Assembly (NCBI GenBank): GCA_020720085.1
Contig: DYPE01000004.1
Coordinates: forward strand, 11,922-35,087
Length of the DNA stretch: 23,166 bases
Source: Dichelobacter nodosus
GTDB taxonomy: Bacteria > Pseudomonadota > Gammaproteobacteria > Beggiatoales > Beggiatoaceae
Direction of reading: 5' to 3'
Notes under the pieces: model-generated
Seen by the model: the letters and a program-made list of their open reading frames with translations, nothing else
Database searches by the model: none
What the model was told of the DNA's origin: nothing
Shown: piece after piece, positions 1 to 23,166 of the stretch
Position numbering within the stretch: the first letter of the stretch is position 1
Layout of the letters: the number at the start of each line of letters is the position of its first letter
Position numbers and translations under genes: made by a program

Positions 1-36
1 ACGCCCGTGTTCCGGGCCACGCCCGTGTTCCGGGCG
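1..36 (+). repeat. Two copies of the 18-bp unit acgcccgtgttccgggc(c/g), the same family as 22595-22659
   Basis: Read directly from the sequence. Confidence 0.85.
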
Positions 37-164
37 CAGAAGCGCCCAATCTCCTGACCAAGGGTTCCAAGGCGGTGATTCTGGCATATAATGCCGAAGA
101 CAATACTTACTGGGTCACCGCGCTGGAAGATATTTTGCGCGATGACAGGCCGGATACACTTTAA
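3..164 (+). CDS. 3'-terminal fragment of a protein whose tail carries ARVPG(H/A) hexapeptide repeats; the 5' end lies outside the window
   Basis: Frame 3 is open from the window edge to TAA at 162-164. It translates as ARVPGHARVPGAEAPNLLTKGSKAVILAYNAEDNTYWVTALEDILRDDRPDTL, a natural-looking C-terminus. The 18-bp DNA unit acgcccgtgttccgggc occurs twice and encodes the repeats. Not in the ORF track because it has no start in the window. Confidence 0.4.
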   Translation, partial: ARVPGHARVPGAEAPNLLTKGSKAVILAYNAEDNTYWVTALEDILRDDRPDTL

Positions 165-176
165 GGAGATAAGATT

Positions 177-2402
177 ATGACTTTTTCCACCAGTCTGGTC
201 ATTTGGTCCATTCTGATTTTTTCCGTCATTACATTTGGCGTGCTGACGTTCATCGTCAGTTTTTTTCAAAAAGTTGAGCAAGGCAAAGCGCTCATCGTCA
301 ACACCATGAAATCTGAGCCAGTGGTGACATTCACCGGGAGAGTGGTGCTGCCGGTGATTCACAAAGCGGAAATCATGGATATTTCGCTGAAAACCATAGA
401 AATCGACCGACGCGGCAAGGATGGTTTGATTTGCCGCGACAATATCCGGGCGGACATTAAAGTCACATTTTTCGTGCGCGTCAACAAAACCGCTGAAGAT
501 GTGCTCAAAGTGGCGCAAGCCATTGGTTGTGCGCGCGCTTCTGACCCGGCTACGCTGGAGGAATTGTTTAACGCCAAATTTTCCGAAGCGCTGAAAAGCG
601 TGGGAAAACAATTGGATTTTGAGGATTTATATAAAGAACGCGATTCATTCCGCGACCAAATCATTGAGCTGATTGGCACGCATCTCAACGGCTATGTGCT
701 AGAAGACGCAGCCATTGATTTTCTTGAACAAACGCCATTATCCTCCCTAGACCCGTCCAATATTCTGGATGCGCAAGGCATACGCAAAATCACGGAATTG
801 ACCTCGCAACAGCATGTGTACACCAATGAATTTGAAAACCAAGAGCGGATGAAAATCACCCAGCAGAATGTTACTGCCCAGGAAGCTATTCTGGAAATGG
901 AGCGCCGCCAGGCTGATGCCATAGCCAAACAACAACGCGAAATCCAGACCGTGAAAGACCGCGAGGCTGCCGAGATTGCCCTGGTGGCAGCGCAAGAAAA
1001 ACGCCGCAGCGAAGAGGCGCGGTTAGAATCTGAAGAGCAAATTGGCATCCGCGATATTAATAAGCAACGCGAAATGGAAGTAGCAGAACAAAACCGCCGC
1101 CGCGTAGTGGGTATAGAAGAAGAACGGGTGAATTTGGCGCGTGAGCAGGAAGTGATTGCCCGCGAACGCGAAATCGCGCTGTTACGTATTGCCAAAGAAA
1201 AAGCAGTGGAACAGGAGAAACGCGATATTGCCAGTGTCATCCGCGAACGCATCGCGGTGGAAAAAACCGTGGCCGAAGAAGAAGAACGCATCAAGGAATT
1301 GCGCATGGTCGAGGAAGCCAAGCGCGAAAAACAAGTGACCATTTTAATGGCTGAGGCAGCGGCGCAAGAAGAATTGGTCAAAGACATCAAAAAAGCCGAG
1401 GCGCAAGAACAAGTGGCCCGCCACAAGGCGCAAGAGCAACTGACCCTGGCTGAAGCGGAACAACAGATTGCCGACAAAAAAGCCTTTGCCAAGATTCGCC
1501 TGGCCGAAGGAACACAAGCGGAAAATGCTGCTGCTGGGCTGGCGCAAGTGCGCGTCAAAGAAGCCAATGCCCTGGCCATAGAAAAAGAAGGCGCGGCGCA
1601 AGCCAAAGCGTTGCTGGAAAAAATGCAAGCCGAGGCAGGCGGTTTGGAACAAAAAGGCTTGGCTGAGGCGCGCGTGCGCGAAGCAGGCGCGCAAGCCACC
1701 GCCAAAGAGGGCACAGCGCAGGCCAACGCATTGTTGGAAAAAATGCAGGCCGAAGCCAGCGGCGAAGAGCAGAAGGGCATGGCCTTGATGCGCGTGCGTG
1801 AACAAGAAAGTGAAGTGATTGAGCGCAAAGGCGTGGCCGAGGCAACGGCATTGCGCGAAAAATGGCTGGCTGAGGCAGCGGGACTGACGGAGAAATTTAA
1901 GGCAATGGCAGCACTGACCGGCGATGTCAAGGCGCACGAGGAATTCCGCCTGCGCATGGAACAGCAACAGATATTGGCGCAAGCCGCGATTGACGGTCAA
2001 AAAGTGATGGCAGGCCATCAGGCGCAGGTGCTAGCAGAAGCGCTGAAACACGCCAAAATCGATATTGTGGGCGGCGATGAGGTCTTCTTTAACCGCTTGC
2101 TCAACGCCACTTCGCTGGCCAAATCTATGGACAGTTTCGTAAACCACAGCGCGACCACGCAAACCGTGTTGCACGATTATCTCAGCCAGAATGCCAGCAT
2201 CGTGGAAGACATTAAACAAATTCTGGCCAATCCTGCTATGAACGCGCAAAATGTGCAACACTTAACTTTATCAGCCTTTTTGGCGCAATTAATGCGCCAT
2301 GCCCAGCCCGAGCAGCAAGATCGGCTGGCGCCGCTGTTGGACTGGGTGGAAAAGCAGAAATTAGGCGGCATTGCCGCATCCACGCAGCCCCCCTCTGCTT
2401 GA
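177..2402 (+). CDS. Flotillin/SPFH (band-7) family membrane protein, YqiK-like, with a long Ala/Glu/Lys-rich coiled-coil
   Basis: Strong RBS (taaggagat) 6 nt upstream of the ATG. N-terminal transmembrane helix (LVIWSILIFSVITFGVLTFIV), followed by an SPFH-like region and an extended EA-rich coiled-coil typical of flotillin C-termini. A 741-aa ORF with coherent codon usage. Confidence 0.85.
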   Translation: MTFSTSLVIWSILIFSVITFGVLTFIVSFFQKVEQGKALIVNTMKSEPVVTFTGRVVLPVIHKAEIMDISLKTIEIDRRGKDGLICRDNIRADIKVTFFVRVNKTAEDVLKVAQAIGCARASDPATLEELFNAKFSEALKSVGKQLDFEDLYKERDSFRDQIIELIGTHLNGYVLEDAAIDFLEQTPLSSLDPSNILDAQGIRKITELTSQQHVYTNEFENQERMKITQQNVTAQEAILEMERRQADAIAKQQREIQTVKDREAAEIALVAAQEKRRSEEARLESEEQIGIRDINKQREMEVAEQNRRRVVGIEEERVNLAREQEVIAREREIALLRIAKEKAVEQEKRDIASVIRERIAVEKTVAEEEERIKELRMVEEAKREKQVTILMAEAAAQEELVKDIKKAEAQEQVARHKAQEQLTLAEAEQQIADKKAFAKIRLAEGTQAENAAAGLAQVRVKEANALAIEKEGAAQAKALLEKMQAEAGGLEQKGLAEARVREAGAQATAKEGTAQANALLEKMQAEASGEEQKGMALMRVREQESEVIERKGVAEATALREKWLAEAAGLTEKFKAMAALTGDVKAHEEFRLRMEQQQILAQAAIDGQKVMAGHQAQVLAEALKHAKIDIVGGDEVFFNRLLNATSLAKSMDSFVNHSATTQTVLHDYLSQNASIVEDIKQILANPAMNAQNVQHLTLSAFLAQLMRHAQPEQQDRLAPLLDWVEKQKLGGIAASTQPPSA

Positions 2403-2458
2403 AAAAAACAAATAAAAAAACAAGCAGGACTTGTGTTACCGTGTATGGCAATCCATAC

Positions 2459-2654
2459 TCAATCCTCTCAACTTAACGTAATATATTGATTTTTATTTAA
2501 TTATTTTTTGTGTGAACCCATCGCGGAGGCATGCCGTCAGGATACACCAAGGTTCTATACCGGTGTGTCGCCACTTCATAGCACCCTTAACGCAAGGAGA
2601 TTGAAATAAATATCCTTATAAATCAATTGATTGTTGCTAAGTTGAGAGGATTGA
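2459..2654. mobile_element. MITE-like 196-bp element with 17-bp perfect terminal inverted repeats and an 8-bp flanking direct repeat (putative target-site duplication)
   Basis: The left inverted repeat tcaatcctctcaactta (2459-2475) is the exact reverse complement of taagttgagaggattga (2638-2654). Both are flanked on the outside by atccatac (2451-2458 and 2655-2662). The interior is AT-rich and non-coding. Confidence 0.45.
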
Positions 2655-3008
2655 ATCCATACTCACTCAAACCAACAATACGACAAAAAGAAAAAACGAT
2701 GAAGCGGCTGCTTTATTATTTAAAATTGCCGTCAGCGCAAGCATTTTCTTGCCAAGTCTATGATTTTTGCCACTATCTGACCATGGCCGCATGTTGCTCG
2801 CGGTGCTGGGGCGTTTTATTGTCTAGGCCCAGCCAGTGGCACGACGATTATAGCTGTCGGAAGCGCTACGGATTTTTTAGCGCAGGCAATGGCAGGAAAC
2901 TTGCACTAACCTTGCCAAGACGTCAAATCATGGCGGCGTAACGCAAGTGCCGCAACAGCCTGGCAACTTGCGCTGGAAATAAAAAAGATTTTTAAACGAG
3001 TATGGGAA

Positions 3009-4034
3009 ATGCACAAGCTATCGACTTACGCCTTGGAAAAGAGCGATAAATTATACGTTAAGACCATGCTGGAGCTGGCCGCCAAGCTCTATGGCACGAA
3101 TTGGATATTCGAGGAAACCTTGAGCGAGGACGTGCTCGTGGACATAGATCAGCCAGCAGGACAAACGTTCTGGCAACAACGCGCGAACGATCCGCGCGTG
3201 ATTCCCTATGGCACTAAAAATACCATGAATGTCCCTATTTTTCTGCACAAGCCGTTGCGTGTGCAAGCCATTGTAGAAGTATTGCAACGACTGCCAGGCT
3301 CAGCGCAAACACCGGCACCCACACCGGCAACGCCCGCACCGGTGGCCACGGCACATGCCGTACCCACAGCGGATATTCACCATCCTGCGCATCCGCACAG
3401 TCCCGTGTTCATTCCTGACAATTATGTGGTCGGTTTGTTGTTGGCGGCACGCCACTCGCCGCCAGGTCAGGCGCACCACCTCATTATTGCTGGCATGGAG
3501 CATTTGTACATTTCTCCGCAAAAAAATGCGTGCTATAGCGCGGTGGCGCGCTTCACTCAAATTACCTCTTCGCAAAAATTATTATTATGTAGTCCAATTA
3601 AACAACTCGAACAAAAAAATATTTCCGAGCAAGAAGCACAGACGGCCATGGAACAAAAACATTTGGCGCAACACCCGCTGGAAAGTTTTTTATGGTACTG
3701 TGCGTTATGGTCGTCGCAAGGCAGGCTAATGGTCGGATACTCACCATCTACGCCAGTAAAATTAAAGCAATTTCCCAATTTCACCATTTTGCCCCATGAG
3801 CCGTTACACATGAAACTTGCTGCCTTCATGCTAAAAAATACTGCAACTTTGCATACCGTTGCCCAAGAGACCCATATTGCTATTGAAAAAGTCACTGATT
3901 TTTTTAATGCCTGCGTGATGATTGGCGTGATTCAGGCCGAGCCGATGGGGGCGCAAGAGAACACTAAAATCCGGAAAACCCAGCCGGAACGGCAAAATTT
4001 ATTCAAAAGTATTCTAACCCGACTTATTAAATAA
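3009..4034 (+). CDS. Hypothetical two-domain protein with a central Pro/Thr/Ala/His-rich linker (TPAPTPATPAPVATAHAVPTADIHHPAHPHSP); first gene of the GTPase cassette
   Basis: A 341-aa ORF. Its stop lies 15 nt before the ATG of the GTPase gene. No family recognised by eye; the N-terminal ~100 aa could be a degenerate receiver-like fold (speculative). Confidence 0.55.
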   Translation: MHKLSTYALEKSDKLYVKTMLELAAKLYGTNWIFEETLSEDVLVDIDQPAGQTFWQQRANDPRVIPYGTKNTMNVPIFLHKPLRVQAIVEVLQRLPGSAQTPAPTPATPAPVATAHAVPTADIHHPAHPHSPVFIPDNYVVGLLLAARHSPPGQAHHLIIAGMEHLYISPQKNACYSAVARFTQITSSQKLLLCSPIKQLEQKNISEQEAQTAMEQKHLAQHPLESFLWYCALWSSQGRLMVGYSPSTPVKLKQFPNFTILPHEPLHMKLAAFMLKNTATLHTVAQETHIAIEKVTDFFNACVMIGVIQAEPMGAQENTKIRKTQPERQNLFKSILTRLIK

Positions 4035-4049
4035 TACGTGGCAACCGAT

Positions 4050-4577
4050 ATGAAAGACATTAAACTCGTCTTTACCGGCAGCATGGGCGCTGGCAAGACC
4101 ACAGCAATTGCCACCATTAGCGAAATTCCCGTTATTAACACTGACGTGCGTGCCAGCGATGATGCTGCCTTGCGCAAAGAAAAAACCACTGTGGCGCTAG
4201 ATTATGGCGAAATTACTTTAGGCGATGGCCAAAAATTGCGGCTGTACGGCACGCCAGGGCAAGAACGCTTCAGTTTCATGTGGAAAATTCTCATGGAAGG
4301 CGCGCTGGGCGTGATTATCTTGGTGGATAATGCCGGTGAAAATCCCATGGCTGATTTGGAGTTATACATTCGCCATTTTCGTGGCCTGGTGGATGACAAT
4401 ATGATTGTCGTGGGTGTCACGCGCATGGACATTGCGCCCACGCCTAGCTTACAAGCCTACCACGATTATCTCACCGCCCACGATTTGTATATTCCGGTAT
4501 TTTCCTCGGATACGCGCGAGCCGGAACATGTGTCCATGCTGATTCAATCCCTGGTTGCCATGTTGGAATATGGTTAG
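4050..4577 (+). CDS. Small Ras-like GTPase of the MglA / conservon CvnD ('ATP/GTP-binding protein') type
   Basis: P-loop GSMGAGKTT (GxxxxGKT). Switch-II-like YGTPGQERF. The overall pattern KLVFTG..GAGKTT...ISEI, then TTVALDYG.I.L, then LYGTPGQERFSFMW matches the CvnD/MglA-like family. The ORF track begins at GTG 4038; the ATG at 4050 (MKDIKLVFTG) is the likelier start. Confidence 0.8.
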   Translation: MKDIKLVFTGSMGAGKTTAIATISEIPVINTDVRASDDAALRKEKTTVALDYGEITLGDGQKLRLYGTPGQERFSFMWKILMEGALGVIILVDNAGENPMADLELYIRHFRGLVDDNMIVVGVTRMDIAPTPSLQAYHDYLTAHDLYIPVFSSDTREPEHVSMLIQSLVAMLEYG

Positions 4578-4710
4578 GCAATTGCTGGAAAAGAAAGCCG
4601 CCGCTTGCGGGTATTTTACTTGACAGAAATTGCCTTAAGTAGCACCACTCGCTTTACAGCACCGCCCTTACAAACTCATTTTCATTTTCGTTCGGGAGCC
4701 ACGCCACGTT

Positions 4711-5085
4711 ATGTTGTCTAAAATTGAAGAAGCCCGTCTTACCAGTTATCTAAAAAATTTGTTAAATACCTGCCCAGCCATTGATGCGGCGATTGTTGCC
4801 ACTTTGGATGGCCACTTATGCGCCAGCGTACAAAAAGACAATTACACCATGGAGCGGCTAGCCACCATGGGCAGTAGCTTAATGTCCTTGGGCGACACGA
4901 TTACGGCGGAATTAAAAATGGGATCGTGCCAGAATATCATCTCTGAAAATGAGGGGGGCATTATCGCCTTCATGCACATCAATGAGTCCCTGGTATTGGT
5001 ATCGCTTACCACTTCCAAAAGCAGCCTAGGGCTACTGCTCAGCCATTCAAAAAAGTGCGCGGCGAAAATCGCCGACGCCATGTAA
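4711..5085 (+). CDS. Roadblock/LC7 (MglB / CvnB-like) domain protein
   Basis: A 124-aa protein with the characteristic Roadblock pattern (L..LL......AAIVATLDG..CASV.......LATMGSSLMSLGDTI........II.E.EGG.IAFMHI.ESLVLVSLT). A GGGAG Shine-Dalgarno is upstream. Sits immediately after the GTPase, the canonical GTPase/GAP pairing. Confidence 0.75.
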   Translation: MLSKIEEARLTSYLKNLLNTCPAIDAAIVATLDGHLCASVQKDNYTMERLATMGSSLMSLGDTITAELKMGSCQNIISENEGGIIAFMHINESLVLVSLTTSKSSLGLLLSHSKKCAAKIADAM

Positions 5086-5100
5086 GGCTGGAATCATTGC

Positions 5101-6675
5101 ATGGAATTGCATATTGCGGGCAGTGTGAATGGTAACAACGCAGGGTATGGTATTGAAGCAATCCAGCGAATATTAGATGCCCCCCGCCAAGATATGGCCC
5201 ACGGCTCATCTTGGACAGGGCGGCCTTCTACGCGGCTTCACCGCGACAGCGGGCACATGCTGAAAATCAAGGAAGAACTGCAAATGAATCTGGTTTCCTC
5301 GCAACGCTATGTTGAACAAGCGTTGGCGCGGGAACGCACCCTGCAAGTGCATCCACCTGAAAAAACTTGGTTTTACGCAATTTCTCCCGCAATGCCGGAT
5401 CAGCCGCTGATTGGCAACATCTGCCCACTGCTTACTCCGCTTAACCTGTATTTTGACCGCCATGGTGCAGCAAATCCAAGCGCTTGCCTGAATTATATCA
5501 TTCAGCTATGGGAACTGTATTTTCACACCATAACCACCCATAACGCCCGCCTGGACGAAGGCTTGTCCAACTTTGGCTTAGATGCGCATGACCGCTTATA
5601 CTATTTAGATGACGATCTCTACGCCTGGGATCGGTTCGTCACTTGCGGCCAAATGCTGGGCGTACAACTGCGCTCGCAGCCATGGATAGGTAAAACGCAA
5701 GGGATTGAATTGGGCAAAGCCTTGCGCCAGGCGATCCTGCGTTATTTTGACGACGCCCAATATCTCATCGTGCTCACCGAGCAATTGCGCGGCGTATTTC
5801 TCACGGATGCCCGCCGCCAAGTGTTGGAGGCGCTCATTAGCGGGCTGTATCAGCCCATCGGTCTAATCACCACCGCCACCGCCACGGCTCCCCCCGTTGC
5901 TGTGCCGCAACCCGCACCGCCACCACCACTCCCGAGCCGCTATCTGGCTTTGCTGGCCGACGTACACGCCAATCTGCCCGCACTGGAGGCTGTGCTAAAC
6001 TTTTTGCAGCAAAAAAACATTAGCCATGGTTTTGTACTGGGCGACGTGGTGGGCTATGGCCCGCACCCAGCAGCGTGCATTGAGCGCCTACAGCAAACCT
6101 GCTTAACCGTGCTTAAAGGCAATCATGACCAAGGCTTGGGCAGCAATAAAATCAACGATGGATATTCCATCACCGCCAAATGGGCGCTGGCTTGGAGCCA
6201 GCACCACACCAGTGCCGCACACCGCCAATGGCTATTGAACTTGCCCCCCGTGCTGTATGGCGAAGATTGGATTGCCCTGCACGGCGCGCCCATGGATCCG
6301 ACGTTTTTTAATGCCTACGTCTATGTCATGACCTATGAACAAAATTTGGATAATCTGGCACAGCGGGGCATCCGCCTGTGTTACCACGGCCACACCCACA
6401 TTCCTGGCATCTATGCCCGCACGCCAGATGGCAAGGATCTGCACGTATGGCAAGCGGAAATTGATCTAAATGAGTATAGCCACGCGCTCATCTGTCCCGG
6501 GTCTGTGGGCCAACCGCGCCACGGCTTTAGCGGCGCACATTTCGCGGTACTTGACCGCGAACAAAATAAGCTATTTTTTTATCAGATTCAATATGATATA
6601 CAGCAAATAATCAACGAAATGACCGCTGCCGGTTTTCCTGATGCACTCATCCACCGCTTGCGCACTGGCGCTTAG
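5101..6675 (+). CDS. Two-domain protein: unknown N-terminal domain (~270 aa), Pro-rich linker, and C-terminal calcineurin-like (PPP-type) metallophosphoesterase domain
   Basis: The C-terminal domain carries PPP phosphoesterase signature motifs: LLADVHAN (GDxHG-like), GDVVGYGP (GDxVDRG-like) and KGNHD (GNHE-like), plus downstream His residues. The linker is TATATAPPVAVPQPAPPPPLPS. An alternative start is ATG 5284 (MNLVSS) with the better RBS aaggaag. It lies in the same orientation immediately after the Roadblock gene. Confidence 0.7.
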   Translation: MELHIAGSVNGNNAGYGIEAIQRILDAPRQDMAHGSSWTGRPSTRLHRDSGHMLKIKEELQMNLVSSQRYVEQALARERTLQVHPPEKTWFYAISPAMPDQPLIGNICPLLTPLNLYFDRHGAANPSACLNYIIQLWELYFHTITTHNARLDEGLSNFGLDAHDRLYYLDDDLYAWDRFVTCGQMLGVQLRSQPWIGKTQGIELGKALRQAILRYFDDAQYLIVLTEQLRGVFLTDARRQVLEALISGLYQPIGLITTATATAPPVAVPQPAPPPPLPSRYLALLADVHANLPALEAVLNFLQQKNISHGFVLGDVVGYGPHPAACIERLQQTCLTVLKGNHDQGLGSNKINDGYSITAKWALAWSQHHTSAAHRQWLLNLPPVLYGEDWIALHGAPMDPTFFNAYVYVMTYEQNLDNLAQRGIRLCYHGHTHIPGIYARTPDGKDLHVWQAEIDLNEYSHALICPGSVGQPRHGFSGAHFAVLDREQNKLFFYQIQYDIQQIINEMTAAGFPDALIHRLRTGA

Positions 6676-6676
6676 G
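6625..6676 (+). repeat. 52-bp direct repeat, copy A, covering the last 16 codons and stop of the phosphoesterase gene
   Basis: gctgccggttttcctgatgcactcatccaccgcttgcgcactggcgcttagg recurs at 10139-10190 with one mismatch. Confidence 0.8.
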
Positions 6677-6939
6677 CCATGACTAACTGAATTCGCTTCA
6701 CAACTGAAGCGTGGGCAATGCCGCTGAAGGCTTTGTGCGCCTATCATCCCCCAGCCACTGGCAACCCTGCTGCTTTCCATCAAGACAGCAGCGCATTATG
6801 TCCGCTTCCGCTGTTCATCATGCAGGATTTGTATGAATTGGTGCGCGACTGCGACAAGGTGCTGACGCTCTGAATACGAGAAAAAAAATCATAAAAAAAA
6901 CATTTGGATGAAGATGGTGTGTCGTTGGATTATCCGGTC

Positions 6940-7335
6940 ATGGCCTGGTTCACCCTGATTACGGTCATAGGCAGCGTTGCCTGGTTTCTAATCGTATATT
7001 TTGCTGAAAACCTTACTCGGAAAACACGCATGAACCTGTCGGTCAAAGTCATTTCCCAACGACCGCCCGCTGGGCGTTGCACATTGTACGCGGCTTATGC
7101 GCAAGCGCTGGCAGAGGCGTTGGGCGCGTCAACCGAAATTGTTTTTAGCGCCCACCGCAACGCGCATGGCAACGGCTATCCCGCGCTGTGGCTCAATGGT
7201 CGGGCTTTGCAACCCGCAGATGGGGTGATTTTAACCCCAACCGACCTGCTGACCGCACTGAATATGGCGGAAAACACCGCACTGACCGAAGCGTTGGAGC
7301 AACCGTTGGCGCGGATGTTGGAGATGGTGCAATAA
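6940..7335 (+). CDS. Hypothetical small membrane-anchored protein
   Basis: The ORF track starts at TTG 6904. ATG 6940 gives MAWFTLITVIGSVAWFLIVYF, a transmembrane helix, followed by a soluble ~100-aa domain. No family recognised. Confidence 0.4.
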   Translation: MAWFTLITVIGSVAWFLIVYFAENLTRKTRMNLSVKVISQRPPAGRCTLYAAYAQALAEALGASTEIVFSAHRNAHGNGYPALWLNGRALQPADGVILTPTDLLTALNMAENTALTEALEQPLARMLEMVQ

Positions 7336-7396
7336 AGGCCTGTTGCCCATCCAGTGCCGCTTGTTATATCGCTACACTGTAACTACACTTTACTTC

Positions 7397-7690
7397 ATGA
7401 ACCACATCAAATTTGAGTGGAATCCAGCCAAGAATCTCGCCAACCAGAAAAAACACGGGGTTGCTTTTGAAGAAGCCAAAACTGTGTTTGCTGACGAATT
7501 TGGTCGCTTAATTCCAGACCCGGAGCATTCTGCGGGAGAAGAACGTTTTATTCTCTTGGGCAGGAGTGCGAATAGCAGACTGTTAATCGTCTGCCATTGC
7601 GAGCGCGGCATCGGTACAATCCGCATTATTTCTGCGCGCAAAGCAGACAAATTTGAACGTAAACAATATGAGAGCTATATCTATGCGTGA
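7397..7690 (+). CDS. brnT: BrnT-family (DUF497) type II toxin, ribonuclease
   Basis: MNHIKFEWNPAKNLANQKKHGVAFEEAKTVFADEF...ERFILLGRS...LLIVCHCER...IRIISARKA matches the BrnT hallmark (FEWD..KA..N..KHGV.F.EA..VF.D). The stop overlaps the antitoxin start. The ORF-track start 7343 is upstream; ATG 7397 is preferred. Confidence 0.8.
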   Translation: MNHIKFEWNPAKNLANQKKHGVAFEEAKTVFADEFGRLIPDPEHSAGEERFILLGRSANSRLLIVCHCERGIGTIRIISARKADKFERKQYESYIYA

Positions 7691-7892
7691 TTCTTATGAT
7701 TTTTCCAATTCGATTAAAAATCCATATGCCAACCACCTGAAAGAGCAGGTGACCATCCCTATGGACGAAGACACCATTGCCTATTTCAAACAATTGTCAG
7801 CAGACAAAGGTATTCCTTACCAAAGCGTTATCACCTTGTTTCTGCGGGATTGCGCACTAAAACGCCGCGAGTTAGACATTCATTGGTCATAA
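7683..7892 (+). CDS. brnA: BrnA-family antitoxin (RHH/CopG-like)
   Basis: MRDSYDFSNSIKNPYANHLKEQVTIPMDEDTIAYFKQLSADKGIPYQSVITLFLRDCA has the BrnA pattern (D.S......NPY.......I.I..D.D.I.YFK......G..YQ..IN..LR). Its ATG at 7683 overlaps the brnT stop (atgcgtga). Confidence 0.8.
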   Translation: MRDSYDFSNSIKNPYANHLKEQVTIPMDEDTIAYFKQLSADKGIPYQSVITLFLRDCALKRRELDIHWS

Positions 7893-7917
7893 ATGGATTG
7901 CGCCAAGGAGTCAAACG

Positions 7918-8410
7918 GTGAACCCTATTTACTTAGACTACAACGCCACCACGCCGATTGATCCGCGCGTAGTGGCAGCAATTCCCGCTGGGGTCGGTCG
8001 TGATGCCACTGACTATGCCATTCAGGTTAAATACGCCATAAAATGGTCAATTTACAACCCTGATTTTACAAGGGCTGACAAGCCAGCGGGAATTGCTGGC
8101 GTAGTGGAAGCGATGCTGCCCTGGTTGTGCGAAGGATTTGGCAATCCATCCTCCGCGCACATTTATGGGCACGCCGCGCACCAAGCAGCGAGTAGCCCGC
8201 ATGAAGTAGCGCGCAATGCGAGATTCCCGGATTCCGCTACGCTTCATCCGGGCTACTTGCTGCACAGCATCCCGCGCACACGGCGCAGTGCGCCTGTCGG
8301 TCGGGCGCTTTACCACCTTTGCCGAGATTGCGCGCGCCGCAGAAGTTTTGAGCGCCGCCTGGTGTACCTTAACCGGACATCTTCCGTATGACCACACTTT
8401 GGCCGGATGA
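7918..8410 (+). pseudogene. Remnant of a class-V aminotransferase / cysteine desulfurase (IscS/NifS-like) gene, with an in-frame 132-bp insertion, an internal deletion and frame changes
   Basis: The N-terminus MNPIYLDYNATTPIDPRVV...EAMLPWLCEGFGNPSSAHIYG matches the IscS start (IYLDY.ATTP.DPRV ... GNP.S..H). A different frame at 8216-8410 gives VRLSVGRFTTFAEIARAAEVL, matching the IscS C-terminal IRFSLGRFTTEEEID. Only ~0.5 kb remains of an expected ~1.2 kb gene. Confidence 0.65.
7976..8098. mobile_element. MITE-like 123-bp element with 16-bp perfect terminal inverted repeats and a 9-bp target-site duplication, inserted in-frame in the cysteine-desulfurase remnant
   Basis: cagcaattcccgctgg (7976-7991) is the reverse complement of ccagcgggaattgctg (8083-8098). 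A direct repeat gcgtagtgg flanks both ends (7967-7975 and 8099-8107); it encodes the duplicated RVV/VVE of the IscS N-terminus. The 123 + 9 = 132 bp adds 44 codons with no stop. Confidence 0.5.
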
Positions 8411-8819
8411 ACATTACCGTGCGCAACTTGAACGTTTGCGCGGCGCGATTGGGCGAACGGTGTATTTGATTGAACTCCACCCCAGCGCGATGCAACTGGG
8501 CATTTCCCTCACGGGCACTGCGTATGTGTTGTTGGACGTACTGCCTTTTCCCCGTCCTGACCCGACGCGCGGGCTTGCGCCGCACATGCTGGTGCTGGAT
8601 GACGGGCGCGGAGTGAATTTAGGGCGCATTGTGCGGGTGAGTTATCAACCGTTTACCGCAGATGCAGTGGAGATTGTGTATCAAGACGCCCATGCCGCCG
8701 AAACGCTTGTATTTGCGCCACGCCGCTTGTGCCAAGAACGGATTGCCGAATGCTCGCGGCAGGCGTTGGCGATGATTTTGGGCAAGCCCTTGCCGCCATT
8801 GTTAGAGCCGCCGCAATGA
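8388..8819 (+). CDS. Hypothetical protein (143 aa), translationally coupled to the downstream methyltransferase
   Basis: ORF whose stop overlaps the methyltransferase start (ATGA at 8816-8819). No recognisable family. Partly overlaps the pseudogene remnant, so it is uncertain. Confidence 0.4.
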   Translation: MTTLWPDEHYRAQLERLRGAIGRTVYLIELHPSAMQLGISLTGTAYVLLDVLPFPRPDPTRGLAPHMLVLDDGRGVNLGRIVRVSYQPFTADAVEIVYQDAHAAETLVFAPRRLCQERIAECSRQALAMILGKPLPPLLEPPQ

Positions 8820-9457
8820 CACGCGAAGAGGTGGTTCGCTATCACGCCTGGTACGCCACGCCGCGCGGCGCGTGGATGGCGGCGTGCGAGCTTGCTTTGT
8901 TGCGGGACTTGCTGCATCCTGAGCCGGAAGAACGTCTCCTGGACGTGGGCTGCGGCACAGGCTTTTTCAGCAGCCAATTTGCTGATTGGGGCTTGCATGT
9001 GACCGGCCTTGACCCGGACAGCGCGAGGCTGGACTTCGCCCGCCAACACGACCAGCGGATTGATTGGCTGGTGGGTCAAGCAGAAACGCTGCCGTTTGCT
9101 GACGCGCAATTTGATTACGCCGCCGCCATCACCAGTTTGTGCTTTGTAGCGCGACCCGCGCAAGCCTTGCAAGAACTGTGGCGCGTCAGCCGCCGTGCAG
9201 TGATTCTGGGGTTGCTCCACCGCCACAGCCTGTTGTGGTGGCACAAACGCCACGCGCTGGGCTATCGGGGCGCACGCTGGGATACCCTGGCAGATGTCCG
9301 CACTTGGGCAAAAGCCTTGCAGCCCGCGCCACAATTGGCTTGGCGCTACGGAATTTTTGAGCCATCCGCCAGCGGTTTCGCGCAAATAGTGGAATCCCGC
9401 CTGTCGCCACGCTTACCGCTGGGCGGATTTTTGGCAGTGGCATGGCGGCGCACATAA
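8816..9457 (+). CDS. Class I SAM-dependent methyltransferase (Methyltransf_11-like)
   Basis: Motif I LLDVGCGTGFFSSQFADWGLHVTGLDPD and a post-I acidic residue. Motif II/III region DWLVGQAETLPFADAQFDYAAAITSLCF...RRAVILGL. The ORF track extends upstream to 8729; ATG 8816 (MTREEVV) is preferred because of the ATGA coupling. Confidence 0.75.
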   Translation: MTREEVVRYHAWYATPRGAWMAACELALLRDLLHPEPEERLLDVGCGTGFFSSQFADWGLHVTGLDPDSARLDFARQHDQRIDWLVGQAETLPFADAQFDYAAAITSLCFVARPAQALQELWRVSRRAVILGLLHRHSLLWWHKRHALGYRGARWDTLADVRTWAKALQPAPQLAWRYGIFEPSASGFAQIVESRLSPRLPLGGFLAVAWRRT

Positions 9458-9517
9458 CCTATTCACTTATTTTGATTCGCTTTCTTAACTTCAACTGTAA
9501 AAAAAGGAGTCTTTCCT

Positions 9518-10030
9518 ATGAAAACAACCATGCGTTTTTTCCAAGCCGGAATCGTGGGCATTGCGCTGGGCTGCGCACACATCAGCTATGCGGCGGACGC
9601 GCCGCGCCCGGATGACAGTTTCGCCTTGAAAGGCGTAGAAGTCGGCAAGGTCGCGTTTGACATCACGCCTGGCGACGCCAAAAAATTGGCGCTGTTCTTA
9701 AAAGTCATCGCGCAAACCCATGCGGATTTGCTTCGCCAAAACGTCAAACCCGACATGGTGTTGGTATTTCACGGCGCAGCAGTACAATTGATCACCAGCG
9801 AGTATCCGGCGGATTTGGCGTTGGACGATGAAGACGCACGCAAAGAAATTGCCTCAATTTTGGCGGATTTACATCATAAAGGGGTGCGAATTGAGGCGTG
9901 TTCAATTGCCACTGAGTTGTTTAAGGTCAATACCCAGGCTTTGTTGCCAGGCATTGTGTTGGTAGGTAATACCTTTGTGTCGCAAATTGGCTATCAGGCG
10001 AAAGGATATGCGATTATTCCGGTGAATTAG
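9518..10030 (+). CDS. Exported protein (Sec signal peptide), tentatively DsrE/DsrF-like fold
   Basis: Excellent RBS aaaaaggag. Signal peptide MKTTMRFFQAGIVGIALGCAHISYA-AD. The mature ~145-aa domain (MVLVFHGAAV...GVRIEACSIAT) is reminiscent of DsrE/DsrF-like sulfur-relay-fold proteins. The family assignment is a low-confidence guess. Confidence 0.55.
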   Translation: MKTTMRFFQAGIVGIALGCAHISYAADAPRPDDSFALKGVEVGKVAFDITPGDAKKLALFLKVIAQTHADLLRQNVKPDMVLVFHGAAVQLITSEYPADLALDDEDARKEIASILADLHHKGVRIEACSIATELFKVNTQALLPGIVLVGNTFVSQIGYQAKGYAIIPVN

Positions 10031-10138
10031 CGCGATTGGATGCGCTCGGCAGGCGGTGCCCTGAGCTTGCCGAAGGGCGGCAATCAATTGCGCTAAACGA
10101 TGCGCTTCGCCAAAAGACGCTCAGCGCATCCTACGCGG

Positions 10139-10190
10139 GCTGCCGGTTTTCCTGATGCACTCATCCACTGCTTGCGCACTGGCGCTTAGG
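10139..10190 (+). repeat. 52-bp direct repeat, copy B (51/52 identical to 6625-6676); right boundary of the putative islet
   Basis: gctgccggttttcctgatgcactcatccactgcttgcgcactggcgcttagg. In frame it would encode AAGFPDALIHCLRTGA*, a duplicate of the phosphoesterase C-terminus. Confidence 0.8.
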
Positions 10191-10270
10191 CGATTACCGG
10201 ACAAGAAAATCCCAGCTTGCAGGCATTTTCTTGGACAGAAATCGCCTTACCCTTGGAAACCTCCGAAAGC

Positions 10271-10837
10271 TTACTGCCCCAGCCGTAGCGCGCGCAGCAA
10301 CCATTGCGCGGGTGGAGCCGATTTCACCGCGATTTTGGCTTGGCCGCGTGTGCCAGAGACAAAGGGGCTGGGATTGGCGCCGGTGTATTCGGTTTGTACT
10401 ACCGCCAGATTCGTTTGCAGCAGCACCGAAGTGAATGTGTTTGTTTGGCCCGGCGCGTGTGCGCCTGGTGGATGCACGGCCACCACAATGGCGGGAATCG
10501 CGCCAAGCGCGCGCGTTGCGCTATCAGGCAGATACACCCATGCGGTTTGGCCCTCTGCGAGAACAGCACTGGCTTGGGGCGGAAAATCGGCCCGCATCAT
10601 GCGTTCTATGTATAATTTGGCGCGTTGGCTAGCGCCTTGGCCATTAAAACGCATGGACGTGGTTTCCTGGTTAAGGACTTCCAGTTGATTACTGGTTTGG
10701 TACAGTGTCAACGGCATGAAAAAAAACCAATAGCTCCATGCCAGTGCCAGCGCTATGGCCAATCCCAACGCAGCCAAAGGGATGCGCGTTAGGTGTGGAT
10801 CCAGTGCCCGTTGCGTGCGTGAAAACGGCGCGGTCAT
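10271..10837 (-). CDS. Hypothetical membrane-anchored protein (N-terminal transmembrane helix, periplasmic domain)
   Basis: Minus-strand ORF with the helix IPLAALGLAIALALAWSYWFFF and natural amino-acid composition. The opposing plus-strand ORF (10155-10688) is Cys/Arg/Trp-rich and looks like a frame artefact. The ORF track begins at GTG 10846; ATG 10837 is preferred. Confidence 0.45.
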   Translation of the reverse strand: MTAPFSRTQRALDPHLTRIPLAALGLAIALALAWSYWFFFMPLTLYQTSNQLEVLNQETTSMRFNGQGASQRAKLYIERMMRADFPPQASAVLAEGQTAWVYLPDSATRALGAIPAIVVAVHPPGAHAPGQTNTFTSVLLQTNLAVVQTEYTGANPSPFVSGTRGQAKIAVKSAPPAQWLLRALRLGQ

Positions 10838-10894
10838 GCGCGCCACCCTGGTAGCGGATACCGGTAGCGGCGTTGCCGGTAGCGGCGCTGGCGG

Positions 10895-11314
10895 TCAGCC
10901 CACATCAACAATACGGTATTCATGCGTGATGTCGGCGGTTTTGTTTAACATATGGGACACAGAGCAGTATTTTTCTGCCGATAAATCAATGGCCCGTTTA
11001 ACATGCACTTCGCTCAGCGCGTTGCCGGTGACAATGAATTGCAGATGAATGCGGGTAAATACTTTTGGTTCGCTGTCCGCACGTTGTGCTTCTAGCAAAA
11101 TCTCGCAATCCGTGATTTCCTGTCGGCTTTTTTTCAAAATACTGATTACGTCCATCGCCGTGCAGCCGCCCAATCCCATCAACACCAATTCCATGGGCCG
11201 GGCACCCAAATTATTGCCGCCAATTTCCGGTGCGCCATCCAGGACAATGGCATGGCCGCTGTCAGCAGTTGCGGTTAGACAAGCGTTTTCCACCCATTTA
11301 ATTCGTGCTTTCAT
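10895..11314 (-). CDS. OsmC/Ohr-family peroxiredoxin-like protein
   Basis: MKARIKWVENA...GHAIVLDGAPEIGGNNLGARPMELVLMGLGGCTAMDVISILKK...HLQFIVTG.ALSE..V.RAIDLSAEKYCSVSHML is the OsmC fold signature, including the conserved Cys pair. RBS aaggaa 9 nt upstream of ATG 11314. The ORF track extends to 11374. Confidence 0.8.
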   Translation of the reverse strand: MKARIKWVENACLTATADSGHAIVLDGAPEIGGNNLGARPMELVLMGLGGCTAMDVISILKKSRQEITDCEILLEAQRADSEPKVFTRIHLQFIVTGNALSEVHVKRAIDLSAEKYCSVSHMLNKTADITHEYRIVDVG

Positions 11315-11349
11315 GTTCCACGGTTCCTTAACTAATTTATGAACTTTAC

Positions 11350-11378
11350 TTGACAACACCGCGCAAAACCGCAAGAAT
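11350..11378 (+). promoter_or_regulatory. Putative sigma70 promoter for tRNA-Met
   Basis: -35 TTGACA at 11350-11355, a 17-nt spacer, and -10 aagaat at 11373-11378. This lies ~16 nt upstream of the tRNA 5' end. Confidence 0.35.
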
Positions 11379-11394
11379 ATGCGCCTTTACGGAC

Positions 11395-11471
11395 GGCTAT
11401 GTAGCTCAGCTGGTTAGAGCGCGGCACTCATAATGCTGAGGTCGGTGGTTCGAGTCCACCCATAGCCACCA
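11395..11471 (+). tRNA. tRNA-Met (anticodon CAT), elongator type
   Basis: 77-nt cloverleaf: acceptor stem GGCTATG/CATAGCC, D-arm GCTC...GAGC, anticodon loop CTCATAA and T-arm GGTGG TTCGAGT CCACC, ending in an encoded CCA. G1-C72 paired and close similarity to enterobacterial metT argue for the elongator type rather than initiator. A lysidine tRNA-Ile2 cannot be fully excluded. Confidence 0.88.
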
Positions 11472-11508
11472 AATACAAAGTCTACCACACTGTTGGAAAG
11501 GCCACAAA

Positions 11509-11545
11509 ACCCGCACAGCTTCATGCTGTTGCGGGTTTTTTTTGC
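11509..11545 (+). terminator. Rho-independent terminator after tRNA-Met
   Basis: A GC-rich hairpin (cccgcacagc ttcat gctgttgcggg) followed by tttttttt. Confidence 0.6.
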
Positions 11546-11614
11546 GTCTTTTGCACGCGCGGTTTATGCTATTTGCATTCTTACCCCCTCATCGCAATTC
11601 ACGGAACCGCACAC

Positions 11615-12745
11615 ATGGGACAACAAACTCCGCTGTATTCGCAGCACTTGGCCGCGCACGCTAAAATCGTCGATTTTGGCGGCTGGGACATGCCATTGCA
11701 TTATGGCTCGCAAGTGCAAGAACATCACCAAGTGCGCACCCACGCGGGCCTGTTTGACGTTTCGCACATGACTGTGGTGGACGCGCATGGCCCGGGCGCG
11801 CGCGATTTCCTGCGCTACGCGCTGGCCAACGACGTGGCGCGCCTGACGGTACCCGGTAAGGCACTGTACAGTTGTATGCTCAATGCCCAGGGCGGCGTGG
11901 TTGATGATTTGATTGTCTATTTTTGGACGCCCGAACACTATCGCTTGGTGGTGAATGCGGCTACGCGCGCCAAGGACTTGGCGTGGTTAAACCACTTGAC
12001 CGCCGGTTTCGCTGTCACGCTGGCGGAACGCGACGATTTGGCCATGCTGGCAGTGCAAGGACCGCACGCACGCGAACGCGCTGTTCCGCTGTTGCCAACG
12101 GCGTTGCACGCGCCTGCGTTGGTATTGCCGCCGTTTCACGCTTGCCAAGACGGCGACTGGATGGTGGCGCGCACCGGCTACACGGGCGAGGATGGCTTTG
12201 AAATTTTGTTGCCCGCGTCGCAAGCTGCGCAAACTTGGGAAGCATTACTGGCTGCTGGCATTGCGCCCGCTGGCCTGGGCGCGCGCGATACCCTGCGCTT
12301 GGAAGCAGGCATGGCGCTGTATGGTCATGAAATGGACGAAACCACCCGGCCTGACGAGGCCGGGCTGGCCTGGACGGTGGCCTGGACGCCACAACGCGAT
12401 TTTGTAGGCCGCGTTGCGCTGGCTGCACAGCCTGCTGCGTACCAACAAGTGGGCATACTGCTTGCCGGCCAGGGCGTGCTGCGCCAAGGCCAAACCTTGT
12501 GGCACAATGGCGCGCTCGCTGGCCAAATCACCAGCGGCGGCTTTGCGCCCACGCTCAACGCCTCCATTGCCCTGGCACGTGTGGCTACGCAGCACACAGC
12601 GGTGTCTGCCGTTGCCGCCCATGGCTGGGAGGTGGAAATCCGGGGCAGTGCACAGCGCTGCCGTCGTTTGTCGGTACAACGGGTAAAACCGCCATTCGCC
12701 CGCCATGGTGGGTCATGCTATACCCAATTACCGGCGGCTGAATAA
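11615..12745 (+). CDS. gcvT: Glycine cleavage system T protein (aminomethyltransferase)
   Basis: MGQQTPLYSQHLAAHAKIVDFGGWDMPLHYGS...HQVRTHAGLFDVSHM...ARTGYTGEDGFEI is the classic GcvT signature. The ORF track starts at 11573; ATG 11615 matches the family N-terminus. Confidence 0.9.
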   Translation: MGQQTPLYSQHLAAHAKIVDFGGWDMPLHYGSQVQEHHQVRTHAGLFDVSHMTVVDAHGPGARDFLRYALANDVARLTVPGKALYSCMLNAQGGVVDDLIVYFWTPEHYRLVVNAATRAKDLAWLNHLTAGFAVTLAERDDLAMLAVQGPHARERAVPLLPTALHAPALVLPPFHACQDGDWMVARTGYTGEDGFEILLPASQAAQTWEALLAAGIAPAGLGARDTLRLEAGMALYGHEMDETTRPDEAGLAWTVAWTPQRDFVGRVALAAQPAAYQQVGILLAGQGVLRQGQTLWHNGALAGQITSGGFAPTLNASIALARVATQHTAVSAVAAHGWEVEIRGSAQRCRRLSVQRVKPPFARHGGSCYTQLPAAE

Positions 12746-12810
12746 CTTCTGTTTTATCAAGATCCATTATTTTTTAACAACTTTTCGTCCAATCACTGGA
12801 GAGAACAATC

Positions 12811-13200
12811 ATGAGTGACATCTTAGAGGAATTGAAATACACCGAAGAACATGAGTGGGTTCGTGACGAAGGCAATGGCATGGCCACAATAGGCATCACG
12901 GATCATGCGCAGAGCCAATTGGGCGACGTGGTGTATGTGGAATTGCCCGAAGTGGGCGCACGTTATGCAGCGGGTGATGCCTGTGCCTTAGTGGAATCGG
13001 TTAAGGCGGCTTCCGATGTGTACAATCCGCTGGACGGTGAGGTCACGGCGGTCAACGACAGCCTGAATGACAATCCGCAAAGCGTGAACCACGATCCCTA
13101 TGGCGACGGTTGGTTGTACCGTCTGAAAGTCAGCGACACTGACCTTAGCCACTTGATGTCTGCCGAGGAATACGCTGCACTCGTGGCGGAAGAAGAATAA
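12811..13200 (+). CDS. gcvH: Glycine cleavage system H protein (lipoyl carrier)
   Basis: YTEEHEWVR...GITDHAQSQLGDVVYVELPEVG...ESVKAASDVYNPLDGEV contains the lipoyl-Lys motif ESVKA. RBS ggagag. Confidence 0.9.
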   Translation: MSDILEELKYTEEHEWVRDEGNGMATIGITDHAQSQLGDVVYVELPEVGARYAAGDACALVESVKAASDVYNPLDGEVTAVNDSLNDNPQSVNHDPYGDGWLYRLKVSDTDLSHLMSAEEYAALVAEEE

Positions 13201-13203
13201 GCC

Positions 13204-14622
13204 ATGCCCTACATCCCACACACGCCCGCTGAAATCCAGGAAATGCTCGCAACGTTGGGAATGGCGTCCACTGAGGCGTTATTCGCTGAAATTCCGCTGG
13301 CGTTGCGCAGTCCGCCGTTGAATGGCTTACCGCCTGGCATGAATGAGGCAGAAATCAGCCGCCTCATGCACAGCCGTGCGCGCCAAGACAGCGGCGGCAT
13401 ATGCTTTATCGGCGCTGGTGCTTACGAACACCATATTCCGGCAGCGGTGTGGGAATTGGCCAGCCGTGGCGAATTTTACTCCGCCTATACGCCCTATCAG
13501 GCTGAAGCCAGCCAAGGCACGTTACAGGTGATGTACGAATTCCAATCCATGATGGCCACGCTGACGGGCATGGACGTATCTAATGCCTCACTGTACGACG
13601 GGGCCTCCGCACTGGCAGAAGCGATTTTGATGGCGCTGCGGCTGGCGCGCAATGCGCCGCGCCGCGTGCTGGTGCCGCGCACCTTGCCGCCGCGTTACCG
13701 CGACGTGGCGCGCACGCTGGTGAAAAACCAAGGCATTGAATTGGTGGAGGTGGCGTTTGATCCGCACAGCGGCCAAACCTTGCCATCCCATTTCGATCAA
13801 GCGTTGGCGCAAGCGGGCGGCGCGGCAGCGCTGGTCATCCCGCAACCGAATTTTTTTGGCGTGATCGAGGAGGTGGACGCTTGCGTAGCGTGGGCCGCCG
13901 CGCAACAGCCCGCGCTCATGACCATTGCAGTGGCCAATCCGTTGGCCTTGGCCATTCTCGCGCCGCCAGGCGAATGGGGCGGCCAGGGCGTGGACATCGC
14001 GTGCGGCGAAGCGCAGCCGCTGGGCATTCCGCTGTCCTCTGGCGGCCCTTACCTGGGCTACTTATGCTGTAAAAACGAGCACATCCGCCAACTGCCCGGG
14101 CGCATTGCCGGACGCACCACCGACGTGGAAGGCAATCCTGGCTTCACGCTCACCTTGCAAGCGCGCGAGCAGCATATCCGCCGCGCCAAGGCTACGTCGA
14201 ATATTTGCACCAACCAAGGGCTGATGATGATTGCCTCAACCATTTATATGGCGTTGCAAGGTGCAGAAGGCTTGGCGCAAACCGCATGGGCGTGTCACCA
14301 TAACACGCTGGCGTTGCGGCAAAAATTGACTGCCATTCCAGGCGTTGCAACGGTATTTGACGCGCCCGTGTTCCATGAGGCGGTGTTGCGTTTACCAGTG
14401 GACGCACGCGAAGCGCTGCGTATTTTGGCCGCACACAATATCCTCGGTGGCTATGCCTTACAAGACGATTATCCTGAGTTGGGTAATGCTGTGCTGGTGT
14501 GCGCCACGGAACAACGCACCGACGAAGAGATGGAACAATACGCCGCGCATCTGCGCCGCGTGTTGCACCAAAACAGCGCCAGCTCGTGCAAGATGCCGCC
14601 CGCATCCATCTTCTCAACTTAG
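13204..14622 (+). CDS. gcvPA: Glycine dehydrogenase (decarboxylating) subunit 1, the N-terminal half of a split P-protein
   Basis: The N-terminus [31 protein letters not shown] and a ~470-aa length match GcvPA. The start is 4 nt after the gcvH stop. No gcvPB follows. Confidence 0.85.
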
Positions 14623-16040
14623 CGCGGAATTTTCGCTGCGGCGGGCTTTTTGTTGGCCGTCGCAGCGGCGGTGTTCCCGCCAACGGCGGATTCGCGCGGG
14701 AACACTTGCTGTAGCGTGTCGTAAAATTCCCGCACGCGCATCACAAAATGCACGGCCTCGAACCCGCGCGAATAGCCGTGGCGGGTTTGGCTGTGCCAAC
14801 CGGGTTGGCTCAGCTTGCGCAAATACGCTTGCACATCCACCCAGTGGTTAGGATCCGCGCCGTAACGCGCCGTCAATGTGCGCGCGTCCTCCACATGACC
14901 TTGACCTTGATTGTATGCGGCCAAGGCCAGCCAAGTTCGATCCGGTTCAGGAATTTCCAGCGGCACGTCCGTGAGTATCATGTGAAAATAGCGGCTGCCG
15001 CCATCAATGCTTTGCGCAGAATCCGCGCGATCTTGTACACCCATGCGTTTTGCCGTTTCCTCTGTGAGTTGCATCACGCCGCGCACACCCGTGGGCGATA
15101 CCGCGTGCGCGTCCCAGCGCGATTCCTGGTAAGCGATTGCTGCAAGCAAGCGCCAATCCAGCCCCAGCTCAGTTGCGGCTTTAACGAACAGTGGGCGGAG
15201 CTTAGGCAGGCGTTGTTCTATATGTTCATGAAATGTTTTGGTATGTACATAATCAAAATCTTCCATATGGCCATAATAACGATCCAGCAAACGCGCCAGC
15301 TCGCCGCTTGCGCGCAATTGGTTGAAGAAACGCAAGGCGGCTAAGTATAGGCTGTCATCGTCGCTTAACCGTGGAAACATCCAGGCCAAGGGCAGGTCGT
15401 CAGTGAGATCGAAGGCGGCGCGTAAATTAGGCCAACGGCGTTGGTAATACGCCAGTTCGTTGGAATATACCACCGTATAATCAATCGTTTGCTCATCCAC
15501 TTGCTGTAACAATTCGCGACTGGCGGACAACTGACTTTCACCCCAGACCAGGCCAGGGTTCTGTGCGCGCAATTGTTGCAATGGCAACAAATAATCTGGG
15601 TTGGCTTCCACGAACAGGCAGGTGCCGGTATGGACTAAATCTTCCGGCCCTTGGGGCTGGCGGCTGCCGTTGCGGTATACCAATTCCGCGCGCACCGTTT
15701 GGTAGCTGGGGCCAAAACGCACGTAGTTACGGCGCTCTGGGGTAACCGCCAAACCAGCAGCGGCCAAATGCGCACGCTTGCTGGCGGTCAAATGCAGCAC
15801 TTGATCGGAGTTTTCTGCCAGGATTAGTTCCATATGCACGCCCAACTCGCGCGCGAAACGCGCGGCAAGTTCGTATTCTAGGCCATCTTCCTGGCCATTT
15901 TCAGCGCGTTGGTAGGTGGTTGGACTCGCGCGCGTGACTACCACCAGCTTGCCTTCGGCTTGGATACGCTCCAGCAAAGTCATTTTAGAATGATAAAACG
16001 TATGCACAAACCCAAGGAACATAATCAGCAAAATTTTCAT
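14619..16040 (-). CDS. mltF: Membrane-bound lytic murein transglycosylase F (periplasmic solute-binding-like domain plus SLT domain)
   Basis: Signal peptide [16 protein letters not shown]. An SBP_bac_3-like N-terminal domain. The C-terminal SLT motifs are [30 protein letters not shown]. Convergent with gcvPA, whose 3' end it overlaps by 4 nt. Confidence 0.85.
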
Positions 16041-16130
16041 TTTTTCGTAGGGTCGGTAGCCTGGAATTGTCCCCGTGCGAGGGGGCCATAAACGTAGGGC
16101 GGATTAAGGCGCGTGGGTCTGCGCCGTATC

Positions 16131-16190
16131 CGCCAACGACGGCGCTCCCGTCAACGGCGGCGTTCCCGCCAACGACGGCGTCCCGTCAAT
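16131..16190. repeat. Degenerate 18-bp tandem repeat (~3.3 units; ccgYcaacgRcggcgYtc) in the mltF upstream / GT2 downstream spacer
   Basis: ccgccaacgacggcgctc ccgtcaacggcggcgttc ccgccaacgacggcgtc ccgtcaatc, visible directly in the sequence. Confidence 0.6.
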
Positions 16191-16197
16191 CTTGGCT

Positions 16198-16959
16198 TCA
16201 CTTGTCTTCTTGGGCGTCGGCCAACAGCATGAGTTTTAGATAACGATAATACGTGGATTCTGCATTGGACACTGCGAGCATGAAGCCTTGCTTGCCATCC
16301 AACAGCCCGAGGCGCAGGAAGTAGGTGCGGATAAACGTCCACAACCCAGCCAGCACCGCCTTGGTCAAGCCGCCGGTTTGGCCTTGGGCCAGGCGTTGCG
16401 CTGCGCCCGCGCTGGAGTAGTGGTTCATTTTTGCCACCACTTCTTCTAGGGTTAAAAAGGAATAATGAATCAACGGTTCCGCCAGGGTTCCCACGTTATG
16501 CCCGTCCGCTACTATCAAGCGTTCATGCACCACATCGTCGCTAAAGCGTGCGGCATCGCGCTGGAACAGCCGGGTGACATAATCGGGCCACCAGCCGCCA
16601 TGGCGCATAAATTTTCCACAATACCACGATTTTCTAGGCATTTTCCAAGCGGCGTAACGTGCGCTGACCATGGCCGCAGCGATGGCTTGGCGTAAAGCGT
16701 CGCTTACTTGTTCATCGGCATCCACTGCCAGCACCCAATCGCCAGTGGCAAAGTCCAGCGCGCGGTTTTTTTGCCGACCAAAGCCGGGCCAGTCCGGCAT
16801 AATGTATACCTTGGCGGTAAATTCCTGGCAAATCGCCACCGTGTCGTCTGTGCTGCCGGAATCTACCACAATAATTTCATCGGCCCATGCCACCGATTGC
16901 AAGCACGCGCGAATGCAGTGGCTTTCGTCGCGGGTGATGACAATGACGGACAGGGACAT
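16198..16959 (-). CDS. Family 2 glycosyltransferase (KdtX/WaaE-like)
   Basis: [39 protein letters not shown]...DWVLAVDADE carries the GT2 DxD/DAD signatures. Its ATG shares one nucleotide with the kinase stop (TAATG). Confidence 0.8.
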   Translation of the reverse strand: MSLSVIVITRDESHCIRACLQSVAWADEIIVVDSGSTDDTVAICQEFTAKVYIMPDWPGFGRQKNRALDFATGDWVLAVDADEQVSDALRQAIAAAMVSARYAAWKMPRKSWYCGKFMRHGGWWPDYVTRLFQRDAARFSDDVVHERLIVADGHNVGTLAEPLIHYSFLTLEEVVAKMNHYSSAGAAQRLAQGQTGGLTKAVLAGLWTFIRTYFLRLGLLDGKQGFMLAVSNAESTYYRYLKLMLLADAQEDK

Positions 16960-19196
16960 TATTCGCGCGCTGCCAAAAATTGTTTAAACGCAGCCAATGT
17001 CGTTGGAATGCCATCCATATCAAATAGCGCGGTTTGCTCCTTTAGCTTTGCCGCCCACGCTTCGAGCGGCGCATAGCCAATGCGGTTGGCGGATTGCATG
17101 GCCAATGTGGCAAAATTTTCCAATTCATTGATACTGGAAGTATCGTCTAGGGCGCGCCATGCGGGTTCTAACACCGTATTGATTTCCTCGCGTGCACGGT
17201 GATCTGGCAATGGGATTACTGTTTCTGCTGCTGGCGGCGGCGCGCTGGCTGGCTGGGGAGGCGGGCTGACGGGCGACTCGCAGGGCAAAAAACGCCGCAT
17301 GAACTCGATTAAATCTGGTTTTTTAACCGGTTTGGGCAAATAGGCATCGCATAATTCCAATACTCGCGGAATTTCTTGCTGATCCAAAGCAGTGACTGCG
17401 ATGATGGGGATGTCCGCTGTATTGCTGTCGCTTTTCAAAATGTGGGTGGCTTCAAGACCGCCCATCAGAGGCATCTTCATGTCCATCAGTACCAGCGCGG
17501 GATGGTATTTGCGCGCCAACGTCACCGCTTCCTGGCCGTTGGTGGCTTCCAAAATGGACAATGGCTGGGAAGCCAAGAAGCCGCGCAACAGTTTACGGTT
17601 CAACGGCTCATCATCCGCCACCAGAATGGTGGCTGGAACGAATACCGTGTCTAAGCGCGGTTTGGCAGCGGTCAAGCGCGCTTGCACGCGCGTGGACGGC
17701 AACAAGGCCGGTAGGCGGAGAGTAAATGTACTCCCTTTATGTTCTTCGCTTTCCAAGGAAATCGAGCCGCGCATCAGTTCCACCAGCCGCCGGGTAATGG
17801 CCAAGCCTAGACCGGAACCGCCATAAGTGGCGTGATCCTGGTCACTACGTTGCTCAAACGCGCCAAAGATACGCTCAAATTCGCTGGCAGGAATGCCGAT
17901 GCCCGTGTCGCGCACGCGCACTTCTAATACGCCAGGTTCTTCTGCATACGGTGCTGAAGCCGATGCGGGCAAGTAGCGCGCCAACAGTTCGATATGGCCG
18001 TGTTCGGTGAATTTGACCGCATTGCCCACAACATTGAGGAGAATTTGGCGCAAACGGACACCATCCAACAGCAACGACGGCGGCACGTTATCGTCTATGC
18101 TGATGTGCAATTGTAGGCCCTTGGCGCGCACGCGAAAGTCAAAAATGTGCCGCAGCTCTTCACATAAACGCGAAAATTGTGTTTCTGTGGTCTGAATTTT
18201 GAGTTTGCCTGCTTCAACTTTAGATAAGTCGAGCAAGTCATTCATTAACCGCAGTAACGCCTCGCCGCTGTTAATAATTGCGGACAGGTAATCACGCTGG
18301 TGGGGATGGGTAATTTGCGTGCGCAGAATTTCCGCAAAACCTAAAATGGCGTTCATTGGCGTGCGGATTTCGTGGCTGATAATTGCCAAAAATCGGCTTT
18401 TAATCTGGCTAGCCTCTTCGGATTCTGCCTTGGCCGCTTCCAGACGCAAATCGCGTTGTTGAATCAAGGCCAGCATTTCATTAAAGCGGGTAATCAACCG
18501 GCTGAGTTCTTCGCAGCCTTGCTCATTGGCGCGCACGTTGTAATCCTGTTCGCTAGATACGCGCCCCATGGTTTCCAGTAAGTGGTACATGGGCTGGGTG
18601 ATTTTTTTCTGCAAGGCGAAGCCCATGGCCAGAGCCGCTGCAAGGGAAGCCACAGCGGCCATCAGGGCTAATCCCCAGTAAAGATATAAGCGCTGGTAAT
18701 GGTTGCTCATGTCCATGCGCAAAAAAAGAGTACCTACGGTTTTAACATCCTGCTTAATAGAAAGCGCTAATTCATATACGCCGTGGTGGAAGCGGCTTTC
18801 ACCCTGGCGTATTTCCCAGTTTTCTATCCCCAATGCGGCCTGCTGTTCCCCGGCAATTGAGCAATAGGTGGCAAAAGGCAGGTTATCTTGGCCATAAATT
18901 TCCGCACGCAATACATCCCGCGCGTACTTCAGCGCTTTTAGAATTTCATTGCCACCGCTGGGGTCTTTGAACATCACCGCTGCGGCTGCGGGGTGGCCGA
19001 TGATCGAAACAATGGTTTTGCTTCGTTCTATTACGGCTTGCCGCGTCAGTGCATACTCGTAGTAGCTGACGAAGCTTAAAATAAACAATACAGCTAACCC
19101 AGTGGTCGCCAGGGTAATGCGCATCAATTGATATTTGATGCTATTCCAAAATTGGGTTGGCGGCTGCGGCCTTTGATCCACGGTGGAATTTGGCAT
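16959..19196 (-). CDS. Hybrid sensor histidine kinase / response regulator (TM - periplasmic sensor - TM/HAMP - HisKA - HATPase_c - REC - C-terminal Hpt-like domain)
   Basis: H-box [20 protein letters not shown] boxes NAVKFT...DTGIGI...GGSGLGLAI. Receiver [14 protein letters not shown]...[16 protein letters not shown]...PIIAVTA. Two hydrophobic segments bracket a ~150-aa periplasmic region. The C-terminal ~110 aa resemble an Hpt domain, but with Gln where the phospho-His is expected ([11 protein letters not shown]), which is an inference. Confidence 0.85.
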
Positions 19197-19745
19197 TCAT
19201 GGCGTCCCTTCTGGCGGCTGGGCCAGATTTAATAATTTGTAGCTGAGTTGCAGTCCTGCGCTTTCCGCCTGGTCTTGGTGAATGGCAAAACGCACGTTTT
19301 TTCCTTTCCAGTGCAGCCGTACCATGCCACCTTGGGAAAGGAAACTAGGCGTTTCCGCTACGGTCAGCACTGGCGCGCCTGCGACTTGGTGCAATACCTC
19401 GGCCACCTGGGGTACGGATTGCGCAATAAAGAGTACATGACATTGCGTAAGGTTTGCCTTTGCCGTGGTGCTCAAATAGCGCGCTTGCAATGGCCGTCTG
19501 CGCACGGTTTCATCGCGCAAGGTTTTATCTAGCCAATCGCCAAATGGATTTTCCCCTAACACACAGAGCGTGATAGCTTCGTCCTTATTGGCAAAAGCGT
19601 GTTCTGGCCAGGTAACAAAATGCGTGAAATTAAATAGGTACACGGCCTTGATTTGGTATTCCTGGAGCAGATCGGTGTCTTGTGCACGGGCTGGGTCACC
19701 ACTGAACAGCCACAGCACAGCAATAAAAAAATAGCGCATTTTCAT
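19197..19745 (-). CDS. YfiR-family (DUF4154) periplasmic regulatory protein
   Basis: Signal peptide MKMRYFFIAVLWLFSGDPARA, followed by IKAVYLFNFTHFVTWP, the hallmark DUF4154/YfiR motif. The mature domain is ~160 aa. The kinase starts immediately after its stop (TGA then ATG), and its own ATG overlaps the TonB-receptor stop (TAATG). Confidence 0.7.
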   Translation of the reverse strand: MKMRYFFIAVLWLFSGDPARAQDTDLLQEYQIKAVYLFNFTHFVTWPEHAFANKDEAITLCVLGENPFGDWLDKTLRDETVRRRPLQARYLSTTAKANLTQCHVLFIAQSVPQVAEVLHQVAGAPVLTVAETPSFLSQGGMVRLHWKGKNVRFAIHQDQAESAGLQLSYKLLNLAQPPEGTP

Positions 19746-21913
19746 TAGGGTATCCGATAGCGAAGTTCTATTCGCACCGCACGTCCAGCCATGGGGTAGT
19801 CTCCTGGCACCGCGAGAAATCCTGCTCGATTAAGTCCAGGCGAGGGTTCAGCATAATCCGTATCCAGGATATTTTGCACCGTGAGTCCAGCCTCCCAGCG
19901 GTGGCCTAATTTTTTATGGACTATCAAATCAAATAGGGTGTATTCCGCCACTGGCGGGCGCGGATCAGTGAATTCGCGGCCTCGCTCGCCCACTTGGCGC
20001 GCTTGCACGCTCCATTGCCAATCCGGCGTAGGATTCCACACGCTGCGTGCTGCCATTTGGTAGTGCGGCACCATGGGCGCTAGCCTGCCCGATGGCTCGA
20101 GCCGCGCCCATTGTCCAGCAATGTGATACGCCAGCTTAAATTGCTTCGACTGCCGCCATTCGACTTCTATTTCGCCGCCCGGAATGTCCTGCGCGTCGCC
20201 ATTGATGACTTGTATTGAAGCCCCCGGGCCAGCGTCGGTCATGATGGCGTCGCGCCATTGCGAGTAAAAAATACTGGCAGCAAGGCGCACAGCGCTGTGG
20301 GGTCGCCACTCCAGGGCCGCTTCCCAAGTGCGCATGGTTTCTGGTTGCAAATCTGGGTTGCCTAAGAAAGAAGGGTTATTGCGGGCATACAACTCTTCCC
20401 AATTCGGTGGGCGAAACGCCTCGCCATACAAGAATTTAGCATTAACGCTGGCAGTGGGCGACCACACCAACGCCAGCCGTGGGTTCCATACCGCGCTACG
20501 TTCTTGATCGCTTTGCCATGGCGCAGAAAAGTACGTGTCATAGCGCAGACCCAAGGTCAACTCCACTGTGTCGCTCAGTTGCCAGACATCCTGCGCGTAA
20601 ACATAGCCCAGATGGCGGGTTCCCCTGGGCAAAAAGGCGTATTCGCTGTCGCTTAAATCCGTGACTGGCGCGCCAGCAGGTAGAAGACCGAACGGCGTCT
20701 GCCCAAAATTGCGCTGGTCGTGGACATACTGAATATTGGCATATTCATAGCCCATGCCCAGCCGCCAATGGTGGCGATCCAGCCCACGATAGCTCAGCGT
20801 GGTCTCAGCGCGGACAAGCCTCTGATCCGTACCGATATTGGCAATGACTCCATCGGGATACGCACCCTCGCCAGGCAAACGTGCGCCTTGGGGAGACAGC
20901 CGCTGATTTTCACTTTGATACCCCTGATATTGCGCGAATAGGGCAGCAGACCCGCGCCAATCGTCATCCAGCACCCAATCTTGCGCCTGCAAGTTGGCGT
21001 ACCAGCGATCCGTGTTTAAACGGCCTTCTGGGTCTAGGCTATAGCCATAGCCCAGCGCGGTGCGTACCTCACGACGGCCTTGATACGCCAAGCCAGCGCG
21101 CAGAAAATTGCGCCCTGGCTCGCCTCGGGTGGCATCCAAGCGTATATCCGCATCCTGATAGCCCTGTGGCAACGCGCTGGGCGCGCGCGAGGCGCGCGAG
21201 GCGGTGAGGTCGTCGTAAAAAGATTGTTGATCGCGCTCCACCAGGCCACCATCGCCCGCGCGAGCAGCATAATCCACCATGGTCATAAGGTTCCAACCGT
21301 TACCAAGCGGCTGGCCATGGTGCAGCCAAGCGCCATGCTGCTCGAAATTACCAGCGCGCACGCCTGCTTCGGTGGTGGGCGCATTGCCGTGCGCAGTTTT
21401 GGTGGTAATGCTGATAACGCCCGCCACCGCGTCCGCGCCATACAGCGTCGAACCTGGGCCACGGATGACCTCAATCCGTTCGATTTGTTCAATCGGCACC
21501 CCATTCCACGCCACGCCCTGGTTCCCGCCCACCAGCGACGCAATGGGCGCGCCATTGAGCAATATCAGGGTTTGCGCGTTGGCAGCCGAAAATACGCCGC
21601 GAATGACATAAATATCCTTGTACAACGTGTTGGTGGAAATATGAATGCCTGGCACCGAAGCCAGCGCGTCGCGCACATGGCCAGCGCCCATTTCCACCAA
21701 ATCCTGCCGAGTCAGTACCGTGGCCACGGCGGGCGCTTTATTCACGGGCGTGGGAATGCCGCTGGGCAGGGTCGCTTTTTCCACTGGCAATTCCACCAAC
21801 TCACCAAAGTCCAGGTCTTTTAATTTTTTCAAAACATTGTCTTCATCTGCCCAAACAGGCAAGAATGCGCTGGCCACCAGCACAACCAATGCAAATGGAA
21901 AAAAACGTGTCAT
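19745..21913 (-). CDS. TonB-dependent outer-membrane receptor
   Basis: Signal peptide MTRFFPFALVVLVASAFLPVWA. Plug-domain motifs (VIRGP.S.LYG..A..GVI.I.T). A long beta-barrel region with repeated aromatic-x-aromatic patterns. The ORF track extends to 22000; ATG 21913 gives the canonical signal peptide. The C-terminus (...RYRIP) lacks the usual terminal Phe/Trp. Confidence 0.85.
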   Translation of the reverse strand: MTRFFPFALVVLVASAFLPVWADEDNVLKKLKDLDFGELVELPVEKATLPSGIPTPVNKAPAVATVLTRQDLVEMGAGHVRDALASVPGIHISTNTLYKDIYVIRGVFSAANAQTLILLNGAPIASLVGGNQGVAWNGVPIEQIERIEVIRGPGSTLYGADAVAGVISITTKTAHGNAPTTEAGVRAGNFEQHGAWLHHGQPLGNGWNLMTMVDYAARAGDGGLVERDQQSFYDDLTASRASRAPSALPQGYQDADIRLDATRGEPGRNFLRAGLAYQGRREVRTALGYGYSLDPEGRLNTDRWYANLQAQDWVLDDDWRGSAALFAQYQGYQSENQRLSPQGARLPGEGAYPDGVIANIGTDQRLVRAETTLSYRGLDRHHWRLGMGYEYANIQYVHDQRNFGQTPFGLLPAGAPVTDLSDSEYAFLPRGTRHLGYVYAQDVWQLSDTVELTLGLRYDTYFSAPWQSDQERSAVWNPRLALVWSPTASVNAKFLYGEAFRPPNWEELYARNNPSFLGNPDLQPETMRTWEAALEWRPHSAVRLAASIFYSQWRDAIMTDAGPGASIQVINGDAQDIPGGEIEVEWRQSKQFKLAYHIAGQWARLEPSGRLAPMVPHYQMAARSVWNPTPDWQWSVQARQVGERGREFTDPRPPVAEYTLFDLIVHKKLGHRWEAGLTVQNILDTDYAEPSPGLNRAGFLAVPGDYPMAGRAVRIELRYRIP

Positions 21914-22129
21914 GAAATGAAACTCGTCAAAAGGATACGTTATACTTAACGCCAGCGTTATAAAGGGTTGTGCGCATGAAAAATCTGGCGCATTCAACAC
22001 ATCTGCCTTTAGGTATGCACATGCTGGTTTGCATTTTAGCAGGATTTAGCCTAGCGCGGGATTACTCCTATACGGTTACTAAGCACAAGCCAGTGCCCTC
22101 TTTAGCAATGAACCCAACCCACAGTCATC

Positions 22130-23166
22130 ATGCGTTGTTTGATTAAAACGATAATCCGCTCCGGCGGAGGCAGCAAAGTGTACCGCGAACAACGGGTCAG
22201 CGTGGACACGCTGGCGTTGGGGCGCGGCGCAGATCAAACGATGTTTTTGCCAGATGCTGGCATAGCCAGGAGCACTGGCGTAGCCAGGAGCACTGGCGTA
22301 GCCAGGAACGCTGGCGTAGCCCGCGTTCCGGGCACGATTGCACAAGCCAGCAACGGCGGTTATTTGTTTCAAGCGCCGCACGGAGTAGGTGCCCGCGTCA
22401 ATGGCCGCATGACGCGGGCCGCCTTGCTCAAGACCGGCGATATTATTGAGTTGGATCGCTTGCGCATAACGCTGTTGGCGTGCAAGCGTGCGGCGGGGGC
22501 GGATGAGGACGCATTAATCCTGGAAATAGAAGAAGTCACGCCGCCACGTGCGCCGGAATTCCCTTTGCCCGCCGCACCGGGCCATGCCCGTACCCGGAAC
22601 ACGGGCGTTGTTCCGGGCTACGCCCGCATTCCGGGCTACGCCCGCGTTCCGGGCTACGCATGGTTTACACAGCGACGTAGCGCCTGGCTTTTGTTTTTAT
22701 TTATTATTTTTGCATTTTTACTGGTTCCGTTATTCAGCGTGTATTGCCAAAATTGCTATCAGCCCTGGCAAGAACGCCTGCAAACCTGGTTGTACCCCGA
22801 GGGTGATGGCACGCTGGCACTGCCCTGGCTGCTGTCGGACAAATTTTGGAATTCTGGCGAACTGGCGTCTGCCCATCATTTTTTTCAACACGATTGTAGC
22901 GCTTGCCACCAGCAGCCATTCGCACCCGTGACCGACGAAGCGTGTACCAATTGCCACCGCACCACCCATCCGCATGTGGATCCGTATTATTTTGCCGTAG
23001 ACTTTCTCATCACCACCCGCTGCGCCGAATGCCATGCCGAACACAATGGTCGCGCTGCCTTGGTGAACCGCGACGATAGGCTATGTAGCCAATGCCACCG
23101 CGATTTGGCGCGCCATTCGATTTTAACCACAGTGGAGGATGCCGCTGATTTCGGTGAGGATCATCC
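22130..23166 (+). CDS. FHA domain - hexapeptide repeat linker - single transmembrane helix - multiheme cytochrome c domain (at least four CxxCH); 3' end outside the window
   Basis: Manual translation of frame 2, which is open to the window edge and therefore absent from the ORF track. MRCLIKTIIRSGGGSKVYREQRVSVDTLALGRGADQTMFLPDAGIA-[RSTGVA]x3-...GARVNGRMTRAALLKTGDIIELDRL is an FHA domain. It is followed by the repeats VPGYAR IPGYAR VPGYA, the transmembrane helix AWLLFLFIIFAFLLVPLF, and then CSACH, CTNCH, CAECH and CSQCH within ~90 aa. Confidence 0.6.
   Translation, partial: MRCLIKTIIRSGGGSKVYREQRVSVDTLALGRGADQTMFLPDAGIARSTGVARSTGVARNAGVARVPGTIAQASNGGYLFQAPHGVGARVNGRMTRAALLKTGDIIELDRLRITLLACKRAAGADEDALILEIEEVTPPRAPEFPLPAAPGHARTRNTGVVPGYARIPGYARVPGYAWFTQRRSAWLLFLFIIFAFLLVPLFSVYCQNCYQPWQERLQTWLYPEGDGTLALPWLLSDKFWNSGELASAHHFFQHDCSACHQQPFAPVTDEACTNCHRTTHPHVDPYYFAVDFLITTRCAECHAEHNGRAALVNRDDRLCSQCHRDLARHSILTTVEDAADFGEDH
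22262..22333 (+). repeat. 18-bp tandem repeat (3 near-perfect units plus 1 degenerate; gtagccaggagcactggc) lying in-frame inside the FHA domain
   Basis: Read directly from the sequence. It encodes the (A)RSTGV hexapeptide repeats. Confidence 0.85.
22595..22659 (+). repeat. 18-bp tandem repeat (ccgggctacgcccgcRtt, ~3.5 units) lying in-frame in the cytoplasmic linker of the FHA-cytochrome gene
   Basis: Read directly from the sequence. It encodes (V/I)PGYAR repeats. The unit is nearly identical to the acgcccgtgttccgggc repeats at window positions 1-36. Confidence 0.85.

What the first reader, a model, noticed from the sequence alone, without database searches (positions are those of the whole stretch)
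3009..6675. Four-gene cassette: unknown Pro-linker protein, CvnD/MglA-like small GTPase, Roadblock/LC7, and unknown-domain-plus-PPP-metallophosphoesterase. A candidate uncharacterised GTPase-controlled phosphatase signalling module
Ras-like GTPase plus Roadblock (MglA/MglB; conservon CvnD/CvnB) is an established GTPase/GAP pair. Here the usual conservon partners (sensor kinase CvnA, DUF742 CvnC) are absent. The flanking genes are instead a 341-aa two-domain protein with a low-complexity Pro/Thr/His linker, and a 524-aa protein whose C-terminus carries the PPP Ser/Thr-phosphatase-like motifs DVHAN, GDVVGYG and GNHD behind a ~270-aa domain with no recognisable family. All four genes are co-oriented with 4-130 nt spacers and share a lower GC than the gcv core. 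The same window encodes an FHA (phospho-Thr-binding) protein, so a phospho-Ser/Thr circuit gated by a small GTPase is conceivable.
Basis: partly seen in the sequence, partly recalled or inferred. Interest (0 to 1): 0.75.

Follow-up and report, generated by a model that had tools for sequence, protein, structure and literature searches.

The report
MglA-type GTPase switch with kinase-phosphatase partner
The first three genes are a small-GTPase switch already catalogued in 2014 but never studied functionally (a "Group 3 MglA system"); the fourth gene is a rare fusion of a previously unrecognised kinase-like domain with a phosphatase-type domain, and it travels with Roadblock proteins across phyla, which gives a testable lead to what these switches control.

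Summary
The four co-oriented genes are real (3009-6675).

- **Genes 1-3 are a published type.** They match the "Group 3 MglA system" of Wuichet & Sogaard-Andersen 2014, written DUF>MglA>MglB.
  - The partner protein has a receiver-like domain, a disordered Pro-rich linker and a winged-helix C-terminus.
  - The GTPase has GTPGQ in G3, a G4 without lysine (TRMD) and DTR in G5.
  - One MglB-type Roadblock protein follows.
  - It is not an actinobacterial conservon.
- **Gene 4 is the new part.**
  - No sequence profile detects this domain.
  - Its C-terminal domain is a YfcE/3RQZ-type metallophosphoesterase, not a PPP phosphatase.
  - The kinase-like domain is rare (130 clusters among 1.84 billion) and mostly sits in ~500-aa, fusion-sized proteins.
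- **The linkage is real but one-sided.** 21 of 30 loci carrying the fusion have a dedicated MglC-like Roadblock paralogue nearby. Only 3 of 80 GTPase-anchored loci carry the fusion, and exactly those three have that paralogue.
- **This window lacks that paralogue.**
- **No FHA domain was detected.**

Verdict: a new variant of a known kind, with the mechanism inferred rather than shown.

The parts
3009..4034 (+). Partner protein (P1) of a Group 3 MglA system, 341 aa. This is the 'DUF' of the published DUF>MglA>MglB gene order.
   Evidence: No Pfam family. Homologues lie directly upstream of the GTPase in 61 of 80 GTPase-anchored metagenome loci and in 14 of the 30 genome loci carrying the fusion. 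An HMM built from it detects the Neisseria gonorrhoeae counterpart at 1.5e-9. The architecture matches the description in PMC4316618.
3009..3293 (+). P1 residues 1-95: receiver (CheY-like) fold.
3306..3398 (+). P1 residues 100-130: disordered Pro/Thr/Ala/His linker.
   Evidence: pLDDT below 50. Length and composition vary between homologues, as described for Group 3 partner proteins.
3408..4031 (+). P1 residues 134-341: the conserved core. It comprises an alpha/beta domain, a winged helix-turn-helix (about 3801-3938) and a terminal amphipathic helix (about 3984-4028).
   Evidence: W229, L252, P256 and F298 are invariant across 25 homologues. AF2 pLDDT is about 88-95. Family members give weak winged-helix Pfam hits (HTH_IclR 0.0014, HTH_43, HTH_47). 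No solved relative was found by sequence or Foldseek.
4038..4577 (+). MglA-family small GTPase of the Group 3 type (179 aa from GTG; 175 aa from the ATG at 4050).
   Evidence: Pfam ATP_bind_1/Roc/Ras. PDB hits: Rab/Sec4 3.3e-6, MglA 2.4e-4. Motifs: G1 GSMGAGKT; G2 TT (no arginine finger); G3 YGTPGQERF; G4 VTRMD (no lysine); G5 DTR (family consensus DAR). These are the traits published for Groups 2/3.
4711..5085 (+). MglB-type Roadblock/LC7 protein (the 'RoblA' clade), the presumed GAP or platform for the GTPase.
   Evidence: Pfam MAPKK1_Int 3.7e-7 and Robl_LC7 1.7e-5. PDB Roadblock proteins 7f8m 2.4e-8, 9jue 5.1e-7, and CvnB5 3leq 0.0029. It clusters with the Roadblock gene that follows the GTPase in 10 other loci. 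It contains the Asp-Gly pair (LDGH) noted for Group 2-5 MglB proteins.
5101..5862 (+). P4 residues 1-254: a new, sequence-orphan protein-kinase-like domain.
5944..6672 (+). P4 residues 282-524: binuclear metallophosphoesterase domain of the YfcE/3RQZ type.
   Evidence: Metallophos_2 3.2e-11. PDB: 3rqz 5.4e-35, 1nnw, 2gju, YfcE, 3qfm. NCBIfam: phosphodiesterase/YfcE, below cut-off. Metal ligands D287, H289, D315, N341, H342, H394, H431 and H433 are conserved in 90-92 of 92 representatives.

Best explanation
The cassette is a Group 3 MglA-type G-protein switch with an accessory enzyme plugged in.

**The core switch (genes 1-3).**
- The 179-aa GTPase cycles between GTP and GDP states.
- The Roadblock protein is its MglB-like platform or GAP.
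- The 341-aa protein is its dedicated partner: a receiver-like domain, a flexible linker and a conserved C-terminal region containing a winged helix. It most likely acts as a recruiter/GEF or as the output element.

**The accessory enzyme (gene 4).** It fuses an atypical but catalytically intact protein-kinase-like domain to an intact binuclear metallophosphoesterase. I propose three things:
- It docks on Roadblock proteins. In most genomes it docks on a dedicated MglC-like paralogue; here it would dock on the only Roadblock present, or on a copy encoded elsewhere.
- It adds and removes phosphate on one shared substrate, either a module component or a downstream target.
- The nucleotide state of the GTPase sets the balance between the two activities.

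**Shown:** domain identities, conservation of both catalytic sites, the published status of the three-gene core, and cross-phylum synteny with matched Roadblock subtypes.

**Inferred:** GAP activity, docking, the nature of the substrate, and the direction of information flow.
For: **Core equals Group 3.**
- The gene order P1>GTPase>Roadblock and the GTPase motifs (GTPGQ, TT in G2, G4 without lysine, DAR-like G5) match the published definition and its supplementary table.
- HMMs built from this family find the Neisseria locus, a named Group 3 example.
- P1 lies next to the GTPase in 61 of 80 anchored loci, and a Roadblock gene is present in 57 of 80.
- In Nitrospira the receiver-like domain is fused to the GTPase in one ORF.

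**The fusion enzyme.**
- Kinase-like fold.
- Both catalytic sites are conserved in at least 89 of 92 representatives that are no more than 50% identical to each other.
- Most of the 130 hits for the kinase-like domain are ~500-aa, fusion-sized proteins: 79 of 130 fall in the 500-549 aa bin.

**Coupling.**
- Of 30 loci carrying the fusion, 17 have a specific Roadblock paralogue (HMM score at least 200 bits) within 350 nt, and 4 more have it within 7 kb.
- GTPase and P1 are also present in about half of these loci.
- In 80 loci fetched through the GTPase, the paralogue scores 224-227 bits only in the three loci that carry the fusion. It scores 99-120 bits only in the five loci that carry a different accessory enzyme, an ABC-ATPase/PTPase fusion.
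- Of 50 control loci with a stand-alone phosphoesterase homologue (574 kb), two have a Roadblock gene near the phosphoesterase and none has P1.
- The closest relative (L163, 58% identity) keeps the order P1-GTPase-Roadblock-fusion and adds the paralogue convergently.
- The paralogue's best solved relative is MglC, E 2.3e-4.
Against: - The fusion is an optional accessory. It is present in only 3 of 80 GTPase-anchored loci, and in 1 of 23 with at least 2 kb visible on both sides.
- Nine of the 30 loci carrying the fusion show no Roadblock paralogue, GTPase or P1 within reach, and its neighbours there are housekeeping genes. Four of the nine are cut by a contig end.
- This window itself lacks the dedicated Roadblock paralogue.
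- The kinase assignment rests on a predicted structure plus motif spacing. No sequence profile links it to any kinase, and I could not inspect the structural superposition residue by residue.
- The best structural neighbours (Bud32, Rio1) have no activation loop or substrate-binding subdomains by my recollection, and work largely as ATPases.
- The substrate of the phosphoesterase clade is unknown.
- No experimental data exist for any Group 3 system beyond a Tn-seq/colonisation phenotype in Snodgrassella.
- The promoter and terminator scan was no better than shuffled sequence, so the operon structure is inferred only from gene spacing.
Confidence: 0.5

Rival explanations
1. Nucleotide or second-messenger reading. 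The kinase-like domain is an ATP-driven switch or small-molecule kinase (as in Bud32/Rio ATPases, or WaaP/APH-type kinases). The phosphoesterase hydrolyses a nucleotide such as a cyclic nucleotide or Ap4A. The module would then link the GTPase to nucleotide signalling rather than to protein phosphorylation.
For: - Top structural matches include Bud32, Rio1, WaaP, aminoglycoside and sugar kinases.
- The phosphoesterase's nearest named relatives are YfcE-type phosphodiesterases and 3qfm; I recall 3qfm as an Ap4A hydrolase.
- Neighbours in related loci include a protein with a weak PilZ hit, globin-domain proteins and a PAS-GGDEF-EAL protein.
Against: - The alternative accessory enzyme at the same genomic position is an ATPase fused to a dual-specificity/tyrosine-phosphatase domain. 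That favours phosphoprotein or phospho-ester chemistry on a macromolecule.
- Structure alone cannot decide the substrate class.
- The PilZ hit is below the Pfam cut-off (20.9 against 22.5 bits).
Confidence: 0.22
2. Adjacency without coupling in this genome. The fusion enzyme works independently, and in this organism it merely sits next to a complete three-gene Group 3 system.
For: - The window lacks the Roadblock paralogue that normally accompanies the fusion.
- Relatives at 47-50% identity (Thiomargarita and Thiotrichaceae MAGs L001-L003, L006, L019) encode the fusion away from any Roadblock paralogue, P1 or MglA-type GTPase gene; two of them (L006, L019) have the Arf-like GTPase protein next to it.
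- A 53-nt duplication of the fusion gene's 3' end shows the locus has been rearranged.
Against: - The four genes keep the same order and tight spacing in the closest relative, L163, at 48-83% protein identity.
- Only 15 nt separate the Roadblock gene from the fusion gene, with no terminator-like site between them on the + strand.
- Across phyla the association is far above the control rate.
Confidence: 0.18
3. One reading: a degenerate actinobacterial-type conservon in which the sensor kinase CvnA and the DUF742 protein CvnC have been replaced.
For: - The GTPase shares the GTPGQ and DAR-like motifs with CvnD-type (Group 2) proteins.
- The Roadblock protein hits CvnB5 at 0.0029.
- Both systems have four components, including one ATP-using enzyme.
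Against: - No CvnA-like histidine kinase and no DUF742 are present.
- G4 is TRMD, not the Group 2 NxFD.
- The partner protein, the gene order and the gammaproteobacterial relatives are those of Group 3.
Confidence: 0.04
4. An anti-phage defence or other mobile-island system.
For: Toxin-antitoxin and CRISPR-ancillary genes lie just downstream of the fusion gene: BrnT here, Card1 and HepT in L163.
Against: - None of the four proteins hits PADLOC.
- The kinase-like domain has no match in the plasmid collection. The only plasmid-collection hits for P1 are two Neisseria gonorrhoeae chromosomes filed as plasmids.
- Here the downstream genes lie inside a segment bounded by a 53-nt duplication, so they are a later insertion.
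- In the loci scanned, the module's neighbours are varied chromosomal and housekeeping genes, with no mobile-element context seen.
Confidence: 0.03

Closest known systems
Group 3 MglA systems (Wuichet & Sogaard-Andersen 2014, PMC4316618): DUF>MglA>MglB(>MglB) in beta/gamma-proteobacteria
   Same: - Gene order.
- GTPase motifs: GTPGQ, TT in G2, G4 without lysine, DAR-like G5.
- Partner protein with a receiver-like N-terminus, a variable linker and a winged-helix C-terminus.
- One coupled MglB-type Roadblock protein.
- Gammaproteobacterial relatives.
   Different: - That work lists no fourth component. The words 'phosphatase' and 'phosphoesterase' do not occur in the main text, and 'Metallophos' does not occur in the supplements.
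- Here, and in a subset of other loci, a kinase-like/phosphoesterase fusion is attached.
- Most of those other loci also have a second, MglC-like Roadblock protein, which this window lacks.
Actinobacterial conservon / AGPS (CvnA-CvnB-CvnC-CvnD; Mfp system)
   Same: A sister group of MglA-type GTPases with the same G3 and G5 peculiarities, a Roadblock partner reported to act as a GAP, and an ATP-using signalling enzyme in the operon.
   Different: - No membrane histidine-kinase-like CvnA and no DUF742.
- The ATP-using enzyme here is a soluble kinase-like/phosphoesterase fusion.
- The partner protein belongs to a different family.
Myxococcus xanthus polarity module (MglA, MglB, MglC, RomR/RomX)
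   Same: A small GTPase, a Roadblock GAP, a second non-GAP Roadblock adaptor (MglC is the best solved match of the fusion-associated paralogue), and a receiver-domain protein that helps load the GTPase (abstracts listed).
   Different: - The GTPase there is Group 1, with TVPGQ and an intrinsic arginine finger.
- No kinase/phosphoesterase fusion is known there.
- Any role of the present system in motility or polarity is untested.
Eukaryotic Roadblock scaffolds (LAMTOR2/3 = p14/MP1, which scaffolds MEK1; Ragulator-Rag)
   Same: The best Pfam hit of the window's Roadblock protein is the MP1 family, MAPKK1_Int. The logic is also shared: a Roadblock dimer acts as a platform joining a small GTPase and a kinase.
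   Different: This is an analogy from my own knowledge only. No orthology is claimed, and the kinase-like domain here is not a MEK-type kinase.
Minimal atypical kinases Bud32/PRPK, Rio1 and WaaP
   Different: No detectable sequence similarity, a different N-terminal extension, and an obligate fusion to a phosphoesterase.
3RQZ / 1NNW / YfcE-type metallophosphoesterases (Pfam Metallophos_2)
   Same: The C-terminal domain aligns end to end with 3RQZ (E 5.4e-35) and carries all the metal-binding motifs.
   Different: Those proteins are stand-alone, about 240 aa, and of unknown or phosphodiesterase function. Two of the 50 stand-alone homologue loci already sit next to a Roadblock gene.

Membership tests
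Group 3 MglA system | GTPase G3 motif GTPGQ, with Thr-Thr in G2 instead of the Group 1 arginine finger | tested here: met
   YGTPGQERF and KTTVALDYG in the window protein; T50, T51, T72, P73, G74 and Q75 are invariant across 16 family members. Criterion taken.
Group 3 MglA system | G4 deviates from [NT]KxD (lysine lost), and G5 is DAR-like | tested here: met
   G4 is GVTRMD. G5 is SDTR in the window and DAR in most relatives, with D158 and R160 invariant. Criterion.
Group 3 MglA system | An adjacent conserved partner protein with a receiver-like N-terminus, a variable linker and a winged-helix C-terminus, with no Pfam model | tested here: met
Group 3 MglA system | One or two coupled MglB (Roadblock) genes downstream, in the order DUF>MglA>MglB | tested here: met
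   One Roadblock gene at 4711-5085. The order matches the supplementary table of PMC4316618.
Group 3 MglA system | Phylogenetic placement of the GTPase inside the Group 3 clade | tested here: inconclusive
   No tree with reference Group 1-5 sequences was built. Indirect support: HMMs from this family hit the Neisseria gonorrhoeae locus (GTPase 2.7e-48, partner protein 1.5e-9), and relatives are in Methylococcales, Chromatiales and similar orders.
Actinobacterial conservon (Group 2; CvnA-D) | A CvnA-type histidine-kinase-like sensor in the operon | tested here: not met
   No HATPase/HisKA domain in the four proteins. The only histidine kinase in the window is at 16959-19196 on the opposite strand, 10 kb away.
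Actinobacterial conservon (Group 2; CvnA-D) | A CvnC protein with DUF742 | tested here: not met
   No DUF742 hit in the window protein or in 24 homologues, even at E<=10.
Actinobacterial conservon (Group 2; CvnA-D) | G4 motif NxFD with a conserved Phe | tested here: not met
   G4 is TRMD (TRxD, THxD or TKQD in relatives). Criterion.
PPP-family Ser/Thr phosphatases | Signature motifs GDxHG, GDxVDRG and GNHE | tested here: not met
   The sequence has ADVHAN, GDVVGYG and GNHD. The only protein-phosphatase model hit scores 16 bits against a cut-off of 326. The best solved relatives are 3RQZ/YfcE-type.
Calcineurin-like metallophosphoesterase superfamily (Metallophos_2) | The five metal-binding motifs: DxH, GD, GNH[DE], H, GHxH | tested here: met
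   D287/H289, D315, N341/H342, H394 and H431/H433 are all present and conserved in 90-92 of 92 representatives. Pfam score 43.9 bits against a cut-off of 27.
   No ApaH model is among the NCBIfam hits. A conserved 254-residue extra domain is present in most relatives.
Protein-kinase-like superfamily (N-terminal domain of the 524-aa protein) | A bilobal kinase fold | tested here: met
Protein-kinase-like superfamily (N-terminal domain of the 524-aa protein) | The catalytic constellation: beta3 Lys, alphaC Glu, D-x4-N catalytic loop, and the metal-binding Asp of the DFG position | tested here: inconclusive
   K55 lies on a strand, E78 on the following helix, then D152-x4-N157 and D170, with canonical spacing and 89-91 of 92 conservation. 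Residue-by-residue structural equivalence could not be inspected with the tools available.
Protein-kinase-like superfamily (N-terminal domain of the 524-aa protein) | A match to any kinase sequence model | tested here: not met
   No kinase family appears in Pfam at E<=10 for 22 members. A family profile finds no PDB chain at E<=10.
Protein-kinase-like superfamily (N-terminal domain of the 524-aa protein) | Phosphotransfer activity | not testable with these tools
   Needs biochemistry.
Known anti-phage defence systems (PADLOC) | A match of any component to a defence-system model | tested here: not met
   No hits for the four proteins or their neighbours at E<=0.1.

The most novel reading that the evidence does not exclude
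The kinase-like/phosphoesterase proteins are a previously unrecognised family of bifunctional (paradoxical) kinase-phosphatases. They would be recruited by a dedicated MglC-like Roadblock adaptor and toggled by an MglA-type GTPase. This would be a bacterial counterpart of eukaryotic Roadblock scaffolds that join small GTPases to kinases. The ABC-ATPase/PTPase fusion would be an interchangeable alternative plug-in, with its own matched Roadblock subtype.
Probability: 0.25. Interest if true: 0.8.

Novelty: new variant of a known kind. Interest (0 to 1): 0.6.

Why it matters
Group 3 MglA systems occur in Neisseria, Xanthomonas, Stenotrophomonas, Acinetobacter, methanotrophs and sulfur oxidisers. 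Their inputs and outputs are unknown: the only functional hint I found is a colonisation phenotype in a bee-gut symbiont.

A subset of these switches carries a dedicated enzyme with intact kinase-like and phosphoesterase sites. The Roadblock paralogue next to it changes subtype with the type of accessory enzyme. Together these give a concrete, testable handle on what such switches control.

The analysis also adds a new, sequence-orphan branch to the protein-kinase-like fold. And it suggests that the Roadblock-as-kinase-scaffold logic, known from eukaryotic MP1/p14 and Ragulator, may have a bacterial parallel.

Tried and rejected
1. A second word-indexed homologue search with the partner-protein alignment found nothing new: 9 proteins, all already known.
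I used the GTPase alignment instead.
3. The AlphaFold-database fold library was not available. Foldseek against PDB with the partner-protein model recovered only weak receiver-domain matches and nothing for its C-terminal 200 residues.
4. A profile search of the partner-protein family against PDB gave 0 hits. DUF742 homology was looked for and not found, so any equivalence to CvnC/MfpC remains an untested idea.
5. Profile searches of the kinase-like domain against PDB and Pfam gave no kinase hit. The assignment is at fold level only.
6. PADLOC gave no hits, and the kinase-like domain had no match in the plasmid collection. I rejected a defence or mobile-element reading.
7. An FHA link was looked for three times and not found.
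8. The promoter/terminator scan gave counts within shuffle expectation, so it is uninformative.
9. I looked for a remnant of the missing Roadblock paralogue in the window by tblastn and HMM, and found none.
10. The upstream flotillin-like gene was considered as a fifth member. It is conserved next to the cassette only in the closest relative, absent from the other 30 loci, and replaced in a near-identical assembly. I left it out.
11. An hhalign comparison of the paralogue profile with the window's Roadblock protein was not significant. The two Roadblock types are very divergent.

Full report
**1. What is in the sequence**

The four + strand ORFs are as reported: 3009-4034 (341 aa, called P1 here), 4038-4577 (179 aa), 4711-5085 (124 aa) and 5101-6675 (524 aa, called P4). 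Spacers are 3 nt (15 nt from the ATG at 4050), 133 nt and 15 nt.

Pfam gives the following:
- Second protein: ATP_bind_1/Roc/Ras.
- Third protein: MAPKK1_Int/Robl_LC7.
- P4 residues 282-488: Metallophos_2/Metallophos.
- P1 and P4 residues 1-270: nothing.

NCBIfam agrees. It places the phosphoesterase nearest to YfcE-type phosphodiesterases. A protein-phosphatase model scores only 16 bits against a cut-off of 326. PADLOC finds nothing.

Cassette GC is 0.508, against 0.60-0.62 for gcvT/gcvP and 0.541 for the window.

A near-identical public contig, NCBI GCA_974327925.1, matches window 2460-16675 at 99.98%.

**2. Genes 1-3 are a published system**

The GTPase has G1 GSMGAGKT, G2 KTTV, G3 YGTPGQERF, G4 GVTRMD and G5 SDTR. 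Across 16 relatives the invariant residues include T50, T51, T72-Q75, D158 and R160.

Wuichet & Sogaard-Andersen (PMC4316618) define MglA Groups 2-5 by GTPGQ and by a Thr in place of the arginine finger. They define Groups 2/3 by a G4 that has lost its lysine and by a 'DAR' G5.

[quoted passage not shown] Their supplementary table writes the contexts as DUF>MglA>MglB(>MglB). Examples include Neisseria, Acidithiobacillus, Methylomicrobium, Nitrosococcus, Stenotrophomonas and Xanthomonas.

P1 fits this description point by point.
- **Model.** The AF2 model has mean pLDDT 81. It shows an alpha/beta domain at residues 1-95, a disordered stretch at 100-130, an alpha/beta domain at 134-252, a three-helix-plus-wing unit at 265-310 and a terminal helix.
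- **Winged helix.** Family members give weak winged-helix Pfam hits.
- **Receiver residues.** In P1's close subfamily the acceptor-position Asp (D45), K81-P82 and E10/D13 are conserved. In distant members they are not. The domain is therefore probably a pseudo-receiver in general.
- **Link to a named Group 3 example.** HMMs built from this family detect the Neisseria gonorrhoeae locus: partner protein 1.5e-9, GTPase 2.7e-48, plus a Roadblock gene.

The Roadblock protein hits solved Roadblock proteins (7f8m at 2.4e-8) and CvnB5 (0.0029).

The system is not a conservon:
- There is no CvnA-like kinase and no DUF742.
- G4 is not NxFD.

The only functional information I found for Group 3 comes from Snodgrassella, where mglB genes matter for gut colonisation.

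**3. Gene 4 is the new part**

*Family.* P4 has more than 800 homologues, and nearly all of the best 120 are full-length at about 500 aa. They come from Beggiatoaceae, Methylococcales, Nitrospira and others.

*N-terminal domain motifs.* The N-terminal 254 residues are as conserved as the phosphoesterase domain. Motifs include HG..FTGRP.T, an invariant K55, E78, HP.KTWF, LDEGLSNFG and YYLDDD.

*Catalytic pattern.* The pattern is K55 on a strand, E78 on the next helix, then D152-x4-N157, then D170 thirteen residues later. By my recollection this matches the canonical kinase constellation and spacing.

*Conservation of both sites.* I checked 92 full-length representatives that are no more than 50% identical to each other.
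- Kinase-like site: K55 89, E78 89, D152 91, N157 91, D170 91.
- Phosphoesterase ligands: D287 92, H289 91, D315 92, N341 92, H342 91, H394 92, H431 90, H433 92.

Both sites are therefore under selection.

*No sequence-level link.* No sequence method sees the kinase relationship. A family profile finds no PDB chain at E<=10, and no kinase family appears in Pfam for 22 members at E<=10.

*Rarity.* An exhaustive phmmer search of 1.84 billion representatives finds only 130 clusters. Most are fusion-sized: 79 fall in the 500-549 aa bin, and the shorter ones may be fragments or stand-alone domains.

*C-terminal domain.* It aligns end to end with 3RQZ (5.4e-35), and then with 1NNW, 2GJU, YfcE and 3QFM. 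The PPP signatures GDxHG and GDxVDRG are not met: the sequence has ADVHAN and GDVVGYG.

**4. Is gene 4 linked to the switch?**

*From the P4 side.* I fetched 80 genome loci.
- L001-L030 carry the two-domain protein.
- L031-L080 carry only a stand-alone ~240-aa phosphoesterase homologue.

HMM-based gene maps of the two-domain loci show a recurrent order: P1 - GTPase - Roadblock A - Roadblock B - P4. Alternatively, P4 lies convergent to that block. This is seen in Methylococcales, Chromatiales, Woeseiaceae, Competibacteraceae, Pseudomonas oryzagri, Marinobacterium, Zetaproteobacteria and Nitrospira (a REC-GTPase fusion there); Polyangiaceae shows only Roadblock B - P4.

Roadblock B is a distinct 135-aa family.
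- It is 51-94% identical across these taxa, with one 30% outlier.
- It has no Pfam hit.
- Its best solved relative is MglC, at 2.3e-4.

I scored 30 P4 loci: L001-L028 plus L163 and L164, which were fetched through the two closest P4 homologues.
- A Roadblock B scoring at least 200 bits lies within 350 nt of P4 in 17 loci.
- It lies within 7 kb in 4 more.
- Nine loci have none, and four of those are cut by a contig end.

In the 50 control loci (574 kb), two have a Roadblock gene near the phosphoesterase, directly abutting it in L033. One of them also has an Arf-like GTPase. None has P1.

*From the GTPase side.* I fetched 80 metagenome loci through the GTPase.
- P1 is adjacent in 61.
- A Roadblock gene is present in 57.
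- P4 is present in only 3 (L090, L121, L137).

The Roadblock B HMM separates these loci cleanly.
- It scores 224-227 bits in exactly the three loci that carry P4.
- It scores 99-120 bits in exactly the five loci that carry a different accessory enzyme. That enzyme is an ABC-type ATPase fused to a dual-specificity/tyrosine-phosphatase domain.
- It scores 191 bits in L116, which has the f13 gene (a weak, below-cut-off PilZ hit) that neighbours P4 in other loci.
- It scores 34 bits or less everywhere else.

So the second Roadblock co-varies with the type of accessory enzyme. This is the strongest indication of a specific physical partnership.

P4 is an optional plug-in of a subset of Group 3 systems. 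Other recurrent accessories are a ~530-aa protein with an Arf-like GTPase domain and a globin-domain protein.

**5. This window in particular**

The closest relative, L163, has a flotillin-like gene (78% identical), then P1 (48%), the GTPase (83%), Roadblock A (70%) and P4 (58%). Roadblock B is convergent and overlaps the P4 stop.

The window has the same five forward genes but no Roadblock B.

The last 53 nt of P4 (6625-6677) are duplicated at 10139-10191 with 98% identity. The copies bracket 3.46 kb that carry an unknown ORF, BrnT with its partner, two unknown ORFs, a methyltransferase and DsrE. The position where relatives keep Roadblock B has therefore been remodelled by an insertion. Whether the paralogue survives elsewhere in this genome could not be checked.

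**6. Mechanism**

Shown:
- the identities of the domains;
- conservation of both catalytic sites;
- the Group 3 status of genes 1-3;
- the synteny and the matching of Roadblock subtypes to accessory enzymes.

Inferred by analogy with MglB and MfpD: the Roadblock protein acts as the GAP or platform of the GTPase.

Inferred from architecture:
- P1 is the recruiter/GEF-like or output partner. In Nitrospira its receiver-like domain is fused directly to the GTPase, which argues for direct contact between the two. Its winged helix led the 2014 authors to suggest transcriptional output.
- P4, docked on Roadblock proteins, writes and erases a phosphate on a common substrate, with the balance set by the GTPase state.

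The direction of signalling and the class of substrate are open. P4 could be an effector of the module or a modifier of it. The substrate could be a protein or a small molecule/nucleotide.

I put about 0.85 on the identification, meaning Group 3 plus a kinase-like/phosphoesterase accessory. I put about 0.6 on functional coupling in general, and about 0.35 on the specific picture of a GTPase-gated bifunctional protein kinase/phosphatase.

**7. Rivals**
- **Nucleotide or second-messenger enzyme (0.22).** The Bud32/Rio/WaaP/APH matches and the YfcE-type relatives allow it. The PTPase-type alternative accessory argues for phosphoprotein-type chemistry.
- **Mere adjacency in this genome (0.18).** This is supported by the missing paralogue and by relatives with orphan P4 genes. 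It is opposed by the conserved order in L163 and the 15-nt spacing.
- **A degenerate conservon (0.04) or a defence system (0.03).** Both fail their membership tests.

**8. Novelty and interest**

The three-gene core is known, though only bioinformatically. I found no paper that links Roadblock/MglA systems with a metallophosphoesterase or a kinase-like fusion.

The new elements are:
- a sequence-orphan kinase-like domain;
- its near-constant fusion to a phosphoesterase;
- its cross-phylum pairing with a dedicated MglC-like Roadblock;
- the pattern that Group 3 switches accept interchangeable fusions of an NTP-binding domain with a phosphatase domain.

I rate this a new variant of a known kind, with interest about 0.6.

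Noticed in passing
window 6625-6677 and 10139-10191: A 53-nt direct repeat (98% identical) duplicates the 3' end of the fusion gene. It brackets 3.46 kb carrying an unknown 131-aa ORF, BrnT with its partner, two unknown ORFs, a methyltransferase and DsrE. This looks like an insertion at the spot where relatives encode the convergent Roadblock paralogue.
   Followed up: partly
window 2450-2668: A 17-nt perfect inverted repeat (2459-2475 / 2638-2654) overlaps a 15-nt direct repeat (2450-2464 / 2654-2668). Identity with the public contig CDCLRE010000004.1 begins at about 2460. Upstream of that point the contig has cytochrome c assembly and SAICAR synthase genes instead of the flotillin-like gene. 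This is either a rearrangement or an assembly breakpoint.
   Followed up: partly
window 177-2402: A 741-aa protein with an N-terminal hydrophobic segment and a long Ala/Glu-rich coiled-coil. It has no Pfam hit and only a weak FloT (flotillin) NCBIfam match (0.0013). It is 78% identical, and in the same position upstream of the cassette, in the closest relative L163, but is absent from the other related loci.
   Followed up: partly
window 22112-23164 (partial ORF running off the end): A 351-aa partial ORF with tandem 'GVARSTG'-like heptads near its start and weak multihaem/CXXCH hits near residues 255-332. By eye a stretch looks FHA-like, but no FHA hit appeared at any threshold.
   Followed up: partly
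L005 1489-2496 (Nitrospira MAG): A single 335-aa ORF joins a receiver-like domain and linker (residues 1 to about 150) directly to the MglA-type GTPase (158-334). The partner protein's C-terminal winged-helix region is missing. This is a natural fusion that argues for direct contact between the receiver-like domain and the GTPase.
   Followed up: partly
L013 3898-6950; L005 6901-9845; L091, L094, L125, L130, L083 (metagenome loci): Other recurrent accessory genes of these GTPase/Roadblock clusters are: a ~530-aa protein with an Arf/Rag-like GTPase domain; a ~450-aa ABC-type ATPase fused to a DSP/PTP phosphatase domain; a ~530-aa protein with a sub-threshold PilZ hit; and a double-globin protein.
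   Followed up: partly
L033 7001-8268 and L039 189-2219: Two stand-alone (~240-aa) phosphoesterase homologues from unrelated phyla have a Roadblock gene just downstream (3 nt away in L033, about 50 nt in L039). In L039 an Arf-like GTPase follows. The phosphoesterase-Roadblock link may therefore be older than the kinase-like fusion.
   Followed up: no
L165 4469-7138 (Neisseria gonorrhoeae NZ_CP119142.1, a 2.17-Mb record filed as a plasmid): In the gonococcal Group 3 locus the partner protein is split into three ORFs and the GTPase into two. This suggests frameshifts, either pseudogenisation or sequencing errors. The record is a chromosome mislabelled as a plasmid.
   Followed up: no
window 16959-22000, minus strand: A hybrid sensor kinase (CHASE8-HAMP-HisKA-HATPase-REC), a YfiR/HmsC-like protein and a TonB-dependent receptor form a separate, unrelated signalling cluster about 10 kb from the cassette.
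   Followed up: no
window 4578-4710: The spacer between the GTPase and Roadblock genes is unusually long at 133 nt; relatives have about 10-30 nt. It contains no ORF and no scan hit, and no function is assigned.
   Followed up: no

What the first reader, a model, noticed from the sequence alone, without database searches (positions are those of the whole stretch)
6625..10190. Roughly 3.5-kb islet bracketed by 52-bp direct repeats that duplicate the 3' end of the phosphoesterase gene
Copy A (6625-6676) is the genuine end of the 524-aa gene. Copy B (10139-10190, 1 mismatch) would encode the same last 16 residues plus stop but is orphaned. This is the classic footprint of site-specific integration into a gene's 3' end with att duplication. 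Between the repeats lie typical cargo: a small membrane protein, a BrnT/BrnA toxin-antitoxin pair, a decayed iscS-like gene carrying a MITE, a methyltransferase pair, and an exported DsrE-like protein, partly at lower GC. No integrase is present, so the islet is probably a degraded remnant.
Basis: seen in the sequence. Interest (0 to 1): 0.6.

Follow-up and report, generated by a model that had tools for sequence, protein, structure and literature searches.

The report
Sulfur-operon fragment bracketed by gene-end repeats
The last 53 bases of a phosphoesterase gene really are repeated 3.5 kb downstream, but the DNA in between is a broken, decaying piece of an ordinary sulfur-metabolism operon, not a recognisable mobile island, so this is most likely a one-off rearrangement scar of modest interest.

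Summary
The repeat is real: 6625-6677 and 10139-10191 are 53 nt long with one mismatch. No shuffle of the window gave a second match. It occurs only at this locus in about 170 fetched loci. Four assemblies of one Frasassi-cave Beggiatoaceae clone carry both junctions.

The "typical cargo" reading fails. The 3.46 kb between the repeats matches, in order and orientation, the 3' part of a conserved chromosomal operon of related sulfur bacteria: DsrE106, p104, NifS, p145, SAM-methyltransferase, exported DsrE170. In the window its first gene is cut in mid-gene, and only the last 29 codons are recognisable. NifS has lost about 288 codons and holds a MITE and a palindrome. A low-GC brnTA cassette sits between p104 and nifS.

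The islet's GC (54.1%) and codon usage match the flanks. There is no integrase in the window or in the extra 4.9 kb of L001 to its left. No empty site was found, because every close sequence is the same clone. None of 13 relatives has a duplicated phosphoesterase 3' end.

Best reading (about 0.5): an integrase-independent break-repair or template-switch scar at the base of a hairpin. Main rival (about 0.33): a decayed, integrase-less att-flanked element (CIME-like). Interest is low.

The parts
5101..6675 (+). Phosphoesterase (PE) gene, 524 aa. It is the last gene of a conserved g741-g341-small GTPase-Roadblock-PE cluster.
   Evidence: Pfam Metallophos_2 and Metallophos hits. Upstream synteny is shared with L004. 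The C-terminus is conserved in alignment A1.
6625..6677 (+). Repeat copy A. It holds the last 16 codons of PE, the TAG stop and 2 further nt. Weaker identity continues to 6683.
6678..6776 (+). Unassigned 99-nt spacer with a small 7-bp hairpin at 6694-6711.
   Evidence: It has no significant similarity to the 5' part of DsrE106 or to the right-hand spacer in either orientation. Fold.
6777..6873 (+). Truncated remnant of the operon's first DsrE gene (DsrE106): the last 29 codons and the stop. It lies inside the 51-aa ORF 6718-6873.
   Evidence: tblastn gives 65-71% identity to L088 and L093 DsrE106 residues 78-106. blastn gives 75%.
7030..7335 (+). p104 homologue, 101 aa. It is annotated as a 131-aa 'membrane protein' starting at 6940, but the N-terminal extension is absent from homologues.
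   Evidence: tblastn gives 56% identity over the full length of L088 p106 and L093 p104. No Pfam family is matched.
7336..7917 (+). brnTA cassette (brnT 7397-7690, brnA 7683-7892), inserted between p104 and nifS. These two genes abut in relatives. GC is 44.7%.
   Evidence: Pfam BrnT_toxin scores 92.6 bits. BrnA_antitoxin scores 24.7 bits, just under its cut-off. PHROG toxin hit. There is a 75% nt match to an annotated BrnT/BrnA pair on a Photobacterium plasmid. In L088 p106 and nifS overlap. GC.
7918..8391 (+). NifS/IscS-like cysteine desulfurase remnant. Codons 1-46 lie at 7918-7982 and 8099-8187, and codons ~335-374 lie at 8252-8371 in another frame. About 288 codons are missing.
   Evidence: NCBIfam NifS/IscS partial hits. 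tblastn to the 378-aa NifS of L088.
7976..8098 (.). 123-bp MITE with 16-bp perfect terminal inverted repeats and a 9-bp target duplication (GCGTAGTGG at 7967-7975 and 8099-8107).
   Evidence: Logan contig L002 ends inside it.
8185..8263 (.). 79-nt REP-like palindrome at the site of the nifS internal deletion.
   Evidence: DNA fold gives -27.9 kcal/mol, z = -6.6. Logan contig L085 starts inside it.
8388..8819 (+). p143, a conserved protein of unknown function. It is intact.
   Evidence: 68-80% identity to homologues that sit next to NifS and methyltransferase genes. No Pfam, NCBIfam or PHROG hit.
8816..9457 (+). SAM-dependent methyltransferase, 213 aa. It is intact and its start overlaps the p143 stop.
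   Evidence: Pfam Methyltransf_11 and Methyltransf_25. 72-78% identity to the L088, L093 and L094 neighbours.
9518..10030 (+). DsrE-like protein, 170 aa, with an N-terminal signal-like segment. It is intact.
   Evidence: Pfam DsrE. 71% identity to L088 DsrE170 at the same operon position.
10031..10138 (.). 108-nt REP-like spacer. It includes the motif GCGGTGCCCTGAGCTTGCCGAAGGG (10053-10077), which is also seen in relatives.
   Evidence: Logan contig L087 ends inside it at 10124.
10139..10191 (+). Repeat copy B, the orphan copy. It has one mismatch at 10169 (T), which changes Arg to Cys.
10188..10247 (.). Hairpin with 29-nt arms between copy B and the convergent 188-aa gene (10271-10837, minus strand). 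Its first 4 nt (AGGC) are the last 4 nt of the repeat.
   Evidence: DNA fold z = -4.0, with 0 of 200 shuffles folding as well.

Best explanation
The repeat is a scar of integrase-independent (illegitimate) rearrangement, not a pair of recombinase att sites.

A promoterless, 5'-truncated block of the lineage's own type of sulfur-trafficking operon lies between the stop codon of the phosphoesterase gene and a hairpin in front of the convergent 188-aa gene. The block runs DsrE106', p104, NifS, p143, methyltransferase, DsrE170.

The 53-nt duplicate arose in the same repair or replication event, by one of two routes:
(a) Target duplication. The fragment was captured at a staggered break, or at a template switch, at the base of the hairpin.
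(b) Templated patch. A short stretch was copied from 3.5 kb upstream into a deletion junction, joined through the 4-nt AGGC overlap.

The block has since decayed or been invaded: brnTA inserted, a MITE inserted, and most of NifS was deleted at a palindrome. The four intact genes now lie downstream of, and on the same strand as, the GTPase/Roadblock/phosphoesterase cluster.

Shown: the repeat, the identity and truncation of the block, host-like composition, and the absence of recombinase genes. Inferred: the mechanism and the order of events.
For: 1. Everything recognisable between the repeats matches one conserved operon in order and orientation. The references are L088 (DsrE106, p106, NifS, p145, MTase, DsrE170) and L093. 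The only exceptions are brnTA, a MITE and a palindrome.

2. The block starts inside a gene. Only the last 29 codons of DsrE106 are present. The operon's regulator, LactB, MFS and the DsrE106 5' half are absent from the window. A ragged end fits illegitimate joining better than a defined element terminus.

3. In relatives the operon lies among housekeeping genes, with no flanking repeat of 28 nt or more and no integrase called.

4. The islet's GC is 54.1% against 54.1% for the window. The codon-usage fit of the islet genes (-1.02 to -1.12) lies inside the range of the flanking genes (-0.97 to -1.19). Only brnTA is low in GC.

5. No integrase, excisionase or mobilisation gene occurs among the window's ORFs or in the extra 4.9 kb of L001.

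6. The break lies 4 nt into a stable 29-nt-arm hairpin. From general knowledge, palindromes are hot spots for breakage and template switching.

7. There is an independent precedent in the same operon of a relative. L093 has an 88-nt, 92% direct repeat (the DsrE106 end plus the p104 start) bracketing p104 and a truncated NifS, with no recombinase gene called on the 4.9-kb contig.

8. The phosphoesterase 3' end is rearranged here in other ways too. The 135-aa partner gene follows the phosphoesterase gene convergently in L003, L004 and L008, overlapping its stop in the two annotated loci (L003, L004). It is absent from the window.

9. None of 13 relatives' phosphoesterase loci has a second copy of its own 3' end within about 10 kb.
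Against: - No well-established bacterial mechanism routinely gives a 53-bp target duplication around a 3.4-kb insertion.
- The donor site, or the operon's 5' half, was not found.
- There is no second copy of p143 in any assembly of this clone, so a simple copy-and-paste from a resident operon is not supported.
- Microhomology is limited to AGGC at one junction and none at the other.
- The architecture is exactly what integrase-mediated insertion into a gene's 3' end produces: a direct repeat that covers the last codons and the stop, so that the gene is restored.
- About 100 nt of unassigned sequence lies just inside each repeat and could be att arms.
- The operon's MFS gene is 81-86% identical between Thiomargarita-like and Thiobacillus MAGs, with the same level in one MAG labelled Rhizobium. 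Part of the operon therefore does move horizontally.
Confidence: 0.5

Rival explanations
1. Decayed integrative element, like a cis-mobilizable element (CIME). An island carrying the sulfur operon integrated by site-specific recombination, or by Campbell-type recombination through a 53-bp homology, into the 3' end of the phosphoesterase gene. The two repeats would then be attL and attR. A later internal deletion removed the integrase and the operon's 5' half, leaving an att-flanked remnant without an integrase.
For: - The architecture is canonical: the direct repeat includes the gene's last 16 codons and the stop, and the gene is restored.
- 53 bp is within the usual range of att identity blocks (general knowledge).
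- CIMEs are defined as elements that lost their integration and transfer genes but kept attL and attR (PMC5704250).
- Unassigned spacers of 99 and 108 nt lie just inside the repeats.
- A toxin-antitoxin module is present.
- The operon's MFS gene shows a strong signal of horizontal transfer.
Against: - There is no recombinase in the window or in the extra 4.9 kb of L001.
- The cargo is a 5'-truncated operon fragment with host-like composition, so an extra deletion has to be assumed.
- In relatives the same operon has no att-like flanks or integrase nearby.
- No relative has a duplicated phosphoesterase 3' end. No strong integrase hit appeared among the 25 families listed for ORFs downstream of the gene in 10 of those loci. 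That list showed only 25 of 66 families.
- The phosphoesterase C-terminus evolves fast: its closest homologue is only 58% identical over the whole protein. A 52/53-identical attP could therefore only have come from the same species.
- No empty-site or variant contig exists among four assemblies.
Confidence: 0.33
2. Tandem duplication followed by deletions. The sulfur operon once lay upstream of the phosphoesterase cluster. A tandem duplication from mid-DsrE106 to just past the phosphoesterase stop created the phosphoesterase|DsrE106' junction. A later deletion removed the second copy of the cluster except for its last 53 nt.
For: - It explains both junctions using common event types.
- L093 shows a duplication-plus-deletion pattern within the same operon.
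Against: - It predicts a first, complete operon copy upstream. The 1.3 kb upstream of g741 holds other genes (L095 and L096).
- No second p143, methyltransferase or DsrE170 sequence exists in any assembly of the clone.
- Contigs of 18.9 kb and 80 kb run through the block without breaking. At least a third deleting event would therefore be needed.
Confidence: 0.07
3. Assembly artefact, or a chimeric join at a short repeat.
For: The source is a metagenome-assembled genome. Contigs of the clone do break at other repeats: the MITE, the palindrome, the tRNA gene and window 2460-2600.
Against: - Both junctions are crossed by independent assemblies: the JGI 18.9-kb contig, the NCBI 80-kb contig, and Logan contigs L002 and L085. 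They show 0-3 SNPs over 14 kb.
- The two copies differ at one fixed position in all of them.
Confidence: 0.01

Closest known systems
CIME / decayed genomic island flanked by attL and attR at the 3' end of a gene
   Same: A direct repeat duplicates the target gene's 3' end. The gene is kept intact. There is no integrase. A toxin-antitoxin module and decayed genes lie inside.
   Different: The content is a truncated fragment of one chromosomal operon with host-like composition. There is no related intact element, no cognate integrase, no empty site, and no recurrence at this target in relatives.
Templated-insertion, template-switch or illegitimate-recombination scars (short duplicated patches at rearrangement junctions), as seen in L093 of this same operon family
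   Same: A short duplicate (53 nt here, 88 nt in L093) of a nearby gene end or gene start brackets a block with a truncated gene. No recombinase is present. The break lies at a palindrome. There is a 4-nt overlap at one junction.
   Different: The spacing is larger (3.5 kb against 0.7 kb). No donor or reciprocal junction has been identified. The mechanism is inferred, not shown.
Conserved DsrE-p104-NifS-p145-methyltransferase-DsrE170 operon of Beggiatoaceae relatives (L088, L093), preceded by an ArsR-rhodanese regulator, LactB and MFS
   Same: Gene order and orientation match. Identities are 56-78% at the amino-acid level and 72-78% at the nucleotide level for p104, p143, the methyltransferase and DsrE170.
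   Different: Here the regulator, LactB, MFS and most of DsrE106 are missing. NifS is gutted. brnTA, a MITE and a palindrome are inserted. The block is fused behind an unrelated gene cluster.

Membership tests
Integrase-type genomic island / integrative element | [quoted passage not shown] | tested here: met
   53 nt with 1 mismatch at 6625-6677 and 10139-10191.
Integrase-type genomic island / integrative element | A tyrosine or serine recombinase gene inside or next to the element | tested here: not met
   No such family appears in Pfam, NCBIfam or PHROG scans of the ORFs of the islet and window. None appears in the called genes of L001 or L098.
Integrase-type genomic island / integrative element | An empty site (target gene followed directly by the right flank) in a related genome or population variant | tested here: inconclusive
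   All close sequences are one clone and all carry the islet. The nearest other phosphoesterase is 58% identical and has different downstream genes.
Integrase-type genomic island / integrative element | Content that is foreign in composition or typical of mobile elements | tested here: not met
   GC is 54.1% for both islet and window, and codon usage lies within the range of the flanks. The content is a fragment of a conserved chromosomal operon. Only brnTA is atypical.
CIME (cis-mobilizable element) | attL and attR retained, integration and transfer genes lost, and derivation from (or mobilisation by) a related intact element at the same site | tested here: inconclusive
   Repeats are present and recombinase genes are absent. 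However, no related intact element or cognate integrase was found. No duplication of the phosphoesterase 3' end was found in 13 relatives. The 53-mer is absent from 166 other loci and a 24-nt core of it from the viral contigs. Definition from PMC5704250.
Transposon / IS / MITE-type insertion of the whole islet | Terminal inverted repeats and a short (2-15 bp) target duplication | tested here: not met
   The two inner ends show no significant direct or inverted similarity. The duplication is 53 bp.
BrnT/BrnA type II toxin-antitoxin | A BrnT_toxin domain followed by an overlapping small BrnA/CopG-like antitoxin gene | tested here: met
   BrnT scores 92.6 bits against a cut-off of 34.5. BrnA scores 24.7 bits, just below its cut-off of 26.1. 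The genes overlap at 7683-7690. There is a 75% nt match to an annotated pair on a plasmid.
DsrE-p104-NifS-p145-MTase-DsrE170 operon | The same genes in the same order and orientation as in L088 and L093 | tested here: met
   tblastn and blastn matches are collinear from 6777 to 10029. DsrE106 and NifS are present only as remnants.
Template-switch / illegitimate-recombination scar | Ragged, non-element ends, microhomology at the junctions, and a nearby template for the duplicated patch | tested here: inconclusive
   The left end is ragged, inside DsrE106. There is a 4-nt AGGC overlap with the hairpin at one junction and none at the other. The template lies 3.5 kb away. The donor locus is unknown.

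The most novel reading that the evidence does not exclude
The 53-mer is a functional att site of a so far undescribed integrative element family. That family would target the 3' end of the GTPase/Roadblock-associated phosphoesterase gene in cave Beggiatoaceae. The islet would then be a CIME that can still be excised and moved in trans, carrying a sulfur-trafficking module (p104, p143, methyltransferase, exported DsrE) together with a brnTA addiction cassette.
Probability: 0.15. Interest if true: 0.45.

Novelty: new member of a known kind. Interest (0 to 1): 0.2.

Why it matters
The finding is mainly a caution. A direct repeat that duplicates a gene's 3' end looks like an att footprint. Here the bracketed DNA is a truncated piece of the lineage's own type of sulfur operon, with host-like composition and no recombinase. 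Repeat-based island callers would probably mislabel it.

There is also a local functional consequence. Four intact sulfur-related genes have lost their regulator and 5' genes. They now lie downstream of, and on the same strand as, an MglA-like GTPase/Roadblock/phosphoesterase cluster, so their expression may have been rewired.

Neither point is surprising to a specialist in the highly rearranged genomes of large sulfur bacteria.

Tried and rejected
- Empty-site search by protein. The nearest phosphoesterase homologues are only 58% identical. Their loci (L003, L004) and 11 other full-length homologue loci contain no p188, OsmC or gcv genes next to the phosphoesterase gene. This was uninformative.
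- The first genome-contig scan, with the single protein, found nothing.
- Exact-protein look-ups of the phosphoesterase, p188, DsrE170 and g741 proteins, and of the JGI variant P0361, all returned the same clone with the islet.
- A 24-nt repeat core found no match in metagenome contigs or viral contigs. The islet found nothing in plasmids or phages except brnTA.
- I tried to find the operon's 5' half in the source genome through the MFS protein. This failed because thousands of proteins pass the threshold, and the 120 listed are mostly 81-86% identical to the query.
- Rfam found nothing in the islet at E <= 1. The only RNA gene in the window is a tRNA-Met, 1.2 kb to the right.
- I considered that the 70-aa minus-strand ORF 6571-6783 might be a remnant of the conserved 135-aa partner gene. 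There is no similarity.
- I considered that 6678-6776 might be decayed DsrE106, or a terminal repeat paired with 10031-10138. Alignment scores were at the level of shuffled sequence.
- I screened 37 loci of p143 homologues for bracketing repeats. Only the source clone and two distant loci (L145 and L149, which lack tRNAs) have any. These two were not pursued.

Full report
**Observation**

The repeat exists as described. The repeat finder gives 6625-6683 versus 10139-10197 as 59 nt at 95% identity. The first 53 nt (6625-6677 / 10139-10191) differ only at 6655 C / 10169 T. In 100 dinucleotide-preserving shuffles of the window, none produced a second match with up to 3 mismatches.

Copy A holds the last 16 codons and the TAG stop of the 524-aa calcineurin-like phosphoesterase (PE) ORF 5101-6675. 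An alignment of 29 homologues shows that this C-terminus (M..aGFP..LI..L..G) is a conserved part of the family. Copy B is orphaned, and its single difference would change Arg to Cys.

The 53-mer is not a dispersed element in anything I could reach. It occurs only in the loci of the same clone among 171 fetched loci. A 24-nt core of it has no match in the metagenome or viral collections. The metagenome negative is weak, because that collection also did not return the JGI contig that carries the repeat.

**Source and reality of the junctions**

The window is one clone of a Beggiatoaceae-like bacterium from the Frasassi Grotta Sulfurea biofilm. It matches four data sets with 0-3 SNPs over 14 kb:
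- the NCBI MAG GCA_974327925.1 (80-kb contig, L001);
- the JGI 3300000234 TB_GS09_5 contig (18.9 kb, L098);
- Logan contigs of SRR1560848 (L002, L085, L097);
- a Logan contig of SRR404114 (L087).

The sample and read accessions are listed in PMC4288042. Independent assemblies cross both junctions, and the one-base difference between the copies is fixed in all of them. An assembly artefact is therefore excluded. Because everything close is the same clone, no empty site could be found.

**What lies between the repeats**

A homologue search with the 143-aa protein (8388-8819) found relatives at 68-80% identity. Their contigs show a conserved operon.

In L088, a Thiomargarita MAG, the order is:
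- ArsR-rhodanese regulator (minus strand);
- LactB;
- MFS;
- DsrE (106 aa);
- p106;
- NifS-like desulfurase (378 aa);
- p145;
- SAM-methyltransferase;
- DsrE (170 aa);
- Cys/Met-PLP enzyme.

The operon there is followed by housekeeping genes. L093 has the same order.

tblastn and blastn place the window's islet collinearly on this operon:

| Window coordinates | Corresponds to | Identity |
|---|---|---|
| 6777-6873 | last 29 codons of DsrE106 | 65-71% aa |
| 7030-7323 | whole of p104/p106 | 56% aa |
| 7918-7982 and 8099-8187 | NifS codons 1-46 | 39% aa across both segments incl. MITE gap; 81% and 71-76% nt for the two segments |
| 8252-8371 | NifS codons 335-374, in another frame | 50% aa |
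| 8385-9443 | p143 and methyltransferase | 73-78% nt |
| 9503-10029 | DsrE170 | 72% nt, 71% aa |

So the islet is the 3' part of one operon, cut in its first retained gene.

The remaining sequence consists of later additions and unassigned stretches:
- a brnTA cassette (7336-7917, GC 44.7%) lies between p104 and nifS, which overlap in L088;
- a 123-bp MITE has 16-bp terminal inverted repeats and a 9-bp target duplication;
- a 79-nt palindrome sits where about 288 NifS codons are missing;
- two spacers, 6678-6776 and 10031-10138, resemble neither each other nor DsrE106.

The "methyltransferase pair" is one methyltransferase plus p143, which matches no family.

**Composition and mobility genes**

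The islet's GC is 54.1%, the same as the window. The synonymous-codon fit of the islet genes to the flanking pool (-1.02 to -1.12) lies inside the range of the flanking genes (-0.97 to -1.19). Only brnTA is low in GC.

No integrase, excisionase, relaxase or transposase family is hit by the window ORFs scanned. None is among the called genes of L001 or L098. The islet has no match in plasmid or phage collections apart from brnTA.

In relatives the operon has no flanking repeat of 28 nt or more and no integrase nearby. None of the 13 phosphoesterase loci of relatives has a second copy of its own 3' end. No strong integrase hit appeared among the families listed for ORFs downstream of the gene in 10 of those loci. 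That list was truncated to 25 of 66 families.

**Local features that bear on mechanism**

- Immediately after copy B lies a stable hairpin with 29-nt arms (10188-10247; DNA fold z = -4.0). Its first four bases, AGGC, are the last four of the repeat. The discontinuity in copy A therefore lies 4 nt into that stem.
- In the nearest relatives (L003, L004, L008) a conserved 135-aa gene follows the phosphoesterase gene convergently. In the two annotated loci (L003, L004) it overlaps the phosphoesterase stop. It is absent from the window. The 3' end of the phosphoesterase gene has thus been rearranged more than once in this lineage.
- L093 carries an 88-nt, 92% direct repeat inside the same operon. 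It consists of the DsrE106 end plus the p104 start, and it brackets p104 and a truncated NifS. This is an integrase-free precedent for short orphan duplicates at rearrangement junctions in these genomes.

**Explanations**

(I) Integrase-independent scar, about 0.5. The operon fragment was either captured at a break or template switch at the hairpin base, with a 53-nt target duplication. Alternatively, copy B is a templated patch copied from 3.5 kb upstream into a deletion junction.
- For: a ragged end inside a gene, host-like composition, no recombinase, a palindrome at the break, the L093 precedent, and the missing 135-aa gene.
- Against: there is no standard bacterial mechanism for a 53-bp target duplication, no donor was found, and microhomology is minimal.

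(II) Decayed att-flanked element (CIME-like, as defined in PMC5704250), about 0.33.
- For: the repeat architecture is canonical. There are about 100 nt of unassigned sequence inside each repeat. The operon's MFS gene is 81-86% identical between Thiomargarita-like and Thiobacillus MAGs, and in one MAG labelled Rhizobium, which is a signal of horizontal transfer.
- Against: it needs an additional deletion that removed the integrase and half of the operon. It also needs an attP copy that is 52/53 identical to a fast-evolving gene end, so the element could only have moved within the species.

(III) Tandem duplication plus deletions, about 0.07. This predicts a second operon copy. None is seen, and long contigs run through the block unbroken.

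(IV) Assembly artefact, about 0.01.

**Verdict**

The "classic site-specific integration with typical cargo" reading is not supported by the content, composition, boundaries or comparative data, although it is not excluded.

The feature is a new instance of a known kind of genome scar and is of low general interest. The accompanying observation of a widespread, unannotated p143 family, tied to NifS, methyltransferase, DsrE and ArsR-rhodanese genes in sulfur oxidisers, may deserve its own look.

Noticed in passing
window 8388-8819; loci L088-L171: The 143-aa protein has no Pfam, NCBIfam or PHROG family. It is nevertheless conserved (44-80% identity) in more than 70 metagenome loci and in Chromatiaceae genomes. 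In many of these loci, especially those on longer contigs, it lies close to a NifS-like desulfurase, a SAM-methyltransferase and/or an ArsR-rhodanese regulator. It appears to be an uncharacterised sulfur-trafficking module.
   Followed up: partly
window 7976-8098 (target duplication at 7967-7975 and 8099-8107): A 123-bp MITE with 16-bp perfect terminal inverted repeats (CAGCAATTCCCGCTGG) and a 9-bp target duplication (GCGTAGTGG) splits the NifS remnant. A Logan contig ends inside it, which suggests it is multi-copy in the genome.
   Followed up: partly
window 8185-8263: A 79-nt near-perfect palindrome (DNA fold z = -6.6) sits exactly where about 288 NifS codons are missing. Another Logan contig starts inside it.
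   Followed up: partly
window 10053-10077; L003 17775-17799; L089 14923-14947: A 25-nt motif, GCGGTGCCCTGAGCYTGCCGAAGGG, recurs at 96% identity in unrelated loci of relatives. It may be part of a small dispersed REP-like element. It lies in the spacer just before repeat copy B.
   Followed up: partly
L093 2875-2962 and 3598-3685: An 88-nt direct repeat (92% identity) duplicates the DsrE106 end plus the p104 start and brackets p104 and a truncated NifS. NifS has therefore decayed independently in a relative, leaving a similar scar.
   Followed up: partly
L003 8967-9374, L004 6578-6985, L008 11553-11957 (absent from the window): A 135-aa protein with no family hit is a conserved partner of the phosphoesterase cluster. 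It is 57-94% identical across eight loci, and it is convergent with the phosphoesterase gene in the nearest relatives (overlapping its stop in L003 and L004). It is missing from this window.
   Followed up: partly
window 2460-2600; L001 7360; L095: The NCBI MAG joins window 2460 onward to CcsA/PurC genes. It carries g741 on a separate 3.7-kb contig that overlaps window 1-2600. There is either a dispersed repeat of about 140 nt or a misjoin here.
   Followed up: no
L093 1224-2531 / L088 6870-8180: The MFS transporter of the operon's 5' half is 81-86% identical to proteins from Thiobacillus MAGs and from one MAG labelled Rhizobium. This is a strong signal of horizontal transfer for that part of the operon.
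   Followed up: no
window 11395-11471: A tRNA-Met (CAT) gene lies 1.2 kb to the right of copy B, between OsmC and gcvT. Logan contig L085 ends inside it.
   Followed up: no
window 177-6675; L004 491-6589: A conserved cluster is shared with L004 and partly with L008. It consists of a 741-aa protein, a 341-aa protein, a small Ras/MglA-like GTPase, a Roadblock/LC7 protein and the 524-aa phosphoesterase. About 280 N-terminal residues of the phosphoesterase have no family. The system's function is unknown.
   Followed up: no
window 6874-7029: A 156-nt A/T-rich stretch separates the DsrE106 remnant from the p104 start codon. In L088 these genes are 2 nt apart. This stretch supplies the hydrophobic N-terminal extension of the annotated 131-aa ORF.
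   Followed up: no

Follow-up and report, generated by a model that had tools for sequence, protein, structure and literature searches.

A partial gene from a widespread, unnamed family combining an FHA-fold domain, a transmembrane helix, and a decahaem cytochrome domain

We found that the gene at the end of the window (the whole 23,166-nucleotide stretch of DNA analyzed here) belongs to a widespread, unnamed protein family in which an FHA-fold domain is followed by a single transmembrane (TM) helix and a decahaem cytochrome domain. Four of the ten haem sites expected from the family are visible; the C-terminal half, for which the relatives predict roughly 230 to 270 further codons and six more CxxCH motifs, lies beyond position 23166. 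We favor, as fairly probable, the reading that the protein serves as haem wire in an electron-transfer module spanning the membrane, with the FHA domain as a docking piece. The window copy is an outlier within the family: It has no partner genes beside it, contains two tandem arrays, and has lost conserved FHA residues. The features discussed below are the following:

21914..22129, no strand: intergenic region of 216 nt separating the divergent TonB-receptor gene (ATG at 21913, minus strand) from the cytochrome gene
22130..23166, + strand: 5′ part of the FHA-TM-multihaem cytochrome gene, 345 codons, cut by the window end
22130..22534, + strand: predicted cytoplasmic N-terminal FHA-fold domain, degenerate in the window copy (aa 1-135)
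22257..22321, + strand: 18-bp tandem array 1, 3.6 copies, in-frame, inside the FHA domain (TRF)
22611..22659, + strand: 18-bp tandem array 2, 2.7 copies, in-frame, in the FHA-TM linker (TRF)
22679..22747, + strand: predicted single TM helix/signal anchor (aa 184-206; hydropathy, AlphaFold2, and family residues)
22847..23166, + strand: start of the predicted periplasmic multihaem domain (aa 240-345; four CxxCH and invariant His)
22895..22909, + strand: CxxCH 1, CSACH, aa 256-260, family-invariant
22943..22957, + strand: CxxCH 2, CTNCH, aa 272-276, family-invariant
23021..23035, + strand: CxxCH 3, CAECH, aa 298-302, family-invariant
23084..23098, + strand: CxxCH 4, CSQCH, aa 319-323, family-invariant

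Reading frame and family membership

Starting with the ATG at 22130, the frame runs without a stop codon to the last base of the window, as expected from the first-pass annotation, which had the gene running off the window, and no frameshift or stop separates the FHA part from the cytochrome part. In the alignment, the N terminus MRCLIK corresponds to MRCLIR in the homologues, and we therefore take 22130 as the true start. The fragment aligns over all 345 residues with relatives of ~570 aa at 46 to 25% identity. The nearest of them, P0001, is 46% identical to the fragment, full length, and carries 10 CxxCH motifs; with P0001 as the phmmer query, the fragment scores 298 bits. The best match to the window protein was 37% among species representative genomes and, in a metagenome scan, only 36% over part of the protein.

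Early sets of homologues contained 16 and then 44 sequences with precomputed FHA and cytochrome domains, and a profile search at E ≤ 1e-30 extended these to 1,766 representatives, making at least that many clusters at 50% identity. The best 150 of them all aligned from end to end. Full-length relatives, ~180 of which were aligned end to end, measure 545 to 620 aa and share one build: an FHA fold, a short linker, a TM helix predicted to be an uncleaved signal anchor, and a domain of c7/c3-like modules with ten CxxCH motifs (exactly ten in 180 of the 182 full-length members). Scanning species genomes with a profile from eight sequences, we found relatives encoded in at least 200, the carriers including Burkholderiales, Methylotenera, Steroidobacteraceae, Vicinamibacteria, and Bdellovibrionota. 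The database names are generic ("FHA domain-containing protein" at NCBI and "predicted CXXCH cytochrome family protein" at JGI), and no NCBIfam model spans the FHA-cytochrome fusion. We also considered that the fusion could be a chimera or frameshift artifact. This was ruled out, as hundreds of independent full-length relatives have the same domain order and align end to end, and the two parts thus make up one genuine protein.

Domains and repeats of the window copy

The N-terminal assignment was confirmed only by indirect evidence. Pfam does not find an FHA domain in the window copy, neither with the whole window protein (E ≤ 10) nor with its N-terminal 136 aa (E ≤ 1), and even with the tandem repeat collapsed, the PF00498 score is 13.7 bits against a gathering threshold of 20.7. 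The failure is explained by the in-frame 18-bp repeat within the domain and the loss of the family's near-invariant His-Ala. Nevertheless, the region aligns column for column with homologues scoring 30 to 40 bits for PF00498 (the range across homologues being 18 to 40 bits), and the family profile matches GarA/OdhI/FhaA at E 1e-11. The AlphaFold2 model of the fragment shows the beta-sandwich characteristic of FHA domains, with pLDDT mostly 86 to 96 outside two low-confidence inserts. By homology and predicted fold, the FHA assignment thus holds for the window copy.

The residues expected to contact phosphothreonine are a different matter. The canonical set comprises the G-R arginine, the serine of S-x-x-H with the following residue, and the Thr/Asn of the S-x-N-G-T loop; the family retains only the Gly-Arg, with the arginine kept in 161 of 182 members. 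At the canonical serine position, alanine is found in 110 members and serine in 13 of the 182, the next residue is leucine in 138 of 182, and the S-x-N-G-T loop is without its conserved Asn or Thr. The window copy has further lost the family-conserved positions R44, H49, A50, and G91. Given the conservation of the arginine, an anionic or phospho ligand is still conceivable for the domain.

Array 1 inserts ~18 aa (GIARSTGVARSTGVARNAG...) at the site where the relatives have RVALxHA, and the insertion is missing from all 15 aligned relatives. Array 2 is the reverse complement of array 1, the inverted arms being 46 to 50 nt long and 78 to 85% complementary, and its insertion is likewise missing from the relatives. 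The AlphaFold2 pLDDT falls below 50 at both (aa 49-63 and aa 154-174, respectively). Both arrays keep to multiples of three bases and lie where the model predicts loops.

The rest of the first-pass architecture, a single TM helix leading to a periplasmic multihaem domain, agrees with our results. A Kyte-Doolittle analysis (19-residue mean above 1.6) gave a single segment at aa 184-206 with a peak of 2.77, and the AlphaFold2 model places a helix at residues 181-205. The helix is preceded by QRRS, the Arg182 of which is invariant in the family, and it contains the equally invariant P200; both are kept in the window copy. The six frames of the window contain just five CxxCH motifs, four of which are clustered within 68 codons in this frame. 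These four, starting at aa 256, 272, 298, and 319, agree with the first-pass count of at least four and align with the first four of the family's ten. The family-invariant His249, His282, His305, and His345 are retained as candidate distal ligands, leaving all visible haem-binding residues intact. In Pfam, Paired_CXXCH_1 scored 21.6 bits on the window protein against a cutoff of 20.6.

Among solved structures, the family profile best matches the dodecahaem protein GSU1996 of Geobacter (3ov0, E 1.6e-16); the other closest sequence relatives of the haem domain are NrfB and chain A of 6r2q, an entry that we take to be the MtrCAB complex, although the match table gives the chain another name. The haem domain is modeled with moderate confidence (pLDDT 50 to 80), and its structural comparison with solved multihaem proteins returned no match. 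The predicted topology has the FHA domain inside, one TM helix, and a c-type multihaem domain in the periplasm, where haem would be attached at the CxxCH sites.

Gene neighborhoods and proposed function

According to Pfam, the divergent neighbors of the gene in the window encode a TonB-dependent receptor, a protein of the DUF4154/YfiR-like type, and a hybrid histidine kinase with a CHASE8 domain, in agreement with the first-pass annotation. A functional link to this operon was rejected because the adjacency was seen in none of the related loci whose neighboring genes were read, and it looks incidental. The JGI contig TB_GS09_5DRAFT_10002489 is 100% identical to window positions 9197-21447 and ends within the TonB-receptor gene. 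In the 5′ region of the cytochrome gene, Rfam gave no match, a promoter scan gave one weak promoter-like match not above shuffles, and a terminator scan did no better than shuffles.

To describe the neighborhoods of the relatives, we searched 89 related loci with neighbor proteins using tblastn. A five-TM protein is encoded directly upstream of the cytochrome in 85 of the 89 loci, and a protein combining FAD, cNMP, and FeS domains is found in ~63. Other recurrent neighbors are an HbpS-like protein (61 loci), a porin-like protein (57), an LVIVD/multihaem protein of ~1,300 aa (55), and a c554-like cytochrome (47). The FAD/cNMP/FeS protein, the predicted cytoplasmic partner, combines two cNMP-binding domains and 4Fe-4S clusters with an oxidoreductase domain of the FAD/NAD(P)H type. 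The five-TM partner shows a weak match to cytochrome b561, and a sequence search of the PDB found no solved relative for it. All 69 sequences compared share its histidines H82, H96, H254, and H268 (invariant in alignment A6), which form two HX13H pairs on TM3 and TM5; from these, we predict that the partner binds two b-haems. Neither this partner nor any other gene of the cluster is present anywhere in the window, and the intergenic region 21914..22129 holds no trace of the five-TM gene, which is also not upstream of P0001. For the window copy and P0001, the logic of the module is therefore borrowed from more distant relatives.

In the reading that we favor, the decahaem protein would be a haem wire fixed on the outer face of the inner membrane and, in most genomes, the periplasmic end of a three-gene module consisting of the cytoplasmic FAD/cNMP/4Fe-4S protein, the five-TM protein, and the cytochrome. 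The two putative b-haems of the five-TM partner would form a stack through the membrane like that of NOX/ferric-reductase-type proteins. The FHA domain may be a cytoplasmic piece for docking or assembly, probably independent of phosphothreonine, rather than a reader of signals. The HbpS-like, porin-like, LVIVD/multihaem, and c554-like genes that come after the module in many genomes suggest an electron chain from the cytoplasm towards the cell surface, although the direction and purpose of the flow, like the docking role, are inferred.

A bolder version, which we hold only tentatively and consider doubtful in full, makes the family the inner-membrane core of an undescribed NOX-like route by which electrons would move between NAD(P)H in the cytoplasm and either the periplasm or the cell surface. 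Electrons would pass between the FAD/FeS protein with its cNMP sensors, the two-b-haem membrane protein, and the decahaem c wire and, in many genomes, take a further step through the porin-like protein and the giant LVIVD/multihaem protein. The FHA domain would dock the cytoplasmic donor as a switchable clamp under the control of cyclic nucleotide or, in some lineages, of phosphorylation, and the window copy would serve as a stand-alone wire with its partners encoded elsewhere in the genome.

The original proposal was that the protein couples redox state to phospho-signaling: The FHA domain would read phosphothreonine, and either haem redox would feed into Ser/Thr-kinase signaling or phosphorylation would gate the electron flow. 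The FHA fold is genuine and its GR arginine widely kept, and the two cNMP-binding domains of the cytoplasmic partner imply that the module is regulated in some way. A Ser/Thr kinase is encoded within 10 kb in 7 of the 89 loci, among them P0004 from the window's own clade, where it lies two genes upstream; in two loci, a PP2C gene closes the cluster and an FHA-Trans_reg_C regulator is also present. Most loci are nevertheless without kinase or phosphatase genes, while the redox partners are near-universal, and the clade with both kinase and PP2C nearby (P0015 and P0016) has the FHA arginine replaced by serine. The alanine and leucine at the canonical serine and the residue after it, together with the missing loop Asn and Thr, also argue against phosphothreonine reading, and the window copy combines the loss of His-Ala with the 18-aa insert. 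Pfam found no Ser/Thr kinase or phosphatase among the ten largest ORFs of the window, and tblastn queries with kinase and PP2C were blank. We thus consider such coupling unlikely. That the window copy is a decaying or nonfunctional remnant, cut off from its partner genes and eroded by repeat expansion, appears more improbable still. The isolation of the gene, the two arrays, and the lost FHA positions, which leave the domain undetected by Pfam, would fit such decay, but the 345-codon frame is intact, the arrays respect the frame and fall at predicted loops, and R182, P200, the four CxxCH motifs, and all four candidate ligand histidines are kept. Moreover, P0001 is full length without an upstream partner, which indicates that stand-alone copies can persist.

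The Ferrigenium preprint discussed below (bioRxiv 10.64898/2026.01.22.701106) proposes by analogy a CymA/NrfH-like quinol dehydrogenase or quinone reductase, to which the FHA domain would be an accessory. The single N-terminal anchor helix followed by periplasmic haems resembles NapC/NirT-type proteins, and in one locus (L038) the cytochrome gene comes after a DmsABC-like quinol-linked oxidoreductase operon. However, the window fragment matches neither Cytochrom_NNT (PF03264) in Pfam nor NrfH (TIGR03153) in NCBIfam at E ≤ 10, the latter model being also unmatched by P0001 at E ≤ 0.01. The first CxxCH is ~50 residues past the helix, seemingly a poor fit to a haem at the membrane surface, and the near-universal four-histidine partner would provide a more direct route across the membrane. 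A quinol-oxidizing or quinone-reducing role therefore seems very improbable to us, and the haem wire of a transmembrane module remains our preferred reading.

Iron oxidation and reduction, as well as extracellular electron transfer, depend centrally on multihaem cytochromes that lead away from the inner membrane, and the family's conserved pairing with a four-histidine membrane protein and a flavo-iron-sulphur protein of the cytoplasm offers a specific prediction of a transmembrane route that can be tested. With no partner genes and an eroded FHA domain, the window copy would serve experiments poorly in comparison with cultured carriers, among them Methylotenera, Sideroxydans, and Ferrigenium; isolates with a relative include Methylotenera mobilis 13, which has a complete locus (L058), and M. 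oryzisoli.

Comparison with known systems

The first-pass annotation did not recognize the protein as a described family, yet the fusion has been reported twice. Hoover et al. 2023 (PMC10734462) tabulated a "Forkhead-associated protein" with 10 CXXCH from Gallionellaceae as cluster 403, and the 2026 preprint (bioRxiv 10.64898/2026.01.22.701106) described an FHA-cytochrome fusion in Ferrigenium straubiae as NHC, a membrane-associated "nonahaem cytochrome c." Like these, the window family would have its FHA domain in the cytosol, joined by one TM helix to a multihaem domain in the periplasm, and the neighbors of NHC, a five-TM protein without motifs and a [4Fe-4S] protein, match the partners found among the window's relatives; we equate NHC and cluster 403 with the window family by this architecture and these neighbors, not by sequence comparison. 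The accounts differ in that the NHC authors count nine haems, whereas 180 of 182 relatives have ten CxxCH here, and in that they found no redox motif in the five-TM neighbor. The window copy departs from NHC in being without those upstream neighbors, in its two repeat insertions, and in its degenerate FHA domain.

For the FHA part, the domains of GarA/OdhI, FhaA (Rv0020c), and EmbR have a phosphate-contacting Ser-Arg where the present family has Ala-Leu, and the Asn/Thr of their S-x-N-G-T loop are missing here; the window copy is also without the His. Another comparison is with membrane assembly proteins whose cytoplasmic domains adopt the FHA fold, namely, YscD/EscD of type III and EssC/YukB of type VII secretion systems. 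Scores for Yop-YscD_cpl range from 13.9 bits (window copy, repeat collapsed) to 32.4 bits (P0008), with the cutoff at 33.2, and no secretion-system components are found among the Pfam-assigned neighboring genes. Unlike in those proteins, the extracytoplasmic part here is a cytochrome.

Among the multihaem proteins, GSU1996, NrfB, and MtrA resemble the periplasmic domain in being chains of bis-His c-haems built from small c7/c3 modules. GSU1996, the best solved relative, is a soluble periplasmic protein; it matches in four stretches, and its alignment with the family profile is confined to the haem part, the similarity being modular rather than end to end. The MtrA/DmsE model TIGR03508 is unmatched by the window fragment and P0001, and while MtrA/DmsE proteins are soluble in the periplasm and have a cleaved signal peptide, the window protein has in its place an anchor helix, together with a cytoplasmic domain. 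CymA and NrfH share with the family the single anchor helix and the periplasmic c-haems at the inner membrane, but the NapC/NirT family to which they belong has four haems and no cytoplasmic domain, whereas the present family has ten haems together with an FHA domain and a membrane partner of its own.

Gene architecture and family

A plus-strand frame of 345 codons begins with the ATG at 22130 and meets no stop before the window ends, and as the encoded N-terminus, MRCLIK, aligns with the MRCLIR that starts the homologues, the start is correctly placed. The only strongly hydrophobic stretch lies at residues 184–206 (19-residue Kyte–Doolittle mean up to 2.77, at most 1.6 elsewhere) and is preceded by QRRS. 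A motif search located four CxxCH motifs in the protein:

CxxCH 1: CSACH, residue 256, plus strand
CxxCH 2: CTNCH, residue 272, plus strand
CxxCH 3: CAECH, residue 298, plus strand
CxxCH 4: CSQCH, residue 319, plus strand

The six frames of the 23-kb window hold five CxxCH motifs in total, four of them within 68 codons of the cytochrome frame, a clustering far beyond chance. In Pfam searches of the window fragment, Paired_CXXCH_1 scored slightly over its cutoff, the c3/c7 matches were subthreshold, and no FHA match was found even at E ≤ 10.

A protein search retrieved 16 relatives of 526–599 amino acids whose alignments cover the fragment in full. P0001 ranks first, at 46% identity, and most of the relatives have precomputed PF00498 (FHA) and c3/c7 cytochrome domains. 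Ten CxxCH are conserved throughout the family alignment, of which the window protein holds numbers one to four, and the four histidines His249, His282, His305 and His345 do not vary. With the family profile, 1,766 of 1.84 billion cluster representatives matched at E ≤ 1e-30; the top 150 all did so from end to end, at lengths of 545–620 amino acids in nearly every case, and exactly ten CxxCH were present in 180 of 182 full-length family members. When one genome was scanned for each species, relatives turned up in at least 200 species, with carriers in Burkholderiales, Usitatibacteraceae, Casimicrobiaceae, Lysobacter, Steroidobacteraceae, Stellaceae, Vicinamibacteria and Bdellovibrionota and in the isolates Methylotenera mobilis 13 and M. 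oryzisoli. Given the size of the family, its end-to-end matches and its species spread, a frameshift or chimera as the origin of the fusion is excluded.

The first-pass annotation had proposed an FHA domain joined through one transmembrane helix to a multihaem cytochrome, in a gene absent from the ORF list because it runs off the window. Both points hold: the list leaves out ORFs running off the source, and the open frame, single helix, four CxxCH and full-length relatives with PF00498 and c3/c7 domains make it nearly certain that the window protein belongs to a family of this architecture. The suggestion that the family had not been described did not survive a literature search. Sources name it only generically ('FHA domain-containing protein' at NCBI, 'predicted CXXCH cytochrome family protein' at JGI), and neither Pfam nor NCBIfam has a model covering the fusion. 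A 'Forkhead-associated protein, 10 CXXCH' is, however, listed without comment in 27 of 87 Gallionellaceae iron oxidisers (Hoover et al. [quoted passage not shown] Beyond these two we found no further account. The window gene thus adds a divergent, partly eroded member to a family that is on record but uncharacterised; new here are the family's size and spread, its incomplete phosphothreonine pocket, the four-histidine partner present at nearly all loci and the wider gene cluster.

The FHA domain in the family and in the window copy

The homologues score 30–40 bits against PF00498 (cutoff 20.7), and the family's N-terminal profile matches the solved FHA domains of GarA, OdhI, FhaA and EmbR at E 1e-11 to 1e-8. 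Aligned to GarA, the family shares the Gly-Arg (G in 179 and R in 161 of 182 members), the structural His (148/182) and the late Asn (151/182), whereas GarA's VSRRHA is replaced by VALxHA. The phosphate-contacting Ser is retained by just 13 of the 182 members, with Ala taking its place in 110; the residue after it is Leu in 138, and no conserved counterpart of the Asn and Thr in the S-x-N-G-T loop is seen across these members. With these positions changed or missing, the family's domain keeps the FHA fold, but its phosphothreonine pocket is incomplete.

Compared with the family, the window copy is degenerate. It has two segments that the 15 aligned relatives lack, each encoded by an 18-bp tandem array:

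22257–22321, in the plus-strand gene: 3.6 copies, encoding insert 1 (~18 amino acids, GIARSTGVARSTGVARNAG...) within the FHA domain
22611–22659, in the plus-strand gene: 2.7 copies, encoding insert 2 (~27 amino acids, ...VVPGYARIPGYARVPGYA) in the linker

The arrays are mutually reverse complementary (arms of 46–50 nt, 78–85% complementarity). The window domain escapes Pfam because the near-invariant His-Ala is gone, with VARVPGTI at the site of the relatives' RVALxHAxI, and the family-conserved R44 and G91 are also altered; with the repeat collapsed, it scores only 13.7 bits. Against this background we weighed decay of the window copy and consider it improbable: the reading frame is preserved through both arrays, and the helix and haem region retain all invariant residues. 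AlphaFold2 still predicts the beta-sandwich in the fragment (pLDDT mostly 86–96), with the inserts as low-confidence loops (residues 49–63 and 154–174) and a transmembrane helix at 181–205.

Arrays of 18-nt period occur four times in the window (1–35, 16130–16189, 22257–22321 and 22611–22659): one intergenic, one at the window edge and two in frame within the cytochrome gene. Their unit opens with a 5-bp GC stem, followed by a 3-nt loop, a second 5-bp stem and then a spacer of 5 nt (e.g. CGTTC, CATTC), and they look like a genome-specific mini-repeat able to expand within coding sequence. The in-gene arrays (region 22240–22680) are mutually inverted ~290 nt apart and in the predicted minimum-energy mRNA fold pair as a long-range stem (z = –5.4 versus shuffles); the two arrays could influence translation, or favour the inversion or loss of the C-terminal half of the FHA domain.

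Gene neighbourhoods

Neighbours were first read on the contigs of three relatives, and those proteins were then run by tblastn against 89 related loci. The cytochrome gene lies in a conserved cluster:

Directly upstream: membrane protein of 276–302 amino acids, 85/89 loci (contig ends account for two of the four exceptions)
Pyr_redox, two cNMP-binding and 4Fe-4S domains, 800–850 amino acids (FAD/FeS protein): ~63/89
HbpS-like protein, ~700 amino acids: 61/89
Protein of ~620 amino acids, weak outer-membrane-porin match: 57/89
LVIVD/multihaem protein, ~1,300 amino acids: 55/89
c554-like cytochrome: 47/89
Ser/Thr kinase, within 10-kb flanks: 7/89
PP2C phosphatase, within 10-kb flanks: 2/89

The upstream 5-TM partner has no Pfam family and no PDB sequence match, and one member shows a weak cytochrome b561 match. 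His82 and His96 in its third hydrophobic helix and His254 and His268 in its last are present in all 69 distinct sequences. Di-haem b proteins, the NOX/ferric-reductase domain among them, bind their haems through two HX13H pairs on two helices, and by this pattern the partner is a putative di-haem b protein. It also contains a helical cytoplasmic insert of ~110 residues (L004:9163–9993 and equivalents in 85/89 loci). The four invariant histidines differ from the 2026 preprint, where a redox motif is reported absent.

Downstream of the cytochrome, at L004, L005, L007 and ~55 other loci, the HbpS-like (lipoprotein-like by eye), porin-like, LVIVD/multihaem and c554-like genes together look like an undescribed porin–cytochrome-type outer module. 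In one clade (L007, also L009) the cluster is bracketed by an FHA–Trans_reg_C (EmbR-like) regulator and Ser/Thr kinase (L007:1–1875) and, on the opposite side, a PP2C gene (L007:21045–21791); in this clade, Ser replaces the Gly-Arg arginine of the cytochrome's own FHA. Within the window protein's clade, P0003 keeps the partner with the FAD/FeS protein, P0006 keeps the partner, and P0004 keeps the partner with a kinase and a small outer-membrane protein in place of the FAD/FeS protein. In L038, the closest species-representative genome (37% identity), the gene follows a DmsABC-like molybdopterin oxidoreductase operon (4314–9736) that is interrupted by a nucleotidyltransferase/HepT toxin–antitoxin pair.

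None of the relatives' cluster proteins has a match in the 23-kb window, even at E ≤ 1, so within this span the window gene is a stand-alone copy; P0001, the nearest relative, is likewise preceded by just 309 nt and followed by unrelated genes. The 216-nt intergenic region upstream of the window gene showed no notable feature. Beyond it lie the divergent neighbours, the first three of them named at first pass:

19745–21913, minus strand: TonB-dependent receptor
Upstream, divergent: DUF4154/YfiR-like protein
Upstream, divergent: CHASE8–HisKA–HATPase–REC hybrid kinase
Beyond the hybrid kinase: GT2 glycosyltransferase, MltF-like transglycosylase and glycine-cleavage genes

JGI metagenome contig TB_GS09_5DRAFT_10002489 (sample 3300000234) is 100% identical to 9197–21447 and breaks within the receptor gene, ~800 nt short of the repeat-bearing cytochrome gene; the metagenome scan found no close relative of the window protein. 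Proteins encoded in the window are also recorded for an NCBI contig of 80,122 bp. Elsewhere, a 59-nt direct repeat (95% identity) occurs at 6625–6683 and 10139–10197, with one copy at the end of the ORF for a metallophosphoesterase and one close to where ORF 10155–10688 starts. ORFs 177–2402 (741 amino acids, with a 120-nt tandem repeat at 1584–1802) and 3009–4034 (341 amino acids) have no Pfam match.

Topology and possible function

CxxCH sites need Sec export and periplasmic haem attachment (cytochrome c maturation). As the FHA domain occupies the N-terminus, leaving no N-terminal signal peptide, and a single helix follows a conserved Arg-rich flank, an N-in, C-out signal anchor would be the only consistent arrangement.

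The first-pass annotation had read this arrangement as coupling redox state to phospho-signalling. The conserved Gly-Arg arginine and the kinases near two clades speak for such coupling, but that arginine is Ser in the clade with both kinase and PP2C (P0015, P0016; alignment). With the pocket incomplete and kinase and phosphatase genes at seven and two of the 89 loci, we judge it unlikely; phospho-independent docking by the FHA domain has, in our estimate, an even chance of being right. A CymA-like quinone role seems very improbable.

We consider an electron-transfer role probable for the family, and somewhat favour a fuller picture in which the cytochrome would be a haem wire anchored to the inner membrane. 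Electrons would pass between it and the cytoplasmic FAD/FeS protein, in one direction or the other, by way of the di-haem-b-like partner, and in many genomes the wire would hand them on to the porin/multihaem outer module. This reading draws on the conserved partners and on the periplasmic domain's best solved sequence relatives, the Geobacter dodecahaem GSU1996 (E 1.6e-16, four stretches), NrfB and chain A of 6r2q, which we take to be the MtrCAB complex (the match table gives the chain another name). All three, similar in sequence to the family's periplasmic domain, are electron-transfer haem chains.

What the first reader, a model, noticed from the sequence alone, without database searches (positions are those of the whole stretch)
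22262..22659. In-frame 18-bp VNTR-like arrays inside the FHA domain and its linker
Two separate perfect or near-perfect 18-bp tandem arrays (gtagccaggagcactggc x3-4; ccgggctacgcccgcRtt x3.5) encode hexapeptide repeats (RSTGVA; VPGYAR). One array lies within what should be the conserved loop region of the FHA fold (around the expected SR.HA position). Tandem repeats of a multiple-of-3 length in a signalling protein are prone to slipped-strand copy-number variation. They could tune binding or simply be tolerated expansions.
Basis: seen in the sequence. Interest (0 to 1): 0.55.

Follow-up and report, generated by a model that had tools for sequence, protein, structure and literature searches.

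The report
REP-like palindromic repeats inside genes
The two 18-bp repeat arrays in this FHA-cytochrome gene are copies, in opposite orientation, of one small hairpin-forming repeat family that is scattered through this bacterium's DNA and has slipped in-frame into loops of several unrelated proteins, a known kind of selfish or neutral DNA rather than a gene-specific tuning device.

Summary
TRF finds two in-frame 18-bp arrays, at 22257-22321 (3.6 copies) and 22611-22659 (2.7 copies). They lie in a gene for an N-terminal FHA domain, a TM helix and a multihaem cytochrome.

They are not two private VNTRs:
- Array 1 is the reverse complement of the array 2 family. One stem pair carries a compensatory change.
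- The same unit occurs at three more places in the 23-kb window. Two units sit in-frame in a DUF1449/OB-fold gene (1-35). A sub-type forms an intergenic array (16130-16189). One copy lies in the tail of an MltF-like gene (14664-14689).
- The unit is NAC, a 5-bp stem, a YRYTC loop and a 5-bp stem. There are three covarying stem types.

Against 122 homologues, array 1 is exactly +18 aa and overwrites the conserved ALxHA motif. Array 2 adds about 20 aa to the linker. Array 3 is a clean 12-aa insertion. AlphaFold2 keeps both folds and places the repeats in low-confidence loops.

This matches REP-type palindromic repeats inserted in-frame in ORFs (Di Nocera 2013; Rickettsia RPEs). I found no RAYT gene, could not get a genome-wide count, and could not test copy-number variation. 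Verdict: a new member of a known kind, of modest interest.

The parts
22130..23166 (+). Host gene, 5' 345 codons, running off the window end. It encodes an N-terminal FHA-like domain (aa 1-135), a linker, a TM helix (about aa 181-205) and the start of a multihaem (CxxCH) cytochrome domain.
   Evidence: Translation. Homologues of 573-588 aa carry Pfam FHA plus cytochrome c3/c7 domains and 10 CxxCH motifs. The AF2 model's Foldseek top hits are FHA domains.
22257..22318 (-). Array 1: three type-B units, inverted relative to array 2. On the minus strand each reads TAC GCCAG TGCTC/CGTTC CTGGC. On the + strand they encode (I/V)ARSTG, VARSTG and VARNAG.
   Evidence: TRF; minus-strand family matches; inverted-repeat pairs I1-I4 with array 2, 76-85% complementary; unit parsing. 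Together with the hybrid unit, this gives an 18-aa excess over 119 of 122 homologues.
22316..22333 (+). Hybrid fourth unit, GTA GCCCG CGTTC CGGGC. The stem and 5-nt loop are identical to an array 2 unit in forward orientation, while the 3-nt spacer is inverted. It encodes VARVPG and occupies the place of the conserved ALxHA motif.
   Evidence: Family D3, 15/15 identity with 22640-22654; unit parsing; alignments.
22577..22664 (+). Array 2 region in the FHA-to-TM linker. It comprises a degenerate unit (22577-22594), an inverted type-A unit (22592-22609, minus strand: AAC GCCCG TGTTC CGGGT), then 2.7 forward type-A units (22613-22659: TAC GCCCG CRTTC CGGGC). It encodes PGHARTRNTGVVPGYARIPGYARVPGYAW.
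   Evidence: (I5-I7). The linker is 47 residues against a mode of 27 in 122 homologues. pLDDT is below 50 at aa 162-174.
1..35 (+). Array 3: two type-A units (TAC/CAC GCCCG TGTTC CGGGC). The first base lies just before the window. They sit in-frame in the 3' part of a DUF1449/OB-fold (YqiJ-like) gene and encode YARVPGHARVPG.
   Evidence: TRF. The full gene is in L070/L071. It is a clean 12-aa gap in all 17 aligned homologues, directly after the invariant V169-R170. AF2 puts it in a low-pLDDT loop between two strands.
3..164 (+). 3' end (53 codons plus stop) of the DUF1449/OB-fold membrane protein gene that hosts array 3.
   Evidence: Frame read from the sequence. The full 224-aa product is P0026.
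16130..16189 (+). Intergenic array of 3.4 type-C units (AAC GRCGG CGYTC CCGYC). It has the same 3+5+5+5 architecture and the same loops, with stems altered by compensatory changes. It starts 9 nt after the stop of the GT2 gene and lies upstream of the MltF-like gene; both genes are on the minus strand.
   Evidence: TRF; sequence; hairpin scan and parsing; enrichment over shuffles; covariation count.
14664..14689 (+). Solitary type-C unit (AGC GGCGG TGTTC CCGCC AAC GGCGG) inside the C-terminal tail of the MltF-like gene (minus strand). It encodes ...SAVGGNTAA..., 16 codons before the stop.

Best explanation
Both arrays are clusters of one lineage-specific, dispersed, REP-like palindromic repeat.

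**The unit.** It is 18 nt: a 3-nt spacer (NAC), a 5-bp stem arm, a 5-nt loop (YRYTC) and the complementary arm. In head-to-tail arrays each arm can pair with either neighbour.

**Where it occurs.** Copies occur in both orientations, in intergenic DNA and inside at least three unrelated genes.

**Why it persists in coding sequence (inferred).**
- The unit is six codons long.
- The phase used is free of stop codons.
- The insertions lie in surface loops or linkers, where they encode flexible Gly/Pro/Ala/Arg-rich hexapeptides.

**In the FHA-cytochrome gene.** One cluster added 18 residues to the beta4-beta5 loop and overwrote the conserved ALxHA motif. The other lengthened the cytoplasmic linker by about 20 residues.

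**Shown:**
- family identity across loci
- orientation
- insertion status against homologues
- hairpin covariation
- predicted loop location

**Inferred:**
- Spread is at the DNA level, by REP/RAYT-type mobilisation or by hairpin-templated copying, followed by local slippage.
- The effect on the protein is neutral to mildly damaging, with the canonical FHA ligand loop remodelled or lost.
For: 1. **Same family, opposite orientation.** Array 1 matches the array 2 consensus on the minus strand. The arms are 46-50 nt and 78-85% complementary.
2. **Cross-locus identity.** A 16-nt stretch (ACGCCCGTGTTCCGGG) is shared exactly between array 3 and, inverted, 22593-22608. A 15-nt stretch is shared exactly between 22319 and 22640.
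3. **Clean insertions.**
   - Array 1: 119 of 122 homologues have 9 residues where this protein has 27.
   - Array 3: a 12-aa gap in all 17 aligned homologues.
4. **Hairpin covariation.** Across 11 distinct units, all 55 cells are paired. Two of the five stem pairs each show three Watson-Crick types, and 0/500 shuffles reach the observed covariation score.
5. **Sub-type C.** It forms an intergenic array and a gene-tail copy. Outside arrays 1-3 there are 4 matching hairpins against 0.4 expected, with 0/200 shuffles reaching 4.
6. **DNA-level origin.**
   - The arrays are 69-77% GC against 54% for the window.
   - Array 1 holds 3 AGG codons, while AGG makes up only 6 of 339 Arg codons in the window's genes.
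   - The two orientations give unrelated peptides.
7. **Predicted structure.** AF2 keeps the FHA sandwich (pLDDT about 90) and the OB-fold, with the repeats in low-pLDDT segments.
8. **Multi-copy hint.** The window and a Logan contig both begin inside array 3, as expected for multi-copy sequence.
9. **Precedent.** PMC3733652 describes short GTAG REPs with 5-bp stems in arrays, sub-families with complementary stem changes, and intragenic REP clusters. Those clusters encode 20-82 aa, sometimes occur twice per ORF, and are thought to lie in loops or linkers.
Against: - Only about 24 kb of this organism could be read, so genome-wide copy number is unknown.
- No RAYT/Y1 transposase gene lies in the window.
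- Exact two-unit patterns were not found in 185,579 species genomes or in JGI metagenome contigs. The 68 hits are unrelated high-GC CCCGGC repeats.
- 9.6 kb from the closest available relative holds no unit.
- The units used for the covariation count were partly chosen by a perfect-hairpin scan, which inflates the percentage paired.
- Compensatory stem changes can arise from templated mutation in quasi-palindromes, without selection.
- The GTAG-type tag overlaps the stem. At the array 3 boundaries it lies on the opposite side from canonical GTAG REPs.
- The unit is 18 nt, below the usual 20-40 nt.
Confidence: 0.7

Rival explanations
1. Gene-specific VNTR or contingency locus. The hexapeptide arrays arose by local duplication within the FHA gene, and slipped-strand changes in copy number tune FHA binding or linker length.
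For: The arrays are tandem, in-frame, of high identity (93-96%) and hairpin-prone (ssDNA z = -5.4 and -3.4), all of which favours slippage. One array lies in the ligand-binding loop region.
Against: - The same unit occurs in other genes and in intergenic DNA, and in inverted orientation within the same gene, where it gives a different peptide.
- Copy numbers are low (2-4).
- Array 1 uses rare AGG codons.
- No copy-number difference is seen where assemblies overlap, though these are from the same sample and do not cover arrays 1 and 2.
Confidence: 0.1
2. Functional nucleic-acid structure or switch. The two inverted arrays pair across about 290 nt to form a long mRNA stem that controls translation or stability. 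Alternatively, they act as recombination arms for a reversible inversion that turns the gene off.
For: - In the RNA MFE structure of 22240-22680, array 1 pairs with array 2 (z = -5.36, 0/100 shuffles).
- A simulated inversion restores the frame at both junctions but introduces one stop codon, giving a possible OFF state.
Against: - The pairing follows automatically from two inverted copies of any palindromic family.
- The enclosed 290 nt encodes the conserved half of the FHA domain, collinear with all homologues.
- No recombinase gene is adjacent, and no inverted variant is observed.
- Array 3 and the type-C copies have no partner arranged in this way.
Confidence: 0.07
3. Decaying pseudogene. 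The repeats mark a gene that has lost function.
For: - Pfam no longer detects FHA in the native sequence. After excising 18 aa it scores only 13.7 bits, below the 20.7 cut-off, while homologues score 30-40 bits.
- The near-invariant H-A of ALxHA is gone.
Against: - The ORF is open for all 345 codons seen.
- All four CxxCH motifs in the window, and G31, R32 and N91, are conserved.
- All insertions are multiples of 3.
- The AF2 fold is retained.
- The 3' 40% of the gene lies outside the window, so this rival cannot be fully excluded.
Confidence: 0.05
4. Assembly artefact, with mis-joined or collapsed repeats in a metagenome contig.
For: - Several assemblies break in or near repeats. The window and L072 start inside array 3, and the JGI contig stops at 21447.
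- No second assembly covering arrays 1 and 2 could be retrieved.
Against: - Array 3 and the type-C arrays are identical in JGI, NCBI-MAG and Logan assemblies.
- The arrays are shorter than a read.
- Every intragenic array keeps the frame and the flanking homology.
Confidence: 0.03

Closest known systems
GTAG-tagged REP elements (repetitive extragenic palindromes), especially short-stem clustered GTAG-1 repeats such as those of Thauera sp. MZ1T (Di Nocera et al. 2013, PMC3733652)
   Same: - Short GC-rich stem-loops with a 5-bp stem and a 5-nt loop.
- A GTAG/GTGG-like motif at each unit junction.
- Sub-families that differ by complementary stem changes.
- Clustered arrays.
- Copies in both orientations.
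- Location downstream of ORFs and also inside ORFs, sometimes twice per ORF, encoding about 20-30 aa in presumed loops or linkers.
   Different: - The unit is only 18 nt.
- Units are packed strictly head-to-tail so that stem arms are shared, whereas head-to-tail dimers are rare in most REP families.
- The last G of the tag is paired.
- The type-C tag is GTTG.
- No RAYT gene is seen.
- Genome-wide abundance is unknown.
- The encoded peptides (GVAR, PGYAR, ARVPG) are absent from the catalogue in that paper.
Rickettsia palindromic elements (RPEs; Ogata et al. 2000, as cited in PMC3733652)
   Same: Dispersed palindromic DNA inserted in-frame into many unrelated, apparently functional protein genes, and tolerated because it lands on the protein surface.
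   Different: From my own knowledge, RPEs are about 100-150 bp single insertions in Rickettsia. Here the unit is an 18-nt mini-hairpin amplified in tandem, in a free-living gammaproteobacterium-like organism from a sulfidic cave biofilm.
Intragenic VNTRs / contingency-locus hexapeptide repeats
   Same: In-frame 18-bp tandem units within a signalling-type protein, with hairpin-prone DNA that would favour slippage.
   Different: - The units are shared between unrelated genes and non-coding DNA.
- They occur in both orientations.
- Copy number is low.
- No polymorphism has been shown.
PARCELs (palindromic amphipathic repeat coding elements; PMC2996958)
   Same: Intragenic tandem repeats whose DNA is palindromic, so that both strands encode related peptides.
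   Different: Judging from the title and abstract only, PARCELs are a horizontally spread protein-coding repeat module for surface proteins. The units here are minimal hairpins that also occur in non-coding DNA.

Membership tests
REP / GTAG superfamily (Di Nocera 2013) | Short palindromic stem-loop with a 5-13 bp stem and a 2-20 nt loop | tested here: met
   A 5-bp perfect stem and a 5-nt loop in 11 distinct units.
REP / GTAG superfamily (Di Nocera 2013) | Unpaired terminal GTAG-type tag (GTAG, GYRG, GTGG and similar) at one end of the stem-loop | tested here: inconclusive
   GTAG (arrays 1 and 2), GTGG/GTAG (array 3) and GTTG (type C) occur at every junction on one strand. However, the final G is the first stem base. 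At the exact boundaries of array 3 the GTR triplet lies 3' of the stem-loop, not 5'.
REP / GTAG superfamily (Di Nocera 2013) | Sub-families with alternative complementary stem residues | tested here: met
   The stems are GCCCG/CGGGC, GCCAG/CTGGC and GRCGG/CCGYC. Two pairs each show three Watson-Crick types.
REP / GTAG superfamily (Di Nocera 2013) | Element size of 20-40 bp | tested here: not met
   The unit period is 18 nt in all arrays.
REP / GTAG superfamily (Di Nocera 2013) | Many dispersed copies in the genome | tested here: inconclusive
   There are five loci and about 16 units in 24 kb, and assemblies break inside array 3. The rest of the genome could not be read.
REP / GTAG superfamily (Di Nocera 2013) | Association with a RAYT (Y1 transposase) gene flanked by the repeats | not testable with these tools
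   None of the 18 window ORFs scanned with Pfam gave a Y1_Tnp hit.
Rickettsia palindromic elements (RPE) | In-frame insertion of a dispersed palindromic element into functional ORFs | tested here: met
   There are three genes with in-frame copies. Two of these were verified as insertions against homologues.
Rickettsia palindromic elements (RPE) | Element of about 100-150 bp, with sequence families specific to Rickettsia | tested here: not met
   The unit is 18 nt. The host is a sulfidic-cave organism whose nearest protein homologues are labelled Gammaproteobacteria.
VNTR / contingency locus | Tandem in-frame repeats of high identity | tested here: met
VNTR / contingency locus | Copy-number polymorphism between strains or within a population | not testable with these tools
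   No second assembly covers arrays 1 and 2. The overlapping assemblies are from one sample and identical.
FHA domain (Pfam PF00498), for the host protein | Score above the Pfam gathering threshold | tested here: not met
   The native sequence gives no hit at E<=10. After excising 18 aa it scores 13.7 bits against a cut-off of 20.7. Homologues P0001 and P0002 score 40.1 and 29.7 bits.
FHA domain (Pfam PF00498), for the host protein | FHA beta-sandwich fold and homology to bona fide FHA proteins | tested here: met
   The protein is 46-52% identical to proteins that pass Pfam FHA. The AF2 model's top Foldseek PDB hits are all FHA domains, with target-normalised TM of 0.6-0.7.
FHA domain (Pfam PF00498), for the host protein | Conserved loop residues G-R, S-x-x-H and N-G (established knowledge of FHA pThr binding) | tested here: not met
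   G31-R32 and N91 are present. The (S/A)-L-x-H-A segment, near-invariant in homologues, is replaced by repeat-encoded residues.

The most novel reading that the evidence does not exclude
The family may be a minimal REP that is adapted to, or filtered for, life inside genes. All four intragenic occurrences, in both orientations and in three genes, use the one codon phase in which the 3-nt spacer is a codon (Y/H forward, V reverse). In addition, the two inverted clusters in the FHA-cytochrome gene could act as arms of a reversible inversion or a long-range mRNA helix that gates expression of a cytoplasmic-sensor/periplasmic-decahaem protein. If a dedicated mobilisation mechanism placed 18-nt units phase-specifically into ORFs, that would be a new way for selfish DNA to remodel protein loops.
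Probability: 0.1. Interest if true: 0.6.

Novelty: new member of a known kind. Interest (0 to 1): 0.33.

Why it matters
- **Annotation.** This corrects a tempting misreading. In-frame tandem repeats in a signalling domain need not be a tuning device. Here they are one dispersed hairpin repeat caught in coding sequence.
- **A natural experiment.** The case shows how much an FHA domain tolerates: 18 extra residues and loss of the conserved ALxHA motif, with the predicted fold retained.
- **Assembly.** Repeats of this type break metagenome assemblies at these points.
- **Extending the catalogue.** If the genome-wide picture confirms hundreds of copies and a RAYT gene, this would extend the REP catalogue to an unusually small, head-to-tail arrayed unit in a cave sulfur-cycle bacterium.
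- **The host gene.** It belongs to a large family of FHA-TM-multihaem cytochrome proteins that is barely described and deserves attention in its own right.

Tried and rejected
- **Two-unit DNA patterns in genome contigs.** The exact pattern gave 0 hits. The relaxed pattern in genome contigs and metagenome contigs gave 68 loci. All are high-GC (0.60-0.80) CCCGGC-type repeats without the palindrome, and so unrelated.
- **Composite hexapeptide query.** I searched all five open frames of the unit against 5.8 billion proteins. The only hit was one irrelevant weak match, P0025, a 12-aa repeat.
- **A second assembly of the FHA gene.**
  - Exact-protein look-ups of neighbouring genes returned only contigs that stop before it.
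  - Two start-codon variants of the TonB receptor are not on record.
- **MITE or cassette bounded by the two inverted arrays.** Rejected, because the enclosed 290 nt encodes the conserved C-terminal half of the FHA domain, collinear with all homologues.
- **Inversion switch.** The simulation keeps the frame at both junctions but gives one stop codon. There is no supporting evidence, so I kept it only as a low-probability rival.
- **Rfam.** No family matches the arrays.
- **Intrinsic terminator role for the intergenic array.** The terminator scan found nothing there.
- **Closest relative.** Its contigs (L075, L076) hold no units.
Full report
**1. Observation**

The window has 54% G+C. An ORF starts at ATG 22130 and runs off the right end, giving 345 codons. 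TRF reports two period-18 arrays inside it:
- 22257-22321: 3.6 copies, 93% matches.
- 22611-22659: 2.7 copies, 96% matches.

A degenerate consensus of the unit finds 7 matches at <=3 mismatches in the window, against 0.21 expected. None of 100 shuffles reaches 7. The encoded peptides are IARSTG-VARSTG-VARNAG-VARVPG and PGYARI-PGYARV-PGYAW.
- Array 1 runs to 22333.
- Array 2 has 2.7 clean copies, preceded by a degenerate unit and an inverted unit.

**2. The two arrays are one family in opposite orientation**

The matches to the array 2 consensus within array 1 are on the minus strand. The repeat finder reports inverted pairs of 46-50 nt at 78-85% complementarity, about 290 nt apart.

Parsed in one register, every unit has the same four modules: a 3-nt spacer, a 5-nt arm, a 5-nt loop and the complementary 5-nt arm.
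- Array 2: TAC GCCCG CRTTC CGGGC.
- Array 1, read on the minus strand: TAC GCCAG TGCTC/CGTTC CTGGC. The stem pair C-G has become A-T by a change on both arms.
- The fourth unit of array 1 (22316-22333): GTA GCCCG CGTTC CGGGC. Its stem and loop are identical over 15 nt to 22640-22654 in forward orientation, and only the 3-nt spacer is flipped.
- An inverted type-A unit lies at 22592-22609, inside the array 2 region.

**3. The family is not private to this gene**

*Array 3 (window 1-35).* This is a third array of 2 perfect units, TAC/CAC GCCCG TGTTC CGGGC. It lies in the 3' part of a gene that runs off the left edge. The full gene was recovered from an NCBI MAG contig and a JGI contig (L070, L071). 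It encodes a 224-aa DUF1449/OB-fold membrane protein. In an alignment with 17 homologues, the 12 residues YARVPGHARVPG are a clean gap in every one, directly after an invariant Val-Arg. Sixteen nucleotides of this unit recur exactly, inverted, at 22593-22608.

*Type C.* A sub-type with the same 3+5+5+5 architecture and the same loops, but with stems GRCGG/CCGYC, occurs at two places:
- A 3.4-unit intergenic array at 16130-16189, which starts 9 nt after a glycosyltransferase stop codon.
- A single copy at 14664-14689, in the C-terminal tail of an MltF-like gene.

*Statistics.*
- Outside arrays 1-3, the window holds 4 perfect 5-bp hairpins with a YRYTC loop, against 0.4 +/- 0.66 in dinucleotide shuffles. 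None of 200 shuffles reaches 4.
- Across 11 distinct units, all 55 stem cells are paired. Two of the five pairs each show three Watson-Crick types. The covariation score is 0.487, against 0.117 in shuffles (0/500) and at most 0.23 for slid partners.
- One caveat applies. The type-C units entered the set partly through a perfect-hairpin scan, so the percentage paired is inflated. The A-to-B compensatory change is independent of that selection.

**4. Effect on the host proteins**

*Homologues.* The nearest homologues of the ORF are 573-588-aa proteins, 46-52% identical. They have Pfam FHA, a TM helix and ten CxxCH motifs. The family has 925 representatives at E<=1e-3 in a library clustered at 50% identity.

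*Length differences.* I aligned 122 of these proteins.
- 119 have exactly 9 residues where the window protein has 27 (aa 43-69). That is an excess of 18 aa, or three units.
- The linker (aa 136-182) has 47 residues against a mode of 27.

*Conserved motif.* The near-invariant (S/A)-L-x-H-A segment is replaced by repeat-encoded residues, while G31, R32 and N91 are kept.

*Pfam.* It finds no FHA in the native sequence. After 18 aa are excised it scores only 13.7 bits, below the 20.7 cut-off. Homologues score 30-40 bits.

*Predicted structure.*
- AlphaFold2 with the 17-sequence alignment keeps the beta-sandwich at pLDDT about 90. Array 1 (aa 50-63) and array 2 (aa 162-174) fall below 50.
- The best PDB matches are all FHA domains, including GarA, OdhI and Rv0020c, with target TM of 0.6-0.7.
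- In the DUF1449 protein, the insert lies in a low-confidence loop between two OB-fold strands.

*Not a pseudogene, as far as the window shows.* The ORF is open and the four CxxCH motifs within the window are conserved.

**5. Evidence for a DNA-level origin**
- The two orientations encode unrelated peptides (PGYARV versus NAGVAR/STGVAR).
- The arrays are 69-77% G+C in a 54% background.
- Array 1 contributes three AGG codons, whereas AGG makes up 6 of 339 Arg codons in 14 window genes.
- All four intragenic occurrences use the phase in which the 3-nt spacer is one codon. Five of the six frames of the unit are open.

As single strands, the arrays fold better than shuffles: z = -5.4 for array 1, -3.4 for array 2 and -2.6 for the intergenic array. 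In RNA, array 1 pairs with array 2 (z = -5.4). Two inverted copies of a palindromic family would be expected to pair in this way.

**6. Distribution and provenance**
- Contigs from JGI 3300000234 (TB_GS09_5), NCBI GCA_974327925.1 and Logan SRR1560848 are 100% identical to the window wherever they overlap, including array 3 and the type-C copies.
- SRR1560848 and sample GS09-5 (Grotta Sulfurea, Frasassi sulfidic cave biofilm) are both listed in PMC4288042. These assemblies are therefore not independent populations.
- None of them covers arrays 1 and 2.
- The window and the Logan contig both begin inside array 3, which is typical of multi-copy sequence.
- Two-unit patterns were not found in 185,579 species genomes or in JGI metagenome contigs. 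All 68 hits to a relaxed pattern are unrelated high-GC repeats.
- 9.6 kb from the closest available relative holds no unit.
- The window contains no RAYT gene and the arrays match no Rfam family.

**7. Comparison with what is known**

Di Nocera et al. 2013 (PMC3733652) describe several features that match the picture here:
- REPs with 5-13-bp stems and 2-20-nt loops.
- Sub-families with complementary stem changes.
- Clustered arrays of 5-bp-stem GTAG-1 repeats in Thauera.
- REPs inside ORFs, often as dimers or groups encoding 20-30 aa (up to 82), and sometimes twice in one ORF.
- The argument that such inserts are neutral because they lie in loops or linkers.

The differences are:
- The unit is 18 nt.
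- Units are packed strictly head-to-tail, with shared arms.
- The GTAG-like motif overlaps the stem. It is GTTG in type C, and at the array 3 boundaries it lies on the other side of the stem-loop.
- The encoded peptides are not in that paper's catalogue.

Membership in the GTAG superfamily is therefore unproven. The resemblance in behaviour is strong.

**8. Verdict**

The best-supported reading (0.7) is a lineage-specific REP-like palindromic repeat family. Its clusters have inserted in-frame into loops and linkers of unrelated genes, including twice into this FHA-cytochrome gene. Mobilisation by a RAYT, or by hairpin-templated copying followed by slippage, is inferred and not shown.

The idea of two separate gene-specific VNTRs that tune binding is not supported. 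This is a new member of a known kind, and interest is modest.

Noticed in passing
window 22130-23166 and homologues P0001-P0016, P0112-P0261: The host gene belongs to a large family (925 representatives at E<=1e-3) of proteins of about 575 aa. They have a cytoplasmic FHA domain, one TM helix and ten CxxCH haem motifs. A 2026 bioRxiv preprint on Ferrigenium (10.64898/2026.01.22.701106) states that FHA plus multihaem cytochrome had not been reported before. In this family the usual FHA Ser is often Ala.
   Followed up: partly
window 1-6; L072 start; L069/L073 end at window 21447; L070/L071 ends at window 2600/2551: Independent assemblies of the same sample break at recurring points. Two (the window itself and the Logan contig L072) start inside array 3. 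The JGI contig stops inside the TonB-receptor gene, 34 nt before a CGATT-TGTTC-AATCG hairpin (21481) and near a degenerate unit-like stretch (21506-21523). Two others end in an AT-rich spacer at about 2550-2600.
   Followed up: partly
window 1584-1802: A 120-nt period repeat (1.8 copies, 74% matches) lies inside a 741-aa ORF (177-2402) that has no Pfam hit. The N-terminus looks SPFH/flotillin-like by eye, and the gene follows the DUF1449/OB-fold gene, as in yqiJ-yqiK pairs (from memory).
   Followed up: no
window 4038-5085: Adjacent genes encode a small Ras-like GTPase (Pfam Ras/Roc/ATP_bind_1) and a Roadblock/LC7 protein. This is an MglA/MglB-like pair, and it is followed by a 524-aa calcineurin-like phosphoesterase.
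   Followed up: no
window 5101-6675: The JGI assembly carries a protein (P0024) in the same 90% cluster as the window's product (P0023) but not identical to it, although the rest of the JGI contig that was fetched is 100% identical to the window. This suggests local strain variation, or a 6-bp repeat difference (CCACCG x2.7 at 5870-5885).
   Followed up: no
window 16959-22000 (minus strand): An operon-like run of TonB-dependent receptor, YfiR/HmsC-like (DUF4154) protein and CHASE8 hybrid histidine kinase is divergently oriented from the FHA-cytochrome gene. This could be a regulatory neighbourhood.
   Followed up: no
window 7343-7690, 11395-11468, 9518-10030, 11573-14622: The window also contains a BrnT toxin gene, one tRNA gene, a DsrE-family gene and the glycine-cleavage genes gcvT-gcvH-gcvP. 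These fit a sulfur-oxidising gammaproteobacterium from the Frasassi biofilm.
   Followed up: no
PMC3733652 Additional file 3: That catalogue already lists a single GTAG-23 REP inside an 'FHA domain containing protein' of Roseiflexus castenholzii (Rcas_0223, aa 427-434). This is a coincidental precedent for REPs in FHA proteins.
   Followed up: no
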